Part shown: piece by piece, positions 1-32,000 of the stretch
How the letters are laid out: each line of letters starts with the position of its first letter
Numbering within the stretch: the stretch's first letter is position 1
Assembly: GCA_023818895.1 (NCBI GenBank)
Contig: JAMWCX010000001.1
Location: 329,789 to 361,788, forward strand
Direction of reading: 5' to 3'
DNA from: Candidatus Omnitrophota bacterium
GTDB taxonomy: Bacteria > Omnitrophota > Gorgyraeia > 2-01-FULL-45-10
Length of the DNA stretch: 32,000 nt
The notes under the pieces: generated by a model
What the model was told of the DNA's origin: nothing
Databases searched by the model: none
What the model saw: the letters and a program-made list of their open reading frames with translations, nothing else
Made by a program: the position numbers and the translations under genes

Positions 1-1
1 C

Positions 2-3000
2 ACCGGGTATCGACGTGCCCCGCCATGCAGCCATGGCAAATCCCAGATCATCCAGGATCATCGTATCCGGGTCTGACCAGGCCGGATCGCGCGGATTTTG
101 TCTCATGGCGTCATCAACGACTATAACTCTTTTTATCAATCGGCCTTTATCCGCCAGAAGAACCTGTTTCGCCTGCGGATTTTCTTTTCGTAACTTTTTA
201 AGGAGAAAACTCCTGTAGCTCAAGAGCCGCTTATAGAATCCTGTCTCAGGCTCCGGCATATTACGGTTTGCGTATAACTGATACATATCTTCAATGTACT
301 GGCGCACAAAATGTTCCGGGTCGATACGGTCGGCCGACTGGTATCTGTTATGCGCCTTTACCCGATGGAAGTCCGACAGGGCGTCATAGGTAAGCACCCT
401 TTCATAATTATCGGCAAGAAAAGCCGCCAACCTCCCATTATCACTTATTATGCGTTCTATCGTATTCAGGTATTCTACTACTATACTGTCAACTATGGTC
501 GGCTCATAAAATTCATGATTCCGCTCGGCATAATAACCGTGTTTATTCTTTAAGACCTTTATAACTGGAACATCATCGCGAAGCTTTTCTAAAAGCTCTA
601 TTCGATCGATATCGTACCCTTCAAAAGTACGCGAACCTGCCTCCCAATCAGCTGAGGCATACGTAGTATCTTCTTCGTCCTTTTCCTCGCCGAAAGACGC
701 GAACCCATATCGGCTTTCCGCCCTCCCGCTTTCATTCGCCAGCATAACCACAAAATTAATCGCGAAATGAAACGCCGCCATTATCGCAAGGTATACTTGC
801 TGATCCATCATCGCAATCGGCAGAAGAGCCAATGAGGATACGGTAAGCAAAACCGGAGCGCGCATCCATTTTGATTCCTTGTCATAATGCAAAGCGATAA
901 ATACCAACCCCCAAATAAGGTATGACAATGTTATGCTGCCAAATAGGCCGGCCGTGAAATTAGGCAAAAGCCATCTGAAAATTGGTTCTTCAACAAGCGG
1001 CGCAATGAAAAGAGCCCTGATACGTTTACGCAAACCATGACTCATATTCGGTGTCAACAATTTAAGAAGTCTTGTTACCCCTGGACTGAAGGGCTTCGAA
1101 AATACGCTGTTTTTAGTCAGCAGACTCTTTAGCCAATCTAACCCCGCAACTATCTGCCCCCTTTCCAACATGTTTGTCAGAACGGCGGCATTATTTACAA
1201 TATGAAGCACATATCTGGCGGTATTCGACCGGTCGCCGTACACAGCCGAAAAAGAATTTATCCGTTCTCGATTGCTCAAGGCATTTCTTATGTCATTGTT
1301 GACTTTTACCGGTCCCTTTAAATATGCGGCAAGAGCAAATTTCAGTCGCTCAGAACGATCAGTTATCTTAGAGCTATAATTTTCAAATAACTTCAGCAGG
1401 TATGCACTGCCTGCCCCTACATTCTTCTCCGGCACAAAACGCTCGTCGAATTCCGCGACCCACTTCTTGTAATCCGCCGGATCATATCTAGAGCTATCAA
1501 GACCGTATTTCTTAACAAAATTCCTAGCGGCAAGCCGAAGGGCTTTCTCACCGTCACGGCCCGGCTTCCATTCGCGCTTTCCCTCCTTTATATTGTTGTA
1601 CCTGACTACCCTGACGGCGTGTTCCAGCTGGGCCTGCCAGCGCCTGTCTACGCTAAGCCCCATCTCTACAGCAGCAGGCCCGAGAAGCTGCATGAGTCCA
1701 ACTGCGCCGACTGAAGATACAGCGAAGGGATTGCCATTCGATTCGCGCCGTATGTGGGCAAGCACAAGAGCTATATCCGATATTTCAGGAGCGAAAGTCT
1801 TTTCATATCTTTCTTTTTGGGGTTCGACCTGTTCTCTTTCGGTCTTTTCAGGCAGGATTTCTGCCGGCCGATTTTGATCCGTAGCATTCTCTTTCTGCTC
1901 TATACCTACAGGTTCTATTTCATCATCAGGCGGGTTTATTATCCTCAGCGACATCTTCGGCAAAGTAAATGACATCATTACCAACCCTATTAGCGCCATA
2001 ATGTTAAGAATTTTATTGCAAATCTCTCCTTTAATCCCCATGGGAGGGAGCGCGCTTATCGCTTCGTATTTATCCATATCCCCCCGCTCCACTCCTCTCT
2101 GCACCTGTCTGCGATAATCATCGGAGAATAATAATTTTAATAGGATAACTCCGTCTAAACCTATCGGCAGTATCGCAAATGCGAGGTTCATGTATGCGTA
2201 AATACCCAAGAAAAAACCTACAGGGCTGTCAATATGCAGAAGCAATCTCGCCACAACTTCTGATATTATAAATAAGGCAAAATGCACCGGATAAGGTGCC
2301 GCTATTATCTTTGCGAGTTTTCTTGACACATCAGGAGTGCCCTTCAAAAATCCGAATTGAACACTCACAAGCGTCTGAGGATCATACCCGAGCTCTACGC
2401 CATCGGCACCGTTACTAATGGCCACGATCGCATGGGCTGTCTCATGCACCATAAAGGTAAGCAACAGGACGAGCGCCATCAGTCCCAAAAAAGGCAATAA
2501 GTCCACCTCCAGATCGCTTAAATAAACGAAAAATACCGGCAGGGCCGCGACTATGTTTAAGCGCGCGCGAAAATGTTTTGCGGATTTTCCCGGTGGGCCT
2601 GAGCGGGAAACTTTTTTTGTGACCACGAAGGGAAGTCCCTGCGATGCTTCAAAGGAGTCTCCAAGATATTTTACAACTTTGCTTCTCATTTCGCTGTCTA
2701 ATATCCCTATACCCGGTAATATGCAGCGGCCTCCTGGCTTAAGAACTCGCCTTATCTCTCTAAAGGTCCTTGACAGCTGTGTGTCAGTAAAATATTCGAA
2801 GACTCCCAACTCATAGACAACATCGAAGTAATCATCGGGATAAGGCAAGTGCTCGGTTATGTCCCCTTTTACCAGTTTTACGTCCTTGGCCTCCGTATTC
2901 TCCAAGGCAATATCTATGCCGAATGCTTCCACCTTTTTGCCGTAGACGGCCTTTAACCCTTCGATCGTGTTTCCGCGTTCACCGCAGCCGAGATCAAGGA

Positions 3001-6000
3001 CCCTAACCGTGCCAGAGACGCTGTTGATAGCATCGTTTATGGCACTCTTTATCGAAGAGGGCAGCTCGTCATATGCCCTGTTTGACATTCCTGGCTCCGA
3101 CGAATGAAAGAGCCTTGCAACAAACTCCTTTTCCGCCGCTGACACCACAAAGCGCTGCAGAAGATCCTTCATTTCTTTTGGTGTAATATTATTAGATATT
3201 ATGGAGGTTATAAGCCACCAGGACTTTGTCTTGATCAATTTGTCCCTCAGGCTGTCCGGCACGACAGGACCCTTATCCCCCACGCTCTTCGATCTGAGAT
3301 ATTCAAATATCTTGATATGCTCGTCAAATGGGATCGGGTCTTTATCAGAATCGCGCCATACCTTCAGATAAAAGCCGAGATTCCATATCTCGAGCTCCTC
3401 CACCGTCATTCCTACCTTTCGGAGTATCCTGTCTATCTCCTCAGCATCTGGAACTCCGGTCTTCTCATGGTCATACGCTTCAGGCACATCATACACCAAT
3501 CCAGACTCTTGCGCCCTGCGAAGCGCGCCAGCCTGCTGTAAATCTGATATTTTGTTAGTCGAGGCGACATTTACAACAAAATCGAATGCGAACAATCCGA
3601 AGATGGCATAAAGAACCGCTTTTACCGATGATGATACAGCCGGATAGCTTAACAGCAGATTTGACACCCCTGGCATACCGGAAGCGATGAACAGCAATAT
3701 AGAAAAGGCCGCTATTCCCATTCCGAGCGGCGCTGCCAAAAGAACACGAAGCGGATTTTTGAAGTTTTCGCCTTCAGGTGCGCGATACGCGCCGCCTACG
3801 ATCCTGCCGCCCTCACGGATGATCTCGATCCTGCCCCTGAAGCCGTCCGCCAGCGCGTGTAAGAACTCGTGGGGATAAACCACTAGCATCGACAAGAAGT
3901 TGCCGATAAAGGGAATGCGTGATAAGTGGCGGGCGGTAAAGCTGTAAGCCTTTCCATGCATTGGAGGCTGCATATTATCCAGAAGATATCCGCTGAGCCA
4001 TTTTACGTCATCGATTCTGACAGGGTTTATGTTTTGGATGAATGGATCCCTGCTCAGGCCCAAGGCCGGCGCGTGATTCCCCCCGATTAACACGAGAAAT
4101 TTCTTAGCAGGGTATTTTCGCGTCAGCGCTTCAAGACGTTTCGCCGCAACCTCGTTACGCGCCTTAAGCATCTCCTCCCTGACAAGAACGGCCTTCTGGT
4201 GGAACCTCTTCAGTTCTTCCCTTGAGGCCGATATCCTGATCGCAGCTTTTAAGAGGATCTGCCGTACCTCATCCTCCGGAATACCATAAAGTATTTTCGC
4301 GGTCTGCACAAAAGGATTGAACATTAGCGGAAACGGCGGATCTCGGTCTGTCTTTGCGCCCCTGGCCAATAAGCCCTTAACGACGAGGCTCAGGTGGTCG
4401 TGCAATTGTGGAAAAAGGGATGCGGCCAAGATATCTTCCTTGGAAAGGCCTGTTCTTCTTATCAGTATCTCGAGAACCTCGACATCGCCCTGAAGAGGGA
4501 TTATATCTTCAACCGGTATATTGAGATCCCTGCTCAACTTATCGGCTATCGCCACATCTGCTAGCGAGATCGGCATGCCCGTCTTTCTTCGGTCGGGCAA
4601 AGACTCCGCAACAATTACCCAATCCTGCGGATTCCGAATTATTGACCTGCTTATAGCAAGGATCTCGTCGGCTGCCCTCGGCGAACCGTGCGTGCCCGCA
4701 ACAACCTCCATGGGGGTTCCATACAATGTTATGGAATAACGCTCCGCGCCCCCGCTGGTTATAGTCGACGGCATAGGGCCGAATCTAAGTTCAACCTGGC
4801 TTTTGTGTTCGGCAAGAGATTTGTAAGTTCTTTCAACGCGTATATACGGAACGACAAGGAACGCGGTTATTGCCGCCACCGCAAGAAGCACAGCCGATAT
4901 GATTATAGCCCTGAACGGCGCATGTCTTTCTTTCGCAGCCTGTTTTCCCTGCACAGGAGGCGCGCGCGGCCCTGCCGGCTGAATAACAAAACGCGCTTCA
5001 ATCTCGCCAAGGTACCGCTCGGGGAGGCCCAGTTCTTTTCGTATATCATCAAGAGTCAGACGGTCGCCCTTATTGGCAACAACAACGCGGACCTTCTTGG
5101 CGGCTGCCCGTCTCGCCTCTCTTTTTTCAAGCTTAGGTAGCCCTTCAAGCGCTCTGGCTATGTCCGGAATGGTGGTATCCCTATTAAGCGCCAGACGACC
5201 TGCCGACGACCGTCCCATTCCCTGACCTAGATGAAGCGCCATCGCAAGCCTTACACCGTCCTCCTCGCTTAAACCATACCTTTTAACGAGCGCATCCAGG
5301 TCAATATCTTCCAGAGGAGTTCCCGTGGCAAGCTGCCGACGAGCCTCACGGATTGCGGCGTCAAGACCTGTCGAAGATACCTTAGCATTTGACCTTCCTC
5401 TTGCCTTAACGACCTCGATCGGATCCAGGCCGCCCCTAAAGGATTCGTCGTTAACAAGCGCCTCTACCAGGCCGGCCATCCCTGGAATCTCCAGATCAGC
5501 CGCCTTCACATATTCATCTCTCTTCATGGTATTAAGTTTTTCTCTAAACCACTCTGTCATTCCTCGCTCGCGTATCAGAGGAATGTATTCGGGCATCCTA
5601 AGTTCGTTACGCAGCCTTTCCCATTGCGCTTTGTTTACACGGCGCGCAAGCTCTTTTACACGGTCCTCGTGAGCCTTAAGCTCATCCTCCATCTGCGGTA
5701 TATACTCATCCGACCCTTTTCTCGCATCGTTATGCCTCATCGCTAAATAAATTATCCGCTTCTCGATGACGGATAGTCTCCTCTTTGTATTTAAGAGGTG
5801 GTCGGCTATGGCCAATCTTACATCCTCGTCGCTTGCGTCCGGCCACACTTCTATCCACGAGCCATCCTCCGAAAAAATCACCCTGCATAAGCCGGGAATG
5901 TTCATAGGGGTTTCAATATAGCGGACAATCTTAGAATACTCCGCGTCAACCAGCTGTTGCAACCTCGTCAGGTCCATTAGCGCCGGCTTGTCCGACACCT

Positions 6001-9000
6001 GCTCAGCCGGAATAGATACAGCCTTTTTGCCGGAAATCAAGCGACGGGCCATATTGATTATCTTTGCCCAGAAGATGGATATCAAGATAAGAGGAAAAAC
6101 GTATTTCAGGGCAAACAAACGCAGGCCTTTGGGAGATAAAAAATATGGCTTTAAATCTTCGACGCGCTGCGCCTTTACATGCTCAAGCCTAAAGTCAGCT
6201 AAATTGGAAGAGCATCTTACCGCGCCCTCGTATGAGGCTATATTTTTCGCATTTACCGTCCTCACCTCATAGCCCAGACCTTCCCATATCTTACAGGCTC
6301 GGGCGTCCATTAAGTCGTAACTGTATACAGGCACCAAAGCGACCCGATCCCGCAGGATAACAGCATTGTTATAGGTAATAACCGCCCCTTTGCCAGCCAC
6401 AGTCAGGCCGTACCATGGAAGCGCTGTGACCTTCATTCCTATATCGGTAAGCTCTCTTACCGTCTCGTCCAGTTTCCCAAGAACGCTTGTAAGGCCGCTT
6501 AAATCAAAGCTATAGGCATCAAATCTATCGCAGAAATCTACCAGCGCCTTCTTGAGATCTTTATCGCTAATCTCGGTTTCAACTAAGTATCTTATGTTCG
6601 TCAGCGCAACTTCTATATTGGTAATATGGTTTTTAATGCTTTGTTGCTGTGCCACCGAAATAGAAAATGGCTCTCCTTGTCTTAATATCTCTACCGTTAT
6701 ATCTTTTTCTGTCATAAATTTATCGACATAATCCCGCAACTCATCATATGCAGAAATGTCCAATCTTGCCAAATCAACAGCGGCCTGTTCCAGAAAAGCC
6801 TCCAATCCCATCTTCGGCGAACCTACAAGCGCCACACCTTCCTCCAGAAGCGTGACTTGGGTATCTATATGCGATTTCTCTATGTATGACGGTAAAAGAT
6901 GCAGCTCAGCCTCAAAGAAATCAGTGGCGAAGCGTTTTATGGTCTCCAGAACATCCTCTTTCGTATCAGCTGTTGCCAGCTCCAGGTTTAACCATACGGT
7001 ATGCTCGCCTATGAACAGGTGTTTTTTACCGCCTATCTCAGATACCAACAGGTCGCCTCCGACTAAATCGAATGGCAATTCCACCAGCTTCGCCCCTATG
7101 GCAGCCGCCACTTCCGAAGCAACGGTATAACCGTCGCTTCGGCCATCTTTACCCAACGACTTCATGTGCTTTGAGACGAGCACAAGGCCGGCATCATCCG
7201 GCCCTTTAGCGTAAATAAAAGGATCTCTAATCCATATGGGTACGGCGGTGTATGTCAAATCAGGATACGAAGCGAATATGCTCTTGTGTATAGATATCGC
7301 CTTCACCTTAATGGGCTTCTCCTTCTTGACCTTTTTTATAAGATTCTTGAGATCATCCGAAAAAGACGAATCAAGGACCACGAGGACCTCTGTGTCATCA
7401 GGAAGAGATCTGAATAGCTCCATATAATAATCATCGTAAAGGCTGTCATATCCGATTATGATACCGTTTCCTTCCTGTTTATAGGAAGGCGGCAGGTTTA
7501 TACGCTGATAATTAACCGTATCATTTGGTAATGAAGACTCGCTAATGACGGCATCCGATTTTAATGCCACGTTGGTAATAACAGGCTGTGCTAGCGGCGC
7601 GGCGCTGAGAATGGGTGCTGTTCTGAGCAATGCCCCGATAATAGCCATGCTTATCAAATAGCCGGCGCCTCGCCTACCTCTCCGATTCTTGCTGTCCACG
7701 GGTAACTCTCCATGCCGCTGCGCTTTACTGGTAGACATATCAGATCCAGCCATGCCTGCCATCAAATTAGGGGGCGCGCTTATAGCTGCGGCCGCGAGGC
7801 CTAGACGATTTAAATTACTGGCTATAGCTAGCGCGGATAGGCCGCTCGACTGCGCCAGCTTTATGAATTCGGCGTAAGGATTGCCTGAGAGCAGTTTGAA
7901 ATATGGGCTCTCATATCCGGCGCCGTTTCTGAAATTCGGCAGGATGGATATGTAAGAGATATTGTTTTTCTTGAAGAGCTCGCAGAGGTTCTCGGTGTGA
8001 AAGCCTCCGGTGACCACAACAGCAACTTGAGGCCTGACGGCCTGACGATGCGAGGGCCCTTTACTAAATCTGATATTCTTTATGAAAGCTTCGTCGCGCT
8101 TCATGGAATATTCATAAAACTTAGCCATCTCTTCTCGATTACGGTCAAGACCCTCTATCTCGATACTGAGCCTTGCTTCTATGCCATGTTTCGGCGCTTC
8201 CCGTCTTATGAAGTCTATGTAATTTTTGGCGTTGAATGACTCCTCGTTTGCCTGGTAATACGCGTAGTCCGGGCGAGTCAATGTGGCGTTGAAAAGGTTC
8301 TTCATGAGGGCAAGATTCTTGGAAAGAAGGACAAGATCGCGCTGCGTATCATTTTCGCACAGCGACTCTTTCAGCCGCGACTCGAGATCTTCTATCTCCG
8401 CCATCGCTTTAAGATTGTCGACCGCCTCATAGCGCGATATATAGTTGATATAAGCGTAAAACTGCGAGAAATCCTTCGTCTGTATAGAGAGTGCCGCTGC
8501 CTTGGTCATCAGATATGAGTAAAAATCTTTCTGGGATATCCTATTGGCCCGTAAGGCAACTGTCTTGGCTACCAGCTCCTCTACTTCGCTTCGCGAAAGC
8601 GCATTCTGAAGAACATCGATCAACTGATCGCGCTCAATATTAGCCTTTTTGAAATCAATACCGGCCTCCTGCTCAAGCGACTGCTTCAAAAGACCCAGAT
8701 TTTTAAACGCCGCGATATCGACCGATCTTCTCTCTGCGAGCGTAATGAGATGCGAAATATAGTCTCTAAACGGAAGGCTGCCTGACTTGAATTGCGAATA
8801 GGCAACATCCAGATCGAGAAGCTCCTTAGAATATATCTTGAGTTTTAGGGCAGCGAGAACGCTGCTTAATGCCCTGAGGCCCGCGTTCACGCTCTCTTTT
8901 TCACGTAAAGAATTTTTGTAAACCTTAAGGTTATCGAGATAAAGCCGCGGCTCTTCTATCCCCCACAGCGTGATTCTGCCTGGATTATTAATGGCAAAAT

Positions 9001-9490
9001 ACTCAGCTCCGTTTAAAAGACCCTCTTTTACAAAATTATCCGCGGCCTTATGCCTTATCTCCGCATCTTGAATATTTGTGAACAATGAAATATCATAATC
9101 CGCCTCGCCCCCCTCAAGGTTAACTATGCTGGCGCCGTAAGCGGCGCTTAAATAGTCAATAATCTCAGCGATTTTTATCTGTGCGTTATAGTTACAATGA
9201 GCATCCTGAATGTGAATAATAGTCGGGGGCTGTGAGGCAAGAGCCGGTAGATGAGGCGCTGACCATGAACTTTTTATCGTCCCGAGATCGTGCGGTAGGT
9301 AAAATGATTTTATGTCAAATTCTTCCGACTCGGACAGCGGTGAAATAAAATCAGATTTTTCTGCCCATACAAGATCTGCGGGAAGGCATGTGCAGAGAAA
9401 TGCGATAAGGGTAATAAATGCTATTATCCTTATTGACAGCGTGAACCGGAATATTATATCCCTGCGGATATTTGAGCTCGCGTCTTTCAT
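2..9490 (-). CDS. Giant multidomain membrane protein. N-terminus complete, C-terminus beyond the window edge (at least 3163 codons in window). Absent from the supplied ORF track.
   Basis: ATG at 9488-9490 (minus) is preceded by an in-frame TAA 18 nt upstream. Manual translation of the reverse complement, in the frame whose codons have lowest coordinate = 2 mod 3, met no stop down to position 2. Every recognisable motif listed below lies in that same frame. Any in-frame stop would have produced a complete minus-strand ORF in the track, and none is listed. Confidence 0.9.
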   Translation of the reverse strand, partial: MKDASSNIRRDIIFRFTLSIRIIAFITLIAFLCTCLPADLVWAEKSDFISPLSESEEFDIKSFYLPHDLGTIKSSWSAPHLPALASQPPTIIHIQDAHCNYNAQIKIAEIIDYLSAAYGASIVNLEGGEADYDISLFTNIQDAEIRHKAADNFVKEGLLNGAEYFAINNPGRITLWGIEEPRLYLDNLKVYKNSLREKESVNAGLRALSSVLAALKLKIYSKELLDLDVAYSQFKSGSLPFRDYISHLITLAERRSVDIAAFKNLGLLKQSLEQEAGIDFKKANIERDQLIDVLQNALSRSEVEELVAKTVALRANRISQKDFYSYLMTKAAALSIQTKDFSQFYAYINYISRYEAVDNLKAMAEIEDLESRLKESLCENDTQRDLVLLSKNLALMKNLFNATLTRPDYAYYQANEESFNAKNYIDFIRREAPKHGIEARLSIEIEGLDRNREEMAKFYEYSMKRDEAFIKNIRFSKGPSHRQAVRPQVAVVVTGGFHTENLCELFKKNNISYISILPNFRNGAGYESPYFKLLSGNPYAEFIKLAQSSGLSALAIASNLNRLGLAAAAISAPPNLMAGMAGSDMSTSKAQRHGELPVDSKNRRGRRGAGYLISMAIIGALLRTAPILSAAPLAQPVITNVALKSDAVISESSLPNDTVNYQRINLPPSYKQEGNGIIIGYDSLYDDYYMELFRSLPDDTEVLVVLDSSFSDDLKNLIKKVKKEKPIKVKAISIHKSIFASYPDLTYTAVPIWIRDPFIYAKGPDDAGLVLVSKHMKSLGKDGRSDGYTVASEVAAAIGAKLVELPFDLVGGDLLVSEIGGKKHLFIGEHTVWLNLELATADTKEDVLETIKRFATDFFEAELHLLPSYIEKSHIDTQVTLLEEGVALVGSPKMGLEAFLEQAAVDLARLDISAYDELRDYVDKFMTEKDITVEILRQGEPFSISVAQQQSIKNHITNIEVALTNIRYLVETEISDKDLKKALVDFCDRFDAYSFDLSGLTSVLGKLDETVRELTDIGMKVTALPWYGLTVAGKGAVITYNNAVILRDRVALVPVYSYDLMDARACKIWEGLGYEVRTVNAKNIASYEGAVRCSSNLADFRLEHVKAQRVEDLKPYFLSPKGLRLFALKYVFPLILISIFWAKIINMARRLISGKKAVSIPAEQVSDKPALMDLTRLQQLVDAEYSKIVRYIETPMNIPGLCRVIFSEDGSWIEVWPDASDEDVRLAIADHLLNTKRRLSVIEKRIIYLAMRHNDARKGSDEYIPQMEDELKAHEDRVKELARRVNKAQWERLRNELRMPEYIPLIRERGMTEWFREKLNTMKRDEYVKAADLEIPGMAGLVEALVNDESFRGGLDPIEVVKARGRSNAKVSSTGLDAAIREARRQLATGTPLEDIDLDALVKRYGLSEEDGVRLAMALHLGQGMGRSSAGRLALNRDTTIPDIARALEGLPKLEKREARRAAAKKVRVVVANKGDRLTLDDIRKELGLPERYLGEIEARFVIQPAGPRAPPVQGKQAAKERHAPFRAIIISAVLLAVAAITAFLVVPYIRVERTYKSLAEHKSQVELRFGPMPSTITSGGAERYSITLYGTPMEVVAGTHGSPRAADEILAISRSIIRNPQDWVIVAESLPDRRKTGMPISLADVAIADKLSRDLNIPVEDIIPLQGDVEVLEILIRRTGLSKEDILAASLFPQLHDHLSLVVKGLLARGAKTDRDPPFPLMFNPFVQTAKILYGIPEDEVRQILLKAAIRISASREELKRFHQKAVLVREEMLKARNEVAAKRLEALTRKYPAKKFLVLIGGNHAPALGLSRDPFIQNINPVRIDDVKWLSGYLLDNMQPPMHGKAYSFTARHLSRIPFIGNFLSMLVVYPHEFLHALADGFRGRIEIIREGGRIVGGAYRAPEGENFKNPLRVLLAAPLGMGIAAFSILLFIASGMPGVSNLLLSYPAVSSSVKAVLYAIFGLFAFDFVVNVASTNKISDLQQAGALRRAQESGLVYDVPEAYDHEKTGVPDAEEIDRILRKVGMTVEELEIWNLGFYLKVWRDSDKDPIPFDEHIKIFEYLRSKSVGDKGPVVPDSLRDKLIKTKSWWLITSIISNNITPKEMKDLLQRFVVSAAEKEFVARLFHSSEPGMSNRAYDELPSSIKSAINDAINSVSGTVRVLDLGCGERGNTIEGLKAVYGKKVEAFGIDIALENTEAKDVKLVKGDITEHLPYPDDYFDVVYELGVFEYFTDTQLSRTFREIRRVLKPGGRCILPGIGILDSEMRSKVVKYLGDSFEASQGLPFVVTKKVSRSGPPGKSAKHFRARLNIVAALPVFFVYLSDLEVDLLPFLGLMALVLLLTFMVHETAHAIVAISNGADGVELGYDPQTLVSVQFGFLKGTPDVSRKLAKIIAAPYPVHFALFIISEVVARLLLHIDSPVGFFLGIYAYMNLAFAILPIGLDGVILLKLLFSDDYRRQVQRGVERGDMDKYEAISALPPMGIKGEICNKILNIMALIGLVMMSFTLPKMSLRIINPPDDEIEPVGIEQKENATDQNRPAEILPEKTEREQVEPQKERYEKTFAPEISDIALVLAHIRRESNGNPFAVSSVGAVGLMQLLGPAAVEMGLSVDRRWQAQLEHAVRVVRYNNIKEGKREWKPGRDGEKALRLAARNFVKKYGLDSSRYDPADYKKWVAEFDERFVPEKNVGAGSAYLLKLFENYSSKITDRSERLKFALAAYLKGPVKVNNDIRNALSNRERINSFSAVYGDRSNTARYVLHIVNNAAVLTNMLERGQIVAGLDWLKSLLTKNSVFSKPFSPGVTRLLKLLTPNMSHGLRKRIRALFIAPLVEEPIFRWLLPNFTAGLFGSITLSYLIWGLVFIALHYDKESKWMRAPVLLTVSSLALLPIAMMDQQVYLAIMAAFHFAINFVVMLANESGRAESRYGFASFGEEKDEEDTTYASADWEAGSRTFEGYDIDRIELLEKLRDDVPVIKVLKNKHGYYAERNHEFYEPTIVDSIVVEYLNTIERIISDNGRLAAFLADNYERVLTYDALSDFHRVKAHNRYQSADRIDPEHFVRQYIEDMYQLYANRNMPEPETGFYKRLLSYRSFLLKKLRKENPQAKQVLLADKGRLIKRVIVVDDAMRQNPRDPAWSDPDTMILDDLGFAMAAWRGTSIPG
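740..1010 (-). other. Giant protein aa ~2828-2915: CPBP/Abi (CAAX protease-like) intramembrane glutamic endopeptidase domain
   Basis: Motif 1 APLVEEPIFRWLL (EEPIFR 974-991), motif 2 FIALH (FxxxH), and motif 3 AAFHFAINF (HFAIN 755-769). All are embedded in hydrophobic segments. Confidence 0.75.
1185..1800 (-). other. Giant protein aa ~2565-2770: SLT (family 1) lytic transglycosylase domain
   Basis: IALVLAHIRRESNGNPFAVSSVGAVGLMQLL, with the catalytic-type Glu codon at 1742-1744 and GLMQ ending at 1688. Downstream is KFALAAYLKGPVKV (1301-1330), which matches the AYNxGxxxV motif. Confidence 0.85.
2090..2530 (-). other. Giant protein aa ~2320-2465: M50 (site-2 protease)-like intramembrane metalloprotease module
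   Basis: HExxH inside a hydrophobic helix: LMALVLLLTFMVHETAHAIVA (HETAH 2432-2446). A second family motif follows downstream: YMNLAFAILPIGLDGVILL (LPIGLDG 2150-2170). Compare NxxPxxxLDG in SpoIVFB/RseP-type enzymes. Confidence 0.7.
2690..3080 (-). other. Giant protein aa ~2140-2265: class I SAM-dependent methyltransferase domain (Methyltransf_11-like)
   Basis: Motif I VRVLDLGCGERG (2972-3001), post-I AFGIDIA, motif II YFDVVYELGVFEYF, and motif III REIRRVLKPGGRCIL (LKPGG 2729-2743). Confidence 0.85.
3560..3900 (-). other. Giant protein aa ~1865-1975: HExxH membrane module (M50B-like putative metalloprotease)
   Basis: VVYPHEFLHALADGFRGRIEIIREGG, with HEFLH at 3857-3871. It is followed by hydrophobic spans LRVLLAAPLGMGIAAFSILLFIASG and VKAVLYAIFGLFAFDFVVNV. 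The HExxHAL-x4-G-x-I pattern resembles Peptidase_M50B. Confidence 0.5.
4050..4770 (-). other. Giant protein aa ~1575-1810: Tiki/TraB/GumN-like module 2
   Basis: EVVAGTHGSPRAADEI (4679-4705), DWVIVAESLPD, and KKFLVLIGGNHAPALG (4058-4090). Compare TraB LVGTAHFS ... VMVELC ... VVGMGHVPGI. Confidence 0.5.
6200..7471 (-). other. Giant protein aa ~674-1096: guanidino-group-modifying (pentein) domain, agmatine deiminase / Porphyromonas-type peptidyl-arginine deiminase-like
   Basis: Colinear series matching the agmatine deiminase / PAD_porph motif order: PIWIRDPF (W-I-R-D 7223-7234), DLVGGDLLVSEIGGKKHLFIGE (V-G-G-D 7052-7063), SHIDTQVTLLEEG (H-I-D 6863-6871), ITYNNAVILRDRVALVPVY, and ASYEGAVRCSSN (Cys codon 6212-6214, at the position of the catalytic Cys in GGGxHCxTQ / GxRCMS). 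A helical insertion of about 130 aa follows the HID motif. Confidence 0.6.
7976..9238 (-). other. Giant protein aa ~85-505: Tiki/TraB/GumN/ChaN-superfamily-like module 1 with a long helical insertion
   Basis: TIIHIQDAHCNYNAQ (9191-9220), IVNLEGGE, and VAVVVTGGFHTENL (7985-8017). These resemble the paired GxxH and acidic-strand motifs of TraB/GumN proteins (hhGTxH ... VELD ... VGxGHhxG). Motif-level only. Confidence 0.4.
9362..9490 (-). other. Giant protein aa 1-43: N-terminal signal peptide or signal anchor
   Basis: Basic N-region (MKDASSNIRRD), then hydrophobic IIFRFTLSIRIIAFITLIAFLCTCL, then PADLVWA/EK, which resembles an AxA-type cleavage site. Confidence 0.6.
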
Positions 9491-9552
9491 CTCAAATATT
9501 ATCTTACTTTATATAAATCTAACACAATGCATAAAAAAATTTAAGTAACTAG

Positions 9553-9580
9553 ATTATATCATAATTAATTACTTAGTCAA
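9553..9580 (-). promoter_or_regulatory. Near-consensus sigma70-type promoter upstream of the giant gene
   Basis: Minus strand reads TTGACT (9575-9580), a 16-nt spacer, then TATAAT (9553-9558) with TG extension (TGATATAAT 9553-9561). It sits in a very AT-rich tract about 60 nt upstream of ATG 9490. Confidence 0.5.
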
Positions 9581-9862
9581 GTTAATATATCTTACTTTTT
9601 TAAACCCTAACAAATAGCACCAATATATTTATTTATCTAATGTATGGACTTATCGCGCACTATTAGAACATGCGGTATTCCTATTTAAATTATAGTGGTA
9701 AGCGAATTTGGTCAGGTTGCTTTGGCTGGTATAACTAGGTTCCGTAGCCAGCTCGGCTGCTGTCGCGCATAGCGCTTTTCCTCGCTATTCGCTCGGCGCG
9801 GCCTTGCTTCGAATCCCCCTTTTCGGAGATAAAAAATCAATACGCTGACAAGCGGTTAATAC

Positions 9863-9948
9863 TGGTGGTGAGGGAAGGATTCGAACCTTCGAAGGCTTTC
9901 GCCGCCAGATTTACAGTCTGGTCCATTTGGCCACTCTGGTACCTCACC
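9863..9948 (-). tRNA. tRNA-Tyr (anticodon GTA), type II with long variable arm, CCA encoded
   Basis: Reverse complement is GGTGAGGTACCAGAGTGGCCAAATGGACCAGACTGTAAATCTGGCGGCGAAAGCCTTCGAAGGTTCGAATCCTTCCCTCACCACCA. Acceptor stem GGTGAGG/CCTCACC, anticodon loop CTGTAAA, T-loop GGTTCGAATCC. Very close to E. coli tRNA-Tyr. Confidence 0.95.
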
Positions 9949-9974
9949 TTAAATATATCAAAAATCAGCAAAGG

Positions 9975-10034
9975 AAATCGGCTTCGATTCCCTTGCTTGG
10001 GAAAATCGCTAACTGGAGCTAGCGGAGGGAATCG
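9975..10034. repeat. Copy 1 of an exact 60-bp direct repeat. Contains an orphan copy of the last 21 nt of tRNA-Thr (10014-10034) plus 39 nt of its 3' flank.
   Basis: aaatcggcttcgattcccttgcttgggaaaatcgctaactggagctagcggagggaatcg is identical to 10113-10172 (period 138 bp). No complementary 5' acceptor strand lies nearby, so this copy is not a functional tRNA. Confidence 0.9.
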
Positions 10035-10112
10035 GTCTTGCGCTCGCAGAGCTCGCTTCAGACCTGCCGATTTGCTTACGGCCATAGGCCTTTTCCTCCC
10101 GTTGGTCGGCGC

Positions 10113-10172
10113 AAATCGGCTTCGATTCCCTTGCTTGGGAAAATCGCTAACTGGAGCTAGCGGAGGGAATCG
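10113..10172. repeat. Copy 2 of the exact 60-bp direct repeat. Overlaps the genuine 3' end of tRNA-Thr (10152-10172).
   Basis: Identical 60-mer to 9975-10034. Within each copy, cgattccct and agggaatcg are inverted and could pair. Confidence 0.9.
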
Positions 10173-10227
10173 AACCCCCGACCTGAGGTTTACAAAACCC
10201 CTGCTCTGCCTGCTGAGCTACGCTAGC
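10152..10227 (-). tRNA. tRNA-Thr (anticodon TGT), CCA encoded
   Basis: Reverse complement is GCTAGCGTAGCTCAGCAGGCAGAGCAGGGGTTTTGTAAACCTCAGGTCGGGGGTTCGATTCCCTCCGCTAGCTCCA. Clean cloverleaf with anticodon loop TTTGTAA. Confidence 0.95.
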
Positions 10228-11078
10228 GTCTTTAATGCGTCCGGCAATTTATGTAAAAGATCAGTGGCAAGAAGGCTCAAAATCCCCTTCTCTTTCAGCG
10301 CAAGGTCACCGGCAAGACCGTGGAAATATGCTCCCAATACCGCTGCGACGAAAGGTTCTGTCCCCTGCCCTATAAAACTCGCGATCATTCCCGTCAATAT
10401 ATCGCCGGTCCCGCCTGTCGCCATTCCTTCATTGCCGGTCTCGTTAATATAGCAATCGCCCGCGGGACTCGCCACCACAGTGCCGTGTCCTTTTAAAACC
10501 AGGACGGTATTATACTCACTTGCGAACTTTAACGCAACATCTTTTCTGTTCTGCTGTATCTCTGATATGTCTTTGCCGCAAAGCCGCGACATCTCGCCAG
10601 GGTGCGGCGTCAATACAATAGGGGCCTTTGCTTGCTTAAGGATATCCGCATGGCCTGCCAGACAGTTTATACCGTCGGCGTCTATTACCATGGGCTTGTT
10701 TATCTTTCCCGTCAATATCCTGACCAGTTGCTGGGTCTCCTTGTTCTGCGATATTCCTGGCCCCAGCGCCACTGCATCGCATTTTTCGCAAAAGGCAAGT
10801 ATCTCCTTCTCCGCAAGAAGACTGATTGACATGTCCTTTGTCTCGAAAAAAGGCCTGACCATTACCTCGGTCAGCTTGCCGGCCATTATCGGGTAGAGAG
10901 TCCTGCCTATGGCCAGAGTGACGAGCCCGCTTCCGGAAAGCGCCGCCGCCTGGCTTGTAAGATAAGCCGCGCCGGTGTAGCCGGCTGATCCGGCAACGAC
11001 AAATAAATGCCCAAAATCTCCCTTATGGGCAGTGCGGTCTTTTTTCGGAAACTTGCTTATGGCTTCCTGTATAGTCAC
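10218..11078 (-). CDS. nnrD: ADP-dependent NAD(P)H-hydrate dehydratase (YjeF C-terminal / carbohydrate-kinase-like)
   Basis: KGDFGHLFVVAGSAGYTGAAYL, TPHPGEMSRL, and ATGGTGDILTG motifs. 286 aa. The stop overlaps the 5' end of tRNA-Thr by 10 nt. Confidence 0.85.
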   Translation of the reverse strand: MTIQEAISKFPKKDRTAHKGDFGHLFVVAGSAGYTGAAYLTSQAAALSGSGLVTLAIGRTLYPIMAGKLTEVMVRPFFETKDMSISLLAEKEILAFCEKCDAVALGPGISQNKETQQLVRILTGKINKPMVIDADGINCLAGHADILKQAKAPIVLTPHPGEMSRLCGKDISEIQQNRKDVALKFASEYNTVLVLKGHGTVVASPAGDCYINETGNEGMATGGTGDILTGMIASFIGQGTEPFVAAVLGAYFHGLAGDLALKEKGILSLLATDLLHKLPDALKTLA

Positions 11079-11464
11079 GCTCTTCCCTTTCTAAGCAATA
11101 TGACATTGGCTATCGCATATTCTTTGGAATGTGACATACTAACTATGACATCGCGTATCTTCTTCTTTTTTTTGACCTTAAGGGCATCGTTATGGAATTG
11201 GATGGTGGGCCTTCCCTCTCTATCATTCAAAACCTCTATATCCGTCCACTGGAGTGGGTGTTTTTGAGGCTCGCCGAATGCCTTGATAACAGCCTCCTTT
11301 GCCGCAAAACGGGCCGCGAAATGCTGATAGGAAAATCTTCGCGATTTCGAATAGTGTATTTCGCGAGTCGTGAATATTCGCGTAAGAAAACCCTCCCCCC
11401 ACCGCTCTATCGCGTCGCGCACCCTGTCGATCTCCACTATGTCCACGCCCGTACCTGATATCAT
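11075..11464 (-). CDS. acpS: Holo-[acyl-carrier-protein] synthase
   Basis: GTGVDIVEIDRV, FAARFAAKEAVIKAFG, and REGRPTI. 129 aa. 4-nt overlaps with both neighbours. Confidence 0.9.
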   Translation of the reverse strand: MISGTGVDIVEIDRVRDAIERWGEGFLTRIFTTREIHYSKSRRFSYQHFAARFAAKEAVIKAFGEPQKHPLQWTDIEVLNDREGRPTIQFHNDALKVKKKKKIRDVIVSMSHSKEYAIANVILLRKGRA

Positions 11465-12171
11465 CCTATAAGCCCCTTCATCTGCCGAACCGCCTCTTTT
11501 ATGCCCACAAAAACCGCGCGTGATATTATAGAATGGCCTATATTAAGCTCGTGAAGACCTTCTATATGGGCAATATCCACAACGTTGATGTAATTAAGCC
11601 CATGGCCGGCATTTACCTCCATCCCTTTTGATCGGGCATATAAACATGCCTCCTTTAGGATCCTAAGTTCTCTTTTTTTTGCGCTCATTGAAGGCGCGTT
11701 AGCATACTCACCTGTATGAAGCTCTATTATGCGCGCGCCCGTCTTCAGAGACGCATCAATCTGCTTTTTAGATGGATTAATGAACAGACTGACTGCGATG
11801 CCACATGACTCCAGTTTGCAAACCACAGAACTTATTTTTCGAACATTCGAGACAACATCAAGACCGCCTTCAGTCGTGATTTCCATACGGCGCTCTGGCA
11901 CAAGCGTGGCCTGGTCCGGCCTTATATTACACGCGAAATCTACCACATCTTTTGCAATAGACATCTCCAGATTCAGTCTCTCAACAGCTCTTCTTAATGC
12001 CGCCACGTCGGCATCTTTTATATGGCGTCTGTCTTCTCTGAGATGGCAGACAATCGAATCAGCGCCTCCCGCGATACATTCTTTAGCAGCGTCTATAGGG
12101 TTTGGCTCGTATGTCTTTCTGGCCTCCCTCAACGTGGCAACATGGTCTATATTTACGCCTAACTTTAACAT
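11461..12171 (-). CDS. pdxJ: Pyridoxine 5'-phosphate synthase
   Basis: MLKLGVNIDHVATLREAR and HLREDRRHI motifs. I prefer ATG 12171, which gives the canonical PdxJ N-terminus. The track's longer version starts at a TTG at 12198. Confidence 0.9.
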   Translation of the reverse strand: MLKLGVNIDHVATLREARKTYEPNPIDAAKECIAGGADSIVCHLREDRRHIKDADVAALRRAVERLNLEMSIAKDVVDFACNIRPDQATLVPERRMEITTEGGLDVVSNVRKISSVVCKLESCGIAVSLFINPSKKQIDASLKTGARIIELHTGEYANAPSMSAKKRELRILKEACLYARSKGMEVNAGHGLNYINVVDIAHIEGLHELNIGHSIISRAVFVGIKEAVRQMKGLIG

Positions 12172-12178
12172 TGGTATC

Positions 12179-12622
12179 TCAGGGACCCGATTTTTCAACG
12201 GGGACAGTTACCTCAACCAGCGTCTCTTCAGTATAGACACCCGGCGCGATAGGGCTTAAAGGCACTGATTTGGTAAATGGCCTGTACGAACCGCGGACAT
12301 CTATCGGCATTGTGTGAGCAAACCTTATCTTGGAGAGAAGGTCCTTAGCGCCCACTACTATGCAGTATTCCGGAACAACGATCGCCTTCCTTGAGTCTAT
12401 CGTATAGCCATATCGTGGGGTTCCGACAAAAACGGGTTTTATCAATAACTTCTTGGCAACAATACCACCCGTTGGGAGGACCTTGTTCAGAAACTGCCTT
12501 TCCTCCTCGCTGCCTTTATTGAGCTCGCTGACTATGTAGAACCATAAGGCAAGCGCGAGTAAAAGTGCCGTCAACTTAAGACCCACGTTAACGGTAAAAA
12601 GATTTTTAAGGAATTTAAGCAT
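12179..12622 (-). CDS. YbbR-like domain protein, probable CdaA regulator (CdaR-type), N-terminal membrane anchor
   Basis: 147 aa. One TM helix (GLKLTALLLALALWFYIV) followed by a beta-rich domain. Sits immediately downstream of cdaA, as in cdaA-cdaR operons. The call rests on position and architecture. Confidence 0.55.
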   Translation of the reverse strand: MLKFLKNLFTVNVGLKLTALLLALALWFYIVSELNKGSEEERQFLNKVLPTGGIVAKKLLIKPVFVGTPRYGYTIDSRKAIVVPEYCIVVGAKDLLSKIRFAHTMPIDVRGSYRPFTKSVPLSPIAPGVYTEETLVEVTVPVEKSGP

Positions 12623-12628
12623 GTCTTA

Positions 12629-13420
12629 CTATCTGCCCCTTTTAGCAACCTTTAGAAATCCGGTCGGTAACTTAAATGGCTTATCTTCGGGTTTATAAAA
12701 GAGGTTTTTCAACATCTTTAGGACACCTTCTTCGTCTAAGCCTAGGTTTAGCTTGCCGCCGCTCGCTATGGAGATAGCGCCGGTCTCCTCGCTTACAATG
12801 AGGCATACAGCGTCCGTCTCTTCTGTTATCCCTACAGCCGCCCTATGGCGCATACCGAGTATCTTAGGTATCCCCCTCTCTTCCTGAGGAAGAGGCAGGA
12901 CGCAACCTGCCGCCACAAGCCTTCCCCGCTGTATTATCACGGCGCCGTCATGTAATGGCGATTGCGGCATAAAAATGGAAGTTATAAGGTAATTCGTTAC
13001 CTTGGCGTCTATCTGCGTGCCGCTTTCGATATAGCTCTTTAAGCCTACCTCCCGTTCGAGCACTATAAGAGCGCCTATCTTTCGCCGCGATAGGTTGCCC
13101 GCGGCCCCCGCAATCTCTTCCAGCACTTCACCGGATTCCTGATGAAGCCCAAGCTGGCCGAGTTGGGCAAGGCCCTTTCGTAGCTCCGGTTGGAATATTA
13201 CGATAAGCGCTATGACGGAGATAGGAAAAAGGCGGGCAAGAGACCAGCTTATTGCCTCAAGACCCAACTGTTGCGCTATAAGAAATATGACGCCAATTAT
13301 AACTATTCCTTTCAAAAGCTGTTCTGAGCGCGTCCCCTTCACAAAAAGAAGCACCATATATATAACATACCAAAGAATCAGGACCTCGACGACTATCTTC
13401 CAATAATAAAGCATTGTCAT
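12629..13420 (-). CDS. cdaA: Diadenylate cyclase (c-di-AMP synthase), membrane-anchored CdaA type
   Basis: Three N-terminal TM helices, then a DAC domain with PLHDGAVII and GMRHRAAVGITE motifs. Confidence 0.9.
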   Translation of the reverse strand: MTMLYYWKIVVEVLILWYVIYMVLLFVKGTRSEQLLKGIVIIGVIFLIAQQLGLEAISWSLARLFPISVIALIVIFQPELRKGLAQLGQLGLHQESGEVLEEIAGAAGNLSRRKIGALIVLEREVGLKSYIESGTQIDAKVTNYLITSIFMPQSPLHDGAVIIQRGRLVAAGCVLPLPQEERGIPKILGMRHRAAVGITEETDAVCLIVSEETGAISIASGGKLNLGLDEEGVLKMLKNLFYKPEDKPFKLPTGFLKVAKRGR

Positions 13421-13421
13421 C

Positions 13422-14282
13422 TTAATTTGCTTTTATTTTTATGACGGCATCCGCCATAAGCGATGCCTGACGAATTTCTTTGACATCGTGGACCCTTAAG
13501 ATACTCGCGCCCTTCAGCACCGCTATCACACACGTAGCTACCGTGCCGATTAGCCTGTTGGCTGGCTCTGGCACGTTAAGCACTTTACCTATAAAAGATT
13601 TTCGCGAGGTCCCTACGCATATCGGACGCCCGAGAATAGCAAGCTCTTCCAGTCTGTTAAGTATCTCAAGGTTATGCTCCAGAGATTTTCCAAAACCTAT
13701 GCCTGGATCAACTATGATAGAGTCTTCGGAAACGCCCGCCTGAATGGCGATCTTGACAGACATAGAAAGATCTCGCGCCACCTCCTTTACCACATCACCG
13801 TATTGCGGATCAGTCTGCATGTTCTTCGGTGTGCCCTTCATGTGCATAAGTATAAGAGCGGCGCCGTATCTCTTGGCAACAGAGGCCATCCTTTCATCAT
13901 ACCGTAAACCGGAGACATCGTTCACTATCCTGGCGCCGGCCTTAAGAGCCTCTTCGGCAACCACTGGCTTGCGCGTATCTACTGAAAGCACCGCATCCGT
14001 CTTCTTCGATAACTCGCGTATTATTGGGATAACGCGCGAGCATTCCTCATCAACGCTTACTTCTTCTGCTCCGGGCCGTGTCGACTCACCACCTATGTCC
14101 ACTATATCAGCGCCGTCTGATATCATATCGAGGGCGTGCCTTACGGCCTTCTCTTTGTCCAAAAATCGGCCGCCGTCTGAAAATGAATCGGGCGTCACAT
14201 TGAGGATGCCCATTATGTAGGTGCGCCTACTCAGTTCAAGCTTTATGCCTCTTACTGTCACATCAGGCCGACTTAGTCGCAT
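13422..14282 (-). CDS. folP: Dihydropteroate synthase
   Basis: IMGILNVTPDSFSDGG, DIGGESTRPG, and DPGIGFGK motifs. Confidence 0.9.
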   Translation of the reverse strand: MRLSRPDVTVRGIKLELSRRTYIMGILNVTPDSFSDGGRFLDKEKAVRHALDMISDGADIVDIGGESTRPGAEEVSVDEECSRVIPIIRELSKKTDAVLSVDTRKPVVAEEALKAGARIVNDVSGLRYDERMASVAKRYGAALILMHMKGTPKNMQTDPQYGDVVKEVARDLSMSVKIAIQAGVSEDSIIVDPGIGFGKSLEHNLEILNRLEELAILGRPICVGTSRKSFIGKVLNVPEPANRLIGTVATCVIAVLKGASILRVHDVKEIRQASLMADAVIKIKAN

Positions 14283-16140
14283 CGGTCTTATTAAAACCCA
14301 GAAGGGCCTTTATCTCCTCCACCTCCATAACCTCTTTTTCAAGTAGCTTATCAGCCAGCAGCTTAAGCTTGTCTTTATGTTTCAGAATTTCGTCTTTCGC
14401 TCTTTGATAGCACTGCTCTATTATGCCACGGACCTCCTGGTCGATCATGAGGGCGGTTTGGTCGCTGTAATTACGCTCTTCTATTATGTCGCGGCCGAGA
14501 AATATCTGCTCTTCGCGATGGCCGAATGTAAGGTGACCTAGCTTTTCGCTCATGCCGTAGCGCGTCACCATCTTACGCGCAAGCTGAGTTGCCACCTCAA
14601 GATCGTTCTGCGCGCCGGTCGAGATCTCATTAAACGTAATCTCCTCGCTGGCCCTACCGCCCAGCAGGCCTGTTATCCTGCCCAACAGCTCTTCTTTTGT
14701 AACTATATATCTATCCTCCAGCGGAAGTTGTATTGTATATCCGAGCGCCATGCCCCGCGGCAGAATCGAAACTTTGTGCAATGGGTCGGCCCCAGGTATA
14801 ACAAGCGCAAGAAGCGCATGGCCTGTCTCATGGTAGGCAACTATCATCTTCTCTTGTTTTGATATTACCCTAGATTTCCTCTCAGGGCCAGCCATCACCC
14901 TTTCTATGGACTCCTGCAACTCCTCCATCGTAACGGACTCTTTATTACGCCTTGCGGCAAGCAGGGCTGCCTCGTTGACGAGGTTGGCAAGATCTGCTCC
15001 CGAAAATCCGGGAGTCTGGCGGGCAAGCGAATTGAGGTCAACGGCCTTATCAAGCTTTATATTACGAGTATGCACCTTTAATATCGCCTCGCGGCCAACA
15101 ATATCCGGCCTGTCGATAACCACCTGTCTGTCAAATCTACCCGGCCGCAATAACGCTGGATCGAGCACATCGGGCCTGTTTGTGGCGGCTATCAATATTA
15201 CCCCTTCCTGAGTATTAAAACCATCCATCTCCACAAGAAGAGCATTAAGAGTCTGCTCGCGCTCATCATGGCCTCCGCCGATGCCAGCAAACCGCTGACG
15301 CCCAACAGCGTCTATTTCATCTATGAATATGATCGCGCCGCGTCCGCTGGCCTTAGCTGACCTCTTGGCCTGTTCGAAAAGGTCTCGCACCCTGGAGGCA
15401 CCTACACCCACAAACATCTCGACAAAGTCAGATCCGGATATAGAAAGGAACGGGACGTTCGCCTCTCCTGCCACGGCCTTCGCAAGAAGCGTCTTGCCAG
15501 TACCGGGTGGACCCATCAGAAGAACGCCCTTAGGAATCTTGCCGCCAAGCCGCTGAAACTTTCTTGGATCTTTAAGAAATTCTATAACCTCCTTAAGCTC
15601 TTCCTTGGCTTCGTCTACACCGGCCACATCCTCAAAGGTTACCTTCAGCCGAGATTCCGAAGCAAGCGTGGCGCGGGATTTGCCGAAAGACCAGATCCTA
15701 CCCCCTCCTGCCGCAGCGCTGCCCCGGTAAACGAAAAACCACAAAAATAATATAAAAAGTATCATCGGACCAAGAGAATAGAAGATGTTCATCCATAGCG
15801 TTTTGGGCGGCTTGACATCAAAGTCCTTCACATTTTCGCGCAGGCTCCTGATAAGGTCCTGATCTCCATCGGGTATATTGACTATGAAGCGACCACCGTC
15901 CGCGAAAACACCCTTTATAACATTCTCTATCTTAACGGCCGATCTTATCTTTTGCGTGCTGGGGTTATCTTTTAGGATCTCGTAAAATTTGGAATAGGTA
16001 ATCTCCTGGACAGGCTTCTCGGTAACGCTCTGGCTCCAGGCGTTTATCAGGTATAAAGCGCCGATGATTATCAGAAGCCATATGACAAAATTACCTCTAT
16101 TTCTCACTGGCTTCAGACTTTTATTTTCCTTCTGCTCCAT
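14263..16140 (-). CDS. ftsH: ATP-dependent zinc metalloprotease FtsH
   Basis: Two TM helices. Walker [14 protein letters not shown], Walker [33 protein letters not shown], and zinc site HETGHAL. Confidence 0.95.
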
Positions 16141-16187
16141 TTTCTATACTCCGCTATATATATGGCGTATTCTATCAAAATATGGAC

Positions 16188-16196
16188 ATTATATCA
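16188..16196 (-). promoter_or_regulatory. Extended -10 element TGATATAAT upstream of ftsH
   Basis: Located in the 59-nt tilS-ftsH intergenic gap, 47 nt upstream of ATG 16140. The same 9-mer occurs upstream of the giant gene and of tRNA-Met. No good -35 element. Confidence 0.4.
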
Positions 16197-16199
16197 AGG

Positions 16200-17198
16200 T
16201 TAGTTTCGGATGAACTTTAGGCATCTTTCTGTCCGCGATACCCTTATACCGCCGGGAAGATCTACGGAGCTTCCCTTCCTCTTTTGCCTGATGAGCGCAT
16301 CGAGCTCTTTCCAGTGCCTGAAAGAAAGTCTCTTGACTTCACCGCCTGATTTCTCCAGGCAGTCACGCAATATCTCCTTCTGCAGCGCTTTCGGCTGTAT
16401 AACAAAATCTTTCAACAATATCTCTAGCTGGCCACCTCCGCTCTTCGTCAAGGATCTGCCGAGTTTCCTCCTCGCTTCGGATATGAATTCAAAATCCTCA
16501 CGAAGATGCTCAGCGAAGCTAAAAAGGGCTCGTTTAAGACGGGGGTTATAACGCTCAAGGAATGGCATGATCTCATTCCTTACGACATTCCTAAAAAATA
16601 TATCCTCTAGGTTCGTGCTGTCCACCCTGTAAGGAATGCCTGCTGCCTCAAGATAGCGGACAATTTGTTTTTTTTCGATTTCTATAAGCGGCCGCACAAC
16701 AGTAATAACACCCTCCTGGCGCTTGGGCGCTATACCCACAACACCTTTCATAGAAGAGCCTTTTATGAGGCGCATCAGTACCGTCTCGGCCTGATCATCC
16801 AGAGTATGCCCAGTCGCTACCACACCGGCCCCCGCCCTTAACGCGGCTTCCTTAAAGAACTGATAGCGCGCTTGCCTTGCCAGTTCCTCGACAGAAAGAT
16901 TATCCGCGGCTGAGCGCATGATCTTAATTTTATTGTGAAAAAAAGGTAATCCATATCTATTGGCCATTCTCCTGACAAAATCCGAATCCTCGGCGGACTC
17001 TTTTCCGCGCAGGCCGTGATCAAGATTGCAGACCGAAAGGCTCTTTAATCCAAGCTTCTTGCCAAGAGAAGCTATGGCATGGAGCATAAATACCGAGTCG
17101 GGCCCTCCTGAGACGGCAAGCATAACACAGTCGCCGTTTTTCATCAGCTCGTAATTGCGCACCGTCTTTAATACCTGTTCTATCAGAACGTCCGGCAT
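16200..17198 (-). CDS. tilS: tRNA(Ile)-lysidine synthase
   Basis: PP-loop LAVSGGPDSV and HTLDDQAETVLMRL. 332 aa. Confidence 0.85.
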   Translation of the reverse strand: MPDVLIEQVLKTVRNYELMKNGDCVMLAVSGGPDSVFMLHAIASLGKKLGLKSLSVCNLDHGLRGKESAEDSDFVRRMANRYGLPFFHNKIKIMRSAADNLSVEELARQARYQFFKEAALRAGAGVVATGHTLDDQAETVLMRLIKGSSMKGVVGIAPKRQEGVITVVRPLIEIEKKQIVRYLEAAGIPYRVDSTNLEDIFFRNVVRNEIMPFLERYNPRLKRALFSFAEHLREDFEFISEARRKLGRSLTKSGGGQLEILLKDFVIQPKALQKEILRDCLEKSGGEVKRLSFRHWKELDALIRQKRKGSSVDLPGGIRVSRTERCLKFIRN

Positions 17199-17200
17199 AG

Positions 17201-18466
17201 CTACTGTCTTTCCGCGGCGCTTTGACCGGCAAGATATCCGGTGGAAAACGCTTGCTGAAGGTTGTATCCGCCGCTTGAAGCGGCTCCATCAATTATCTCG
17301 CCGGCAAAATATAAACCCGGTATTATCCGCGATTCCATCGTGCGGGGATCTATATCGCGCAGTGCCACGCCTCCGGCTGTTACCATCGCGTCTTCAAGCG
17401 GGAGAGCCCCTGTGATGGTAAGCGGAAAGGCCTTAAACACAGCGATCAAAGCCCGCCGTTCTTTCTGGGTTATCTGGCTTGACGCTTTGGTTCCATTCAC
17501 ACCGGCTATATCAAGAAATACCGCGATGAGCCTTTGTGGAAGATAGTTTTTCATAACCGACTTTAGACTGACTTTTCCATTCTCTCTAAAATCCCTCAGC
17601 AACCTTTCTTCAAGCTGGCTAGACCGCAGACCAGGCTTCAAGTCTATGAGTAGACGAATCTCTTTATGCCTGCCCAAGACCGCCATAATATCTCCGCTGT
17701 TATCGAGTATTAGTGGGCCGGAGGCTCCGAAATGTGTAAAAATAATTTCGCCGACATCAGTAAAATGTCTTTTCTTATCATATTCAAAAGTAAGTCGTAC
17801 ATTTTCGAGCGCGATCCCCTGGAGGCTTTTCACCCACTCCTCTCTAACTTTAAGTGGCACAAGCGCCGGTTTCAGCGGCGTTATCTCATGTCCAAGATCC
17901 GCGGCTATACGAAAACCGCTGCCGGTCGAACCAGTAGCTTTGTATGAAGCGCCCCCTGTAGCTAGTATAACGTTTTTTGCCTTTATTAACCGGCCTCCTT
18001 CGATTTCAAGGTCAAAAATGTCGTCTTTCTTTTTTATTTTCAGAAGCGTTGCGTTATATAATTGCTCGACTTTCCCCTCTTTCAAGCACCTCGCCAATAC
18101 TTCGACTACCGAACGCGCTTTATCGGTGGCGGGGAAAACCCGCCCCTGCCGCTCCGCCTTGACTTCCATGCCTTTCGACCTGAAAAAATCTATCAGGTCT
18201 TCGTTAAAAAAATTAAAAAAAGCGGACCGCAGAAATTTTCCCTGCCGTCCGAATTTTTCTATAAAAACATCTATCGGCGCCGTATTAGTAAGGTTGCATC
18301 GGCCTTTTCCGGTAATGAGAATCTTTTTGCCGATTGAGTCATTGGATTCGATCAATACCACTCTTTTTTTAAGAGCGGATGCTCGTATAGCGGCCATCGT
18401 CCCAGCCGCCCCGCCACCAACAACAGCTATGTCATATACATCATAGGAGCGAACTTCATCAGACAT
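17201..18466 (-). CDS. NAD(P)/FAD-dependent oxidoreductase, HI0933/YhiN (BaiN-like) flavoprotein family
   Basis: YDIAVVGGGAAGTMAA Rossmann motif, GKKILITGKGRCNLTN, and a C-terminal GLYFAGEIIDGAASSGGYNLQ. I prefer ATG 18466, which has GAAGGA 8 nt upstream. The track starts at TTG 18496. Confidence 0.8.
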   Translation of the reverse strand: MSDEVRSYDVYDIAVVGGGAAGTMAAIRASALKKRVVLIESNDSIGKKILITGKGRCNLTNTAPIDVFIEKFGRQGKFLRSAFFNFFNEDLIDFFRSKGMEVKAERQGRVFPATDKARSVVEVLARCLKEGKVEQLYNATLLKIKKKDDIFDLEIEGGRLIKAKNVILATGGASYKATGSTGSGFRIAADLGHEITPLKPALVPLKVREEWVKSLQGIALENVRLTFEYDKKRHFTDVGEIIFTHFGASGPLILDNSGDIMAVLGRHKEIRLLIDLKPGLRSSQLEERLLRDFRENGKVSLKSVMKNYLPQRLIAVFLDIAGVNGTKASSQITQKERRALIAVFKAFPLTITGALPLEDAMVTAGGVALRDIDPRTMESRIIPGLYFAGEIIDGAASSGGYNLQQAFSTGYLAGQSAAERQ

Positions 18467-18869
18467 GATATACATCCTTCTTAAGCTTCTCGACAACCAT
18501 CATGTCCGCTTTCGCGAAATCGTAAGCGGAAAGCTCGGTCGGCAGCACCCACCTTATCTCATCATGATCTGTGGGGACAAAATCACCGCATATATGCTGT
18601 GCCTTGTAGACAAATAGCTCAAGCGGGACACACAGGTATGTAAATCTGCTGGAACACAGAAATTCACCCACCTCTGCTTCTATGCCGAATTCCTCTTTTA
18701 ACTCGCGCTTCAGGCACTGTTCTGGTGTTTCGCCAGGACGGATCTTCCCCCCAGGAAACTCCCATTTGCCGCCGAGTCTATCCGTCTTTTTACGCCTGGC
18801 GATAAGCAGGCGACCGTCTTTTTCAATGACCGCGGCCGTGACTTTTAGCAAGTTGGATATTATATCCAT
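18459..18869 (-). CDS. NUDIX hydrolase, MutT-like (8-oxo-dGTP/CTP pyrophosphohydrolase type)
   Basis: Nudix box GGKWEFPGGKIRPGETPEQCLKRELKEEFGI. 136 aa. Confidence 0.85.
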   Translation of the reverse strand: MDIISNLLKVTAAVIEKDGRLLIARRKKTDRLGGKWEFPGGKIRPGETPEQCLKRELKEEFGIEAEVGEFLCSSRFTYLCVPLELFVYKAQHICGDFVPTDHDEIRWVLPTELSAYDFAKADMMVVEKLKKDVYHV

Positions 18870-18870
18870 A

Positions 18871-19146
18871 TCAATGGTACCTGTACCTGTCGTCCCACGA
18901 CTCTTCGCGCATCCTGTAAAGCTCGGCCTGCATGCTCCGCAGCTGCTCCTCCTGGGATTCAGTTAGCGTGCCCCGCAGCGTCATCTTGTGTCTTGGGGTA
19001 TTGCGCAAGCTATCGTCTTCGGCTTTACACTGATTCTCGGCCTGCGCGTCCACATCTGCCTCTGTTGCACCTAATGGGAAAACCGCAAGAATGATAAGCA
19101 AGATGGCAGGTATCATCTTCTTTAGGAGAGATACGTAAATTCCCAT
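18871..19146 (-). CDS. Small secreted hypothetical protein with one LTXXQ (Spy/CpxP-like) motif
   Basis: Signal-like MIPAILLIILAVFPLGA and LTESQEEQLRSMQAEL. Its stop lies 1 nt before the NUDIX ATG, suggesting translational coupling. The function is a guess. Confidence 0.45.
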   Translation of the reverse strand: MGIYVSLLKKMIPAILLIILAVFPLGATEADVDAQAENQCKAEDDSLRNTPRHKMTLRGTLTESQEEQLRSMQAELYRMREESWDDRYRYH

Positions 19147-19212
19147 CTGACGAACACTGGTCCGCCATGAACCCCAACAAAAATTTCGATAGAAAATTTT
19201 GTAAGCGGTTCA

Positions 19213-19289
19213 TGGTAGCGGGGACTGGATTTGAACCAGTGACACGCCGGGTATGAGCCGACTGCTCTGCCAGACTGAGCTACCCCGCC
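19213..19289 (-). tRNA. tRNA-Met (anticodon CAT), elongator-like. A lysidine-modified tRNA-Ile2 cannot be excluded.
   Basis: Reverse complement is GGCGGGGTAGCTCAGTCTGGCAGAGCAGTCGGCTCATACCCGGCGTGTCACTGGTTCAAATCCAGTCCCCGCTACCA. G1-U72 pair, no initiator GGG/CCC anticodon stem, CCA encoded. Confidence 0.9.
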
Positions 19290-19352
19290 ACACTGTATGA
19301 CATCACCAACTAGATTTGACCGCTAGGTAACGCCATATTTATTGGAGTGGAT

Positions 19353-19361
19353 ATTATATCA
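19353..19361 (-). promoter_or_regulatory. Extended -10 element TGATATAAT upstream of tRNA-Met
   Basis: 63 nt upstream of the tRNA 5' end, just after the larE-like stop. A weak -35 (TTCAAT) lies at a 17-nt spacing. Confidence 0.4.
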
Positions 19362-19366
19362 CACGG

Positions 19367-20191
19367 CTAATTATTATTGAAGCGGTATCTTCTTCCTATC
19401 GCCTCATGCATGCTGCCAGTCCGATAGCCCGCAAGATCGAGAGTAACATAGACAAAACCGAGCTTCTTAATGGTTGCCGTTATAGAACGGCTCATTCGCA
19501 GCGCCTTTCCCATTTCCTCTTGCAAAAGCTCAATTCGCGCTATATCCTTATGGATCCTTACCCTTACCTGATTAAATCCCAGCCGCCTTAAATAATCCTC
19601 AGCCTTGGCAACCCTCTTGAGGTCTCTTGCTGTTATAAAACTACCGAATGGAAAACGTGAGGCAAGGCAGGCAAAAGAATGCTTGTCCCATGTAGTAAGC
19701 TTAAGCTCCTTGGACAGTTTCCTTATCTGATCCTTCGCTATGCCGGCATCCAATAATGGGCTCTTTACACCAAGCTCTTGGGCGGCGAGCCTTCCGTATC
19801 GGACGTCCTTAAGATCGTCGTAATTGGTGCCGTCAAGGACAGCGCCCATCTTGAAACGCTCTCTTATCTTTTCTAGTTTTGTGAATAATTCCTTCTTGCA
19901 GTAGTAGCACCTGTTAACAGGGTTCGATCTGAAATTTTTCAGCGACAGCTCTCTAGTCCGTATCGCGATGTGTCTGGCGCCTATCTTGCCGGCAAGGCGT
20001 CGGGCCTGGTTATATTCCGAAACGGGATACGTCTCAGACCTCGCCGTGACGGCAAGCACATTGTCCTTGCCCAGCACATCTGCGGCTACTTTAAGCAAAA
20101 ATGTGCTATCGAGCCCGCCAGAATAGGCGACAACGACACTGCCCATCGATTTGATGCTGTCTTTTAGCTTTTTTAATTTATTCGTGAGCAT
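19367..20191 (-). CDS. LarE-like ATP-dependent sulfur transferase / PP-loop ATP pyrophosphatase (TIGR00268-type)
   Basis: PP-loop VVAYSGGLDSTFL, CYYC motif, and FACLASRFPFG. 274 aa. Confidence 0.7.
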   Translation of the reverse strand: MLTNKLKKLKDSIKSMGSVVVAYSGGLDSTFLLKVAADVLGKDNVLAVTARSETYPVSEYNQARRLAGKIGARHIAIRTRELSLKNFRSNPVNRCYYCKKELFTKLEKIRERFKMGAVLDGTNYDDLKDVRYGRLAAQELGVKSPLLDAGIAKDQIRKLSKELKLTTWDKHSFACLASRFPFGSFITARDLKRVAKAEDYLRRLGFNQVRVRIHKDIARIELLQEEMGKALRMSRSITATIKKLGFVYVTLDLAGYRTGSMHEAIGRRYRFNNN

Positions 20192-20230
20192 AAATCATAT
20201 CATGCGCGTTACGATATAAAACAAATTCGA

Positions 20231-21334
20231 CTAACTTGCCTGCCTTATCCAACCTCCGCCCAACACGACATCTTTATCATAAAAAACCACTGCCTGTCCG
20301 GGGGTGGGGGCCTCCTGGGGCTCATCAAACTCGACCGTCACCGTATCGCCGCCGCCGGATGTTACCGTTGCCCTTGCCTTTTTATGATTATACCGTATCT
20401 TGGCCATCACACGCATAGGTTTTCCGATACCATCAATAGCTATCCACTTCACGTTCTCCGCTACGAGGCGTTTTTTCATAACAGCCTTCTTGGTCCCGAC
20501 GATAATACGATTACGGTCAATGTCTAGCCCCACGACATAAAGCGGCTCGGCATGCGTGATGCCAAGCCCCCTGCGCTGGCCTATCGTGTAAAAAGGTATG
20601 CCTTTATGGCTACCCAGGACCTTGCCGTCCCCATCAACAATATCGCCTTTTCTGATCTCCACGCCTGTCCTTCTCTTGATATATTCGGCATACCCCTGCC
20701 CGCCGGTAAAGCATACATCCTGACTGGAGATGGCGTCGTATGTCTTTAGCCGCATCTTTTTCGCAAGTCTTCTCGCCTCCTTCTTTAGGATACCGCCGAG
20801 AGGAAATAACGTATGCCGCAGCTGGTCCTGCGAAAGACTGAAGAGAAAATAGGACTGATCCCTTTCTTTATCCTTGCCTTCCCTAAGCAGATATTTGCCG
20901 GTCACTTTTTCAATGCCTATCCTGGCATAATGGCCCGTAGCGATAAGAGACGCGCCTAAGGAGGTGGCCTTCTCAAGCATTCTGCCAAACTTTATCTTCT
21001 CGTTGCAGACCACGCACGGATTTGGGGTGCGGCCGCGCAGGTACTCATTGCAAAAATAATCGATGACATCCTTCTTAAAGTCTTCGCTTAGATCCGTCAC
21101 ATAGTAAGGAATCCCAAGGTCAAAAGCTACCTGCCGCGCTCTGGCTATCGATTCCAAGCTGCAGCAGGCCCGGCCGGCCGCGTTGCCGCATTCCTCCTTG
21201 GGCCACATCCTGAAGGTCATTCCTATAACATCATAACCTTTCTTCTTTAAAATAGCTGCCGCAAGCGAAGAGTCTACGCCGCCTGACATGCCCACCACGA
21301 TTTTTTTATTGGGAAAGTTTCTTCTGATAGACAC
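20231..21334 (-). CDS. mnmA: tRNA-specific 2-thiouridylase
   Basis: VVGMSGGVDSSLAA PP-loop, NPCVVCN, and GHYAR motifs. GTG start. Confidence 0.9.
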   Translation of the reverse strand: MSIRRNFPNKKIVVGMSGGVDSSLAAAILKKKGYDVIGMTFRMWPKEECGNAAGRACCSLESIARARQVAFDLGIPYYVTDLSEDFKKDVIDYFCNEYLRGRTPNPCVVCNEKIKFGRMLEKATSLGASLIATGHYARIGIEKVTGKYLLREGKDKERDQSYFLFSLSQDQLRHTLFPLGGILKKEARRLAKKMRLKTYDAISSQDVCFTGGQGYAEYIKRRTGVEIRKGDIVDGDGKVLGSHKGIPFYTIGQRRGLGITHAEPLYVVGLDIDRNRIIVGTKKAVMKKRLVAENVKWIAIDGIGKPMRVMAKIRYNHKKARATVTSGGGDTVTVEFDEPQEAPTPGQAVVFYDKDVVLGGGWIRQAS

Positions 21335-22355
21335 GGAAAGATCCCCTCACATTACCAGCCATTTCCACCTTCATCTTGTCGCCGTCTTTAACCACAATGG
21401 CGGCCATCGCCTTTTCCGAATCAACTATCTTCAGCCCTTCCCTCCCGAGGACACATAACGCAGTCGCAAGCATATCGGCTCTTACGGTGTCTTCAGACAC
21501 TACCGTCGCGCTGATGATATAATCGCCAACAGGATAACCTGTCCTTGGGTCTATTATATGTGAATAACGGCGCCCTTCGAGCGTGAAATATTTTTCGTAA
21601 TCCCCTGAGGTAACCACTGCCTCGTCCATGACATCGAGTTCCATAAATACTTCCGAACTTTTTCTGGGATGGCGAATGCCGACCCGCCAAGGGCGAAATT
21701 TTGAGCGTGCACCCAGGCAATAGATATCTCCTCCCGAATTAACTATAGCATCTCTTATACCTATTTCCTGAAGGACTTTTATGGCCCTGTCGGTGGCGTA
21801 ACCTTTGGCAACGCCTCCCAGATCAATTGCCACCCCATCTTTCGCAAACGATATCGTCATTTTAGTTTTATCAAGTATAATATTTGCGGCACCTACCTTT
21901 TCTAAGGCCTTTTTTATCTCCGACACCGCCGGCAATCGGCCACTCATTCTGGCATCTTGCCACAAACGGACAAGAGGATAAACTGTTATATCAAAAGCGC
22001 CGGATGTCTTTTTGGTATATTCTACAGATCGTTCTATGAGACTAAACGTTTCGGTGGTTATTTTCATTTCTTCGCCGAGCTTCAGGCCGTTTATTCTGGA
22101 TATCTCGCTATCTTGCCTGTAAACGCTGAAAACCTTCTCAACGCGATCTATTTCGTCAAATGCCCTATCTATAGCATAATCGGCGGCCTTCTTGTCCAAT
22201 CCTGGTCTCAGAGGCACCTTTATTTGAACTATCGTCCCCATCGCAAGGCGCGATTCTTCGACCATGTTTTCACGTTGGCGTAAGGCATAAATCAAACATG
22301 CTGCGGCGATTACGGTGGCCAAAATAAGAAAGAGCGGACTTTTTGCGGATTTCAT
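21306..22355 (-). CDS. apbE: FAD:protein FMN transferase (ApbE family), probably membrane or lipid anchored
   Basis: N-terminal hydrophobic LFLILATVIAAAC, then MGTIVQIKV, GGVAKGYA, and SGDYEKYF, which are typical of ApbE. Confidence 0.85.
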   Translation of the reverse strand: MKSAKSPLFLILATVIAAACLIYALRQRENMVEESRLAMGTIVQIKVPLRPGLDKKAADYAIDRAFDEIDRVEKVFSVYRQDSEISRINGLKLGEEMKITTETFSLIERSVEYTKKTSGAFDITVYPLVRLWQDARMSGRLPAVSEIKKALEKVGAANIILDKTKMTISFAKDGVAIDLGGVAKGYATDRAIKVLQEIGIRDAIVNSGGDIYCLGARSKFRPWRVGIRHPRKSSEVFMELDVMDEAVVTSGDYEKYFTLEGRRYSHIIDPRTGYPVGDYIISATVVSEDTVRADMLATALCVLGREGLKIVDSEKAMAAIVVKDGDKMKVEMAGNVRGSFRVYQKKLSQ

Positions 22356-23446
22356 TTTAAGCCGGACAGGACTTTGTCGATATCGATACGCGCCTGCACC
22401 ATGTCAACGATTATCTTTATCTTCTCTTTATCCTGAGGCTTGAGTTTCACAACCATTGAGTTTATACGTGAGGCTACCGCATACGTATCGTCTTTCGTAA
22501 TAAGGGCTGCTATGCGCGATCTTTCTATCGAGCGAAGGCTTCCGCGCTTTGGCATAAGCCCGCCGGATAATATTATCCCTGAAACCTTGTAGTTCTTTTT
22601 CGTCCTGCCAGTATGCACCCTGCAAACAGCTTCGATAATGTCGTCCCTATCTCCAGGCACGATGATCAGAGAGTTATTGCGTATATATTCGATAGCGTCC
22701 TTAAAATTCATCGCGCCTATGAGAACATTCTCGACAGGCCTGTCGAGGCTTTCGCCTGAATAAAGGGTTTCAATCTTTATCTCTTCCTTTATCTCGCGCA
22801 TGGTCGGTATATCCAGTATTTTCTGGTAAGGAAGAACGCCGAAAACGTTCAGACCTTTTTGTTCAAGCCCTTTCCTTACAAGCCGTGCTATCTTTTCATA
22901 TTTTTCGGGAAGGACCTTATTGACAACCACACCGGCCAGTTTAACGCCTTCCTTGTCAAACAGCGCTTTGTTAAGCATTATCTCGTCGATTGGCTTACCC
23001 ACTCCTCCTGAAGATATTAGAAGAACGTTTGAATCGAGAAGATTCGCCACCGCCGCATTTGACAACCCAAAAACACTTCCTACACCTGCGTGCCCCGTAC
23101 CCTCTATTATAACCAGATCATTCTCTTTCGCTATACGCTCATAAGCTTCTGTTATCTGTTTGGTGTAATCCTCTTCCGCCCCTCTCTCTATGAAACGCTC
23201 GGTAAACCCTCTCTCTATGGCAACGGGCGACATGTCTTTTATGTTGCACTTAATGCCGAAAACTTCTTCGATAAGCACGGAATCCTCATCAACCTGGTAG
23301 CCCTGCTCGACTAAATAACGCTGGCCTATCGGCTTGATGAACCCGATTCGCTCAAAACGTTTCTTGAGAGCGGCAATCAGGCCAAGCGATACGGTCGTCT
23401 TGCCATCGTTCTGCATCGTAGCGGCTATGAAGATCTTTTTCGCCAT
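22352..23446 (-). CDS. P-loop (BioD/CobQ-like) plus DRTGG domain protein, resembling the N-terminal part of phosphotransacetylase without the catalytic PTA domain
   Basis: KIFIAATMQNDGKTTVSLGL P-loop-like N-terminus and IIVPGDRDDIIEAV (DRTGG motif). 364 aa. Confidence 0.6.
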   Translation of the reverse strand: MAKKIFIAATMQNDGKTTVSLGLIAALKKRFERIGFIKPIGQRYLVEQGYQVDEDSVLIEEVFGIKCNIKDMSPVAIERGFTERFIERGAEEDYTKQITEAYERIAKENDLVIIEGTGHAGVGSVFGLSNAAVANLLDSNVLLISSGGVGKPIDEIMLNKALFDKEGVKLAGVVVNKVLPEKYEKIARLVRKGLEQKGLNVFGVLPYQKILDIPTMREIKEEIKIETLYSGESLDRPVENVLIGAMNFKDAIEYIRNNSLIIVPGDRDDIIEAVCRVHTGRTKKNYKVSGIILSGGLMPKRGSLRSIERSRIAALITKDDTYAVASRINSMVVKLKPQDKEKIKIIVDMVQARIDIDKVLSGLK

Positions 23447-23468
23447 AGAAACTAGATATAAGATTCGG

Positions 23469-24269
23469 CTATATCAGCCTCTTGTCCCTAAACGCCTTTA
23501 TGTAGCCAGCGCAATACTGGTCCTCATTGAGCAAGACAGCCGATGCAGCCATCGCGGAAGAGATATGTCTATCGGTAGGATCAAGGATCGCCGCATCAAG
23601 GCCTGCGGCGGCCGCCATCGATAGGAAAGCGGCGTTTACAGTGCCTCTATGAGGCAGGCCGAATGATACATTCGAAAGGCCGCATATCGTCTTTACATTG
23701 CCGAGCCCCTTTATCGCGGGAATCGCCCTAAGGAACTCTAACGCCTGGCCAGGTTCAGTTGCCACGGGTCTTATTAGCGCGTCAAAATAAAGGTCCTCGG
23801 TATTGAATCCGCCCTTTTTGACATGCTCAACTATCTTCTTAGCTATCTCAACTCTTTCGGCGGCGCTATTCGGCATCCCTTTTTCATCCATGGTAAGAGC
23901 AATGAGTTTGGTCTTGTATTTTACAGCCATTGGGAGGATTTTAGCAATCCTTGGCTCTTCACCTGTTATCGAATTTATGAAAATTTTTCCTTTGCCCTTA
24001 TAGACCGTCAAGGCCTTTTCGATAGCACGATAATTGGGGCTGTCTATGCAGATATTTATTTCCGGGATCTCGCTCTGCAGAACGCTTATAATCCAATCCA
24101 TATCCTGCAATTCGTCCCCCGTTGTGACGGCACAGTTTATATCGATGTAATCGGCTCCGGCCCTCAGCTGAGCGGAAGCCTCCTTAAGTATATGAGCGGC
24201 ATTCCGTGCCTTGATCGCTTCCTCTATGCGCGGCCTGGTTGAGTTTATCCTCTCTCCTATAATAAGCAT
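23469..24269 (-). CDS. Pterin-binding methyltransferase, second AcsE/MeTr-like paralog
   Basis: MLIIGERINSTR, DYIDIN, LSNVSFGLP, and C-terminal YCAGYIKAF. Colinear with AcsE but more divergent than the 26070-26858 copy. Confidence 0.7.
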   Translation of the reverse strand: MLIIGERINSTRPRIEEAIKARNAAHILKEASAQLRAGADYIDINCAVTTGDELQDMDWIISVLQSEIPEINICIDSPNYRAIEKALTVYKGKGKIFINSITGEEPRIAKILPMAVKYKTKLIALTMDEKGMPNSAAERVEIAKKIVEHVKKGGFNTEDLYFDALIRPVATEPGQALEFLRAIPAIKGLGNVKTICGLSNVSFGLPHRGTVNAAFLSMAAAAGLDAAILDPTDRHISSAMAASAVLLNEDQYCAGYIKAFRDKRLI

Positions 24270-25208
24270 CTACTTCTCCCTTAATTGTTTTTCATAACTG
24301 GACTCGATAGTTTTCACAAGGTTGGTCAGCACCTCGTTTATAGGTGTCGGAATCGCGAGCGCCTTCGCCTGCCGTACTATCGCGCCGTTGATGAAATCTA
24401 TCTCCGTCTTCTTTCTATTGAGGACATCCTGTAACATGCTCGATACATTAGACGCTGTCGCCCTGCAAACCGACTCCACCTTCTGTATAGGATCGTCATA
24501 AGATAGCTTTATACGCTTGCGCTTGACGAGCCTGACCGCTTCCTGTACGGCGCAGCGCATCACCTGACGGCACTCATCATACTCCACCAGGGCGCCGTTA
24601 TTAAGCCGTGTAACGGCGGTCAAGGCATTTATACCCGCGTTTATTATAAGCTTGCTCCATATGACAGATTCTATATCTTTCGATATTTTGGTCTCGAAGC
24701 CGGCTTTTGAAAGAACATTCGCCACCTCACGTATGGCGCCCAGCACCCTGCCATCCGCTCTGCCGATTGTAGTGTCGGCCTTACCCGCATGGCGCACGTG
24801 CCCAATACCGAGCAAGGTTGCTCCATGATTTGTCACCCCCGCCATTACTTTTTCGGCTCCGAACTGGTCGTTCATTATTTGCACGTTGCCTATGCCGTTC
24901 TGAAGCGTCAATACGCTCGTAGAGGTCCCAACTAGTTCCTTAATATCCCTGCAAGCCTCTTCTGTTGAGTAGCTCTTTACGCACAGAATAACAAGATCGC
25001 AAACGCCAATATCCTTGGCGCTAGAGGCGGTGTTTACCCTGGCCGTAAATTGACCGCTCACCCCTTCTACCTTTATGCCGTTTTCGGAAATCTTTTTGGC
25101 CCTCTCCGGCATATTGTCGAAAAGCCAGACATCCTCACGCGTCCTGTTCTTTATGGATGCAGCGAGCAGACATCCCAGCGCTCCAGGCCCTACAACGACT
25201 ATCTTCAT
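24270..25208 (-). CDS. panE: 2-dehydropantoate 2-reductase
   Basis: MKIVVVGPGALGC Rossmann N-terminus and ApbA/PanE-type C-terminal domain (WSKLIINAGINALTA). Confidence 0.8.
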   Translation of the reverse strand: MKIVVVGPGALGCLLAASIKNRTREDVWLFDNMPERAKKISENGIKVEGVSGQFTARVNTASSAKDIGVCDLVILCVKSYSTEEACRDIKELVGTSTSVLTLQNGIGNVQIMNDQFGAEKVMAGVTNHGATLLGIGHVRHAGKADTTIGRADGRVLGAIREVANVLSKAGFETKISKDIESVIWSKLIINAGINALTAVTRLNNGALVEYDECRQVMRCAVQEAVRLVKRKRIKLSYDDPIQKVESVCRATASNVSSMLQDVLNRKKTEIDFINGAIVRQAKALAIPTPINEVLTNLVKTIESSYEKQLREK

Positions 25209-25216
25209 GATATCTC

Positions 25217-26059
25217 CTAATCCTTCATGAGCTTCGAAAACTCTTCTTCATTTATCGCGAAGGTATGCTCCGCAGCTGGAAAAGATCCTGTCTCCACTTC
25301 AGACTTGTACTTCTTGAAGGCCTCCAAGATCAACGGCGCAAGCTTGACATACTGCTTTACAAACTTAGGGACAAACCTGTCAAAAAGGCCCACCATGTCA
25401 TTGGTAACGAGAACCTGTCCGTCGCAGTAAGGGCCTGCGCCGCAGCTTATAGTCGGAATCGAAATCCTCTCCGTGATAAGCTTTGCGACCTTGTCCGGCA
25501 CGCATTCCAGCACTATCGCGAAACACCCCGCCTTCTCAAGAAGACGCGCGTCATCGAGAATCTTGCGCGCCGCTTCTGCCGACTTTCCCTGTATCTTATA
25601 GCCGCCAAGCTTCGATACCGTTTGGGGGGTAAGCCCCAGATGGCCAAGAACCGGAATACCGGCATTGACTATAGCCTTTGTAACGCCAACGACTTCGCTT
25701 CCGCCCTCCAGCTTAACCGCATCACAGCCGGCTTCTTTCATGAAACGGCTGGCGTTGCGTATAGCATCTTCGTTAGAGACTTGGTACGACATGAACGGCA
25801 TATCGCCTATGAGGAGGGCATACTTTGTCCCGCGCCGGACAGCCTTTGCGTGATGTATCATCTCGTCCATAGTGACAGGCACGGTCGACTCGTAGCCCAG
25901 AACAACCATACCGAGAGAATCGCCCACAAGGATCGAGTCTATTTCTGCGTTATCAACAAGCTTCGCCATCGGATAATCATAGGCGGTAAGCATCGTTATC
26001 TTCTTGCCGTCTCGTTTTTTGGCCTGCAAATCCGTTATCGTAATTTTCTTGCGCTCCAT
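25217..26059 (-). CDS. panB: 3-methyl-2-oxobutanoate hydroxymethyltransferase
   Basis: LTAYDYPMAKL, LVGDSLGMVVLGY, and GHLGLTPQ motifs. I prefer ATG 26059, which has GAGGAG 6-11 nt upstream. The track's GTG 26104 would overlap acsE by 35 nt. Confidence 0.9.
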   Translation of the reverse strand: MERKKITITDLQAKKRDGKKITMLTAYDYPMAKLVDNAEIDSILVGDSLGMVVLGYESTVPVTMDEMIHHAKAVRRGTKYALLIGDMPFMSYQVSNEDAIRNASRFMKEAGCDAVKLEGGSEVVGVTKAIVNAGIPVLGHLGLTPQTVSKLGGYKIQGKSAEAARKILDDARLLEKAGCFAIVLECVPDKVAKLITERISIPTISCGAGPYCDGQVLVTNDMVGLFDRFVPKFVKQYVKLAPLILEAFKKYKSEVETGSFPAAEHTFAINEEEFSKLMKD

Positions 26060-26069
26060 CTTTTCTCCT

Positions 26070-26858
26070 CTATTTCTTTCTATAAGCGTCCAGGAATGAA
26101 TCACAGTATATATTCTTGTTTAGTATCAACTCGGCTGTTATCATCGCGTCCATGAGCTCCTTGTCAAGAGGGTCGAGAATCGCGGATGTGAGACCGTTCG
26201 CGATAGCCATAGTAAGGAATGTTCGGTTGACAAGGCTGCGGTACTTTGTACCCTGCGAAACGTTGGAAAGCCCTATCGTAGTATTGGGCGCCGGATCGCA
26301 TAGCATCCTGAATTCCCGCAACGATTCGATAACCTCATGCCCCTGAGTCTGCGCGACATTCACAGGAAGAACTATAGGATCAAGAAAAAGGTCCTCAGTA
26401 TTGATGCCGTACTCCATCGCCTTAGCCACTATGGCCGCGGCGAGCTCCAGCCTCTTATCCTTCGAATTCGGGACGCCGGACCTGTCCATCGCAAGCCCTA
26501 TGACCTGCGCGTTGTATTCTTTTGCCAGCCCAAATATCCTGGACATCTTCTCCTCATCAGCGCTGGTCGAATTTATTATAGCCCTCTTGGAGACAAGCTT
26601 CAGCCCTTCTTCGATAACCTCTGGCTTGGTCGAATCAAGGGCAAGCGGCACGCTTACAGTTTTCTGTATCGCCTCAACAAGCCACTTCATGTCATCCACT
26701 GGATTCTTAGAGTAGGGGCCGGTATTCACATCTAGCACTTGGGCCCCTGCCTTTACCTGATCCTCAGCAAGGTGCTGAATCACATCTACCTCCCTATTAT
26801 CTATGGCCCTTGCCACATCTTTGAACATCCCGTTGATCAGCTCGCCTATTACTATCAC
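26070..26858 (-). CDS. acsE: Methyltetrahydrofolate:corrinoid/iron-sulfur protein methyltransferase
   Basis: MIVIGELINGMF, LDVNTGP, INSTSA, DPAPNTTIGLSNVSQG, and NKNIYCDSF. Closely colinear with Moorella-type AcsE as I recall it. GTG start in a GTGA overlap with acsD. Confidence 0.85.
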   Translation of the reverse strand: MIVIGELINGMFKDVARAIDNREVDVIQHLAEDQVKAGAQVLDVNTGPYSKNPVDDMKWLVEAIQKTVSVPLALDSTKPEVIEEGLKLVSKRAIINSTSADEEKMSRIFGLAKEYNAQVIGLAMDRSGVPNSKDKRLELAAAIVAKAMEYGINTEDLFLDPIVLPVNVAQTQGHEVIESLREFRMLCDPAPNTTIGLSNVSQGTKYRSLVNRTFLTMAIANGLTSAILDPLDKELMDAMITAELILNKNIYCDSFLDAYRKK

Positions 26859-27787
26859 GTCTTAGCCCCTTTCATTATAATACCTATATACCTTTCAACC
26901 GCCTTTGCCGCGTCGGGATGGCGCATGACCAGAAGGTCTGCTCCGGCCTGAACAAGCGAAACGGCTGTCGCGATCTCCCAGTTTATGCCCTGGGTCTTGA
27001 CCGACTCTTTGGCCTCCTTGGTCTTCCATACTTCCTGACCCACAAAAAGGACAAAAGGCATCGCGAGCATCCTGTCGCCTATAAACGCGGCAAGCCTTCC
27101 GCGCTCCATTATCGAATAGACATATTCCATGCCATAGCCTAAGGAGGTGGTGGTCGGATGCATAATGATCCTTTTCGGATCGAACCCCATATCGCTTATA
27201 AGTATGTTCACCTGTTTCGCTATGTTGATATCTATCGGCGACTCGGCGATCAGTGAATGGCCATCCGCCAGAGCGGTTGCTGTTAGCGTCTTATAGTTTG
27301 ACTGCGTAGCAGTACCAAGAAGACAATTATGCCCTTTAAGAGCCTGACTCACCTTAGGCATGGAGTCATTATCTATCTCGTCATCGCCACACCCTAAAAC
27401 GATAAGAGGTACTTTTGTCACCGCCAATATAGCTTTTACAATCTCTGCCGCTTCGTCTGCCGGCCTGCCCCCGTAATCAGGATGCATTCCCTGCAATCGT
27501 ACGCATAGAATCTTGGCGCCGAATCTACCAACGCATGCCTTAGCCCATGCCACAGGGTCCTTGATCGCTTCCCCGTATGCTTGCCTGACACTCTCTGCCC
27601 AGTCATCAGGCTGGTAATCCGCTATCTCCAGAGCAACTACAGGAGGATTGGGGCAATCTCCTTCTTCAAAAAGTAGCGGCAGGCAACTCTGACCCCCTAT
27701 TCTAACAGCGGCGCCAACCCCTCCCCCGCCGATCTCAACCATATTTATCGGAGCGCTGCACTTTTCCTTAATAAGTTCTATTGACAT
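26855..27787 (-). CDS. acsD: Corrinoid iron-sulfur protein small subunit (AcsD / CdhD-like)
   Basis: 310 aa. Sits between cooC and acsE, as in the Moorella acs operon order acsC-orf7-acsF-acsD-acsE. GGAGAA Shine-Dalgarno before the ATG. Called mainly on size and synteny. Confidence 0.7.
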   Translation of the reverse strand: MSIELIKEKCSAPINMVEIGGGGVGAAVRIGGQSCLPLLFEEGDCPNPPVVALEIADYQPDDWAESVRQAYGEAIKDPVAWAKACVGRFGAKILCVRLQGMHPDYGGRPADEAAEIVKAILAVTKVPLIVLGCGDDEIDNDSMPKVSQALKGHNCLLGTATQSNYKTLTATALADGHSLIAESPIDINIAKQVNILISDMGFDPKRIIMHPTTTSLGYGMEYVYSIMERGRLAAFIGDRMLAMPFVLFVGQEVWKTKEAKESVKTQGINWEIATAVSLVQAGADLLVMRHPDAAKAVERYIGIIMKGAKT

Positions 27788-27788
27788 A

Positions 27789-28523
27789 TTATTTCTCCGT
27801 CAATTTGTCCACAATCCGCTCTATTTCATGCTGCACGGCTTTGCTTTTAAACTCAAAGATGCTCTTATTTGAAACACTCCACCGAACAAGCTCCTTACTG
27901 TACGGCACCTCACCCGCCACCTCAAGTCCGGTCTTTTCTATATCCGATTTCAGGACAGATAAAGGACCGGATACCCTGTTGACTATTAGGTATGCGCTTC
28001 CGATCTTTATCTTGAGATCCATGGCAAGATCGTAAATCTTCTTCGTCGAACGCACTCCCGCAACCGAATAATCACTCACAAGGACAAGCCTTGATATCTG
28101 ACCTGTCGTCCTGCGGGAAATATGCTCCATACCGGCGGCGTTATCTATTATCACGAAATCGTAGTTTTTCGTGATCCTGCCTATTATGTCCCGCAGGAGG
28201 CTGTTGACATAACAATAACAACCCGGCCCTTCGGGCCTGCCCATCACAAGAAGATCGAAAGCATCGGCTTCCGCAAGCGATTCCTGAACCCTCATCTCAA
28301 TAAAACGGTCTTTCGTCATGCCCGACGGGATGGTGTCCATATGTCGGGATATATCTTCGCATATACCAACAATCGTCTGGGCATCATGAACTCCAAGGGC
28401 GTCCGCAAAACAAGAATTCGGATCAGCGTCTATGGCGAGTATTGAAGTCTTGCCCTCAGCGGCCAAACGCGCCGTTATCAAGGCCGCTATCGTCGTCTTC
28501 CCCGTTCCGCCCTTTCCGTTCAC
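27789..28523 (-). CDS. cooC: CO dehydrogenase/acetyl-CoA synthase nickel-insertion ATPase (CooC/AcsF family)
   Basis: Deviant Walker A GKGGTGKTT and EGPGCYCYVNS (CxC metal site). The track start is GTG 28523. See the finding on a probable upstream ATC start at 28541. Confidence 0.85.
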   Translation of the reverse strand: MNGKGGTGKTTIAALITARLAAEGKTSILAIDADPNSCFADALGVHDAQTIVGICEDISRHMDTIPSGMTKDRFIEMRVQESLAEADAFDLLVMGRPEGPGCYCYVNSLLRDIIGRITKNYDFVIIDNAAGMEHISRRTTGQISRLVLVSDYSVAGVRSTKKIYDLAMDLKIKIGSAYLIVNRVSGPLSVLKSDIEKTGLEVAGEVPYSKELVRWSVSNKSIFEFKSKAVQHEIERIVDKLTEK

Positions 28524-28525
28524 CG

Positions 28526-30421
28526 CTATAACCGTACCGATGGGAACCTCCCGAGATCGGTGTGCGGGAAAAACAGGGATGCTATATATTCATCCATGTA
28601 ATTCGGTTCCGCACTCAAATCGAGATAAGTGATATTCTTATATATTCTCATCGTCATCTCATATGCCTCATGAGACAATAAAGCCATCCTGGCGCCGGCC
28701 AGAGAAGAGTTACCCACAAACTCATAGACGCTCCTGGCGATATCCGGCAGGAGCCCGATGTATATGGAATTCTCTATATTAAGGTAGTTCCCGAATCCGC
28801 CGGCAATGTATATTCTCTTGACCTCATCAATGCTCTTACCTACCTTATTGAGAAGCGCTATTATCGCGCTGTATATAGCCCCTTTTGAACGCTTAAGATT
28901 TTCAATATCATCCTCATGCACGGCGATATCTTTCTCGGCTCCGGACTCGCCTTTGAACACCACGACAAACTCATAACCGGTATCGGTCTTCCTAATTCTT
29001 TTGGAAAGTTTTAGGCGGTCTATCTTGCCATCTTTGGTTATGATCCCGCGCTTAAGCATCTGGCATAGTATATCTATATAACCCGAACCGCATATCCCCT
29101 TTGGCGAAAGCTCCCCGATTGTCCATGTCTGGACATTGAAATCCTCATCTATAGCTACTTTCTGTATGGCGCCCTGCACGGCTTTCATGCCGCAGCTTAG
29201 ACCGCTTCCTTCGAAAGCAGGACCAGCGCTCGCCGCCGCGCCTATCATCCAGTCCTTATTACCCAGCACGACCTCGCCATTGGTCCCGATATCGACAAGC
29301 AAACATGTCTCTTCGCTCTCCGCAATCCCGCAAGCAAGTAAACCAGCCACTATGTCCCCTCCGAGATAAGTGCTTACGCCCGGTATAAACGCCGCCACCC
29401 CTTTGGGATTTATTTCCAGCGAAAGCTCGGAGGCGCTCACCGGTGGAAAGGCGTTTACGGTGGGCACGTACGGTGCCTTCCTTATGTTAGATGGGTCTAT
29501 TTTAAGAAGAAGATGCATCATCGTCATATTGCCTGCGCAGACCACAGCGTACACGTCAGCCATGGAAACCCTGCACGAGGCGACAAGATCTTCCACTATC
29601 TCGTTTATGTTATCCAGAATGGCGCTATTCAACCTTCCCAGCCCGTCTTCGTGCTGCGAGGCGTATATGATCCTCGTTATGACATCGCTGCCGTAGGAGG
29701 CCTGCTTGTTGAACGCTATCCTTGTGCCGAGAATCGATTTTGTATTCATGTCGATAAGCTGTCCGACCACTGTCGTAGTCCCGATATCGAACGCGAAGGC
29801 ATAGTTAGAGGCCGTGGTGTCACCGGGCTCGACCGAAAGCATCTCGAAAAAACCGTCCTTATAAGAAAGCACCGCGGTTATCTTAAAATCGCTATCGCGT
29901 ATAACCTCGCTCAGATGCTTTAAGTTAGCCAGCCTGGTCGAAAGATGCAAACCGCCTATTTTAGCCCTCAGGTGCTTTTCTATCCTCTCAAGGTCGCTTG
30001 AATTATCATCGGTAGTAGGCCTCTCAAGTTCTATGAATATCTTACGAACAAAGGGTGAAAATATAAATGCCGATTCCCTCTCAAGCACAATACCCTTGGT
30101 GAAATCTTCGGCCTCGTGGCTTGCGTGAGCATGCGCTTCAACCGATTCCTTGGGAACATTAACTTCTAAATCACTCTCGACAATGGCCTGGCAGGCAAGC
30201 ACCATCCCCTTCTTCCTGTCAGCGTCACTGATAAGGTTTGAGTATTCGGACTTCACCGTGCCTTTTTTTACGATGAGGCGACATTTACCGCACAACCCCT
30301 CACCTCCGCAGGGAGCAGTCAATATTATCCCGGCTTTAGTGGCGGCGGTAAGAAGGTCTGTGCCTTGCGGCACAGATACTTTCTTATCTTGCGGTTGAAA
30401 TTTTATAGCGAACTGGCGCAT
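28526..30421 (-). CDS. Reductive activator of the corrinoid/Fe-S protein (RACo/AcsV-like): N-terminal [2Fe-2S] ferredoxin plus ASKHA ATPase (DUF4445)
   Basis: CGGEGLCGKCRLIV plant-type ferredoxin motif, then FAFDIGTTTVVG and LLVDIGTNGEV ASKHA phosphate motifs. 631 aa. Located between acsC and cooC. Confidence 0.8.
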   Translation of the reverse strand: MRQFAIKFQPQDKKVSVPQGTDLLTAATKAGIILTAPCGGEGLCGKCRLIVKKGTVKSEYSNLISDADRKKGMVLACQAIVESDLEVNVPKESVEAHAHASHEAEDFTKGIVLERESAFIFSPFVRKIFIELERPTTDDNSSDLERIEKHLRAKIGGLHLSTRLANLKHLSEVIRDSDFKITAVLSYKDGFFEMLSVEPGDTTASNYAFAFDIGTTTVVGQLIDMNTKSILGTRIAFNKQASYGSDVITRIIYASQHEDGLGRLNSAILDNINEIVEDLVASCRVSMADVYAVVCAGNMTMMHLLLKIDPSNIRKAPYVPTVNAFPPVSASELSLEINPKGVAAFIPGVSTYLGGDIVAGLLACGIAESEETCLLVDIGTNGEVVLGNKDWMIGAAASAGPAFEGSGLSCGMKAVQGAIQKVAIDEDFNVQTWTIGELSPKGICGSGYIDILCQMLKRGIITKDGKIDRLKLSKRIRKTDTGYEFVVVFKGESGAEKDIAVHEDDIENLKRSKGAIYSAIIALLNKVGKSIDEVKRIYIAGGFGNYLNIENSIYIGLLPDIARSVYEFVGNSSLAGARMALLSHEAYEMTMRIYKNITYLDLSAEPNYMDEYIASLFFPHTDLGRFPSVRL

Positions 30422-31759
30422 CTAATCCTTCCAGCTCCTCAAGTAATTAGTGATTCCGGAGGCTTCACGCGGCCCTACGGAAACCTTCCAGCCGGATACT
30501 TCCTCGAGTTTTCCGCTTAAGACCGAGACATATCCCGGTATGGTCACCTTGCGATGCGAGACCTTGCCCTCGATCCCACTCTTTTTTAAAGTATCCGCTA
30601 TTTTTTCGGCTGTGAACTTCTCAGCGGCCCAAGCTGTGAGTACGGACATGCCTTCCGAGTCGCAACAAACGATATAAGAAGGAACTTTGCTCGCCTCTAC
30701 CTCCGCGGCGACTGTAAAATATGTTATCGAAAAATTCGTGGTTACCAAGACGGGCGATTGTCTGGTGACCTTGCCGATCTCGTAGACCTTTGCTTCAACC
30801 TGTACCGGTTTCTGCGGATCCTGATATATGTCCTGCCGCGCGACCAAAAGAGGATAGACAAAGTCCCTGTCTGTATTCTTCACTATGATAATACCGGCAT
30901 ATTTTGTCACATAGGTCACGGCTTCGGCAAGCTCAAGGACAGGGTCGCTTTCCTCGGTAAAAGCCATGACTGGATAACCTAAAGGCCTGAAATTCTTTTT
31001 TAATGCGCTGCGGCGTATATATGTAAAATACTGTATCCGCTTGGAAAGCCTCTTCTCGCTAAGATTTATGACTATCTCATCTACGCCGGCCGCCTTCGCC
31101 GTAGTCGTGATCTCGGCTGTCTCTTCAAGGCTCGCGCAGGAAATAGCCATAGGCACACCGAACTCCTTCGCAAGGTTTATGAAGGCCGTCGAAGAGGCCT
31201 TTTCGCCGCAAACTATAAGCGGCCTTTTTTCACGGCATAATTTCAGCGCCTCCGCCATTGTCCCTTCATCATCACCGTATAAGGCTATGGCCAGCTTCGA
31301 GACCGCCTCAACGGTACTAACCGCTGCCAGGAATTTATTCCTATATCCGGATGTGTTTTTTACACAAACGAGATCGGGCCTGATCACTTGCCCGACGCGT
31401 TCAAACCTCAGCTCGTTTATATTCTCTAAAGTCTTACTGATCTCTTCCTTGCTCAACGTATCATCAATAAGAAATCCTATGGCACATGGATGATGAAACT
31501 TCTGCTCGTGCCTATACATCACCGTTTCGTTGCCCACCTCAAATTTCGCGCCTTGGACTCCCACCGTGACAAGCTTTATAGGCGGCTGGCTCGCGCTTTC
31601 AAGGGCATCCCGCGCCTGAGCCGAAACATGAGGACACTTTTCGAGCGAGACCTTCTTCTGGGCAAGCGCCATCGCGAAAGCAAGGCAGGTGGCAAAACCG
31701 CAGTCTTTGCAATTTGTCTTCGGCAAAAGTTTATATATATCAAGTCCCGATAATGCCAT
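30422..31759 (-). CDS. acsC: Corrinoid iron-sulfur protein large subunit (AcsC / CdhE-like)
   Basis: N-terminal [4Fe-4S] motif LPKTNCKDCGFATCLAFAMALAQKK...CP, followed by TIM-barrel and corrinoid-binding parts. I prefer ATG 31759, which has GAAGGGGG upstream. The track starts at TTG 31774. Confidence 0.85.
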   Translation of the reverse strand: MALSGLDIYKLLPKTNCKDCGFATCLAFAMALAQKKVSLEKCPHVSAQARDALESASQPPIKLVTVGVQGAKFEVGNETVMYRHEQKFHHPCAIGFLIDDTLSKEEISKTLENINELRFERVGQVIRPDLVCVKNTSGYRNKFLAAVSTVEAVSKLAIALYGDDEGTMAEALKLCREKRPLIVCGEKASSTAFINLAKEFGVPMAISCASLEETAEITTTAKAAGVDEIVINLSEKRLSKRIQYFTYIRRSALKKNFRPLGYPVMAFTEESDPVLELAEAVTYVTKYAGIIIVKNTDRDFVYPLLVARQDIYQDPQKPVQVEAKVYEIGKVTRQSPVLVTTNFSITYFTVAAEVEASKVPSYIVCCDSEGMSVLTAWAAEKFTAEKIADTLKKSGIEGKVSHRKVTIPGYVSVLSGKLEEVSGWKVSVGPREASGITNYLRSWKD

Positions 31760-31799
31760 ATAAGCCCCCTTCAATCATAGACAAAACCCTTTCTTAAAG

Positions 31800-32000
31800 C
31801 TACCAATCTCTCGCTGGTTCAGGCATGTCAATAGGTTTCCTCCGCATCTTAACAGATCTTCCGGTTGCCTCTTCGCCCTTGTATCCTTCAAGAAGCATCT
31901 TTGCCTCCTGCTCCGTCATCTCGCCCGGCTTAACCTCGCCCTGTGGAGCCTGGTAGACAGCAAGCCCCGCCTTCTCTTCAGCCTTCGATTCCTTATCCTC
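31800..32000 (-). CDS. C-terminal 66 codons of an upstream gene truncated by the window edge, possibly acetyl-CoA synthase (AcsB)
   Basis: Open frame ...EDKESKAEEKAGLAVYQAPQGEVKPGEMTEQEAKMLLEGYKGEEATGRSVKMRRKPIDMPEPARDW, ending with stop TAG at 31800-31802. The identity is inferred only from the acsB-acsC gene order in known acs operons. Confidence 0.35.
   Translation of the reverse strand, partial: EDKESKAEEKAGLAVYQAPQGEVKPGEMTEQEAKMLLEGYKGEEATGRSVKMRRKPIDMPEPARDW

Follow-up and report, generated by a model that had tools for sequence, protein, structure and literature searches.

On the minus strand, positions 2–9490 contain the opening 3163 codons of one chromosomal gene, positions being those of the window, that is, the whole 32,000-nt stretch of DNA analysed. 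Taken as a whole, the product of this gene is probably one mosaic, membrane-threaded multi-enzyme protein, with a conserved N-terminal head, a swappable cargo behind it and an expected C-terminal tail. When the reverse complement is read from the ATG at 9490..9488, its 9489 nt contain no stop codon, as the first-pass annotation had claimed; the in-frame TAA which it had placed 18 nt upstream, with no alternative start, is borne out by the upstream frame (I-stop-S-K-I-I-F-E-M, without ATG, GTG or TTG in between), and the open frame reaches up to 9508. At a GC content of 48%, about 5% of random codons are stops, and by our own calculation the chance probability of a stop-free run of this length is about e^-160; the second-longest open stretch in any frame of the window is 631 codons. 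With a codon model trained on 22 neighbouring genes, the frame of the giant gene beats both shifted frames in 16 of 16 consecutive 200-codon blocks, by 0.29 to 0.72 nats per codon. The ORFs listed in 1–9500 are only short antisense ones on the plus strand, and the giant ORF is missing there because the list leaves out ORFs running off the source sequence.

The view that positions 2–9490 form one translation unit is upheld by the absence of stops, by the uniform in-frame coding signal and by the homologues, which align from residue 1; moreover, the same modules are fused within single ORFs of independent Omnitrophota proteins (P0001 and P0121). Of the 14 motif anchors named earlier, 11 lie at or within a few bases of independently located motifs, and the anchors 7985 and 4058 lie 12–15 nt from the motifs GGFH and GGNH, respectively. 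The features are collected in Table 1. All named homologues of the protein come from Omnitrophota/Omnitrophica, and related loci in GTDB genomes bear the title Omnitrophota or, for some TPA MAGs, 'uncultured Planctomycetia'. The gene lies directly downstream of a run of housekeeping genes and two tRNA genes; the neighbouring ACPS protein is MCM8761112.1/MCM8790411.1 of Candidatus Omnitrophota bacterium, and 10740–17545 matches an NCBI MAG contig at 99.97% identity.

Table 1. Features of the giant gene and its upstream region (window positions; residues of the giant protein).
Feature	Residues	Window position	Strand	Basis or remark
Candidate sigma-70-like promoter, TTGACT-16-(TG)TATAAT		9553..9580	-	about 63 nt upstream of ATG; consensus match only (11/12, plus extended -10 TG)
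Giant gene, 5' part, 3163 codons	1-3163	2..9490	-	stops, codon signal, homologues; 3' end beyond window position 1
N-terminal hydrophobic helix	18-36	9383..9439	-	signal peptide or signal anchor; KD 2.38
Conserved head module	37-565	7796..9382	-	homologue alignments; AF2 pLDDT 76.8
Head motif HIQDAHCN		9191-9214	-	
Head motif GGFH		7997-8008	-	
Linker ending KNRRGRRG, then hydrophobic helix 2	566-611, 612-630	7601..7795	-	helix 2 KD 1.76
Module M2, putative pentein / guanidino-modifying (PPAD or agmatine-deiminase-like)	631-1126	6113..7600	-	motifs, sub-threshold Pfam
M2 motif WIRD		7223-7234	-	
M2 motif SHID		6863-6874	-	
VRCSS motif		6206-6220	-	
Hydrophobic helix 3	1127-1148	6047..6112	-	KD 1.84
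Module M3, no function assigned	1149-1528	4907..6046	-	phmmer matches to three family members
Hydrophobic helix 4	1529-1547	4850..4906	-	KD 2.97, the protein's strongest
AGTHGS motif		4682-4699	-	
Module M4, no function assigned	1548-1860	3911..4849	-	homologous modules
M4 motif GGNH	1803-1806	4073-4084	-	
HExxH membrane module	1861-1976	3563..3910	-	motif, hydrophobic helices
HEFLH motif	1874-1878	3857-3871	-	
Class I SAM-dependent methyltransferase	2135-2270	2681..3088	-	Pfam, NCBIfam
Motif I, LDLGCG	2165-2170	2981-2998	-	
S2P/M50-like intramembrane metalloprotease block (putative)	2309-2508	1967..2566	-	motifs, weak Pfam
HETAH motif	2349-2353	2432-2446	-	
Second M50 motif, NLAFAILPIGLDG	2435-2447	2150-2188	-	N..LP..LDG
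SLT-type lytic transglycosylase	~2570-2740	1271..1783	-	Pfam, PDB alignments
SLT motif RRESN		1736-1750	-	
CPBP / Rce1-like intramembrane protease	2824-2917	740..1021	-	Pfam, motifs
CPBP motifs EEPIFR, HFAIN		974-991, 755-769	-	
Last 246 codons in window	2918-3163	2..739	-	no family tail detected

The N-terminal helix comes after a basic flank and before VWA/E, where the family consensus is D-x-A-W-A; AF2 places a helix at aa 4–35. The head behind it is composed of an alpha/beta core which is split by an all-helical insert of about 290 aa, and its invariant residues are Q95-D-A-H98-C99-N100, N124-L-E126-G-G, R465-D466 and G495-G-F-H498. It is 42–56% identical, and N-terminal, in all 120 homologues among the matches listed. 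Counted as representative clusters at 50% identity, the head family has 7753 members at a threshold of E ≤ 1e-3 and 2430 at the stricter E ≤ 1e-30, always with the head at the N-terminus, and 448 head loci, several per genome, are found in GTDB species-representative genomes. The giant protein carries the defining combination of the family, that is, an N-terminal hydrophobic helix and a head of about 565 aa with the invariant QDAHCN, NLEGG and GGFH. No Pfam family was found for the head, the Foldseek search of the PDB gave no significant fold match (best E 0.13), and a PDB profile search was also empty. The model has pLDDT below 50 at aa 523–600, after which hydrophobic helix 2, with 5 K/R in its N-flank, resembles an internal RR-type signal sequence.

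The Tiki/TraB/ChaN/erythromycin-esterase superfamily is characterised by two GxxH motifs and a Glu. The head is similar to it in having an alpha/beta core, split by a large helical domain, with two strands that each end in a His (H98 and H498) and with a Glu (E126), and weak Foldseek matches to EreC (6xcs, 6xcq) and BcR135 (3b55, 2rad) at E 0.25–0.6, together with a Pfam Cofac_haem_bdg match in one of 22 head-family members (E 0.028), point the same way. However, none of the matches is significant (Foldseek E ≥ 0.13, TM-score ≤ 0.23), and the first motif is Q-D-A-H-C-N with an invariant Cys beside the His, instead of G-x-x-H. The head is a possible relative of this superfamily.

The cargo, which is specific to the lineage, includes several enzymatic domains and no adhesin or Ig-like repeats, just as the first reading of the DNA had proposed. 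The first module, M2, contains W753-I-R-D756, G811-G-D, H874-I-D876 and C1093, and the homologous P0001 module conserves all four; the match of M2 to PAD_porph (PF04371; E 3e-4) scores 20.5 bits against a cut-off of 25 and covers only the C-terminal 85 or so positions, and its AF2 model reaches a pLDDT of 38.8. From these motifs and the sub-threshold score, M2 is assigned as a putative pentein-like guanidino-modifying domain. M3 is without Pfam or PDB match, and its C-terminal 150 aa or so are part of a cassette common to P0001, P0121 and P0125. M4, which is without Pfam match, is 40–52% identical to modules of P0121, P0125 and P0001 and has the conserved motifs G-x-H (1600–1602), E-x-x-P and G-G-N-H; a relation of M4 to the head was considered, and none was found by hhalign. 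In the next module, the HEFLH motif adjoins two to three hydrophobic helices (including 1917–1935 and 1958–1976), which suggests a putative membrane-embedded zinc peptidase, and the cassette is found in two copies in P0121 and in one in P0001.

The methyltransferase is recognised by Pfam Methyltransf_11 (PF08241; E 2e-16, 60.9 bits against a cut-off of 21.2) as well as by NCBIfam. The following block has five hydrophobic helices and is common to P0121, P0002, P0067, P0001 and P0073; its putative S2P/M50-like assignment is drawn from both signature motifs and from Pfam scores below the cut-offs of 26 and 27 (M50B, E 0.013 and 15.7 bits; M50, E 0.089 and 12.5 bits). The SLT domain (PF01464) is matched in two stretches (E 1.5e-15, 57.2 bits against a cut-off of 21.3) and split by an insert of about 75 aa; the catalytic E2583 in RRESN is followed by GLMQ (2598–2601) and then by AAYLKG, and MltC and EmtA of the PDB align with its ES and GLMQ motifs. 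The Rce1-like domain CPBP (PF02517; E 7e-7) scores 29.8 bits for the module and 22.1 bits for the whole protein, with a cut-off of 22.4; it has the motifs E2834-E-xxx-R2839, F2864xxxH2868 and H2908xxxN2912 and is 64% identical to a module of P0121. On motif inspection, the catalytic motifs of the SLT, CPBP, S2P-like, pentein-like and methyltransferase modules are intact. For aa 2918–3163, no homologues were found in database searches, and about half of the 3163 aa is without annotation or recognisable function.

Compared with stand-alone enzymes, namely the membrane-bound lytic transglycosylases MltC and EmtA (PF01464), site-2 proteases (M50), CPBP/Rce1-like proteases (PF02517) and the peptidylarginine or agmatine deiminases of Porphyromonas type (PF04371), the modules have the catalytic motifs of each family; unlike these envelope enzymes, they are all fused in one chain, the SLT domain has its insert, and the M50 and PAD_porph matches stay below the Pfam cut-offs. 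By Kyte–Doolittle, which is a crude method for such counts, there are 13–15 hydrophobic segments along the 3163 aa, about 13 of them strongly hydrophobic. Charge counts agree with the positive-inside rule from helix 5 on, and the topology signals of the N-terminal half conflict, with helix 1 pointing to an exported head and the RR-rich flank of helix 2 to the opposite. It is proposed that the protein would be inserted co-translationally and kept in the cytoplasmic membrane, its soluble modules lying on one face and the other by turns; this would put the methyltransferase in the cytoplasm and the SLT domain in the periplasm, with which the odd number of helices (five) between them fits. The giant protein may work as a set of enzymes that are tethered to the membrane and attack or modify envelopes, whose activities would be peptidoglycan cleavage, guanidino modification of proteins or peptides and intramembrane proteolysis, and whose target would be the cell's own envelope or that of a host or prey to which these ultra-small bacteria attach. 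Such threading is not a family-wide rule, because strong helices behind the head are few or missing in many members of the head family, and these members have ATP-dependent cargo all the same; the hydrophobicity of the conserved segment that follows the head is too low for it to be called transmembrane.

The same modules could be read as a self-processing polyprotein, that is, an operon written as a single ORF, whose membrane-inserted chain would be cut into enzymes by its own proteases (the HExxH module, the S2P/M50-like block, CPBP and possibly the head). One chain does contain three protease-type modules that are embedded in the membrane and have their catalytic motifs intact, the cassette boundaries adjoin hydrophobic helices, membrane proteases (M50 and M48) recur in the cargo of other head-family members, and in larger giants of the phylum West-Roberts et al. 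proposed such processing by the C39 and S8 domains (10.1101/2023.11.21.568195). However, enzymes of the S2P and CPBP types normally act on other substrates, protease domains are lacking in many family members, and there are no known cleavage sites or processed products, so a polyprotein is considered unlikely.

The preferred reading, one mosaic protein built of head, cargo and tail, draws further on the relatives. P0001 aligns continuously over residues 1–938 of the query, and P0121 and P0001 share 1370–2007 and 2292–2941 with it; both carry cassettes of the giant protein in another order, one of them duplicated. A conserved tail of about 240 aa (LRIKPID..I..WK..QDEVL.AL) is present in 141–156 of 201 sampled head-family members, always at the extreme C-terminus, and the members without it are mostly partial sequences; no relatives of the tail were found in Pfam or PDB. 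Minimal members of 887–966 aa consist of head and tail only. In aa 1–3163 of the giant protein the tail profile did not detect a tail: its marginal hit at aa 3106–3156 (3.7 bits) is reached by 23 of 2000 shuffles, and a subfamily profile gives it no support. That the end of the gene lies outside the window is supported by the frame, which runs off the window, and reinforced by the lack of a detected family tail in the 3163 aa; the gene should run on for at least about 230 aa and would end in the tail.

Head-family relatives measure 0.9–7.7 kaa, with hundreds at 2–7.7 kaa, and their cargo pool includes HEAT, TPR, HATPase_c, radical SAM, PPDK_N, GNAT and kinases. At the locus L078, the gene order is the same as in the window (FtsH-FolP-DAC-x-PdxJ-ACPS-CarbK-tRNA-Thr-tRNA-Tyr-head gene), and the head gene begins at the same place and exceeds 2100 aa; its product P0104, with SpoIIE cargo, has only the head in common with the giant protein. 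P0005 and P0031 occupy another shared locus and have only head and tail in common. These swaps at syntenic loci show a rapid turnover of cargo at fixed chromosomal sites, a pattern typical of genes of inter-organism conflict, and the family would diversify by insertion, deletion and swapping of cassettes between head and tail. As a tentative proposal, possible rather than probable, there would be an undescribed phylum-wide head-cargo-tail family, numbering 7,700 or more clusters when grouped at 50% identity and derived from an ancestral insertion platform of about 900 aa (signal/anchor helix, head and tail). It is equally tentative that cassettes of any enzyme or membrane type, 0 to more than 6000 aa in length, would have been inserted, shuffled and replaced between the conserved ends, even at syntenic loci.

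MARTX and polymorphic toxins have conserved termini, a modular and exchangeable central enzymatic cargo, a size of 3–5 kaa and embedded proteases; MARTX toxins also have arms of glycine-rich repeats at both termini, a cysteine protease domain (CPD) and type I secretion. The head family resembles them in its conserved termini and its exchangeable cargo, which differs between orthologous loci, and the giant protein in its similar size and its embedded proteases, which could process the chain. By this logic, head and tail would serve export or translocation and the hypervariable middle, whose cassettes are shuffled among paralogues, would be a payload of enzymes acting on or within the cell of a host or prey. 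Some members with kinase, HATPase or PEP-utilising cargo have no strong transmembrane segment after the N-terminal helix, so by the positive-inside rule their ATP-requiring domains would lie outside the producer's cytoplasm; the conservation of ...VL.AL-COOH at the extreme C-terminus recalls a sorting signal. For the phylum, a lifestyle of predation or episymbiosis has been proposed (10.1101/2025.01.14.632903; PMC10066038). Against such delivery, the roughly 13 strong helices, including the polytopic protease blocks, argue for permanent residence in the membrane. Moreover, the giant protein has no RTX/glycine-rich repeats, CPD or secretion-system domain and no evident immunity gene, no secretion genes, type I included, were seen within 22 kb upstream, and head and tail have no Pfam or significant PDB relative. 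Effector delivery is accordingly regarded as rather improbable.

An assembly chimera, or sequencing errors that removed stops, might have fused several ordinary genes into one long frame. In favour of such an artefact, a fragmentary MAG from this population is broken at 10740, and no part of the giant gene was found in the protein or contig collections searched. On the other side stand the chance probability given above and a codon signal that is uniform and host-like; a single alignment of P0001 spans the junction of head and M2, P0121 and P0001 back further junctions, and the syntenic head gene and the hundreds of long relatives likewise speak for a genuine gene, so an artefact is very improbable. 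A repeat-type surface adhesin with Ig-like, cadherin or dockerin arrays is scarcely credible, since the gene has no tandem DNA repeats, the protein no internal repeats even at E ≤ 10 and no adhesin Pfam domains, even though some Omnitrophota giants are described as adhesin-like, with dockerin, TSP3 or discoidin domains (10.1101/2023.11.21.568195; 10.64898/2026.06.07.730766; PMC10066038).

The earlier remark on the rarity of such large genes in bacteria stands for bacteria generally and fails for Omnitrophota, in which long multi-enzyme proteins of the membrane are frequent and already published; long mosaic genes are unusual in bacteria at large and already known for this phylum, and the giant gene adds one more. 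According to four reports (10.1101/2023.11.21.568195; 10.64898/2026.06.07.730766; PMC10066038; 10.1101/2025.01.14.632903), long proteins of Omnitrophota are multi-enzyme and rich in transmembrane helices, with SLT and methyltransferase domains among others. The giant protein is like them in phylum, in the tiling of many unrelated enzyme domains (methyltransferase, peptidases, SLT) in one ORF without a dominating repeat, in its N-terminal signal peptide or transmembrane helix, in an N-terminal region without database annotation and in its numerous scattered transmembrane helices, about one per 240 aa here and about one per 370 aa in one published 122-kAA protein; the cargo of the head family overlaps the published domain lists. 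However, at 3163 aa or more, and with relatives of 0.9–7.7 kaa, it is probably below both thresholds given there, which are more than 30,000 aa for the 'Archaeovorin'-type giants (West-Roberts et al. 2023) and at least 10,000 aa for the class 1 'multi-enzyme metabolic clusters' (Nielsen & Lui 2026). A divergent SecA DEAD-like domain is reported for 'most' full-length giants, whereas no SecA, C39 or S8 domain was matched by Pfam within the 3163 aa in the window. Conserved head and tail modules framing the cargo are not mentioned, nor is such an architecture described, in the accessible portions of the four reports.

The giant gene is a small, readable example of many enzymes threaded through the membrane, and its modules could be expressed one by one, by which the proposed role in envelope attack or remodelling could be tested. 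Head and tail, absent from Pfam and PDB, provide a handle for classifying thousands of Omnitrophota proteins; the tail also recognises truncated copies, in that a copy without it is incomplete, and together they open an approach to the question of how genes of this kind become longer. If the head-cargo-tail family is real, it would give Omnitrophota a concrete route for building and diversifying very long genes, and head and tail might form a dedicated device for the targeting, assembly or delivery of the cargo.

The reverse complement of window positions 2–9490 (9489 nt), when translated, gives 3163 stop-free codons from the ATG at 9490–9488, and the in-frame TAA that the first-pass annotation had placed 18 nt upstream of this start is confirmed, the two being separated by six sense codons, S K I I F E, none of them an ATG, GTG or TTG. 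The overall interpretation of 2–9490 as one giant gene running off the window is supported. Across all frames of the 32-kb window, the second-longest open stretch has 631 codons, and a stop-free run of giant-gene length is calculated to arise by chance with a probability of about e^-160 (48% GC, about 5% stop codons in a random frame). The giant gene is missing from the ORF track because ORFs running off the source are omitted from that listing, and the plus-strand ORFs listed in 1–9500 are short antisense shadows. Under a codon model trained on 22 neighbouring minus-strand genes, the giant-gene frame scores better than either shifted frame in every one of the 16 blocks of 200 codons; therefore, the giant gene is coding along its whole length, in one frame and with host-like codon usage. 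Neither tandem DNA repeats nor internal protein repeats at E<=10 (self-BLAST of the window protein) were found. As far as sequence alone shows, the giant gene is not an artefact.

Ordinary chromosomal genes fill the 22 kb upstream, all on the strand of the giant gene, and are listed in the table together with the other features. The promoter-like site, some 63 nt ahead of the giant-gene ATG, falls in an AT-rich spacer, and no obvious Shine–Dalgarno sequence precedes the start codon. The Rfam scan of the window gave three tRNAs and nothing else, and no secretion or pilus genes were found in the window. The acetyl-CoA (Wood–Ljungdahl) and corrinoid cluster at 23469–31774 (minus strand) includes three CdhD-family ORFs (one with an Fe-S domain), RACo, two pterin-binding methyltransferase-like ORFs and a CooC/MinD-type ATPase, with PanB and PanE interleaved among them.

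Features of the giant gene, its product (aa numbering) and its upstream region (window numbering)
Feature	Position	Strand	Source or remark
Class I SAM methyltransferase	aa 2135-2270		Pfam/NCBIfam
SLT lytic transglycosylase	aa ~2570-2740		Pfam/NCBIfam; split by insert
CPBP/Rce1-like protease	aa 2824-2914		Pfam/NCBIfam
Hydrophobic segments	aa 18, 612, 1127, 1529, 1917, 1958, 2309/2331, 2402, 2436, 2490, 2849, 2878, 2899		
Segment matched in relative P0121	aa 1370-1839		P0121 aa 3204-3691
Segment matched in relative P0121	aa 1847-2007		P0121 aa 1168-1328 and 2864-3024
Segment matched in relative P0121	aa 2292-2793		P0121 aa 3697-4206
Segment matched in relative P0121	aa 2799-2941		P0121 aa 4847-4989
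Sigma-70-like promoter candidate	9580-9553	minus	TTGACT, 16 nt, TG-TATAAT; extended -10; 11/12 consensus matches
tRNA-Tyr(gta)	9863-9948	minus	Between carbohydrate-kinase gene and giant gene
tRNA-Thr(tgt)	10152-10227	minus	Between carbohydrate-kinase gene and giant gene
Upstream genes nearer the giant gene			FolP, diadenylate cyclase, PdxJ, ACPS, carbohydrate kinase, then tRNA-Thr, tRNA-Tyr
Upstream genes			Acetyl-CoA-pathway and corrinoid genes; PanB, PanE, ApbE, MnmA, NUDIX protein, TilS, FtsH

The whole-protein search returned 278 matches at E<=1e-10, and all the named ones are Candidatus Omnitrophota/Omnitrophica; no self or near-identical protein was among them. The neighbouring holo-ACP synthase is identical to MCM8761112.1/MCM8790411.1 (Candidatus Omnitrophota bacterium) and is present on two contigs, of which the longer has 732,676 bp. 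The shorter one, from a public, fragmentary MAG of the same population (GCA_023818765.1, JAMWDH010000057.1; 6.8 kb), is 99.97% identical to window 10740–17545 and stops at 10740. Neither the protein nor the contig collections yielded any part of the giant gene: the exact 60-mer of window 1–60 is absent from the genome and metagenome contigs, and a protein-pattern scan of the metagenome contigs gave no relatives of aa 2800–3163. It seems that the short-read assembly of this MAG is interrupted immediately upstream of the tRNAs and the giant gene.

What the relatives of the window protein have in common is, first of all, the N-terminal head. In the 120 matches listed (1742–5352 aa), only query aa ~1–565 are aligned, at the N-terminus of the match and with 42–54% identity. 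An exhaustive HMMER search with aa 1–600 against 1.84 billion cluster representatives gave 7753 proteins at E<=1e-3, of which 2430 reach E<=1e-30; in the best 150 of the 7753, which are 630–7683 aa long, the head is always N-terminal. It is encoded at 448 loci in GTDB species-representative genomes. The titles of all 78 loci that were kept name Omnitrophota, except that some TPA MAGs are labelled 'uncultured Planctomycetia', and at least 19 genomes in this set give two or three head loci apiece. Alignment of 22 heads shows the invariants Q95-D-A-H-C-N100, N124-L-E-G-G128, R465-D466 and G495-G-F-H498, and a conserved D-x-A-W-A after the N-terminal helix. The AlphaFold model of the head (mean pLDDT 76.8, mostly 80–95 over aa 60–520) predicts a small alpha/beta core, with strands ending at invariant His, Glu and His, which is split by a helical domain of about 290 aa. 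Foldseek of this model against the PDB gave nothing significant, and the PDB profile search and Pfam scans with the head were empty. The erythromycin esterases EreC and BcR135 are among the weak Foldseek matches (E 0.25–0.6), beside generic helical bundles, and one of the 22 head members matches Pfam Cofac_haem_bdg (Tiki superfamily) at E 0.028; that the head is a Tiki/Ere-like hydrolase is no more than a lead. The helical insert of the model (m2056674f6ba7, aa 181–472) has weak, non-significant Foldseek matches to ClyA-type alpha-pore-forming toxins (MakE, AhlB/C, NheA, YaxA) and to generic coiled coils, and these probably reflect only long helical bundles.

The second common element is a C-terminal tail of about 240 aa, which is present in 141 of 201 sampled members by jackhmmer (E<1e-5) or 156 of 201 by profile (E<1e-3). 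In 90% of the carriers it ends 0–1 residues from the C-terminus, with the motif ...LRIKPID..I..WK..QDEVL.AL; members lacking it are mostly annotated 'partial' or contig-truncated, and in the shortest members (887–966 aa) the tail directly follows the head. No relative of the tail was found in Pfam or the PDB. In the alignment of family tails, the extreme C-terminus (W-K-x-x-Q-D-E-V-L-x-A-L-COOH) is strongly conserved, [AS]-[LA] being the final residues of nearly all complete members, and this terminus might be a sorting or docking signal. In aa 1–3163 of the window protein, the tail profile found no tail. The idea that the window ends inside the tail is not supported: the general tail profile gave 3.7 bits at aa 3106–3156, which was equalled by 23 of 2000 shuffles, and control stretches of the same protein already reach 2.9 bits; the subfamily profile gave −1.3 bits, and the pairwise match to P0121 is in a different register. 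Since there is neither a tail nor a stop in the 3163 aa, the giant gene most likely continues for at least ~230 aa beyond the window, and if it is like P0121, it would run several hundred aa more. In the fetched loci, complete genes of the family encode about 820–3680 aa, and many exceed 3900 aa; the giant gene is large for the head family and probably far below the literature 'giants' of 10–147 kaa.

Between head and tail lies the variable cargo. P0121 (5935 aa), the closest relative among the matches listed (56% identity in the head), carries cassettes of the window protein in a different arrangement, and P0001 has the same cassettes in yet another order. At L078, a syntenic locus of a different Omnitrophota MAG, the head gene follows FtsH-FolP-DAC-x-PdxJ-ACPS-CarbK-tRNA-Thr-tRNA-Tyr, as in the window, and the neighbouring proteins are 55–74% identical to their window counterparts; its product, P0104, has SpoIIE-type cargo and only the head in common with the window protein. 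The tRNA pair of L078 (9514–9589, 9656–9741) keeps its order, and the last ~7–10 nt of the carbohydrate-kinase CDS overlap tRNA-Thr in both genomes. P0005 and P0031 form a second syntenic pair, each following RsmE-MiaB-FabG-ACP-FabF-ACAD-ETF; they have the head and the C-terminal ~220 aa in common, but not the middle. Among members of at least 1500 aa, a median of 57% of the post-head residues match another sampled member, which indicates a shared but sparsely sampled cassette pool. Pfam DUF7790 (PF25046) lies in the cargo of P0001 (aa 3246–3332) and of P0008 (aa 1434–1685, just upstream of the tail), and it is absent from the window protein. Intein_splicing (PF14890) matches occur inside two head-family proteins, P0007 and P0061, and the SMC gene next to P0031 (L081 14825–20083) has an intein with a LAGLIDADG endonuclease.

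Over the full length of the window protein, just three domains are recognised by Pfam and NCBIfam, and hydropathy gives 13–15 strongly hydrophobic 19-mers scattered along it. The SLT domain, aligned to MltC and EmtA, has the catalytic E2583-S, GLMQ and AAYLKG, and the CPBP domain has EExxxR, FxxxH and HxxxN. In addition, the five-helix block at aa 2309–2508 has HETAH and NLAFAILPIGLDG, both M50/S2P signatures, with weak Pfam scores, and aa 1861–1976 has HEFLH beside 2–3 helices, in a cassette found again in P0001 and, in two copies, in P0121. The module M2 (aa 631–1126) has a sub-threshold PAD_porph match (Pfam, 20.5 bits) and all four pentein hallmarks (W753-I-R-D, G811-G-D, H874-I-D, C1093), which are kept in the sole homologous module found, that of P0001; its structure model from this two-sequence alignment is unusable (pLDDT 38.8). 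The word-indexed search gave no homologues of M2 or of the last 246 aa, and outside a few family members nothing recognisably related to M3 (1149–1528), M4 (1548–1860), aa 1977–2134 or the last 246 aa was found. The idea that M4 (GTH...GGNH) is a second head-fold copy or TraB-like domain was rejected as unsupported, with an hhalign probability of 0.2% and no Pfam match. Roughly half of the 3163 aa can thus be given a putative annotation, mostly as envelope- or membrane-active enzymes.

Between the SAM methyltransferase and the SLT domain lie five predicted helices; this odd number fits opposite membrane faces, and the positive-inside counts are coherent from helix 5 onward. In the proposed mode of action, the chain would be inserted co-translationally and stay in the inner membrane, displaying its modules alternately on either face, with the methyltransferase cytoplasmic and the SLT periplasmic. 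No single topology of the whole chain follows from Kyte–Doolittle hydropathy plus the positive-inside rule, whose indications for the first 1900 aa contradict one another: helix 1, followed by VWA|E, predicts that the head is exported, whereas helix 2 comes after KNRRGRRG and resembles an internal signal sequence, and the hydrophobicity of the conserved segment behind the head is too low for a TM call. The segment at aa 601–630, KNRRGRRGAGYLISMAIIGALLRTAPILSAAPLA (window 7601–7690, minus strand), resembles a twin-arginine or Sec signal sequence after the head, which does not agree with the topology that the N-terminal helix implies; P0011, also of the head family, carries the NCBI annotation 'twin-arginine translocation signal domain-containing'. 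Four relatives (P0119, P0112, P0074 and P0085) have ATP-dependent cargo (protein kinase, HATPase_c, PPDK_N) and no strong helix after the N-terminal one; therefore, their cargo lies on the head's side of the membrane, which is unexplained if that helix is an export signal. The conflict over the first 1900 aa and these relatives with kinase, HATPase or PPDK cargo keep alive two other readings, namely a self-processing polyprotein, which we consider unlikely, and a delivery platform of the MARTX kind, with head and tail in the service of the cargo, which is rather improbable.

The enzyme set, that is, peptidoglycan cleavage, a PPAD/agmatine-deiminase-like domain and what by sequence would be three membrane-embedded protease types, points to action on a cell envelope. 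The target might be the bacterium's own envelope or that of larger cells, to which, according to the available texts, Omnitrophota have been proposed to attach (10.1101/2023.11.21.568195; 10.1101/2025.01.14.632903; PMC10066038).

Long, TM-rich, multi-enzyme ORFs of Omnitrophota are described in the open full texts of Seymour et al. 2023 (PMC10066038), West-Roberts et al. 2023 (10.1101/2023.11.21.568195) and Nielsen & Lui 2026 (10.64898/2026.06.07.730766), and in passing in the Lipocone paper (10.1101/2025.01.14.632903). These texts state that the N-terminal regions have no identifiable domains and that conservation of the proteins is poor, and no mention of a conserved head or tail was found in them. 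That is to say, multi-enzyme, membrane-threaded long proteins are already known for Omnitrophota, and the giant gene adds another; the head–cargo–tail frame may be a new description. The giant gene is a compact, motif-intact example of a known Omnitrophota phenomenon, and it gave a family-level handle worth following.

Follow-up and report, generated by a model that had tools for sequence, protein, structure and literature searches.

A giant Omnitrophota protein with enzyme cassettes shuffled behind a conserved N-terminal head domain, probably one paralogue of a membrane-threaded multi-enzyme family

The giant gene that occupies the beginning of the window (the whole 32,000-nt stretch of DNA analysed here) is real, and its product probably belongs, as one paralogue, to an Omnitrophota-specific family of giant multi-enzyme proteins threaded through the membrane, in which the N-terminal head domain is conserved and the enzyme cassettes behind it are shuffled. 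On this reading, which we hold with reasonable but not full confidence, the protein would serve as a fixed envelope-modifying array and not as a signalling circuit. The initial annotation had described one polypeptide fusing five protease-like modules (two TraB-like, two M50-type HExxH and one CPBP/Abi). The single ORF and the module coordinates agree with that description, and the CPBP module, the HExxH pair and the second TraB-like module (TraB-like 2) are recovered to the degrees given below, but the first TraB assignment is marginal.

Three families are recognized above Pfam cut-offs in the giant protein, four further modules were detected, and hydropathy analysis yields about 16 hydrophobic helices across its available part. 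The predicted promoter matches 11 of 12 positions in a consensus scan, which is a consensus match only. The features are as follows (positions in the window, with residues of the giant protein in brackets):

9553-9580, minus strand: sigma-70-like promoter, TTGACT-16-TATAAT with TG, about 60 nt upstream of the ATG (consensus scan)
2-9490, minus strand: giant ORF; stop-free frame from 9508 to 2, first ATG at 9490; at least 3,163 aa, C-terminus cut by the window edge
9371-9451, minus strand: N-terminal signal anchor or signal peptide (aa 14-40); hydropathy peak 2.38; three K/R before and one after
7811-9319, minus strand: family-defining head domain (aa 58-560), the only region common to all 120 listed homologues
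7592-7663, minus strand: borderline hydrophobic segment (aa 610-633); hydropathy 1.76; five K/R on the N side and one on the C side; may not span the membrane (parity argument)
6116-7543, minus strand: pentein/deiminase-like domain (aa 650-1125); W-x-R-D, GGDLL, SHxDT, YNN, GAVRCSS
6041-6118, minus strand: TM helix (aa 1125-1150); hydropathy 1.84
4916-6040, minus strand: soluble region (aa 1151-1525); no Pfam match; partly common to relatives P0001 and P0015
4844-4912, minus strand: TM helix (aa 1527-1549); hydropathy 2.97
4046-4768, minus strand: putative TraB/TIKI/Ere-superfamily module, TraB-like 2 (aa 1575-1815); AGTHGS, VAESLPD, IPVEDIIP, ARNEV, GGNHAP
3551-3913, minus strand: HExxH membrane module 1 (aa 1860-1980); HEFLHALAD, beta-hairpin, AAPLG, KISD; three long helices (AF2 model, alignment)
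3101-3538, minus strand: soluble region (aa 1985-2130); no Pfam match and no local homologue
2666-3088, minus strand: class I SAM-dependent methyltransferase (aa 2135-2275); motif I VLDLGCG
1946-2578, minus strand: HExxH membrane module 2 (aa 2305-2515); HETAH, AAPYP, N..LPIGLDG; about five hydrophobic helices
1211-1798, minus strand: SLT lytic transglycosylase domain (aa 2565-2760); PF01464; catalytic E-S in RRESNGNP, then GLMQL
740-1021, minus strand: CPBP/Rce1-like intramembrane protease module (aa 2824-2917); PF02517; EEPIFR, FIALH, HFAIN
2-685, minus strand: C-terminal soluble region (aa 2936-3163+); no Pfam match and no local homologue; cut by the window edge

A homologue search with the giant protein returned 281 sequences at E<=1e-5. 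The 120 homologues listed, which were selected by the N-terminal domain alone, are 1,742-5,352 aa long, all come from Omnitrophota and have only aa ~20-560 in common (42-57% identity), and the family members seen span 1.7-7.7 kaa. The head domain was confirmed at 186 loci in species-representative genomes, with several loci per genome, and all 80 loci listed belong to Omnitrophota bins. In the homologues it occurs once per protein, always at the N-terminus, and a hydrophobic segment lies ahead of it in 98 of 112. Among the 120 listed homologues, TraB-like 2 was found in one, HExxH module 1 in two, HExxH module 2 in 4-5 and the CPBP module in four (CPBP never alongside the other three), and the five-module combination is unique to the present protein among the 141 relatives examined. 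The closest relative, P0001, carries its cassettes in another order, with the block of HExxH module 2 plus SLT and the block of soluble region, TraB-like 2 and HExxH module 1 swapped, and has neither methyltransferase nor CPBP in its available part. Kinase, HATPase, UbiB+M48, M50, GNAT, TPR/HEAT and PEP-utilising domains are found in other members of the family. Judged from these sequence comparisons, the five modules do not form a conserved set.

Fusion to a methyltransferase and a muramidase-like SLT domain, as initially annotated, is borne out by scores above the Pfam cut-offs for both: Methyltransf_11 (PF08241) at 61.2 bits and Methyltransf_25 (PF13649) at 56 bits, and SLT (PF01464) at 57.5 bits against a cut-off of 21.3, in two stretches. 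The CPBP/Rce1-like module proposed at 740-1010 is likewise confirmed at the sequence level. Scanned alone, the segment reaches 29.7 bits with PF02517 (cut-off 22.4); within the whole 3,163-aa protein the score is 22.1 bits, just below the cut-off. The EExxxR/FxxxH/HxxxN set is complete, with its motifs (aa 2834-2839, 2864-2868 and 2908-2912) in hydrophobic peaks. The order of these motifs in consecutive hydrophobic helices is that of CPBP/Abi/Rce1 proteins; unlike those, the module is embedded in a giant chain rather than standing alone and has no adjacent bacteriocin locus. Related modules occur in P0047, P0084, P0114 and P0088. For the deiminase-like domain, the assignment is weak: PAD_porph (PF04371) reaches 20.2 bits (E 3.8e-4), under its cut-off of 25, and covers the C-terminal third only. 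The putative catalytic motifs W-x-R-D, SHxDT and G..RC are nevertheless conserved with P0001, whose corresponding region weakly matches ADI. PDB searches with the deiminase-like region gave nothing significant.

The family assignment of four of the five protease-like modules rests on sub-threshold or superfamily-level evidence. Of the Pfam profiles that the initial annotation had named for these families, only PF02517 passes (segment alone); the M50 profiles PF02163/PF13398 stay sub-threshold and PF01963 (TraB) does not match. TraB-like 2, annotated at 4050-4770, has no PF01963 match at E<=10, and a segment of one relative among 24 does match (E 0.075). Its motifs are conserved in 13 relatives, and the ordered catalytic-type residues GTH, ES, RN and GGNH are present and kept across relatives. 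In Foldseek, the AF2 model (pLDDT 89.7) has as its top PDB matches 8bqs_DQ (prob 0.93) and EreC 6xcs/6xcq (prob 0.90/0.89), with E 0.05-0.07 (0.066 for the EreC match at prob 0.90) and TM-scores of 0.2-0.3. The entry 8BQS includes the 385-aa TraB-family subunit COXTT5, which is probably the matched chain, as the 383-residue length of 8bqs_DQ suggests. Comparison by hhalign with a TraB/GumN profile gave P=9.1e-4 over 142-219 columns, with GxH, RN and GxxH aligned; this reference profile, built from just 9-10 sequences, includes plasmid-borne TraB/GumN proteins and replaced a YbaP-only profile that was too narrow (Neff 2.0, P=0.055). Together, the structure search and the profile comparison place TraB-like 2 in the TraB/TIKI/erythromycin-esterase superfamily, as a predicted, superfamily-level assignment. 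PDB searches with the region of TraB-like 2 plus HExxH module 1 and with the TraB/GumN profiles found nothing significant.

The giant protein contains exactly two HExxH motifs, where 0.06 would be expected (shuffling gives P(>=2)=0.0015). Both HEFLH (aa 1874) and HETAH (aa 2349) lie within hydrophobic helices and are conserved in relatives, and the two modules are related to each other (hhalign, P=7.8e-4). Module 1 has no Pfam match, and one relative matches M50B at E 0.0013. Module 2 scores 16.0 bits against M50B (cut-off 26) and 12.6 against M50 (cut-off 27.2). Its homologue in P0067 scores 31.9 bits against M50, above the cut-off of 27.2, and 26.3 bits against DUF3267, and those in P0002 and P0001 reach 19.9 and 19.6 bits against M50 (sub-threshold). 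A homologue search with module 2 had no match at database-scale E-values, and its relatives were found by local profile iteration instead. When the second motif carrying the third zinc ligand (NxxPxxxxDG) was examined, module 2 was found to have N..LPIGLDG, with DG kept in 4/5 relatives, whereas module 1 has HExxHxxxD plus SD in its place. The M50-type modules annotated at 3560-3900 and 2090-2530 are real, related membrane modules, one of them with an M50-type HExxH + LDG signature, but both fall under the Pfam cut-off. They resemble M50 proteases (Eep, RseP), M50B-like proteins and DUF3267 putative zincins in the placement of HExxH in a hydrophobic helix and, for module 2, in a candidate N..P..LDG-type second motif. 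They differ in that such Pfam matches as there are reach no further than the first 30-45 positions of the M50 model, in the C-terminal SD of module 1, in a beta-hairpin insert after the HExxH helix of both modules, and in having no PDZ or CBS domains.

The head domain carries invariant motifs IQDAHCN (aa 94-100), NLEGG (124-128), GAEY, KRD (464-466) and TGGFH (494-498). Across 22 aligned sequences, QDAH, NLEGG, KRD and TGGFH are invariant, and the ordered catalytic-type residues of the TraB/TIKI superfamily are present. Its AF2 model (pLDDT 81, pTM 0.74) has a small alpha/beta core and a helical insert of ~290 aa. For this domain, annotated as a TraB-like module at 7976-9238, support for the fold is marginal: PF01963 had no match at E<=10, PDB sequence/profile searches gave nothing significant, hhalign against the same TraB/GumN profile of just 9-10 sequences gave P=0.038-0.051 (P=0.023 for the core alone), and Foldseek returned Ere-like 3b55, 2rad and 6xcs and HopBA1 at prob 0.08-0.35. 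It may be a second, marginally supported member of the TraB/TIKI/Ere superfamily. Homology between the two 'TraB' modules is not claimed because hhalign between them was not significant (P=0.13 full-length; P=0.068 core only). With the TraB/PrgY/GumN/TIKI and EreA/ChaN superfamily, TraB-like 2 shares an ordered GxH...E...RN...GxxH and, as modelled, probably an alpha/beta core, and the head has H...E...RD...GGFH in the same order; the differences are that neither module reaches PF01963 and that the head has its large helical insert and an invariant Cys (in QDAHCN). Membership would not imply protease activity, since the superfamily contains esterases and a haem binder as well as proteases. The head domain appears to be undescribed in the published accounts of Omnitrophota giant proteins that were searched.

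In the architecture of the protein, a signal anchor is followed by the ~500-aa head common to the family and then by a string of enzyme cassettes that hydrophobic helices either separate or carry. This copy has a pentein/deiminase-like domain, a TraB/TIKI-superfamily hydrolase-like module, two related HExxH membrane modules, a SAM methyltransferase, SLT and CPBP, with intact catalytic-type motifs. The chain is predicted to weave through the cytoplasmic membrane, with the head, the TraB-like module and SLT in the periplasm and the methyltransferase in the cytoplasm, and the three polytopic hydrolase-like modules may also serve as membrane crossings. Positive-inside counts and helix parity agree with the methyltransferase inside and SLT outside, with three helices in HExxH module 1 and five in module 2; this topology requires that the hydrophobic segment at aa 610-633 does not span the membrane. 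The protein would then act as a fixed array for cell-wall cleavage and for hydrolysis or processing of envelope or secreted proteins, its protease-like modules being interchangeable cassettes and not a co-evolved set, and a pheromone-type signalling circuit would not be expected.

The initial annotation could not place this architecture in any described system, a statement that is now out of date. Giant Omnitrophota proteins combining numerous enzyme domains with TM segments have been published (10.1101/2023.11.21.568195; PMC12419801; 10.64898/2026.06.07.730766), as giant genes (West-Roberts et al. 2023), gigantic TM-interspersed proteins (Burroughs et al. 2025) and a 'multi-enzyme' class (Nielsen & Lui 2026). 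By its architecture the present protein is a new representative of them, and it may belong to the same evolutionary class; the catalogued ones are larger. The likeness lies in the phylum, in unrelated enzyme domains (methyltransferases, peptidases, SLT) with interspersed TM helices behind a signal peptide or anchor, and in sequence-unique architectures. In contrast, the published catalogues take proteins of >=10,000 or >=30,000 aa, whose N-termini are said to 'generally lack identifiable domains', whereas the present family spans only 1.7-7.7 kaa and is defined by its conserved N-terminal head; the present protein also has no SecA-DEAD, C39 or dockerin domains in its available part. The membrane insertion, cleavage and function of Omnitrophota giants are a recognized puzzle. 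That a large sub-family has one strongly conserved, predicted exported head with invariant His, Cys, Asp and Glu, followed by freely shuffled cassettes, offers a concrete experimental handle, namely one domain for hydrolase testing, a topology model and a cleavage hypothesis.

Among the other readings, a self-processing polyprotein is unlikely but fares best. Here, the embedded hydrolases (the head, TraB-like 2, both HExxH modules and CPBP) would cleave the chain in or close to its TM linkers, freeing soluble enzymes on each side of the membrane. Cassettes flanked by TM helices and shuffled as units, the recurrence of intramembrane-type proteases in the family (M50-like, CPBP, M48, signal peptidase II) and intact catalytic motifs are consistent with this, and West-Roberts et al. 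proposed that C39/S8 domains might cleave giant proteins (10.1101/2023.11.21.568195). However, a Pfam-recognized membrane protease is present in only ~10 of the 120 listed homologues, so in-chain proteases are not a general solution unless the head itself is a protease; the fold assignment of the head is marginal, and no cleavage sites were identified. A bolder form, which we offer as speculation and would not expect to hold, makes the head an unrecognized, highly derived, periplasmic metal-dependent hydrolase of TIKI/TraB/Ere fold that matures these proteins or acts on a common envelope substrate and, in copies like the present one, works with embedded intramembrane proteases to cut the membrane-threaded polyprotein into separate enzymes. 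If true, such processing would be the bacterial equivalent of the way viruses process their polyproteins.

It is improbable that the protein is a predation or host-attack device in which SLT and the hydrolases degrade the envelope of prey or host while the CPBP/Abi-like module shields the producer. CPBP/Abi proteins confer bacteriocin immunity in Firmicutes, and an SLT domain is present here. Prey attachment and cell-wall degradation have also been proposed for Omnitrophota giant proteins (10.1101/2023.11.21.568195; PMC12419801). Nevertheless, the chain is predicted to run through the membrane of the producer itself and includes a SAM methyltransferase that needs a cytoplasmic cofactor, Pfam scans of the available 3,163 aa found neither adhesin nor dockerin nor toxin-delivery domains, and CPBP occurs without SLT in the other family members sampled. 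PADLOC matched only the generic methyltransferase (mad2), which counts against this reading and led us to drop a defence-system reading of the locus. MARTX and polymorphic toxins likewise have a conserved N-terminal part followed by enzymatic cassettes that vary and are shuffled, and MARTX toxins carry the TIKI-fold effector RRSP (PMC6254334) and self-process. Those toxins, however, are secreted without TM threading and deliver their cassettes into target cells, whereas the present protein has no RTX repeats, CPD or immunity gene.

The peptide-signal processing and immunity function proposed initially, a dedicated machine that would mature, degrade or modify secreted signal peptides by uniting Eep-like (M50), PrgY/TraB-like and Abi-like roles in one chain, is very improbable: although all three superfamilies are represented with intact motifs and a periplasmic location is probable for the TraB-like modules, given that PrgY and TIKI have extracellular protease domains (PMC7117660), the modules are not conserved together, paralogues join the same head to unrelated enzyme sets, and, unlike in enterococcal pheromone-type signalling, no peptide precursor, regulator or transporter was found among the genes flanking the giant ORF, nor any plasmid or conjugation context. 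Its chromosomal neighbours are housekeeping genes (nnrD, pdxJ, cdaA, folP, ftsH, tilS, mnmA, apbE, CODH/ACS genes and tRNAs); comparison with the P0001 locus revealed no conserved synteny, and the context there is likewise housekeeping. The best explanation for finding TraB-, M50- and CPBP-like modules together is assortment of cassettes rather than a new signalling system.

The single giant ORF proposed in the initial annotation was borne out: its minus-strand frame is without a stop from 9508 to 2, with ATG at 9490 as the first start codon. Because the ORF runs past the left edge of the window, the C-terminus is absent and the length of the encoded giant protein (at least 3,163 aa) is a lower bound. 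Omnitrophota giants that combine varied enzyme domains with numerous TM helices, and whose N-terminal regions are generally without identifiable domains, have been described by West-Roberts et al. (10.1101/2023.11.21.568195); giants of such make-up also appear in Burroughs et al. (PMC12419801) and in Nielsen & Lui (10.64898/2026.06.07.730766), where a 'multi-enzyme' class is defined. The giant protein is a fresh member of this already described kind. The earlier observation of several fused modules was partly confirmed, and the idea of a purpose-built peptide-processing or immunity machine was not supported. A literature text search that paired Omnitrophota with TraB, TIKI or erythromycin esterase brought up no paper of relevance among the results listed.

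A homologue search with the giant protein returned 281 proteins, and the 120 listed are all Omnitrophota giants (1,742-5,352 aa) that have in common only query aa ~20-560, at 42-57% identity. This head domain is N-terminal and single-copy in every case, and is preceded by a hydrophobic segment in 98 of 112 homologues. Scanning of species-representative genomes placed it at 186 confirmed loci; all 80 listed are Omnitrophota bins, some third-party assemblies among the loci being labelled Planctomycetia. Paralogues occur several per genome and sometimes on one contig. Such pairs, 8-12 kb apart, were seen on JBARQV010000033.1 (loci L052 and L082, at 8150 and 20047) and on CAZGOG010000026.1 (L046 and L076), an arrangement suggestive of giant paralogues in tandem; several further genomes hold two to three head-domain loci each.

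Invariant head motifs (IQDAHCN, NLEGG, GAEY, KRD and TGGFH) are located at strand ends of a small alpha/beta core, which in the structural model (pLDDT 81, pTM 0.74) carries a ~290-aa helical insert. The initial annotation had placed a TraB module here (7976-9238). The Pfam scan gave no match, and fold support is marginal: hhalign comparison with TraB/GumN yielded P=0.02-0.05 and with the second TraB-like module P=0.07-0.13, while Foldseek retrieved the Ere-like structures 3b55 and 2rad, EreC and HopBA1 at probabilities of only 0.08-0.35. This conserved domain may be a TIKI/Ere-fold hydrolase and merits follow-up.

The second TraB-like module (aa 1575-1815; claimed at 4050-4770) likewise had no Pfam match, but its place in the TraB/TIKI/Ere superfamily, short of Pfam-level membership, is reasonably supported. 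Against a TraB/GumN profile made from plasmid-borne members of the family together with E. coli YbaP, hhalign gave P=9.1e-4 with the expected motifs aligned. The AlphaFold model, relatives included, is confident (pLDDT 89.7); no PDB match reached E<=0.001 in Foldseek, the best three being 8bqs_DQ (prob 0.93), EreC 6xcs (0.90) and 6xcq (0.89), with Ere-like 2qgm lower. 8BQS includes COXTT5, a 385-aa 'TraB family protein', and chain DQ, having 383 residues, is probably this subunit. When 1.84 billion representative proteins were searched exhaustively, no more than 23 relatives emerged; almost all of them are giants, and they keep GxH, W..xEG, IPVxD, RN and GxxH. At least one stands alone (P0140, 236 aa; locus L090, 2089-2799), and a Ribosomal_60s-family protein encoded on the same contig suggests an archaeal source and hence a family extending beyond Omnitrophota giants.

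The giant protein contains exactly two HExxH motifs versus 0.06 expected (P(>=2)=0.0015 by shuffling), both within hydrophobic helices and kept in relatives. Module 2 also carries N..LPIGLDG, the M50-type second motif, but reaches only 16 bits for M50B and 12.6 for M50. The homologous module of the related protein P0067 scores 31.9 bits for M50, above cut-off, and 26.3 for DUF3267, nearly at cut-off; these family matches reach the HExxH helix only. Module 1, with no match in the Pfam scan, shows HExxHxxxD, a beta-hairpin, AAPxG and a terminal SD, and is related to module 2 (hhalign P=7.8e-4, 88 columns). Judged from sequence, both of the proposed M50-type modules are predicted M50/DUF3267-like membrane zincin modules, short of strict M50 membership.

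Pfam scans of the whole protein and of its segments upheld the claimed class I SAM methyltransferase (61 bits), the muramidase-like SLT lytic transglycosylase (57.5 bits, catalytic E-S kept) and the CPBP/Abi module, which is CPBP/Rce1-like (29.7 bits vs cut-off 22.4; EEPIFR, FIALH, HFAIN). The deiminase-like region shares W-x-R-D, SHxDT, YNN and G..RC with its only homologue, but is sub-threshold for PAD_porph (20.2 vs 25 bits). Soluble stretches at aa 1151-1525, 1985-2130 and 2936-3163+ (window 4916-6040, 3101-3538 and 2-685) had no Pfam match, the latter two also having no homologue among 141 related giants examined.

Outside the head domain, only the closest relative, P0001 (head identity 37%), shares much with the giant protein, and its blocks [HExxH-2 + SLT] and [soluble region + TraB-like 2 + HExxH-1] are in reversed order. 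Neither methyltransferase nor CPBP was seen in its available part. The modules recur rarely, and CPBP never together with TraB-like 2, HExxH-1 or HExxH-2, among the 120 head-selected homologues:

Occurrence of modules among head-selected homologues
TraB-like 2: 1/120
HExxH-1: 2/120
HExxH-2: 4-5/120
CPBP: 4/120

Other family members carry kinases, HATPase, UbiB+M48, GNAT, TPR/HEAT and PEP-utilising domains. Near its C-terminus (aa 3246-3332; locus L009), P0001 has DUF7790 (PF25046, 60 bits), precomputed also for the related proteins P0008 and P0098; the available portion of the giant protein shows no match to it.

K/R counts put the N-terminus of the giant protein inside, so the head domain would lie outside. 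Three membrane crossings by HExxH-1, whose model shows three long helices, together with five by HExxH-2, would leave the positively charged loops inside. With these crossings, TraB-like 2 and SLT would be outside and the methyltransferase inside, placements in keeping with a peptidoglycan enzyme and a SAM-dependent one, respectively. This parity holds only if the borderline hydrophobic stretch that follows the head (aa 610-633; window 7592-7663) does not cross the membrane; with five K/R on its N-side, a spanning segment would break the positive-inside rule, and just 28 of 118 homologues carry a hydrophobic segment in the first 200 aa past the head domain.

About 60 nt upstream of the giant-gene ATG is a strong match to a sigma-70-like promoter (TTGACT-16-TATAAT with TG), and the near-consensus promoter sits within an AT-rich 370-bp spacer. 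Beyond it, on the same strand, are two tRNA genes:

9863-9948, minus strand, tRNA-Tyr(gta), directly upstream of the giant gene
10152-10227, minus strand, tRNA-Thr(tgt), upstream of the giant gene

A terminator-like hairpin (9994-9971) separates them. tRNA genes are frequent integration or variability hot spots. G+C content is even throughout the window, the rest of which comprises housekeeping genes (nnrD, pdxJ, cdaA, folP, ftsH, tilS, mnmA, apbE, panB/panE and a CODH/ACS cluster); the P0001 neighbourhood is likewise housekeeping, with no synteny between the two. Upstream of mnmA, tRNA-Met(cat) (19213-19289) adjoins a 274-aa ORF (19367-20191) with only a weak PP-loop/NAD-synthase N-terminal match. 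The Wood-Ljungdahl CODH/ACS cluster (22352-31774) includes three CdhD-family genes, RACo, a CooC-like ATPase and pterin-binding methyltransferases, and the pantothenate genes panB (25217-26104) and panE (24270-25208) sit inside it.

Follow-up and report, generated by a model that had tools for sequence, protein, structure and literature searches.

A giant Omnitrophota-type membrane protein carries a methyltransferase cassette between two HExxH membrane modules

We analyzed a stretch of 32,000 nucleotides (the window), the minus strand of which encodes a giant protein with a methyltransferase cassette lying between two HExxH membrane modules. This arrangement, described in an original prediction made from the sequence, is real, and the coordinates given there for five motifs within one open reading frame (ORF) i.e., HEFLH, VLDLGCGERG, LKPGG, HETAH and LPIGLDG, were all exact. 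We consider that the product is probably a giant multi-enzyme membrane protein made up of semi-independent, shuffled cassettes, and not a dedicated protease-methyltransferase machine.

The giant ORF and its family

A single uninterrupted open frame occupies positions 2-9508 of the minus strand, with an ATG at 9490. It encodes >3163 aa and passes the window edge without a stop codon. The following features were assigned:

2..9490, minus strand: giant ORF, mosaic membrane protein with multiple passes, of the Omnitrophota long-protein type; 3' end outside the window
7766..9490, minus strand: N-terminal module, ~575 aa, including a signal-anchor helix (aa 18-36)
3491..3940, minus strand: HEx1, unclassified HExxHxxxD membrane module, aa 1851-2000 (homologous modules, 9-sequence alignment)
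2591..3448, minus strand: methyltransferase cassette, ~290 aa, aa about 2015-2300 (matches to linker and Rossmann core)
2717..2998, minus strand: class I SAM methyltransferase core, aa 2165-2258 (Pfam Methyltransf_11, E 2.6e-15)
1946..2566, minus strand: HEx2, probable divergent M50/site-2-protease-like module, aa 2309-2515 (invariant residues; MjS2P ranked first by profile and Foldseek)
1958..2023, minus strand: fifth hydrophobic helix past the M50-like core, aa 2490-2511 (hydropathy, SLT co-occurrence)
1301..1771, minus strand: SLT lytic transglycosylase domain, aa about 2574-2730 (fragment match to Pfam SLT, E 9e-16)
749..1021, minus strand: CPBP/Rce1-like intramembrane protease domain, aa 2824-2914 (Pfam PF02517)
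2..700, minus strand: unannotated continuation past CPBP, aa 2931-3163 and beyond (open frame)

The N-terminal module (~570-575 aa) is the hallmark of the family, being 45-55% identical to that of every relative listed (best 120 of 281), and gave no match in Pfam and no sequence match in the PDB. It is the only part common to the 281 relatives that were scored. Beyond it, their Pfam content differs widely, with kinases, HATPase, M48, GNAT, TPR, methyltransferases and others found downstream. Amongst the best 120 of the 281, all homologues with a named source were annotated as Omnitrophota/Omnitrophica.

The product of the giant ORF is one of the multi-enzyme giant membrane proteins known from Omnitrophota, a class characterized by the tiling of multiple enzymes together with many transmembrane helices (10.64898/2026.06.07.730766; 10.1101/2023.11.21.568195). 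The published proteins come from the same phylum as the named relatives of the giant ORF and, like it, tile unrelated enzymatic domains in one polypeptide, with transmembrane helices interspersed and cell-wall-degrading domains present. The PF08241 methyltransferase, also found here, is among their commonest cassettes and heads the domain list of a signal-transduction co-occurrence module of 137 long proteins (10.64898/2026.06.07.730766). Whereas the published catalogues apply a cut-off of 10 kaa, the giant ORF is known to exceed 3163 aa, its full length lying beyond the window; moreover, its M50-like, SLT and CPBP domains and its ~570-aa N-terminal module are unmentioned in either report.

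The methyltransferase cassette

The cassette comprises an N-terminal extension (“linker”) of ~140 aa and a class I SAM-binding Rossmann core. The core matched Methyltransf_11 with 57 bits (cut-off 21), and also the Methyltransf_25, _31 and _23 models. Motif I (VLDLGCGERG, aa 2164-2173, window 2972-3001), post-I (GID, D2193), motif II (KGD...FDVVY) and motif III (LKPGG, aa 2250-2254, window 2729-2743) are all intact and align with PDB entries 3l8d and 1ve3, such that the predicted class I methyltransferase is genuine and the loss of SAM-binding residues that might have spoken against it was not seen. The core and these motifs are shared with Methyltransf_11-type enzymes (UbiE/ArsM/BioC-like; NCBIfam DVU_1556), from which the cassette family is distinguished by its conserved extension. 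Against the NCBIfam equivalogs the methyltransferase scored below each cut-off; judged from the nearest clades, it probably acts on a small molecule or lipid.

By HMMER, linker and core were both matched by 19 of the best 147 representative proteins, among them further Omnitrophota long proteins as well as stand-alone proteins of ~280 aa, and the named carriers of both parts are Omnitrophota. The cassette was found again in the proteins P0124 (twice), P0125, P0127, P0128, P0129, P0133, P0135 and P0139. Neither these copies nor the stand-alone proteins have an adjacent flanking HExxH module, the HExxH motifs of P0133 lying ~440 aa upstream. No compositional anomaly was detected over the cassette, and thus no signal of recent insertion. 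As judged from its distribution, the cassette is an independent unit.

The three protease-type membrane modules

The >3163-aa protein contains two HExxH motifs in total, as compared with ~0.06 expected from composition, and both (HEFLH and HETAH) are invariant across homologues. The invariance of H/E/H/D in HEx1 and of H/E/H/N/D in HEx2 persists despite pairwise identities of merely 22-56%.

In HEx1, HEFLH (aa 1874-1878, window 3857-3871) is accompanied by D1882, by a pair of strongly hydrophobic helices (1917-1935 and 1958-1976, with D1970 inside the second) and by an SD motif at aa 1982-1983. Homologues of HEx1 are present in P0001, P0002, P0123 (two copies), P0141 (two), P0158 (two) and P0246. 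In an alignment of nine sequences (A3, with P0123 represented by one copy), no variation was seen at H, E, H, D, G, Y, A and P, yielding the signature RIPxIG...HExxHxxxD..RG...AAPxG...SD. Both HEx1 and HEx2 resemble Peptidase_M50B (PF13398) and DUF3267 (PF11667) in being small HExxH membrane modules, and M50B proteins bear a conserved SD-type motif past a late helix. The earlier designation of HEx1 as “M50B-like” is, however, unsupported: the module alone matched neither M50B nor any other Pfam family, had no significant match in the PDB, and only one of its nine homologous modules touched M50B, weakly (E 0.021). Comparison of HEx1 with HEx2 by hhalign gave a probability of 28%.

HEx2 contains HETAH (aa 2349-2353, window 2432-2446) and LPIGLDG (aa 2441-2447, window 2150-2170), with H2349, E2350, H2353, N2435 and D2446 as catalytic candidates, these H, E, H, N and D being invariant in five homologous modules. 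A fifth helix comes after the four of the core. The best PDB profile match was MjS2P (3b4r), colinear over HExxH, N and DG but non-significant (E 0.37). When an AF2 model of the core (pLDDT 75-88) was searched with Foldseek, 3b4r occupied ranks 1 and 2 (probability 0.90, TM 0.39-0.41) and SpoIVFB rank 7. As in the S2P/M50 enzymes MjS2P, RseP and SpoIVFB, HExxH ends a transmembrane helix and is followed by a beta-hairpin and two helices, the second of which bears N...P..LDG, and the active site would lie near the cytoplasmic face. Set against this likeness are match scores that are non-significant throughout (E 0.2-0.4, TM about 0.4), the lack of PDZ or CBS domains, and a location inside a giant chain with a putatively exported SLT domain directly after. 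HEx2 alone scored 12-15 bits against Pfam M50/M50B (M50, 12.4 bits versus a threshold of 27.2); the P0067 module passed the M50 cut-off while the other HEx2 modules fell below it, and HEx2 relatives touched DUF3267 with 26.5 bits. The predicted M50 identity is therefore plausible as regards the invariant residues and the first rank of MjS2P, but not borne out by Pfam, and we regard HEx2 as probably a divergent M50/site-2-protease-like module.

Against PF02517 (cut-off 22.4), the CPBP domain scored 29.6 bits when searched as a fragment and 22.1 within the complete sequence. It has EExxxR (2834-2839), FxxxH (2864-2868) and HxxxN (2908-2912) motifs, and is 68% identical to a CPBP domain of L002. 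While its presence had been correctly predicted, it is not the end of the protein, as had been supposed, since the frame stays open for another ~245 aa, up to the window edge. This continuation (aa 2931-3163) had no match in Pfam and no similarity among the best 120 of the 281 relatives. Because their catalytic residues are conserved, HEx1, HEx2 and CPBP are probably all active, and the giant protein itself could be among their substrates.

Topology between the methyltransferase and SLT domains

The predicted SLT domain downstream of HEx2 was confirmed; its catalytic E2583 lies within ESNGNP...GLMQL, and it is 38-50% identical to the post-HEx2 SLT domains of P0001 and L002. It shares Pfam SLT and the catalytic ES...GLMQ with membrane-bound lytic transglycosylases (family 1 SLT, e.g., MltC/EmtA), but whereas those carry a lipobox or signal anchor, here an M50-like helix bundle precedes the domain.

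An odd number of membrane crossings had been predicted between the methyltransferase and SLT domains. Five hydrophobic segments were indeed found (aa 2311-2329, 2331-2349, 2402-2420, 2436-2454 and 2490-2508), with clusters of five K/R ahead of helix 1 and four past helix 4, and acidic loops on the opposite side; the fifth helix is flanked by K/R on its N-side and acidic residues on its C-side. Locally, both the five helices and the positive-inside charge fit a methyltransferase in the cytoplasm and an SLT domain that is exported. However, the odd count hinges on helix 1, a short and marginal segment (AF2 pLDDT <50), parity by hydropathy disagrees between the giant ORF and its L002 homologue, and counts across homologues are mutually inconsistent. 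Topology predictions for Omnitrophota giant proteins are acknowledged to be unreliable (10.1101/2023.11.21.568195; 10.64898/2026.06.07.730766). The fifth helix, 25-47 aa past the catalytic Asp, is present in only three proteins i.e., the giant ORF, P0001 and P0123, each of which continues into SLT, and is absent from P0002, P0067 and P0073, in none of which SLT comes next.

Module order in relatives

The modules of the giant ORF are ordered HEx1, methyltransferase cassette, HEx2 with its extra helix, SLT and CPBP. The order in P0001 is PAD-like, HEx2, SLT, mid1, mid2 and HEx1; that in L002/P0123, which lack the methyltransferase, is HEx1, HEx1, mid1, mid2, HEx2, SLT and CPBP, with mid2 adjoining HEx2. 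When aa 1851-2530 were used as a HMMER query against 1.84e9 representative proteins, no other protein with HEx1, methyltransferase and HEx2 in a row was found; HEx1 with HEx2 was returned in P0123 only, and HEx1 followed by the methyltransferase in P0158 only. These sequence comparisons show that the same cassettes occur in differing orders and contexts among relatives, the listed set of module homologues being small.

The sequence 3' of HEx1 copies varies, comprising DUF7790, M48, HATPase_c, methyltransferase or unknown sequence. HEx1 is followed by the methyltransferase in two of ~10 copies (giant ORF and P0158) and, because this slightly exceeds a rough expectation of 5%, the two may be loosely associated.

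Discussion

According to the explanation that we favor, the hydrophobic modules would anchor the chain and set its sidedness. The methyltransferase would be on the cytoplasmic side, with access to SAM; the M50-like core would bring the chain back to that side, and the fifth helix would then export the SLT domain toward peptidoglycan. The placement of the methyltransferase between two HExxH modules would result from cassette shuffling in this lineage, and each enzymatic cassette would most likely have its own substrate.

We think it unlikely that the protein is instead a self-processing polyprotein, in which HEx1, HEx2 and CPBP cut neighboring transmembrane linkers in cis to free the methyltransferase or SLT domain, although three membrane modules of protease type do share one chain, each with its catalytic residues intact. 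The helix directly past the M50-like core would be N-in/C-out, as are the known S2P substrates (RseP/RseA, SREBP), and the HEx2-helix-SLT unit is kept in three proteins. That giant proteins may be cut up by their own peptidase domains has been raised previously as a speculation (West-Roberts et al. 2023, 10.1101/2023.11.21.568195). Against self-processing, an SLT domain released by HEx2 would stay anchored because the CPBP helices follow it, the HEx2 modules of P0002, P0067 and P0073 have no following helix, and S2P enzymes ordinarily act only after a site-1 cut. Somewhat less probable still is the notion that the HExxH modules have degenerated into non-catalytic relics, serving solely as anchors or spacers that set the sidedness of soluble cassettes. 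While their divergence beyond Pfam thresholds and the extra helix where SLT comes next, suggestive of a topological role, would agree with this, the invariance of their putative catalytic residues is what one would expect if they were active metalloproteases.

The coupled cleavage and methylation originally suggested, in which two HExxH proteases and the methyltransferase would form a CAAX-like machine with CPBP as a further component, appears improbable to us. The modules physically adjoin in the giant ORF, P0158 is a second case of HEx1 then methyltransferase and, as in eukaryotic CAAX processing (Rce1/Ste24, then ICMT/Ste14), a CPBP/Rce1-like domain accompanies a methyltransferase. Cooperation between protease and methyltransferase is nevertheless without support because the relatives shuffle their modules and do not keep the three-module row, which is unique among the representatives searched. 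L002 and P0001 keep HEx1, HEx2 and SLT (L002 also CPBP) with no methyltransferase between, and none of the closest methyltransferase cassettes adjoins a HExxH module. Moreover, the methyltransferase itself is soluble, of class I and nearest to UbiE/ArsM/BioC/DVU_1556-type clades, whereas ICMT is an integral membrane protein; the prenylation context is absent, and two other domains separate CPBP from the methyltransferase. For bacterial CPBP proteins, no action on prenylated CAAX substrates is known. Finally, a chimeric assembly, or several genes joined into one frame by sequencing errors, is very improbable: the sequence is probably of metagenomic origin and a related NCBI assembly does break just 5' of the gene, but the 9.5-kb frame is free of interruption and homogeneous in composition, and single ORFs of comparable length that carry the same modules occur in independent assemblies (L002, 5937 aa; P0001, 3569 aa).

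Domain organization of the giant protein

The modules considered here belong to a single minus-strand open frame that spans window positions 2-9508. Its first ATG is at 9490, and no stop codon occurs up to the left window edge. The product, numbered from this ATG, exceeds 3163 aa within the window. HExxH motifs occur only twice in it (HEFLH and HETAH), where the amino acid composition predicts about 0.06. All five of the motifs that had been read by eye from the DNA were recovered at exactly the positions originally assigned to them, and together with the domains defined by searches they are as follows.

N-terminal module: aa 1-575, window 7766-9490, minus strand; conserved in relatives
HEx1, HExxHxxxD membrane module: aa 1851-2000, window 3491-3940, minus strand
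HEFLH motif: aa 1874-1878, window 3857-3871, minus strand
VLDLGCGERG motif: aa 2164-2173, window 2972-3001, minus strand
Methyltransf_11 (PF08241): aa 2165-2258, minus strand; Pfam, E 2.6e-15
LKPGG motif: aa 2250-2254, window 2729-2743, minus strand
HETAH motif: aa 2349-2353, window 2432-2446, minus strand
LPIGLDG motif: aa 2441-2447, window 2150-2170, minus strand
SLT (PF01464): aa 2574 onward, minus strand; Pfam
Rce1-like/CPBP (PF02517): aa 2824-2914, minus strand; Pfam

The SLT domain scored 49-58 bits against a cut-off of 21.3 and contains a candidate catalytic glutamate, E2583, in RRESNGNP...GLMQL. Against a cut-off of 22.4, the CPBP domain scored 29.6 bits when scanned as a fragment and 22.1 bits within the whole protein; it displays the motifs EEPIFR (2834-2839; EExxxR), FIALH (2864-2868; FxxxH) and HFAIN (2908-2912; HxxxN/D). 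It is not the end of the protein, as had been thought, since the frame runs about 245 aa past it before leaving the window. Self-BLAST revealed no internal repeats in the giant protein, and the base composition profile gave no sign of a recent insertion of the methyltransferase cassette.

Two further regions were seen upstream of the first HExxH module. A weak match to PAD_porph, the agmatine/peptidyl-arginine deiminase fold (E 3.9e-4), covers window positions ~6206-7450 on the minus strand (aa ~680-1095) and contains GAVRCSSN close to its end; of the relatives, P0001 alone shares this region. The module termed mid2 (window 4001-4900, minus strand; aa ~1560-1850) carries the paired motifs VAGTHGSP...LIGGNHAP, and the N-terminal module carries a comparable pair, IHIQDAHCNY...VTGGFHTENL, at aa 90-115 and 495-510. 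Both pairs are similar to the GTxH/GxxH motifs that characterize the TraB/PrgY/Tiki superfamily. No Pfam match was obtained for either region, and self-BLAST detected no similarity between them.

Membership of a family of long Omnitrophota proteins

A whole-protein search scored 281 relatives, and every named one among the 120 listed came from Candidatus Omnitrophota. The relatives are 1.7-5.4 kaa long, or up to 5.9 kaa with the 5937-aa P0123 included, and the part that they share with the giant protein is only the ~570-aa N-terminal module, at 45-55% identity. The domains downstream of it differ wholly, and comprise kinases, HATPase, M48/UbiB, GNAT, TPR/HEAT, methyltransferases and others. 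Judged by these comparisons, the N-terminal module, for which neither a Pfam match nor a sequence relative in the PDB was found, looks like the head domain that defines a large family of paralogous long membrane proteins. It marks hundreds of Omnitrophota long proteins and merits a Pfam-style description, as does the equally unannotated HExxHxxxD membrane-module family described below.

Long and giant proteins of Omnitrophota have been described as multi-enzyme mosaics whose many helices thread them through the membrane (10.1101/2023.11.21.568195; 10.64898/2026.06.07.730766), with the PF08241 methyltransferase among their commonest domains (10.64898/2026.06.07.730766). The giant protein has the same features, i.e., an Omnitrophota origin, unrelated enzymatic domains and TM helices in one ORF, and mosaic relatives. 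The published catalogues apply a length cut-off of 10 kaa; the ORF studied here is known to exceed 3163 aa within the window. Cassette shuffling in Omnitrophota long proteins is a phenomenon already described.

A class I methyltransferase cassette

The full-length Methyltransf_11 model (positions 1-95) matched with 57.2 bits (cut-off 21.2). The SAM motifs are complete, i.e., motif I (VLDLGCGERG), post-I (GID, with D2193), II (KGD...FDVVY) and III (LKPGG), and they align with the same motifs in two class I methyltransferases of known structure, 3l8d and 1ve3. The retention of the SAM-binding residues in this alignment and the Pfam score support the original assignment as a predicted class I methyltransferase. 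The closest NCBIfam types were DVU_1556, ArsM, UbiE and BioC, each below its own cut-off; these neighbours are small-molecule or lipid enzymes and are not ICMT-like.

The cassette spans ~290 aa, including an N-terminal extension of ~140 aa (the linker). When aa 1851-2530 were searched with HMMER against 1.84 billion representative proteins, linker and core were matched together in 19 among the best 147 hits, which shows that the two form one evolutionary unit. Such proteins include P0124 (twice), P0125, P0127, P0128, P0129, P0133, P0135 and P0139, and stand-alone forms of ~280 aa also belong to the set; the named members are from Omnitrophota. A metagenome scan with the cassette returned generic cores only, at no more than 41% identity, and in none of these was the N-terminal extension covered.

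Two HExxH membrane modules

The second HExxH module (HEx2, aa ~2309-2515) had been called M50. Homologues were found in P0002, P0067, P0001 and P0073 (phmmer E 3e-34 to 6e-8) and in P0123, the protein of locus L002 (56% identity). In an alignment of five sequences H2349, E2350, H2353, N2435 and D2446, an M50 signature, are invariant, and the HExxH and N...xDG motifs both fall within hydrophobic segments. Taken alone, HEx2 scored 12-15 bits against M50/M50B, and its 12.4 bits against PF02163 lie below the threshold of 27.2. Among the homologues, P0067 alone passed this threshold (32.4 bits; P0002, 20.3; P0001, 18.6; L002, 12.3), and the PF02163 matches were confined to the HExxH helix; P0067 also came just under the DUF3267 threshold (26.5 vs 27.1). 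When a HEx2 profile was run against 177,635 PDB sequences, the M. jannaschii S2P (3b4r) ranked top at E 0.37, in an alignment that keeps HExxH, N and DG in the same order, and a RseP-type chain ranked third. The AF2 model (mean pLDDT 65; core 75-88) has an HExxH helix, then a beta-hairpin, then helices, one of which begins at the Asp. Foldseek placed 3b4r at ranks 1-2 (E 0.23, probability 0.90, TM 0.39-0.41) and SpoIVFB seventh. These concordant, individually weak lines, i.e., the invariant residues, the PDB profile, the AF2 model, the Foldseek ranking and the Pfam pass of P0067, indicate that HEx2 is probably a divergent M50/S2P-like module.

The first module (HEx1) recurs in P0001, P0002, P0123 (two copies), P0141 (two), P0158 (two) and P0246, often in two copies per giant protein, with the signature RIPxIG...HExxHxxxD..RG...AAPxG...[two helices]...SD. 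A genome scan with HEx1 found two loci only. It had been described as M50B-like, a label that can serve only as a hint, given that HEx1 of the giant protein did not match PF13398 (M50B) even at E<=10 and that one of nine HEx1 members touched it (E 0.021), with none reaching Pfam significance. HEx1 had no sequence match in the PDB, and both Foldseek and the PDB profile search returned only noise, e.g., ferritin helices. HEx1 represents an unclassified family that is probably metal-dependent. Its AF2 secondary-structure order resembles that of HEx2 (HExxH helix, beta-hairpin, two long helices). Homology of the two modules was considered and is not claimed, since hhalign gave a probability of 3.7% with three sequences and 28% with nine, the latter match spanning HExxH to AAP.

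A word-indexed homology search with HEx2 alone yielded no matches, and with the three-module stretch two generic methyltransferases only. The poor yield is attributable to the k-mer prefilter, which misses divergent membrane modules.

Module order in relatives

The arrangement HEx1-methyltransferase-HEx2 is not conserved. An HMMER scan of aa 1851-2530 against the 1.84 billion representatives found no other protein with all three modules; HEx1 and HEx2 co-occurred in P0123 only, and HEx1 was followed by a methyltransferase, a different one, in P0158 only. In the closest relatives of the methyltransferase cassette the adjacent HExxH module is missing, and the HExxH motifs of P0133 lie ~440 aa upstream. 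Downstream of HEx1 the sequence varies between DUF7790, M48, HATPase_c, a methyltransferase and unknown sequence. P0001 has the order PAD-like, HEx2, SLT, mid1, mid2, HEx1 (mid1 being, like mid2, a further module), and P0123 the order HEx1, HEx1, mid1, mid2, HEx2, SLT, CPBP, with mid2 directly adjoining HEx2 and the methyltransferase absent. The adjacencies that recur are mid1-mid2 and HEx2-SLT, each in 3/3 proteins, and mid2-HEx1 in 2/3.

The L002 locus (CAYGRZ010000032.1, positions 1237-19047) encodes P0123, a giant protein of 5937 aa whose ORF is complete, and belongs to a MAG that carries the label 'uncultured Planctomycetia'. Because the N-terminal module of P0123 is 55% identical to that of the giant protein studied here, the contig is probably from Omnitrophota and was mis-binned or mis-classified. 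P0123 has a third HExxH membrane module (HELGH at aa 1617), and HEx1 plus ~245 aa is internally duplicated with 93.6% nucleotide identity over 1184 bp; an assembly artefact was rejected for this duplication, as the copies are not 100% identical.

Membrane topology between the methyltransferase and SLT domains

With a cytoplasmic methyltransferase and an SLT domain that has to reach peptidoglycan, the chain between them was originally predicted to cross the membrane an odd number of times. Five hydrophobic segments were found there.

Helix 1: aa 2311-2329
Helix 2: aa 2331-2349
Helix 3: aa 2402-2420
Helix 4: aa 2436-2454
Helix 5: aa 2490-2508

Positive charges (K/R) are concentrated ahead of helix 1 (5 in 15 aa), behind helix 4 (4 in 15 aa) and in loop 2-3; loops 1-2 and 3-4 are short and acidic or neutral, and the stretch after helix 5 is acidic. 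This charge pattern fits a chain that has its methyltransferase inside, crosses the membrane five times and has its SLT domain outside. HExxH and LDG would then lie close to the cytoplasmic face, where S2P enzymes have their active-site motifs. Across the giant protein and its homologues, a hydrophobic helix 25-47 aa past the catalytic Asp was present in 3/3 proteins with SLT next and in 0/3 without SLT, which supports the logic of a fifth helix exporting SLT. Helix 1 is marginal, with only 14-17 hydrophobic residues and an AF2 pLDDT below 50; should it fail to cross the membrane, the two enzymatic domains, methyltransferase and SLT, would lie on the same side. Between HEx1 and HEx2 there are no crossings in the giant protein, and the homologous modules of the L002 protein (aa 2870-3907) are separated by one strong helix (3382-3400), so fixed module orientations cannot hold in both with these calls. 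An odd number of crossings is therefore plausible from the five segments and the K/R pattern, with helix 1 and the parity conflict with L002 counting against it. A single hydropathy-based whole-protein topology by parity for the giant protein, P0001 and L002 was tried and rejected, each model containing at least one conflict.

Topology predictions for Omnitrophota giant proteins are acknowledged to be unreliable (10.1101/2023.11.21.568195; 10.64898/2026.06.07.730766). SAM-dependent and peptidoglycan-directed domains in one chain are anchors of fixed sidedness, and such chains could serve as a benchmark for these predictions.

Interpretation of the three-module arrangement

We consider it fairly probable that the region lies inside a membrane protein that is a mosaic of multiple enzymes. 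In this reading, the methyltransferase would be an independent cassette facing the cytoplasm, the membrane modules would anchor the chain and set its sidedness, and the extra helix after the M50-like core would export the SLT domain; the position of the methyltransferase between HEx1 and HEx2 would be a lineage-specific outcome of cassette shuffling. Judging by their motifs, the membrane modules are probably active zinc proteases. That they are instead non-catalytic anchors is improbable, as the ligand residues are invariant. An S2P-like core with its export helix recurs together with a lytic transglycosylase, which suggests a means of tethering, and perhaps regulating, an enzyme that cuts the cell wall. 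An assembly artefact is extremely unlikely given the continuous frame and the comparable ORFs in independent assemblies.

The original prediction had proposed that cleavage and methylation of a substrate are coupled, as in CAAX processing. Were this so, intramembrane proteolysis and substrate methylation would be fused in one bacterial protein, a remarkable case. The idea is very unlikely in view of both the arrangement and the enzyme class. The three-module order is unique among the representatives searched, and protease and methyltransferase do not stay together in relatives, since the L002 protein has HEx1, HEx2, SLT and CPBP without the methyltransferase. Moreover, CAAX processing employs the integral-membrane methyltransferase ICMT/Ste14, whereas the enzyme here is a predicted soluble class I Rossmann protein, and neither the ICMT nor the PEMT family appeared in the Pfam output for the giant protein. 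An unlikely but distinct reading is that of a self-processing polyprotein, for which it speaks that the helix after the S2P-like core would, by analogy, be oriented like the substrates of S2P. It is unlikely that the HEx1, S2P-like and CPBP modules cut adjacent TM linkers in cis, freeing or activating the tethered enzymes; the S2P-like core would then cut the type-II-oriented helix that follows it, and SLT would be released outside the membrane and the methyltransferase inside. If true, this would be maturation by intramembrane proteolysis, a bacterial counterpart to the maturation of viral polyproteins.

Neighbouring genes

The genes flanking the mosaic protein gene are ordinary chromosomal ones (Nnr, AcpS, PdxJ, CdaA, FolP, FtsH, TilS and MnmA), together with pantothenate genes and genes for Wood-Ljungdahl corrinoid proteins. 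The giant gene is immediately preceded by a string of housekeeping genes on its own strand, and a Wood-Ljungdahl-type cluster adjoins the pantothenate genes PanB and PanE.

Window 10218-20191, minus strand: NAD(P)HX dehydratase, AcpS, PdxJ, CdaA, FolP, FtsH, TilS, HI0933-like flavoprotein, NUDIX protein
Window 23469-30421, minus strand: two CdhD/AcsCD-like corrinoid Fe-S subunits, pterin-binding methyltransferase-like proteins, RACo reductive activator

The AcpS is identical to a protein in GCA_023818765.1, on contig JAMWDH010000057.1; this 6.8-kb contig ends within the Nnr gene, just short of the start of the giant gene.

Follow-up and report, generated by a model that had tools for sequence, protein, structure and literature searches.

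A giant Omnitrophota protein with an SLT domain

We analyzed a stretch of 32,000 nucleotides (hereafter, the window) from an Omnitrophota bacterium. Its left end is occupied by a giant minus-strand open reading frame (ORF), the window portion of which consists of 3163 consecutive sense codons (Table 1), in agreement with an earlier note on this DNA that had put the protein (the query) at more than 3000 aa. Its C-terminus and the genes downstream of it lie beyond the left end. The flanking genes in the 22 kb upstream of the ORF were housekeeping and Wood–Ljungdahl genes, with no secretion or pilus genes among them, and no phage genes were found within the window. GC content was even across the gene (0.48), the SLT region (0.49), and the remaining window (0.49). 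Among the homologs listed for the giant ORF, all of those bearing a source name came from Omnitrophota, and the listed matches ranged from 1742 to 5352 aa.

The N-terminal module (aa 1–611 of the query) was common to 121 of the 121 family members, and its invariant motifs, QDAH.NY, EGG, RD, and GGFH, were present in the query. This module had no match in Pfam and none in PDB, either with the single sequence or with an 11-sequence profile. We considered whether it might be TraB/Tiki-like, based on the motifs HIQDAH, NLEGGE, KRDEAF, and TGGFH, but neither Pfam nor PDB supported this identity. Similarly, a guanidino-modifying (deiminase-like) domain at aa 634–1126, hinted at by “AVRCSS”, was dropped because Pfam and PDB support was absent.

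Numerous transmembrane helices were predicted in the giant protein, and no SecA domain was matched by Pfam in the 3163 aa within the window. The proteases that the earlier note had placed in this protein have predicted counterparts in protease-like membrane modules of the S2P/M50-like and CPBP/Rce1-like kinds, and in a further HExxH module resembling DUF3267. The HExxH and xDG motifs were retained across five homologous M50-like modules, and the homologous module of the relative P0067 gave a weak Pfam match to Peptidase_M50 and DUF3267. The CPBP-like module scored 22.1 bits against PF02517, just below the cut-off of 22.4, and shared 64% identity with its counterpart in another relative, P0121.

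Table 1. Positions in the window of the giant ORF, its modules, and the motifs of the SLT domain
Feature	Position	Strand	Evidence or remark
Giant ORF	2..9490	−	ATG at 9490; stop-free to the left window end; at least 3163 aa
N-terminal signal-anchor (aa 18–36) and ~570-aa module	7658..9490	−	Hallmark of a family of multi-kAA proteins in Omnitrophota
SAM-dependent methyltransferase domain, aa 2162–2258	2717..3007	−	PF08241, 57.2 bits; PDB methyltransferases match
S2P/M50-like four-helix membrane module, aa 2301–2454	2129..2590	−	HETAH (2432–2446), LDG (Asp2446)
Hydrophobic segment, proposed export anchor, aa 2490–2515	1946..2023	−	Kyte–Doolittle hydropathy 1.81
Glu/Pro-rich linker, aa 2516–2569	1784..1945	−	12 Glu and 7 Pro in 54 residues; low pLDDT
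SLT (GH23 family 1) lytic transglycosylase domain, aa 2570–2795	1106..1783	−	Pfam, PDB sequence matches, AF2, Foldseek
Catalytic Glu2583 codon, E-S motif	1742..1744	−	Glu in 64/64 aligned sequences
GLMQ motif, aa 2598–2601	1688..1699	−	G, M, and Q invariant; L in 63/64
Subfamily-specific insertion, ~69 aa, aa 2612–2680	1451..1657	−	After GLMQ; three predicted helices
AYLKG, AYNxG counterpart (Asn to Leu)	1313..1327	−	Y and G invariant; N in 62/64
NTARYV, counterpart of motif IV (ETxxYV)	1208..1225	−	Glu to Asn2756; Tyr2760 kept
CPBP/Rce1-like membrane module, aa 2813–2917	740..1054	−	EEPIFR, FIALH, HFAIN; PF02517

Identity, motifs, and fold of the SLT domain

The region encodes a genuine family 1 (SLT, GH23) lytic transglycosylase domain. 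The PF01464 (SLT) search that the earlier note had called for gave 49.3 bits with the whole protein (E = 4.4e-13) and 57.9 bits with a 267-aa fragment (E = 9e-16), against a gathering cut-off of 21.3 bits, and this match is far beyond chance. It was split into two stretches by ~69 additional residues that separate GLMQ from the core helix after it. PDB sequence matches of the domain included MltC, MltE, and MltF, and Glu2583 aligned with the E-S Glu of MltE (AIESGGNP) and MltC (MQTESSFNP).

The AF2 model of the domain, for which the input was a 64-sequence alignment, reached a pLDDT of 89.8 and a pTM of 0.85 (a two-sequence alignment gave a pLDDT of 43.9). When this model was compared with PDB using Foldseek, the best 50 matches were all lytic transglycosylases (MltF, Cj0843, Slt, MltE, MltC, and MltD) with a probability of 1.00, and MltF was the nearest structural neighbor; TM-scores were 0.4–0.5, probably lowered by the insertion. 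The SLT domain had been placed at 1185–1800, where it does lie, although the folded domain extends slightly further, to ~1106.

The peptides and coordinates quoted in the earlier note were exact: RRESNGNPFAVSSVGAVGLMQ corresponds to aa 2581–2601 of the minus-strand ORF, and AAYLKGPVKV is located at 1330..1301. Its reading of the signatures held for E-S, including the preserved catalytic Glu (Glu2583), and for GLMQ, but not for AYNxG, which reads AYLKG with Leu in place of Asn. All invariant columns of the 64-sequence SLT alignment were retained in the query (E2583, S2584, S2592, G2598, M2600, Q2601, Y2723, G2726, and Y2760). The domain is probably catalytically competent. In motif IV, Thr, Tyr, and Val were retained, whereas the Glu found in 60 of the 64 SLT sequences was replaced. 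The equivalent Glu of Cj0843 (E498) contacts the MurNAc acetamide and is thought to assist during catalysis (PMC5951611). Because this Glu is Asn in the query, the activity or specificity of the domain may differ from that of ordinary SLTs.

An insertion-bearing form and its relatives

From GLMQ to the next core Tyr, the query has 95 residues, whereas the sequences of the 64-sequence alignment have at most 43 (median 26). The insertion was modeled with a pLDDT of 93–98 over most of its length and adjoined the active-site helices in the AF2 model. This insertion-bearing SLT form is rare: only three matches at E ≤ 1e-10 were found among 1.84 billion representative proteins. Identity within the insertion was 52% with P0121, 46% with P0001, and 32% with P0122, which is similar to that of the core.

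P0121 (5935 aa, GCA_964352425.1) and P0001 (MBN2453658.1, from an Omnitrophota MAG), the latter annotated as “transglycosylase SLT domain-containing protein”, have the N-module in common with the query. Both lack its methyltransferase and C-terminal region, and the order and combinations of their modules differ from those of the query. P0121 also contains a near-identical internal duplication, which could be an assembly effect. P0122 is a small relative in which the insertion-bearing SLT is joined to a LysM domain, and this pairing supports peptidoglycan as the SLT ligand.

In both large relatives, a block of ~520 aa comprising the M50-like module, the anchor, and the insertion-bearing SLT was collinear with the query (48% identity for P0121 and 31% for P0001). 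Identity over the SLT region was 51% for P0121 and 41% for P0001 (162 bits in local alignment for P0001), and module identities were similar to those in the rest of the protein. These observations bear on whether the SLT domain truly belongs to the giant protein or is an artifact, in that the motifs matched by chance or the ORF is chimeric or was mis-assembled. The duplication in P0121 could point toward such an artifact, but the E-values of 1e-13 to 1e-16 for the PF01464 match, the 3163 stop-free sense codons, the uniform GC content, and the collinearity of the block in two independent MAG proteins argue against it, and we regard it as barely credible.

The relatives also vary at the motifs. 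The AYNxG counterparts in the insertion-bearing sequences were AYLKG, AYFQG, and SYKEG, all missing the Asn, and GLMQ is replaced by GPMQ in P0001 and GYMQ in P0122. Together with the two substitutions in the query, at positions that are >93% conserved in the 64-sequence alignment, and with a large insertion adjoining the active-site helices, this variation might mean that the domain no longer cleaves glycan but binds or senses peptidoglycan, thereby anchoring the giant protein to the sacculus or setting its position there. However, the catalytic Glu-Ser, Ser2592, G.MQ, Tyr2723, Gly2726, and Tyr2760 were kept in 4 of the 4 insertion-bearing sequences at 32–52% identity, and retention of the catalytic Glu would be unexpected in a pure binding module, which is therefore disfavored. 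In addition, Asn2756 could presumably still hydrogen-bond the acetamide. We consider loss of cleavage unlikely. The identities with P0121 and P0001, with an insertion as conserved as the core, point to purifying selection on the SLT domain, which we count in support of the explanation preferred below.

Topology

We read the topology from hydropathy and charge rules only, taking the methyltransferase domain as the cytoplasmic marker; topology predictions for Omnitrophota giant proteins come with a published warning that they are unreliable (10.1101/2023.11.21.568195). Five helices were predicted between the methyltransferase and the SLT domain, and their flanks satisfy the positive-inside rule. 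HExxH and LDG are located where helices running from outside to inside reach the cytoplasm, which is the arrangement expected of an S2P protease. The fifth hydrophobic segment, after the M50-like module, was present in all three SLT-bearing proteins but in none of the three relatives that lack SLT (P0002, P0067, and P0073); because it occurs only in SLT-bearing relatives, export of the SLT domain to the periplasm is suggested.

In P0001, the SLT domain is bracketed by a signal-anchor-like segment (NKKPIIVKIAR...AQA) before it and a strong helix followed by KKP after it. On the C-terminal side of the query SLT domain, the helix count is ambiguous, since the sequence just before the CPBP EE-helix, LRKRIR, would be cytoplasmic by the positive-inside rule. 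The literature on CPBP proteases does not fix the topology on this side either, because bacterial members can act at periplasm-proximal sites. With an export-type hydrophobic segment before it and membrane helices after it, the SLT domain is predicted to form a tethered loop, which would lie in the periplasm.

Proposed action and substrate

The best explanation, which we hold to be moderately probable as a whole, is that the giant protein is a polytopic, multi-enzyme protein of the cytoplasmic membrane of an Omnitrophota bacterium, and that its SLT domain is a periplasmic loop, tethered to the producer’s own membrane, that cuts the producer’s own wall locally. The chain would exit the cytoplasmic methyltransferase domain and cross the membrane four times in the S2P/M50-like module, which would both start and end in the cytoplasm. 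The hydrophobic segment at aa 2490–2515 would then take the chain outward, the Glu/Pro-rich linker of ~54 residues would hold the SLT domain off the membrane, and the CPBP-like helices would return the chain into it. If the domain is active, it would carry out the standard reaction of lytic transglycosylases with Glu2583 as its only acid/base, protonating the glycosidic oxygen of the MurNAc-beta-1,4-GlcNAc bond and next activating the MurNAc C6-OH to yield 1,6-anhydroMurNAc. The tether would limit the reach of the domain to nearby glycan strands, so that the sacculus would be opened or turned over locally around the giant protein. The large apparatus that the earlier note had imagined being inserted at such a site was not found, the 22 kb upstream being free of secretion and pilus genes.

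As for the substrate, Omnitrophota genomes encode complete peptidoglycan synthesis (10.64898/2026.06.07.730766). Members of the phylum make ordinary peptidoglycan. Together with the predicted tethering of the domain and the lack of secretion or pilus genes in the 22 kb upstream, this makes us lean toward action on the own wall.

An alternative is that the SLT domain is an offensive enzyme that breaks down a host or prey wall, comparable to what was proposed for the Omnitrophota “Archaeovorin” giant proteins. It would be either set free, for which the flanking intramembrane protease-like modules are one candidate, or displayed at cell–cell contact. Omnitrophota do include a cultured episymbiotic or predatory member, and SLT domains of their giant proteins have been interpreted in this way (10.1101/2023.11.21.568195). 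In the query, the domain stands between the S2P-like and CPBP-like modules, whose motif residues are intact, and one bacterial CPBP protease, myxosortase, sorts proteins to the surface by cleaving them (PMC11980579). The payload for wall cleavage differs in other family members, being Hydrolase_2 in P0067 and DPBB_1 in P0091, and a foreign substrate could explain the replaced substrate-contact residues of the SLT domain.

Conversely, predicted membrane helices tether the domain on both sides, and the lack of secretion genes in the 22 kb upstream argues against an offensive role. In P0001, the CPBP module has no linkage to SLT, and in P0121 the two are 640 aa apart. As the window encodes Wood–Ljungdahl genes, there is no indication that this organism lives by predation. 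An offensive SLT would also need to cross the producer’s outer membrane, and archaeal pseudomurein would not be a suitable target, as its beta-1,3 bonds are not cut by lysozyme-fold enzymes. Predation would be possible only if the SLT domain were released or the two envelopes came into close contact, and we regard an offensive role as improbable. With two substrate-contact residues replaced and two intramembrane-protease-like modules flanking the domain, one can further picture a self-processing, membrane-bound polyprotein that excises and releases a lytic SLT of altered glycan specificity against a host or prey envelope, which seems very improbable to us. Action on the producer’s own wall is favored, and attack on prey is less likely.

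The action of Omnitrophota giant proteins on cell walls has so far been a matter of speculation only. If active, the SLT domain (~230 aa) would provide a small expressible handle on this action and on whose wall is affected. The rare insertion-bearing form is also of modest interest for the field of lytic transglycosylases, and the fixed association of this form with a membrane module of the S2P-like kind may exemplify a lytic transglycosylase confined to the inner membrane by a tether. Beyond these points, the domain adds one more case to the SLT domains already on record for the phylum.

Comparison with known systems

The query SLT domain has the same fold as the family 1 lytic transglycosylases of Gram-negative bacteria (MltF, 5AA1 and 4P11; MltC, 4C5F; MltE/EmtA, 2Y8P; Slt70/Cj0843) and has the catalytic E-S, GLMQ, A-Y-x-x-G, and motif IV Tyr in common with them; presumably, it also shares the single-Glu mechanism that gives 1,6-anhydroMurNAc. 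It differs from ordinary SLTs in its ~69-aa three-helix insertion and in the two replaced residues of AYNxG and motif IV. The modules that mark the subfamilies, namely the SBP domain of MltF, DUF3393 of MltC, the lipobox of MltE, and the superhelix of Slt70, are not present, and all NCBIfam matches were far under their cut-offs. Although MltF is the nearest structural neighbor, membership in its family (1E) is not supported, as Pfam found no N-terminal SBP_bac_3 and PRK10859 scored 23–32 bits against a cut-off of 354. Moreover, those enzymes are soluble proteins or outer-membrane lipoproteins, whereas the query SLT domain is embedded as a predicted loop in an inner-membrane protein of >3000 aa.

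Space-making lytic transglycosylases of the VirB1, EtgA/IpgF, and FlgJ/SltF types likewise open the wall locally, with the SLT domain tied to one machine. They are small proteins encoded in the operon of their apparatus, whereas no such operon occurs in the 22 kb upstream of the query, and the only related NCBIfam match, the flagellar lytic transglycosylase BB0259, gave 22–26 bits, far from its cut-off of 234. Phages, too, have SLT domains inside very long multidomain proteins, either virion-associated or as endolysins (for example, phrog_669 and phrog_2013), but their profiles matched the query weakly (E = 2e-9 to 4e-7), more weakly than those of cellular lytic transglycosylases.

SLT domains in Omnitrophota giant proteins were already noted by West-Roberts et al. 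2023 (10.1101/2023.11.21.568195). Their “Archaeovorin” proteins resemble the query in coming from Omnitrophota and in being long chains rich in transmembrane helices, with SLT as one enzyme domain among many, but they exceed 30,000 aa, contain SecA-DEAD and preprotein-binding domains, and are often encoded beside type II secretion-like genes. The query (at least 3163 aa within the window) and its relatives of 3.5–5.9 kAA belong to a different family, which is defined by the ~570-aa N-module.

We examined the lytic transglycosylase (SLT) domain of the giant protein. On the minus strand, a single open frame begins with the ATG at 9490 and reaches the window's left end, 3163 codons without a stop, in agreement with the earlier note's estimate of more than 3000 aa, and the peptides that it quoted lie where it placed them (Glu2583, codon 1744..1742; GLMQ, 1699..1688; AAYLKGPVKV, 1330..1301). 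Its identification of an SLT lytic transglycosylase was right by Pfam score, aligned motifs, and fold. The search with PF01464 that it proposed gave 49.3 bits for the whole protein and 57.9 bits for a 267-aa fragment, above the gathering score of 21.3. In phmmer and two-sequence profile alignments with PDB sequences, RRESNGNPFAVS...GLMQ aligned with the E-S...GLMQ block, and PEKNVGAGSAYL...AAYLKG with the motif III region, of E. coli MltE and MltC. The AlphaFold2 model of the domain, built with a 64-sequence alignment, reached a pLDDT of 89.8 and a pTM of 0.85. The best 50 Foldseek matches in PDB were all lytic transglycosylases (MltF, Cj0843, Slt, MltE, MltC, and MltD; probability 1.00), with TM-scores of 0.4–0.5, probably lowered by an insertion in the modelled domain. 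NCBIfam gave only partial matches, far under the cut-off, to MltC, MltF, Slt70, EmtA, and a flagellar lytic transglycosylase, which on sequence grounds places the domain in family 1 but outside all named subfamilies. With the open frame intact and relatives encoded elsewhere, we regard an artefact as scarcely credible.

The 64-sequence alignment with ordinary SLT proteins showed every invariant column to be present in the query (E2583, S2584, S2592, A2596, G2598, M2600, Q2601, Y2723, and G2726), and motif IV Tyr2760 was also retained. The catalytic Glu is hence preserved, as had been claimed, and so are the E-S and GLMQ signatures, whereas the reported AYNxG reads AYLKG. Two polar positions that are almost invariant depart from the consensus in the query: AYNxG has Leu2724 in place of Asn (N in 62 of the 64), and ETxxYV has Asn2756 in place of Glu (E in 60). 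[quoted passage not shown] A non-catalytic domain that binds peptidoglycan, a reading to which these two replacements lend something and the complete set of invariant columns nothing, seems unlikely.

The Pfam match falls in two stretches. In the query, 95 residues separate the GLMQ Gln from the next core Tyr, where 62 ordinary SLTs have a median of 26 and at most 43, and the roughly 69 extra residues (aa 2612–2680) were confidently modelled as three helices (model residues 61–80, 90–106, and 116–121). When 1.84 billion representative proteins were searched exhaustively with HMMER, 249 matched at E ≤ 0.001, only three of them at E ≤ 1e-10: P0121 (5935 aa), P0001 (MBN2453658.1, 3569 aa), and the 322-aa fragment P0122, from a TARA 0.1–0.22 µm fraction. 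Nearly all other matches listed had at least two aligned stretches, flanking the insertion. The insertion is conserved as much as the SLT core (identity 52% to P0121, 46% to P0001, and 32% to P0122). Because P0122 pairs the same form with a C-terminal LysM domain, its sequence supports peptidoglycan as the ligand. Four SLT proteins with a membrane anchor, each about 400 aa long, have a Cys-rich insertion at the site of the Omnitrophota one: P0125, P0389 and P0390 from its cluster (Candidatus Pacearchaeota, DPANN archaea), and P0227, which resembles them. In archaea of a lineage without cell walls, a peptidoglycan-cleaving fold is odd.

In the 120 best full-length homologues, similarity to the query is confined to its N-terminal ~570 aa (coverage 16–18%, identity ~50%), and all 30 organism-named entries were Omnitrophota. 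This module has invariant QDAH.NY, EGG, RD, and GGFH and no match in Pfam or PDB; its motifs recall TraB/Tiki-type hydrolases, a likeness unsupported by either database. The payloads that follow it are highly varied (kinases, HATPase, M48+UbiB, methyltransferases, phosphatases, GNAT, TPR, and HEAT). SLT occurs, the query aside, in 2 of 121 members; other wall-cleaving payloads are a SleB-like Hydrolase_2 near an M50-like module in P0067 and an RlpA-like DPBB_1 in P0091. Module order is shuffled among the query, P0001, and P0121, and one collinear block is kept, comprising the M50-like module, a hydrophobic segment, a linker, and SLT (query aa 2292–2830, P0121 3697–4206, P0001 1481–1989). The M50-like module retains HExxH and xDG in five proteins. 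A CPBP/Rce1-like module (EEPIFR, FxxxH, HxxxN) follows SLT in the query, lies 640 aa further on in P0121, and is absent in P0001. The second HExxH module has homologues in P0001, P0121, and P0002, and the region before it carries GTHGSP...GGNH motifs akin to those of the N-terminal module. In P0121, aa 1195–1564 and 2891–3260 are near-identical copies of a segment of ~370 aa, offset by 1696 aa, so that either the module was duplicated recently or the assembly is at fault.

Features of the window outside the SLT domain
Feature	Window position	Strand	Remarks
N-terminal module	7658–9490 (conserved core 7790–9322)	−	common to at least 121 Omnitrophota proteins, 1.7–5.9 kAA
Second HExxH module and preceding region (~aa 1548–1960)	3600–4850	−	PHEFLHAL, aa 1874, then two helices
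AT-rich region before giant gene	9491–9862		~370 nt, GC 0.36 vs 0.49 elsewhere
Imperfect direct repeat, 52 nt	9500–9551 and 9588–9639		71% identical, inside AT-rich region
Perfect direct repeat, 60 nt	9975–10034 and 10113–10172		
Wood-Ljungdahl cluster	23469–31774	−	three CdhD-family corrinoid Fe-S protein genes, pterin-binding methyltransferases, RACo activator, CooC-like ATPase

Hydropathy predicted five helices between the methyltransferase and SLT, the former taken to be cytoplasmic because it needs SAM. Helices 1–4 constitute the M50-like module (N-terminal flank +5), whose HETAH and LDG would lie near the cytoplasmic ends of outside-to-inside helices and which would terminate in an Arg-rich cytoplasmic segment. 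The fifth (aa 2490–2515) would then export the chain across the membrane; a comparable segment follows the M50-like module in all three SLT-bearing proteins and in none of P0002, P0067, and P0073. On the other side, the CPBP helices would return the chain to the membrane, with an ambiguous helix count because LRKRIR precedes the EE-helix. In P0001, SLT has a signal-anchor-like segment on one side and a strong helix followed by KKP on the other. Topology predictions for Omnitrophota giant proteins have been found unreliable (10.1101/2023.11.21.568195).

Upstream (10.2–32 kb of the window), all genes are housekeeping and on the strand of the giant gene (including NAD(P)HX dehydratase, AcpS, PdxJ, CdaA, FolP, FtsH, TilS, MnmA, ApbE, and pantothenate genes), with three tRNAs and no secretion, pilus, or phage genes; GC content is uniform between the giant gene, its SLT region, and the rest of the window, and the P0001 and P0121 genes likewise adjoin ordinary metabolic genes. 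The Wood-Ljungdahl cluster, next to the pantothenate genes, points to acetogenic-type metabolism. Of the two copies of the 60-nt repeat, that at 10113–10172 comprises the last 21 nt of tRNA-Thr and 39 nt downstream, and 138 nt beyond it the second copy comes shortly before tRNA-Tyr and the giant gene; the pair resembles the att-type duplication of a tRNA 3' end and may be a scar left by integration or excision.

The full pathway of peptidoglycan synthesis is encoded in Omnitrophota genomes (10.64898/2026.06.07.730766). The best-supported reading, which we hold to be slightly more probable than not, is a catalytically competent SLT variant in a tethered periplasmic loop that would cut the producer's own sacculus locally. 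Between the two functions suggested earlier, local remodelling agrees better with a tethered domain, even if no distinct apparatus to be inserted is evident; release of the domain for use against another cell, which the predicted anchors on both sides do not favour, is improbable. SLT has already been recorded as a 'less common domain' of Omnitrophota giant proteins (10.1101/2023.11.21.568195), and P0001 is annotated as SLT-containing in NCBI. What appears new is the rare form with the insertion and the two replacements (Asn to Leu, Glu to Asn), the fixed coupling of this form to an S2P-like module and export anchor, and its placement in a family of 2–6 kAA proteins defined by a common N-terminal module. 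The domain is a modest departure from the SLT domains already known in Omnitrophota giant proteins.

Follow-up and report, generated by a model that had tools for sequence, protein, structure and literature searches.

Our analysis of a 32,000-nucleotide stretch of DNA (the window) points to a divergent pentein-fold domain within a giant open reading frame (ORF) of a Candidatus Omnitrophota MAG. The explanation that we regard as best, and as reasonably likely as a whole, is that residues ~660-1115 form a five-bladed pentein (guanidino-group-modifying) domain of a mostly exported, unnamed subfamily, distantly related to PPAD and the agmatine deiminases, and that this domain, with a membrane helix on either side, forms part of a giant envelope protein containing several enzymes. 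Judging from sequence comparisons and a predicted structure, the domain probably modifies guanidino (arginine-like) groups. We infer that it is catalytically competent as a hydrolase rather than a transferase, with peptidyl-arginine, agmatine or another guanidino compound as its presumed substrate. An initial annotation, made from the letters of the sequence, had described an agmatine-deiminase/PAD-like domain with an intact catalytic-type cysteine, and this interpretation is largely supported.

Results

The domain is carried by a multi-domain, multi-TM ORF on the minus strand (2..9490) that runs in a single frame from an ATG at 9490 to past base 2, where it reaches the left window end. The ORF comprises at least 3163 aa, which confirms that the domain is embedded in a giant protein. 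Pfam searches identified Methyltransf_11 at aa 2165-2258 and SLT (lytic transglycosylase) at aa 2574-2615, together with an Rce1/CPBP-like match at aa 2824-2914 that was slightly under the cut-off. HExxH segments are also present; in the remaining unannotated segments Pfam yielded no more than a faint M50-like hint, at the second HExxH. Homology over >2000 aa links the ORF to P0041/MBN2453658.1, an annotated 3569-aa protein of Omnitrophota, with 31-43% identity across aa 1-938, 1374-2007 and 2302-2830, the last block being differently ordered in P0041. The idea that the giant gene arrived recently by horizontal transfer was rejected, its GC content (0.44-0.52) being near the value for the remaining window (~0.49).

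The pentein-fold (PAD_porph-like) domain occupies aa 660-1115 of the giant protein (6146..7513, minus strand), as placed by AlphaFold (AF2) modeling, Foldseek and profile searches of the PDB. The initial annotation had named a pentein-fold prediction as a check on its assignment, and a confident one was obtained: the AF2 model of the domain has a mean pLDDT of 89.1 and a pTM of 0.89, with pLDDT >70 from about residue 25 to 480 of the modeled domain (dom numbering). Foldseek returned 36 PDB matches at E<=1e-3, and pentein-fold enzymes alone were among the matches listed. Agmatine deiminases led the ranking, with target-normalised TM-scores of 0.61-0.72, and the top match was 1xkn (E=2.5e-12). 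A family profile (A1), built from 92 of the relatives described below, likewise matched 1xkn (E=8.6e-16), 1zbr (4.5e-8), the C. jejuni agmatine deiminase (1.8e-6) and PPAD (3e-6 to 1e-5), as well as the H. pylori agmatine deiminase and DDAH. The match between A1 and 1xkn came in two stretches, one spanning WxRD...EGG...HxD and the other YxN...C, so that both halves of the domain were covered. Since sequence profiles and predicted structure agree, a PAD_porph-related domain of pentein fold is confirmed. On this combined basis of sequence comparison and modeling, we consider the domain to be genuinely related to agmatine/peptidyl-arginine deiminases, though highly diverged from them.

This divergence is evident in searches with the single sequence. 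An HMM search with PF04371 and PF02274 had been suggested as a further check, and its outcome was mixed. PF04371 (PAD_porph) did match (E=2.2e-4), but at 21.0 bits, under its gathering threshold of 25 bits, and only through the C-terminal ~80 residues (profile positions 234-317); a longer segment scored 20.5 bits. PF02274 gave no match to the window sequence at E<=1. There is no NCBIfam model for the family, and only very weak DDAH and AguA matches were obtained from that library, and a PDB search with the domain as a single sequence returned only noise (BirA, E=1.2).

The motif order WIRD, VGGD, HID and Cys had been claimed with coordinates that proved exact, and all four motifs share one minus-strand frame. 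W753-I-R-D756 (7223..7234) aligns with WCRD of 1xkn and WTRD of PPAD, which places D756 at the first guanidinium-binding Asp position (PPAD D130, AgDI D96) and W753 at PPAD W127. The Trp and the Asp are each found in 91 of the 92 family members. H874-I-D876 (6863..6871) aligns with the GHVD/HVD of 1xkn and PPAD; H874 corresponds to the general acid/base His (PPAD H236; His in 91/92) and D876 to the second guanidinium-binding Asp (PPAD D238; Asp in 77/92). T1039-Y-N-N1042 (6365..6376), which was absent from the earlier list of motifs, aligns with SYAN of 1xkn and YTN of PPAD. Its last residue, N1042, is invariant (92/92) and equivalent to PPAD N297 and AgDI N306, which hydrogen-bond the catalytic Cys (PMC4487231). 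The predicted nucleophile, C1093 (6212..6214), sits in G-A-V-R-C-S-S within YEGAVRCSSN and aligns with GAIHC of 1xkn, ALHC of PPAD (C351), AgDI C357 and the Cys of 1zbr; it is also invariant in all 92 members.

The remaining motif, V810-G811-G812-D813 (7052..7063), is the counterpart of EGG(N/D). Both glycines are near-invariant in the 92-member alignment, and G812 corresponds to PPAD G182. The acidic residue of this motif, typical of agmatine deiminases, is absent from the window copy, where V810 takes its place; the column holds E or D in 83 of the 92 members and V in just two. In ADI and DDAH, this Glu completes a Cys-His-Glu triad. The claim that the acid, histidine and cysteine positions are all preserved therefore stands for D756, D876, H874 and C1093 and fails for the EGG Glu. 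The Glu-to-Val change is not disqualifying, because PPAD itself carries Thr180 here (T180-G-G-N) and its T180A mutant retains ~66% activity (PMC4487231). From these alignments, the EGG acidic residue is not universal in the PAD_porph family. Seven mechanistic positions of PPAD, which map to W753, D756, G812, H874, D876, N1042 and C1093, are all conserved in the window copy, and mutation of D130, G182, H236, D238, N297 or C351 abolishes PPAD activity (PMC4487231). The alignment suggests that these residues would converge on one pocket.

Between blades III and IV, spacing and the model define a helical insertion of ~77-80 aa (giant aa 916-992; 6515..6745, minus strand). His and Asn lie 167 residues apart in the window copy, whereas the median spacing among standalone homologues is 87. 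The insertion is common to P0001 and P0002, with spacings of 158 and 174 residues, respectively. A coiled-coil insert of ~130 aa had been proposed here. A helical stretch of about that length (~125 aa, dom 257-381) does exist, but only ~80 aa of it are extra. The coiled-coil reading was discarded, as AF2 secondary structure shows separate helices (dom 281-302, 311-337 and 342-357, pLDDT >90) and no one long coiled coil. The ~80-aa insertion is clade-specific and presumably serves as an accessory lid or interaction element.

A phmmer search with the domain against 1.84 billion representatives recovered 148 relatives at E<=1e-3. The best match, a 6938-aa protein, covered the whole domain (E=1.9e-58), and most relatives are proteins of 350-450 aa with weak PAD_porph matches. 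PF04371 matched 83 of the 92 aligned relatives, whereas PF02274 matched four, at E>=0.0015. Individual relatives scored higher against PF04371 than the window copy, with 29.2 bits for P0026 (which passes the threshold) and 44.1 bits for P0010. Identity between the window clade and all else is ~20-35%. A word-index protein search with the domain gave no match, and a 5-sequence profile (A2) gave three weak standalone matches only. Scans of GTDB genome contigs and JGI metagenome contigs found no relatives. The A1 and A2 alignments proved too diverged for DNA patterns to be drawn from them.

The arrangement seen in the window is not unique, for the domain recurs in at least three further giants (P0001, P0026 and P0041). 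Across the four giant-embedded copies that cover the EGG motif, the Glu is lost in every case (V in the window copy, and L, Q and Q). P0001, the closest relative, further shows His-to-Asp, Arg-to-Gln and G-to-S changes. Because of the His-to-Asp change in P0001, catalytic constraint is not uniform in the giant-embedded clade, and comparison of these sequences suggests that catalysis may be dispensable in it.

The domain is flanked by two hydrophobic helices on the minus strand. The upstream helix (aa 612-633; 7592..7657; Kyte-Doolittle 19-residue mean 1.76) is preceded by NRRGRRG, with five K/R before it and one after, and the downstream helix (aa 1127-1148; 6047..6112; mean 1.84) is followed by RRLISGKK, with three K/R before it and four after. 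This K/R distribution favours an outside location. A hydrophobic N-terminal segment resembling a signal peptide is present in 83 of 99 standalone relatives, which also favours export. The topology is nevertheless ambiguous: both the helix at aa 612-633 and the N-terminal anchor look N-in, and an outside placement would thus need an extra weak TM at ~aa 560-583. Taken together, these features suggest that the domain is most likely extracytoplasmic.

Discussion

By analogy with PPAD and AgDI, we can propose how the domain would act. D756 and D876 would clamp the substrate guanidinium, and N1042 would position C1093 for attack on the central carbon, giving a thiouronium intermediate. H874 would protonate the leaving ammonia and next activate a water molecule, upon which the ureido product would be released. 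A more specific proposal is that of an active deiminase, tethered to the membrane outside the cytoplasm and directed at protein-arginine or other surface guanidino groups, which would work within a giant envelope machine to modify a host or prey surface or the cell's own envelope; we hold this to be rather improbable. In such a machine, the deiminase would adjoin a lytic transglycosylase and a methyltransferase as well as proteases.

Chance resemblance of motifs in a non-homologous or non-coding segment might be suspected from the sub-threshold Pfam match of the single sequence and from the lack of close relatives in the word-index protein search and in the genome and metagenome contig scans. 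However, family E-values reach 1e-58, the profile finds a PDB structure at 8.6e-16, AF2 predicts a pentein with confidence, the Foldseek probability is 1.00, and the host ORF shares >2000 aa of homology with an annotated Omnitrophota protein. These results refute such a reading, to which we give practically no credence. More weight is due to the idea of a pentein-fold pseudoenzyme, a structural or ligand-binding module that would recognise guanidino or arginine-containing ligands, such as those exposed on prey or host cells, with no turnover. Loss of the EGG Glu in the four giant-embedded copies, the additional substitutions in P0001 and the high divergence of the clade all agree with it. Nevertheless, we find it unlikely for the window copy, which keeps the equivalents of the PPAD-essential D130, G182, H236, D238, N297 and C351. 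Its sole deviant position is that of PPAD T180, where substitution by alanine leaves ~66% of activity (PMC4487231), and the Cys and Asn are invariant in 92 sequences, including every giant-embedded copy.

If the site is active, a thiouronium intermediate could also pass its amidino group on to an accepting amine, and sequence alone does not separate this outcome from hydrolysis. The amidinotransferases SxtG (6u1r), HsvA (5wpi) and AGAT (1jdw) were among the Foldseek matches and have in common with the domain its fold and Cys-His-Asp chemistry. Their E-values were 6e-7 and weaker, whereas agmatine deiminase/PAD_porph structures matched at 1e-12 to 1e-10, better by 4-5 orders of magnitude, and supplied the only strong sequence-profile matches. 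Moreover, 83 of 92 relatives match PF04371 and only four match PF02274. An amidinotransferase thus seems very unlikely, and the preferred reading remains a guanidino-modifying pentein domain with hydrolase chemistry.

Standard HMM thresholds miss the highly divergent domains of giant Omnitrophota proteins, which therefore go largely without annotation, and the window domain is an example. Its apparently intact pentein active site adds guanidino-group modification to the cell-envelope or prey-directed roles proposed for Omnitrophota giants, and it draws attention to an uncharacterised pentein subfamily, most members of which bear signal peptides. Should the substrate be peptidyl-arginine, protein citrullination, known so far from a very narrow range of bacteria, would prove to be more widespread. 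Should the surface-deiminase proposal be true, citrullinating activity would extend beyond Porphyromonas and animals, and the unnamed exported penteins of bacteria would, as an entire family, gain a function.

Among known systems, the ADI/DDAH/amidinotransferase family (PF02274, PF19420) belongs to the same superfamily, with the same fold and Cys-His-Asp chemistry. ADI has the motifs EGGD and RC, which the 'GGD' and 'R-C' of the window domain resemble. Nevertheless, the window domain has no Pfam match to this family and its structural matches are much weaker (Foldseek E 1e-5 to 1e-3).

Apart from giant proteins, the sequences closest to the domain (E as low as 5e-14) form an unnamed subfamily (P0004-P0148) of at least 140 clusters at 50% identity. 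Its members are signal-peptide-bearing proteins of ~350-450 aa with the consensus TxWARDR...EGGN...HxDMYLTP...TYNNVL...GGAVRCLxNV. This subfamily and the window domain agree in the R-C and TYNN motifs and in the spacing of all blades. Unlike the window domain, these proteins are standalone, keep the EGG Glu/Asp (83/92) and are without the long insertion. No function or NCBIfam model was found for the subfamily, and the gene neighbourhoods of two of its members were uninformative.

With the PPAD/agmatine deiminase family (PF04371; 1xkn, 1zbr, 2jer, 6b10, 3hvm and 4yt9), the domain has the five-bladed pentein fold in common. The active-site elements follow the same colinear order, with a one-to-one alignment of D, GG, HxD, N and C. 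PPAD and the window domain both have a non-acidic residue before GG, and the subfamily of the latter is apparently exported, as PPAD is. In contrast, identity to solved members is only ~11-14% and the Pfam score is sub-gathering; the window domain reads WIRDPF where the family has WxRDxGP, has Arg rather than His before the Cys (GAVRC versus GxxHC) and carries the ~80-aa helical insertion. The exo-deiminase specificity of PPAD involves an Arg pair, R152/R154, that holds a C-terminal arginine by its carboxylate; R152 falls on D782, and R154 on R784, in a loop whose alignment is of low confidence. The family consists of soluble enzymes of ~350-480 aa, whereas the window domain lies between TM helices of a >3000-aa protein.

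Lastly, the window ORF can be compared with the 'Archaeovorins', giant Omnitrophota proteins whose description mentions no deiminase or pentein domain in the paper text (bioRxiv 10.1101/2023.11.21.568195). SecA-like, C39 and S8 domains were not seen within the windowed part of the ORF, which measures at least 3163 aa and runs off the window, against >30,000 aa for Archaeovorins, whose genes exceed 90 kb and encode a characteristic domain set. Both share an Omnitrophota origin, and both have many TM helices between highly divergent enzyme domains (methyltransferase, peptidase-like and SLT).

Results

Translating 6200-7471 on the minus strand recovered the peptide in which the initial annotation had seen a deiminase-like domain. 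Its four motifs lie exactly where they had been placed, in one frame: W753-I-R-D756 (7223-7234), V810-G-G-D813 (7052-7063), H874-I-D876 (6863-6871) and C1093 (6212-6214), the last within YEGAVRCSSN (all minus strand). A single open frame runs through them from the ATG at 9490 down to base 2 and is still open there, so the product, cut off by the window, measures 3163 aa or more. An overlapping plus-strand ORF (6756-7130) was without supporting evidence.

The domain segment alone matched PF04371 (PAD_porph) at E=2.2e-4 and 21.0 bits, below the gathering score of 25, and only over the last ~80 profile positions. The Pfam search gave no PF02274 match and the NCBIfam search nothing relevant; thus, of the two families suggested initially, the first was recovered, but below threshold, and the second was not. 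A word-indexed protein search and contig scans with the domain returned no relatives. When 1.84 billion cluster representatives were scanned exhaustively with HMMER, 148 proteins reached E<=1e-3. The top match, P0001 (6938 aa, E=1.9e-58, 35% identity), covers the whole domain including its insertion. It is followed by P0002, which comes from a 'Deltaproteobacteria' MAG and is a fragment of 547 aa, and, further down, by two more giant proteins, P0026 (2959 aa) and P0041 (3569 aa). Most other matches are proteins of 350-450 aa that align in two blocks flanking an extra segment of the query. P0003 (3662 aa, E=2.0e-16) is a highly repetitive protein with 14 very weak matches, all to residues 137-185 of the modelled segment (48 residues) and with a strict 189-residue period; these are probably a compositional or repeat artefact, and P0003 was set aside and kept out of the alignments.

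PF04371 was matched by 83 of the 92 aligned relatives (alignment A1), mostly weakly and often over the full profile length, and PF02274 by only four. Searched against the PDB, the A1 profile recovered 1xkn (8.6e-16) and 1zbr (4.5e-8) of the PAD_porph family, Campylobacter jejuni agmatine deiminase 6b10 (1.8e-6) and the Porphyromonas-type peptidyl-arginine deiminase (PPAD) structures 6i0x/4yt9 (3e-6 to 1e-5). Helicobacter pylori agmatine deiminase 3hvm was also matched, and DDAH and arginine deiminase (ADI) more weakly. An AlphaFold2 model built from A1 (mean pLDDT 89.1, pTM 0.89) has a folded core at about residues 25-480 of the segment (giant aa 660-1115). Foldseek returned 36 PDB matches at E<=1e-3, with pentein-fold proteins throughout those listed. 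The best were the putative PAD 1xkn and agmatine deiminases (2ewo, 6b10, 2jer, 2cmu, 3hvm), at E 2.5e-12 to 4e-10 and target-normalised TM-scores of 0.61-0.72; amidinotransferases, DDAH, ArgZ and arginine deiminases ranked lower. Model and structural search therefore both predict the pentein fold that had been proposed.

A coiled-coil-like insertion of ~130 aa had also been described. The model is indeed all-helical over segment residues 257-381, but homologues too have helices in this region. The His-to-Asn spacing of the window copy, 167 residues, compares with quartiles of 85-93.5 and a median of 87 for the standalone proteins, an excess that indicates a true insertion of ~80 aa (window 6515-6745, minus strand; giant aa 916-992). 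This is modelled as three separate helices (pLDDT >90) instead of a single long coiled coil. The same spacing is 158 in P0001, 174 in P0002, 123 in P0026 and 95 in P0041; the remaining inter-motif spacings of the window copy are canonical.

Mechanistic equivalents in PPAD and agmatine deiminase are C351/C357, H236/H218, N297/N306, D238/D220 and D130/D96; PPAD W127, G182 and R152 also matter, and T180A keeps ~66% of activity (PMC4487231). PPAD residues were mapped onto the window copy by combining profile alignments with A1 columns. W127 corresponds to W753 and D130 to D756 (each conserved in 91/92), G181-G182 to G811-G812 (89/92 and 91/92), H236 to H874 (91/92), D238 to D876 (77/92), and N297 and C351 to N1042 and C1093 (both 92/92). 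By this mapping, all residues whose mutation abolishes PPAD activity are kept. The sole deviation is V810, in the T180 column, where 83/92 sequences have Glu or Asp: Val replaces the Glu of 'EGG', a position at which PPAD has a dispensable Thr. In ADI and DDAH, this Glu is described as the third member of the catalytic triad. The proposed preservation of acid, His and Cys thus holds for D756, H874, D876 and C1093 and fails at the 'EGG' Glu. Judged by its residues, the window copy looks catalytically competent. In a loop aligned with low confidence, the carboxylate-binding R152 of PPAD has no apparent equivalent (D782), while R154 aligns with R784; the comparison gives no evidence for a PPAD-type specificity for C-terminal arginine.

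Hydrophobic helices bracket the domain at aa 612-633 (five K/R before, one after) and aa 1127-1148 (three before, four after). These counts favour a predicted location outside the cytoplasm. Since the N-terminal anchor (aa 18-36) likewise appears to be N-in, however, outside placement would need a weak extra transmembrane segment at ~aa 560-583, which leaves the topology ambiguous. By a simple hydropathy rule, 83 of 99 Met-starting standalone relatives have a hydrophobic signal-like N-terminus, which suggests a largely exported subfamily and independently supports the outside location.

The giant protein aligns with Omnitrophota P0041 (MBN2453658.1, 'transglycosylase SLT domain-containing protein') over aa 1-938 (37%), 1374-2007 (43%) and 2302-2830 (31%), the last block differing in positional order. 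P0041 carries a DUF7790 domain (aa 3246-3332, E=3e-16), which was not detected in the visible part of our protein and may lie in its C-terminus past the left window end. Pfam/NCBIfam searches placed a SAM methyltransferase at aa 2165-2258, SLT domains at aa 2574-2615 and ~2680-2730, and, just under the Pfam cut-off, an Rce1/CPBP-like segment at aa 2824-2914 (all minus strand). Two HExxH motifs, HEFLHAL (window ~3853-3873, aa 1873-1879) and HETAHAI (~2425-2445, aa 2349-2355), both minus strand, lie in or beside hydrophobic segments and may mark intramembrane metalloprotease-like modules; the latter gave a faint, sub-cut-off Peptidase_M50/M50B hint in Pfam (E=0.013). Two paired-His segments, at 3743-4849 (aa ~1590-1810; 'VVAGTHGSPRAAD ... 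LIGGNHAPAL') and ~7990-9210 (aa ~95-500; 'IIHIQDAHCN ... VVVTGGFHTENL'), both minus strand, had no Pfam match; they may resemble TraB/PrgY/TIKI/ChaN-type domains.

The giant gene is similar in GC content to its surroundings, and eight neighbouring products are identical to 'Candidatus Omnitrophota bacterium' MAG proteins (MCM8790411-430) encoded on a 732,676-bp contig. Genes for tRNA Tyr-GTA (9863-9948) and Thr-TGT (10152-10227) sit within the ~730-bp gap immediately upstream of the giant gene, and that for Met-CAT at 19213-19289 (all minus strand). An intact 625-aa FtsH ORF (14263-16140, minus strand; AAA and Peptidase_M41) has no identical product on record. On sister contig JAMWDH010000057.1 the corresponding gap (L001 1346-3264) has no gene call, and NCBI protein accessions are consecutive across the ORF (FolP ...415, TilS ...416); the source assemblies may treat it as a pseudogene or lack an annotation for it. 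A Wood-Ljungdahl/corrinoid-type cluster (23469-30421, minus strand) encodes two pterin-binding (MeTr-like) proteins, CdhD-like CODH/ACS delta-subunit proteins, a CooC/ParA-type ATPase and an ASKHA-domain protein, with PanE and PanB (pantothenate) interleaved.

Discussion

The best-supported reading is that the domain is probably a catalytically competent guanidino-group hydrolase, membrane-tethered and probably facing outward, which would act by the canonical Cys-thiouronium mechanism. A pseudoenzyme or binding-only module is the more serious competitor, though an unlikely one: the 'EGG' Glu is lost clade-wide, being Leu in P0001 and Gln in P0026 and P0041, and P0001 has also lost the His ('SDID', His to Asp), with Arg-to-Gln and Gly-to-Ser changes. 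Across the clade, then, catalytic constraint varies. Amidinotransferases have the fold and triad in common with the domain, but their similarity is much weaker and we consider such chemistry improbable; the profile matches, the structural results and the ORF homology refute a chance resemblance, whose claim is negligible.

The fold, chemistry and superfamily are already known. What is new is that a domain so divergent, and below the Pfam threshold, has been assigned, that it carries an insertion specific to its clade, and that it recurs within giant multi-TM proteins, in four to five cases found; an Omnitrophota origin is established for P0041 and for the window copy. The search also brought out a pentein subfamily that is large, unnamed and mostly exported. 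In their published description, Omnitrophota giants are chains with multiple TM segments, made up of enzyme domains of high divergence and with an implied part in attacking cell walls, and our protein fits this picture; the text of that paper does not mention a deiminase (bioRxiv 10.1101/2023.11.21.568195). Our literature search found no paper that connects deiminases with these giants. We regard the result as a solid, useful annotation and a testable hypothesis; a mechanistic surprise would need a known substrate. The standalone relatives form a subfamily that appears to be largely exported, like PPAD, and in this it would differ from the agmatine deiminases, which are cytoplasmic.
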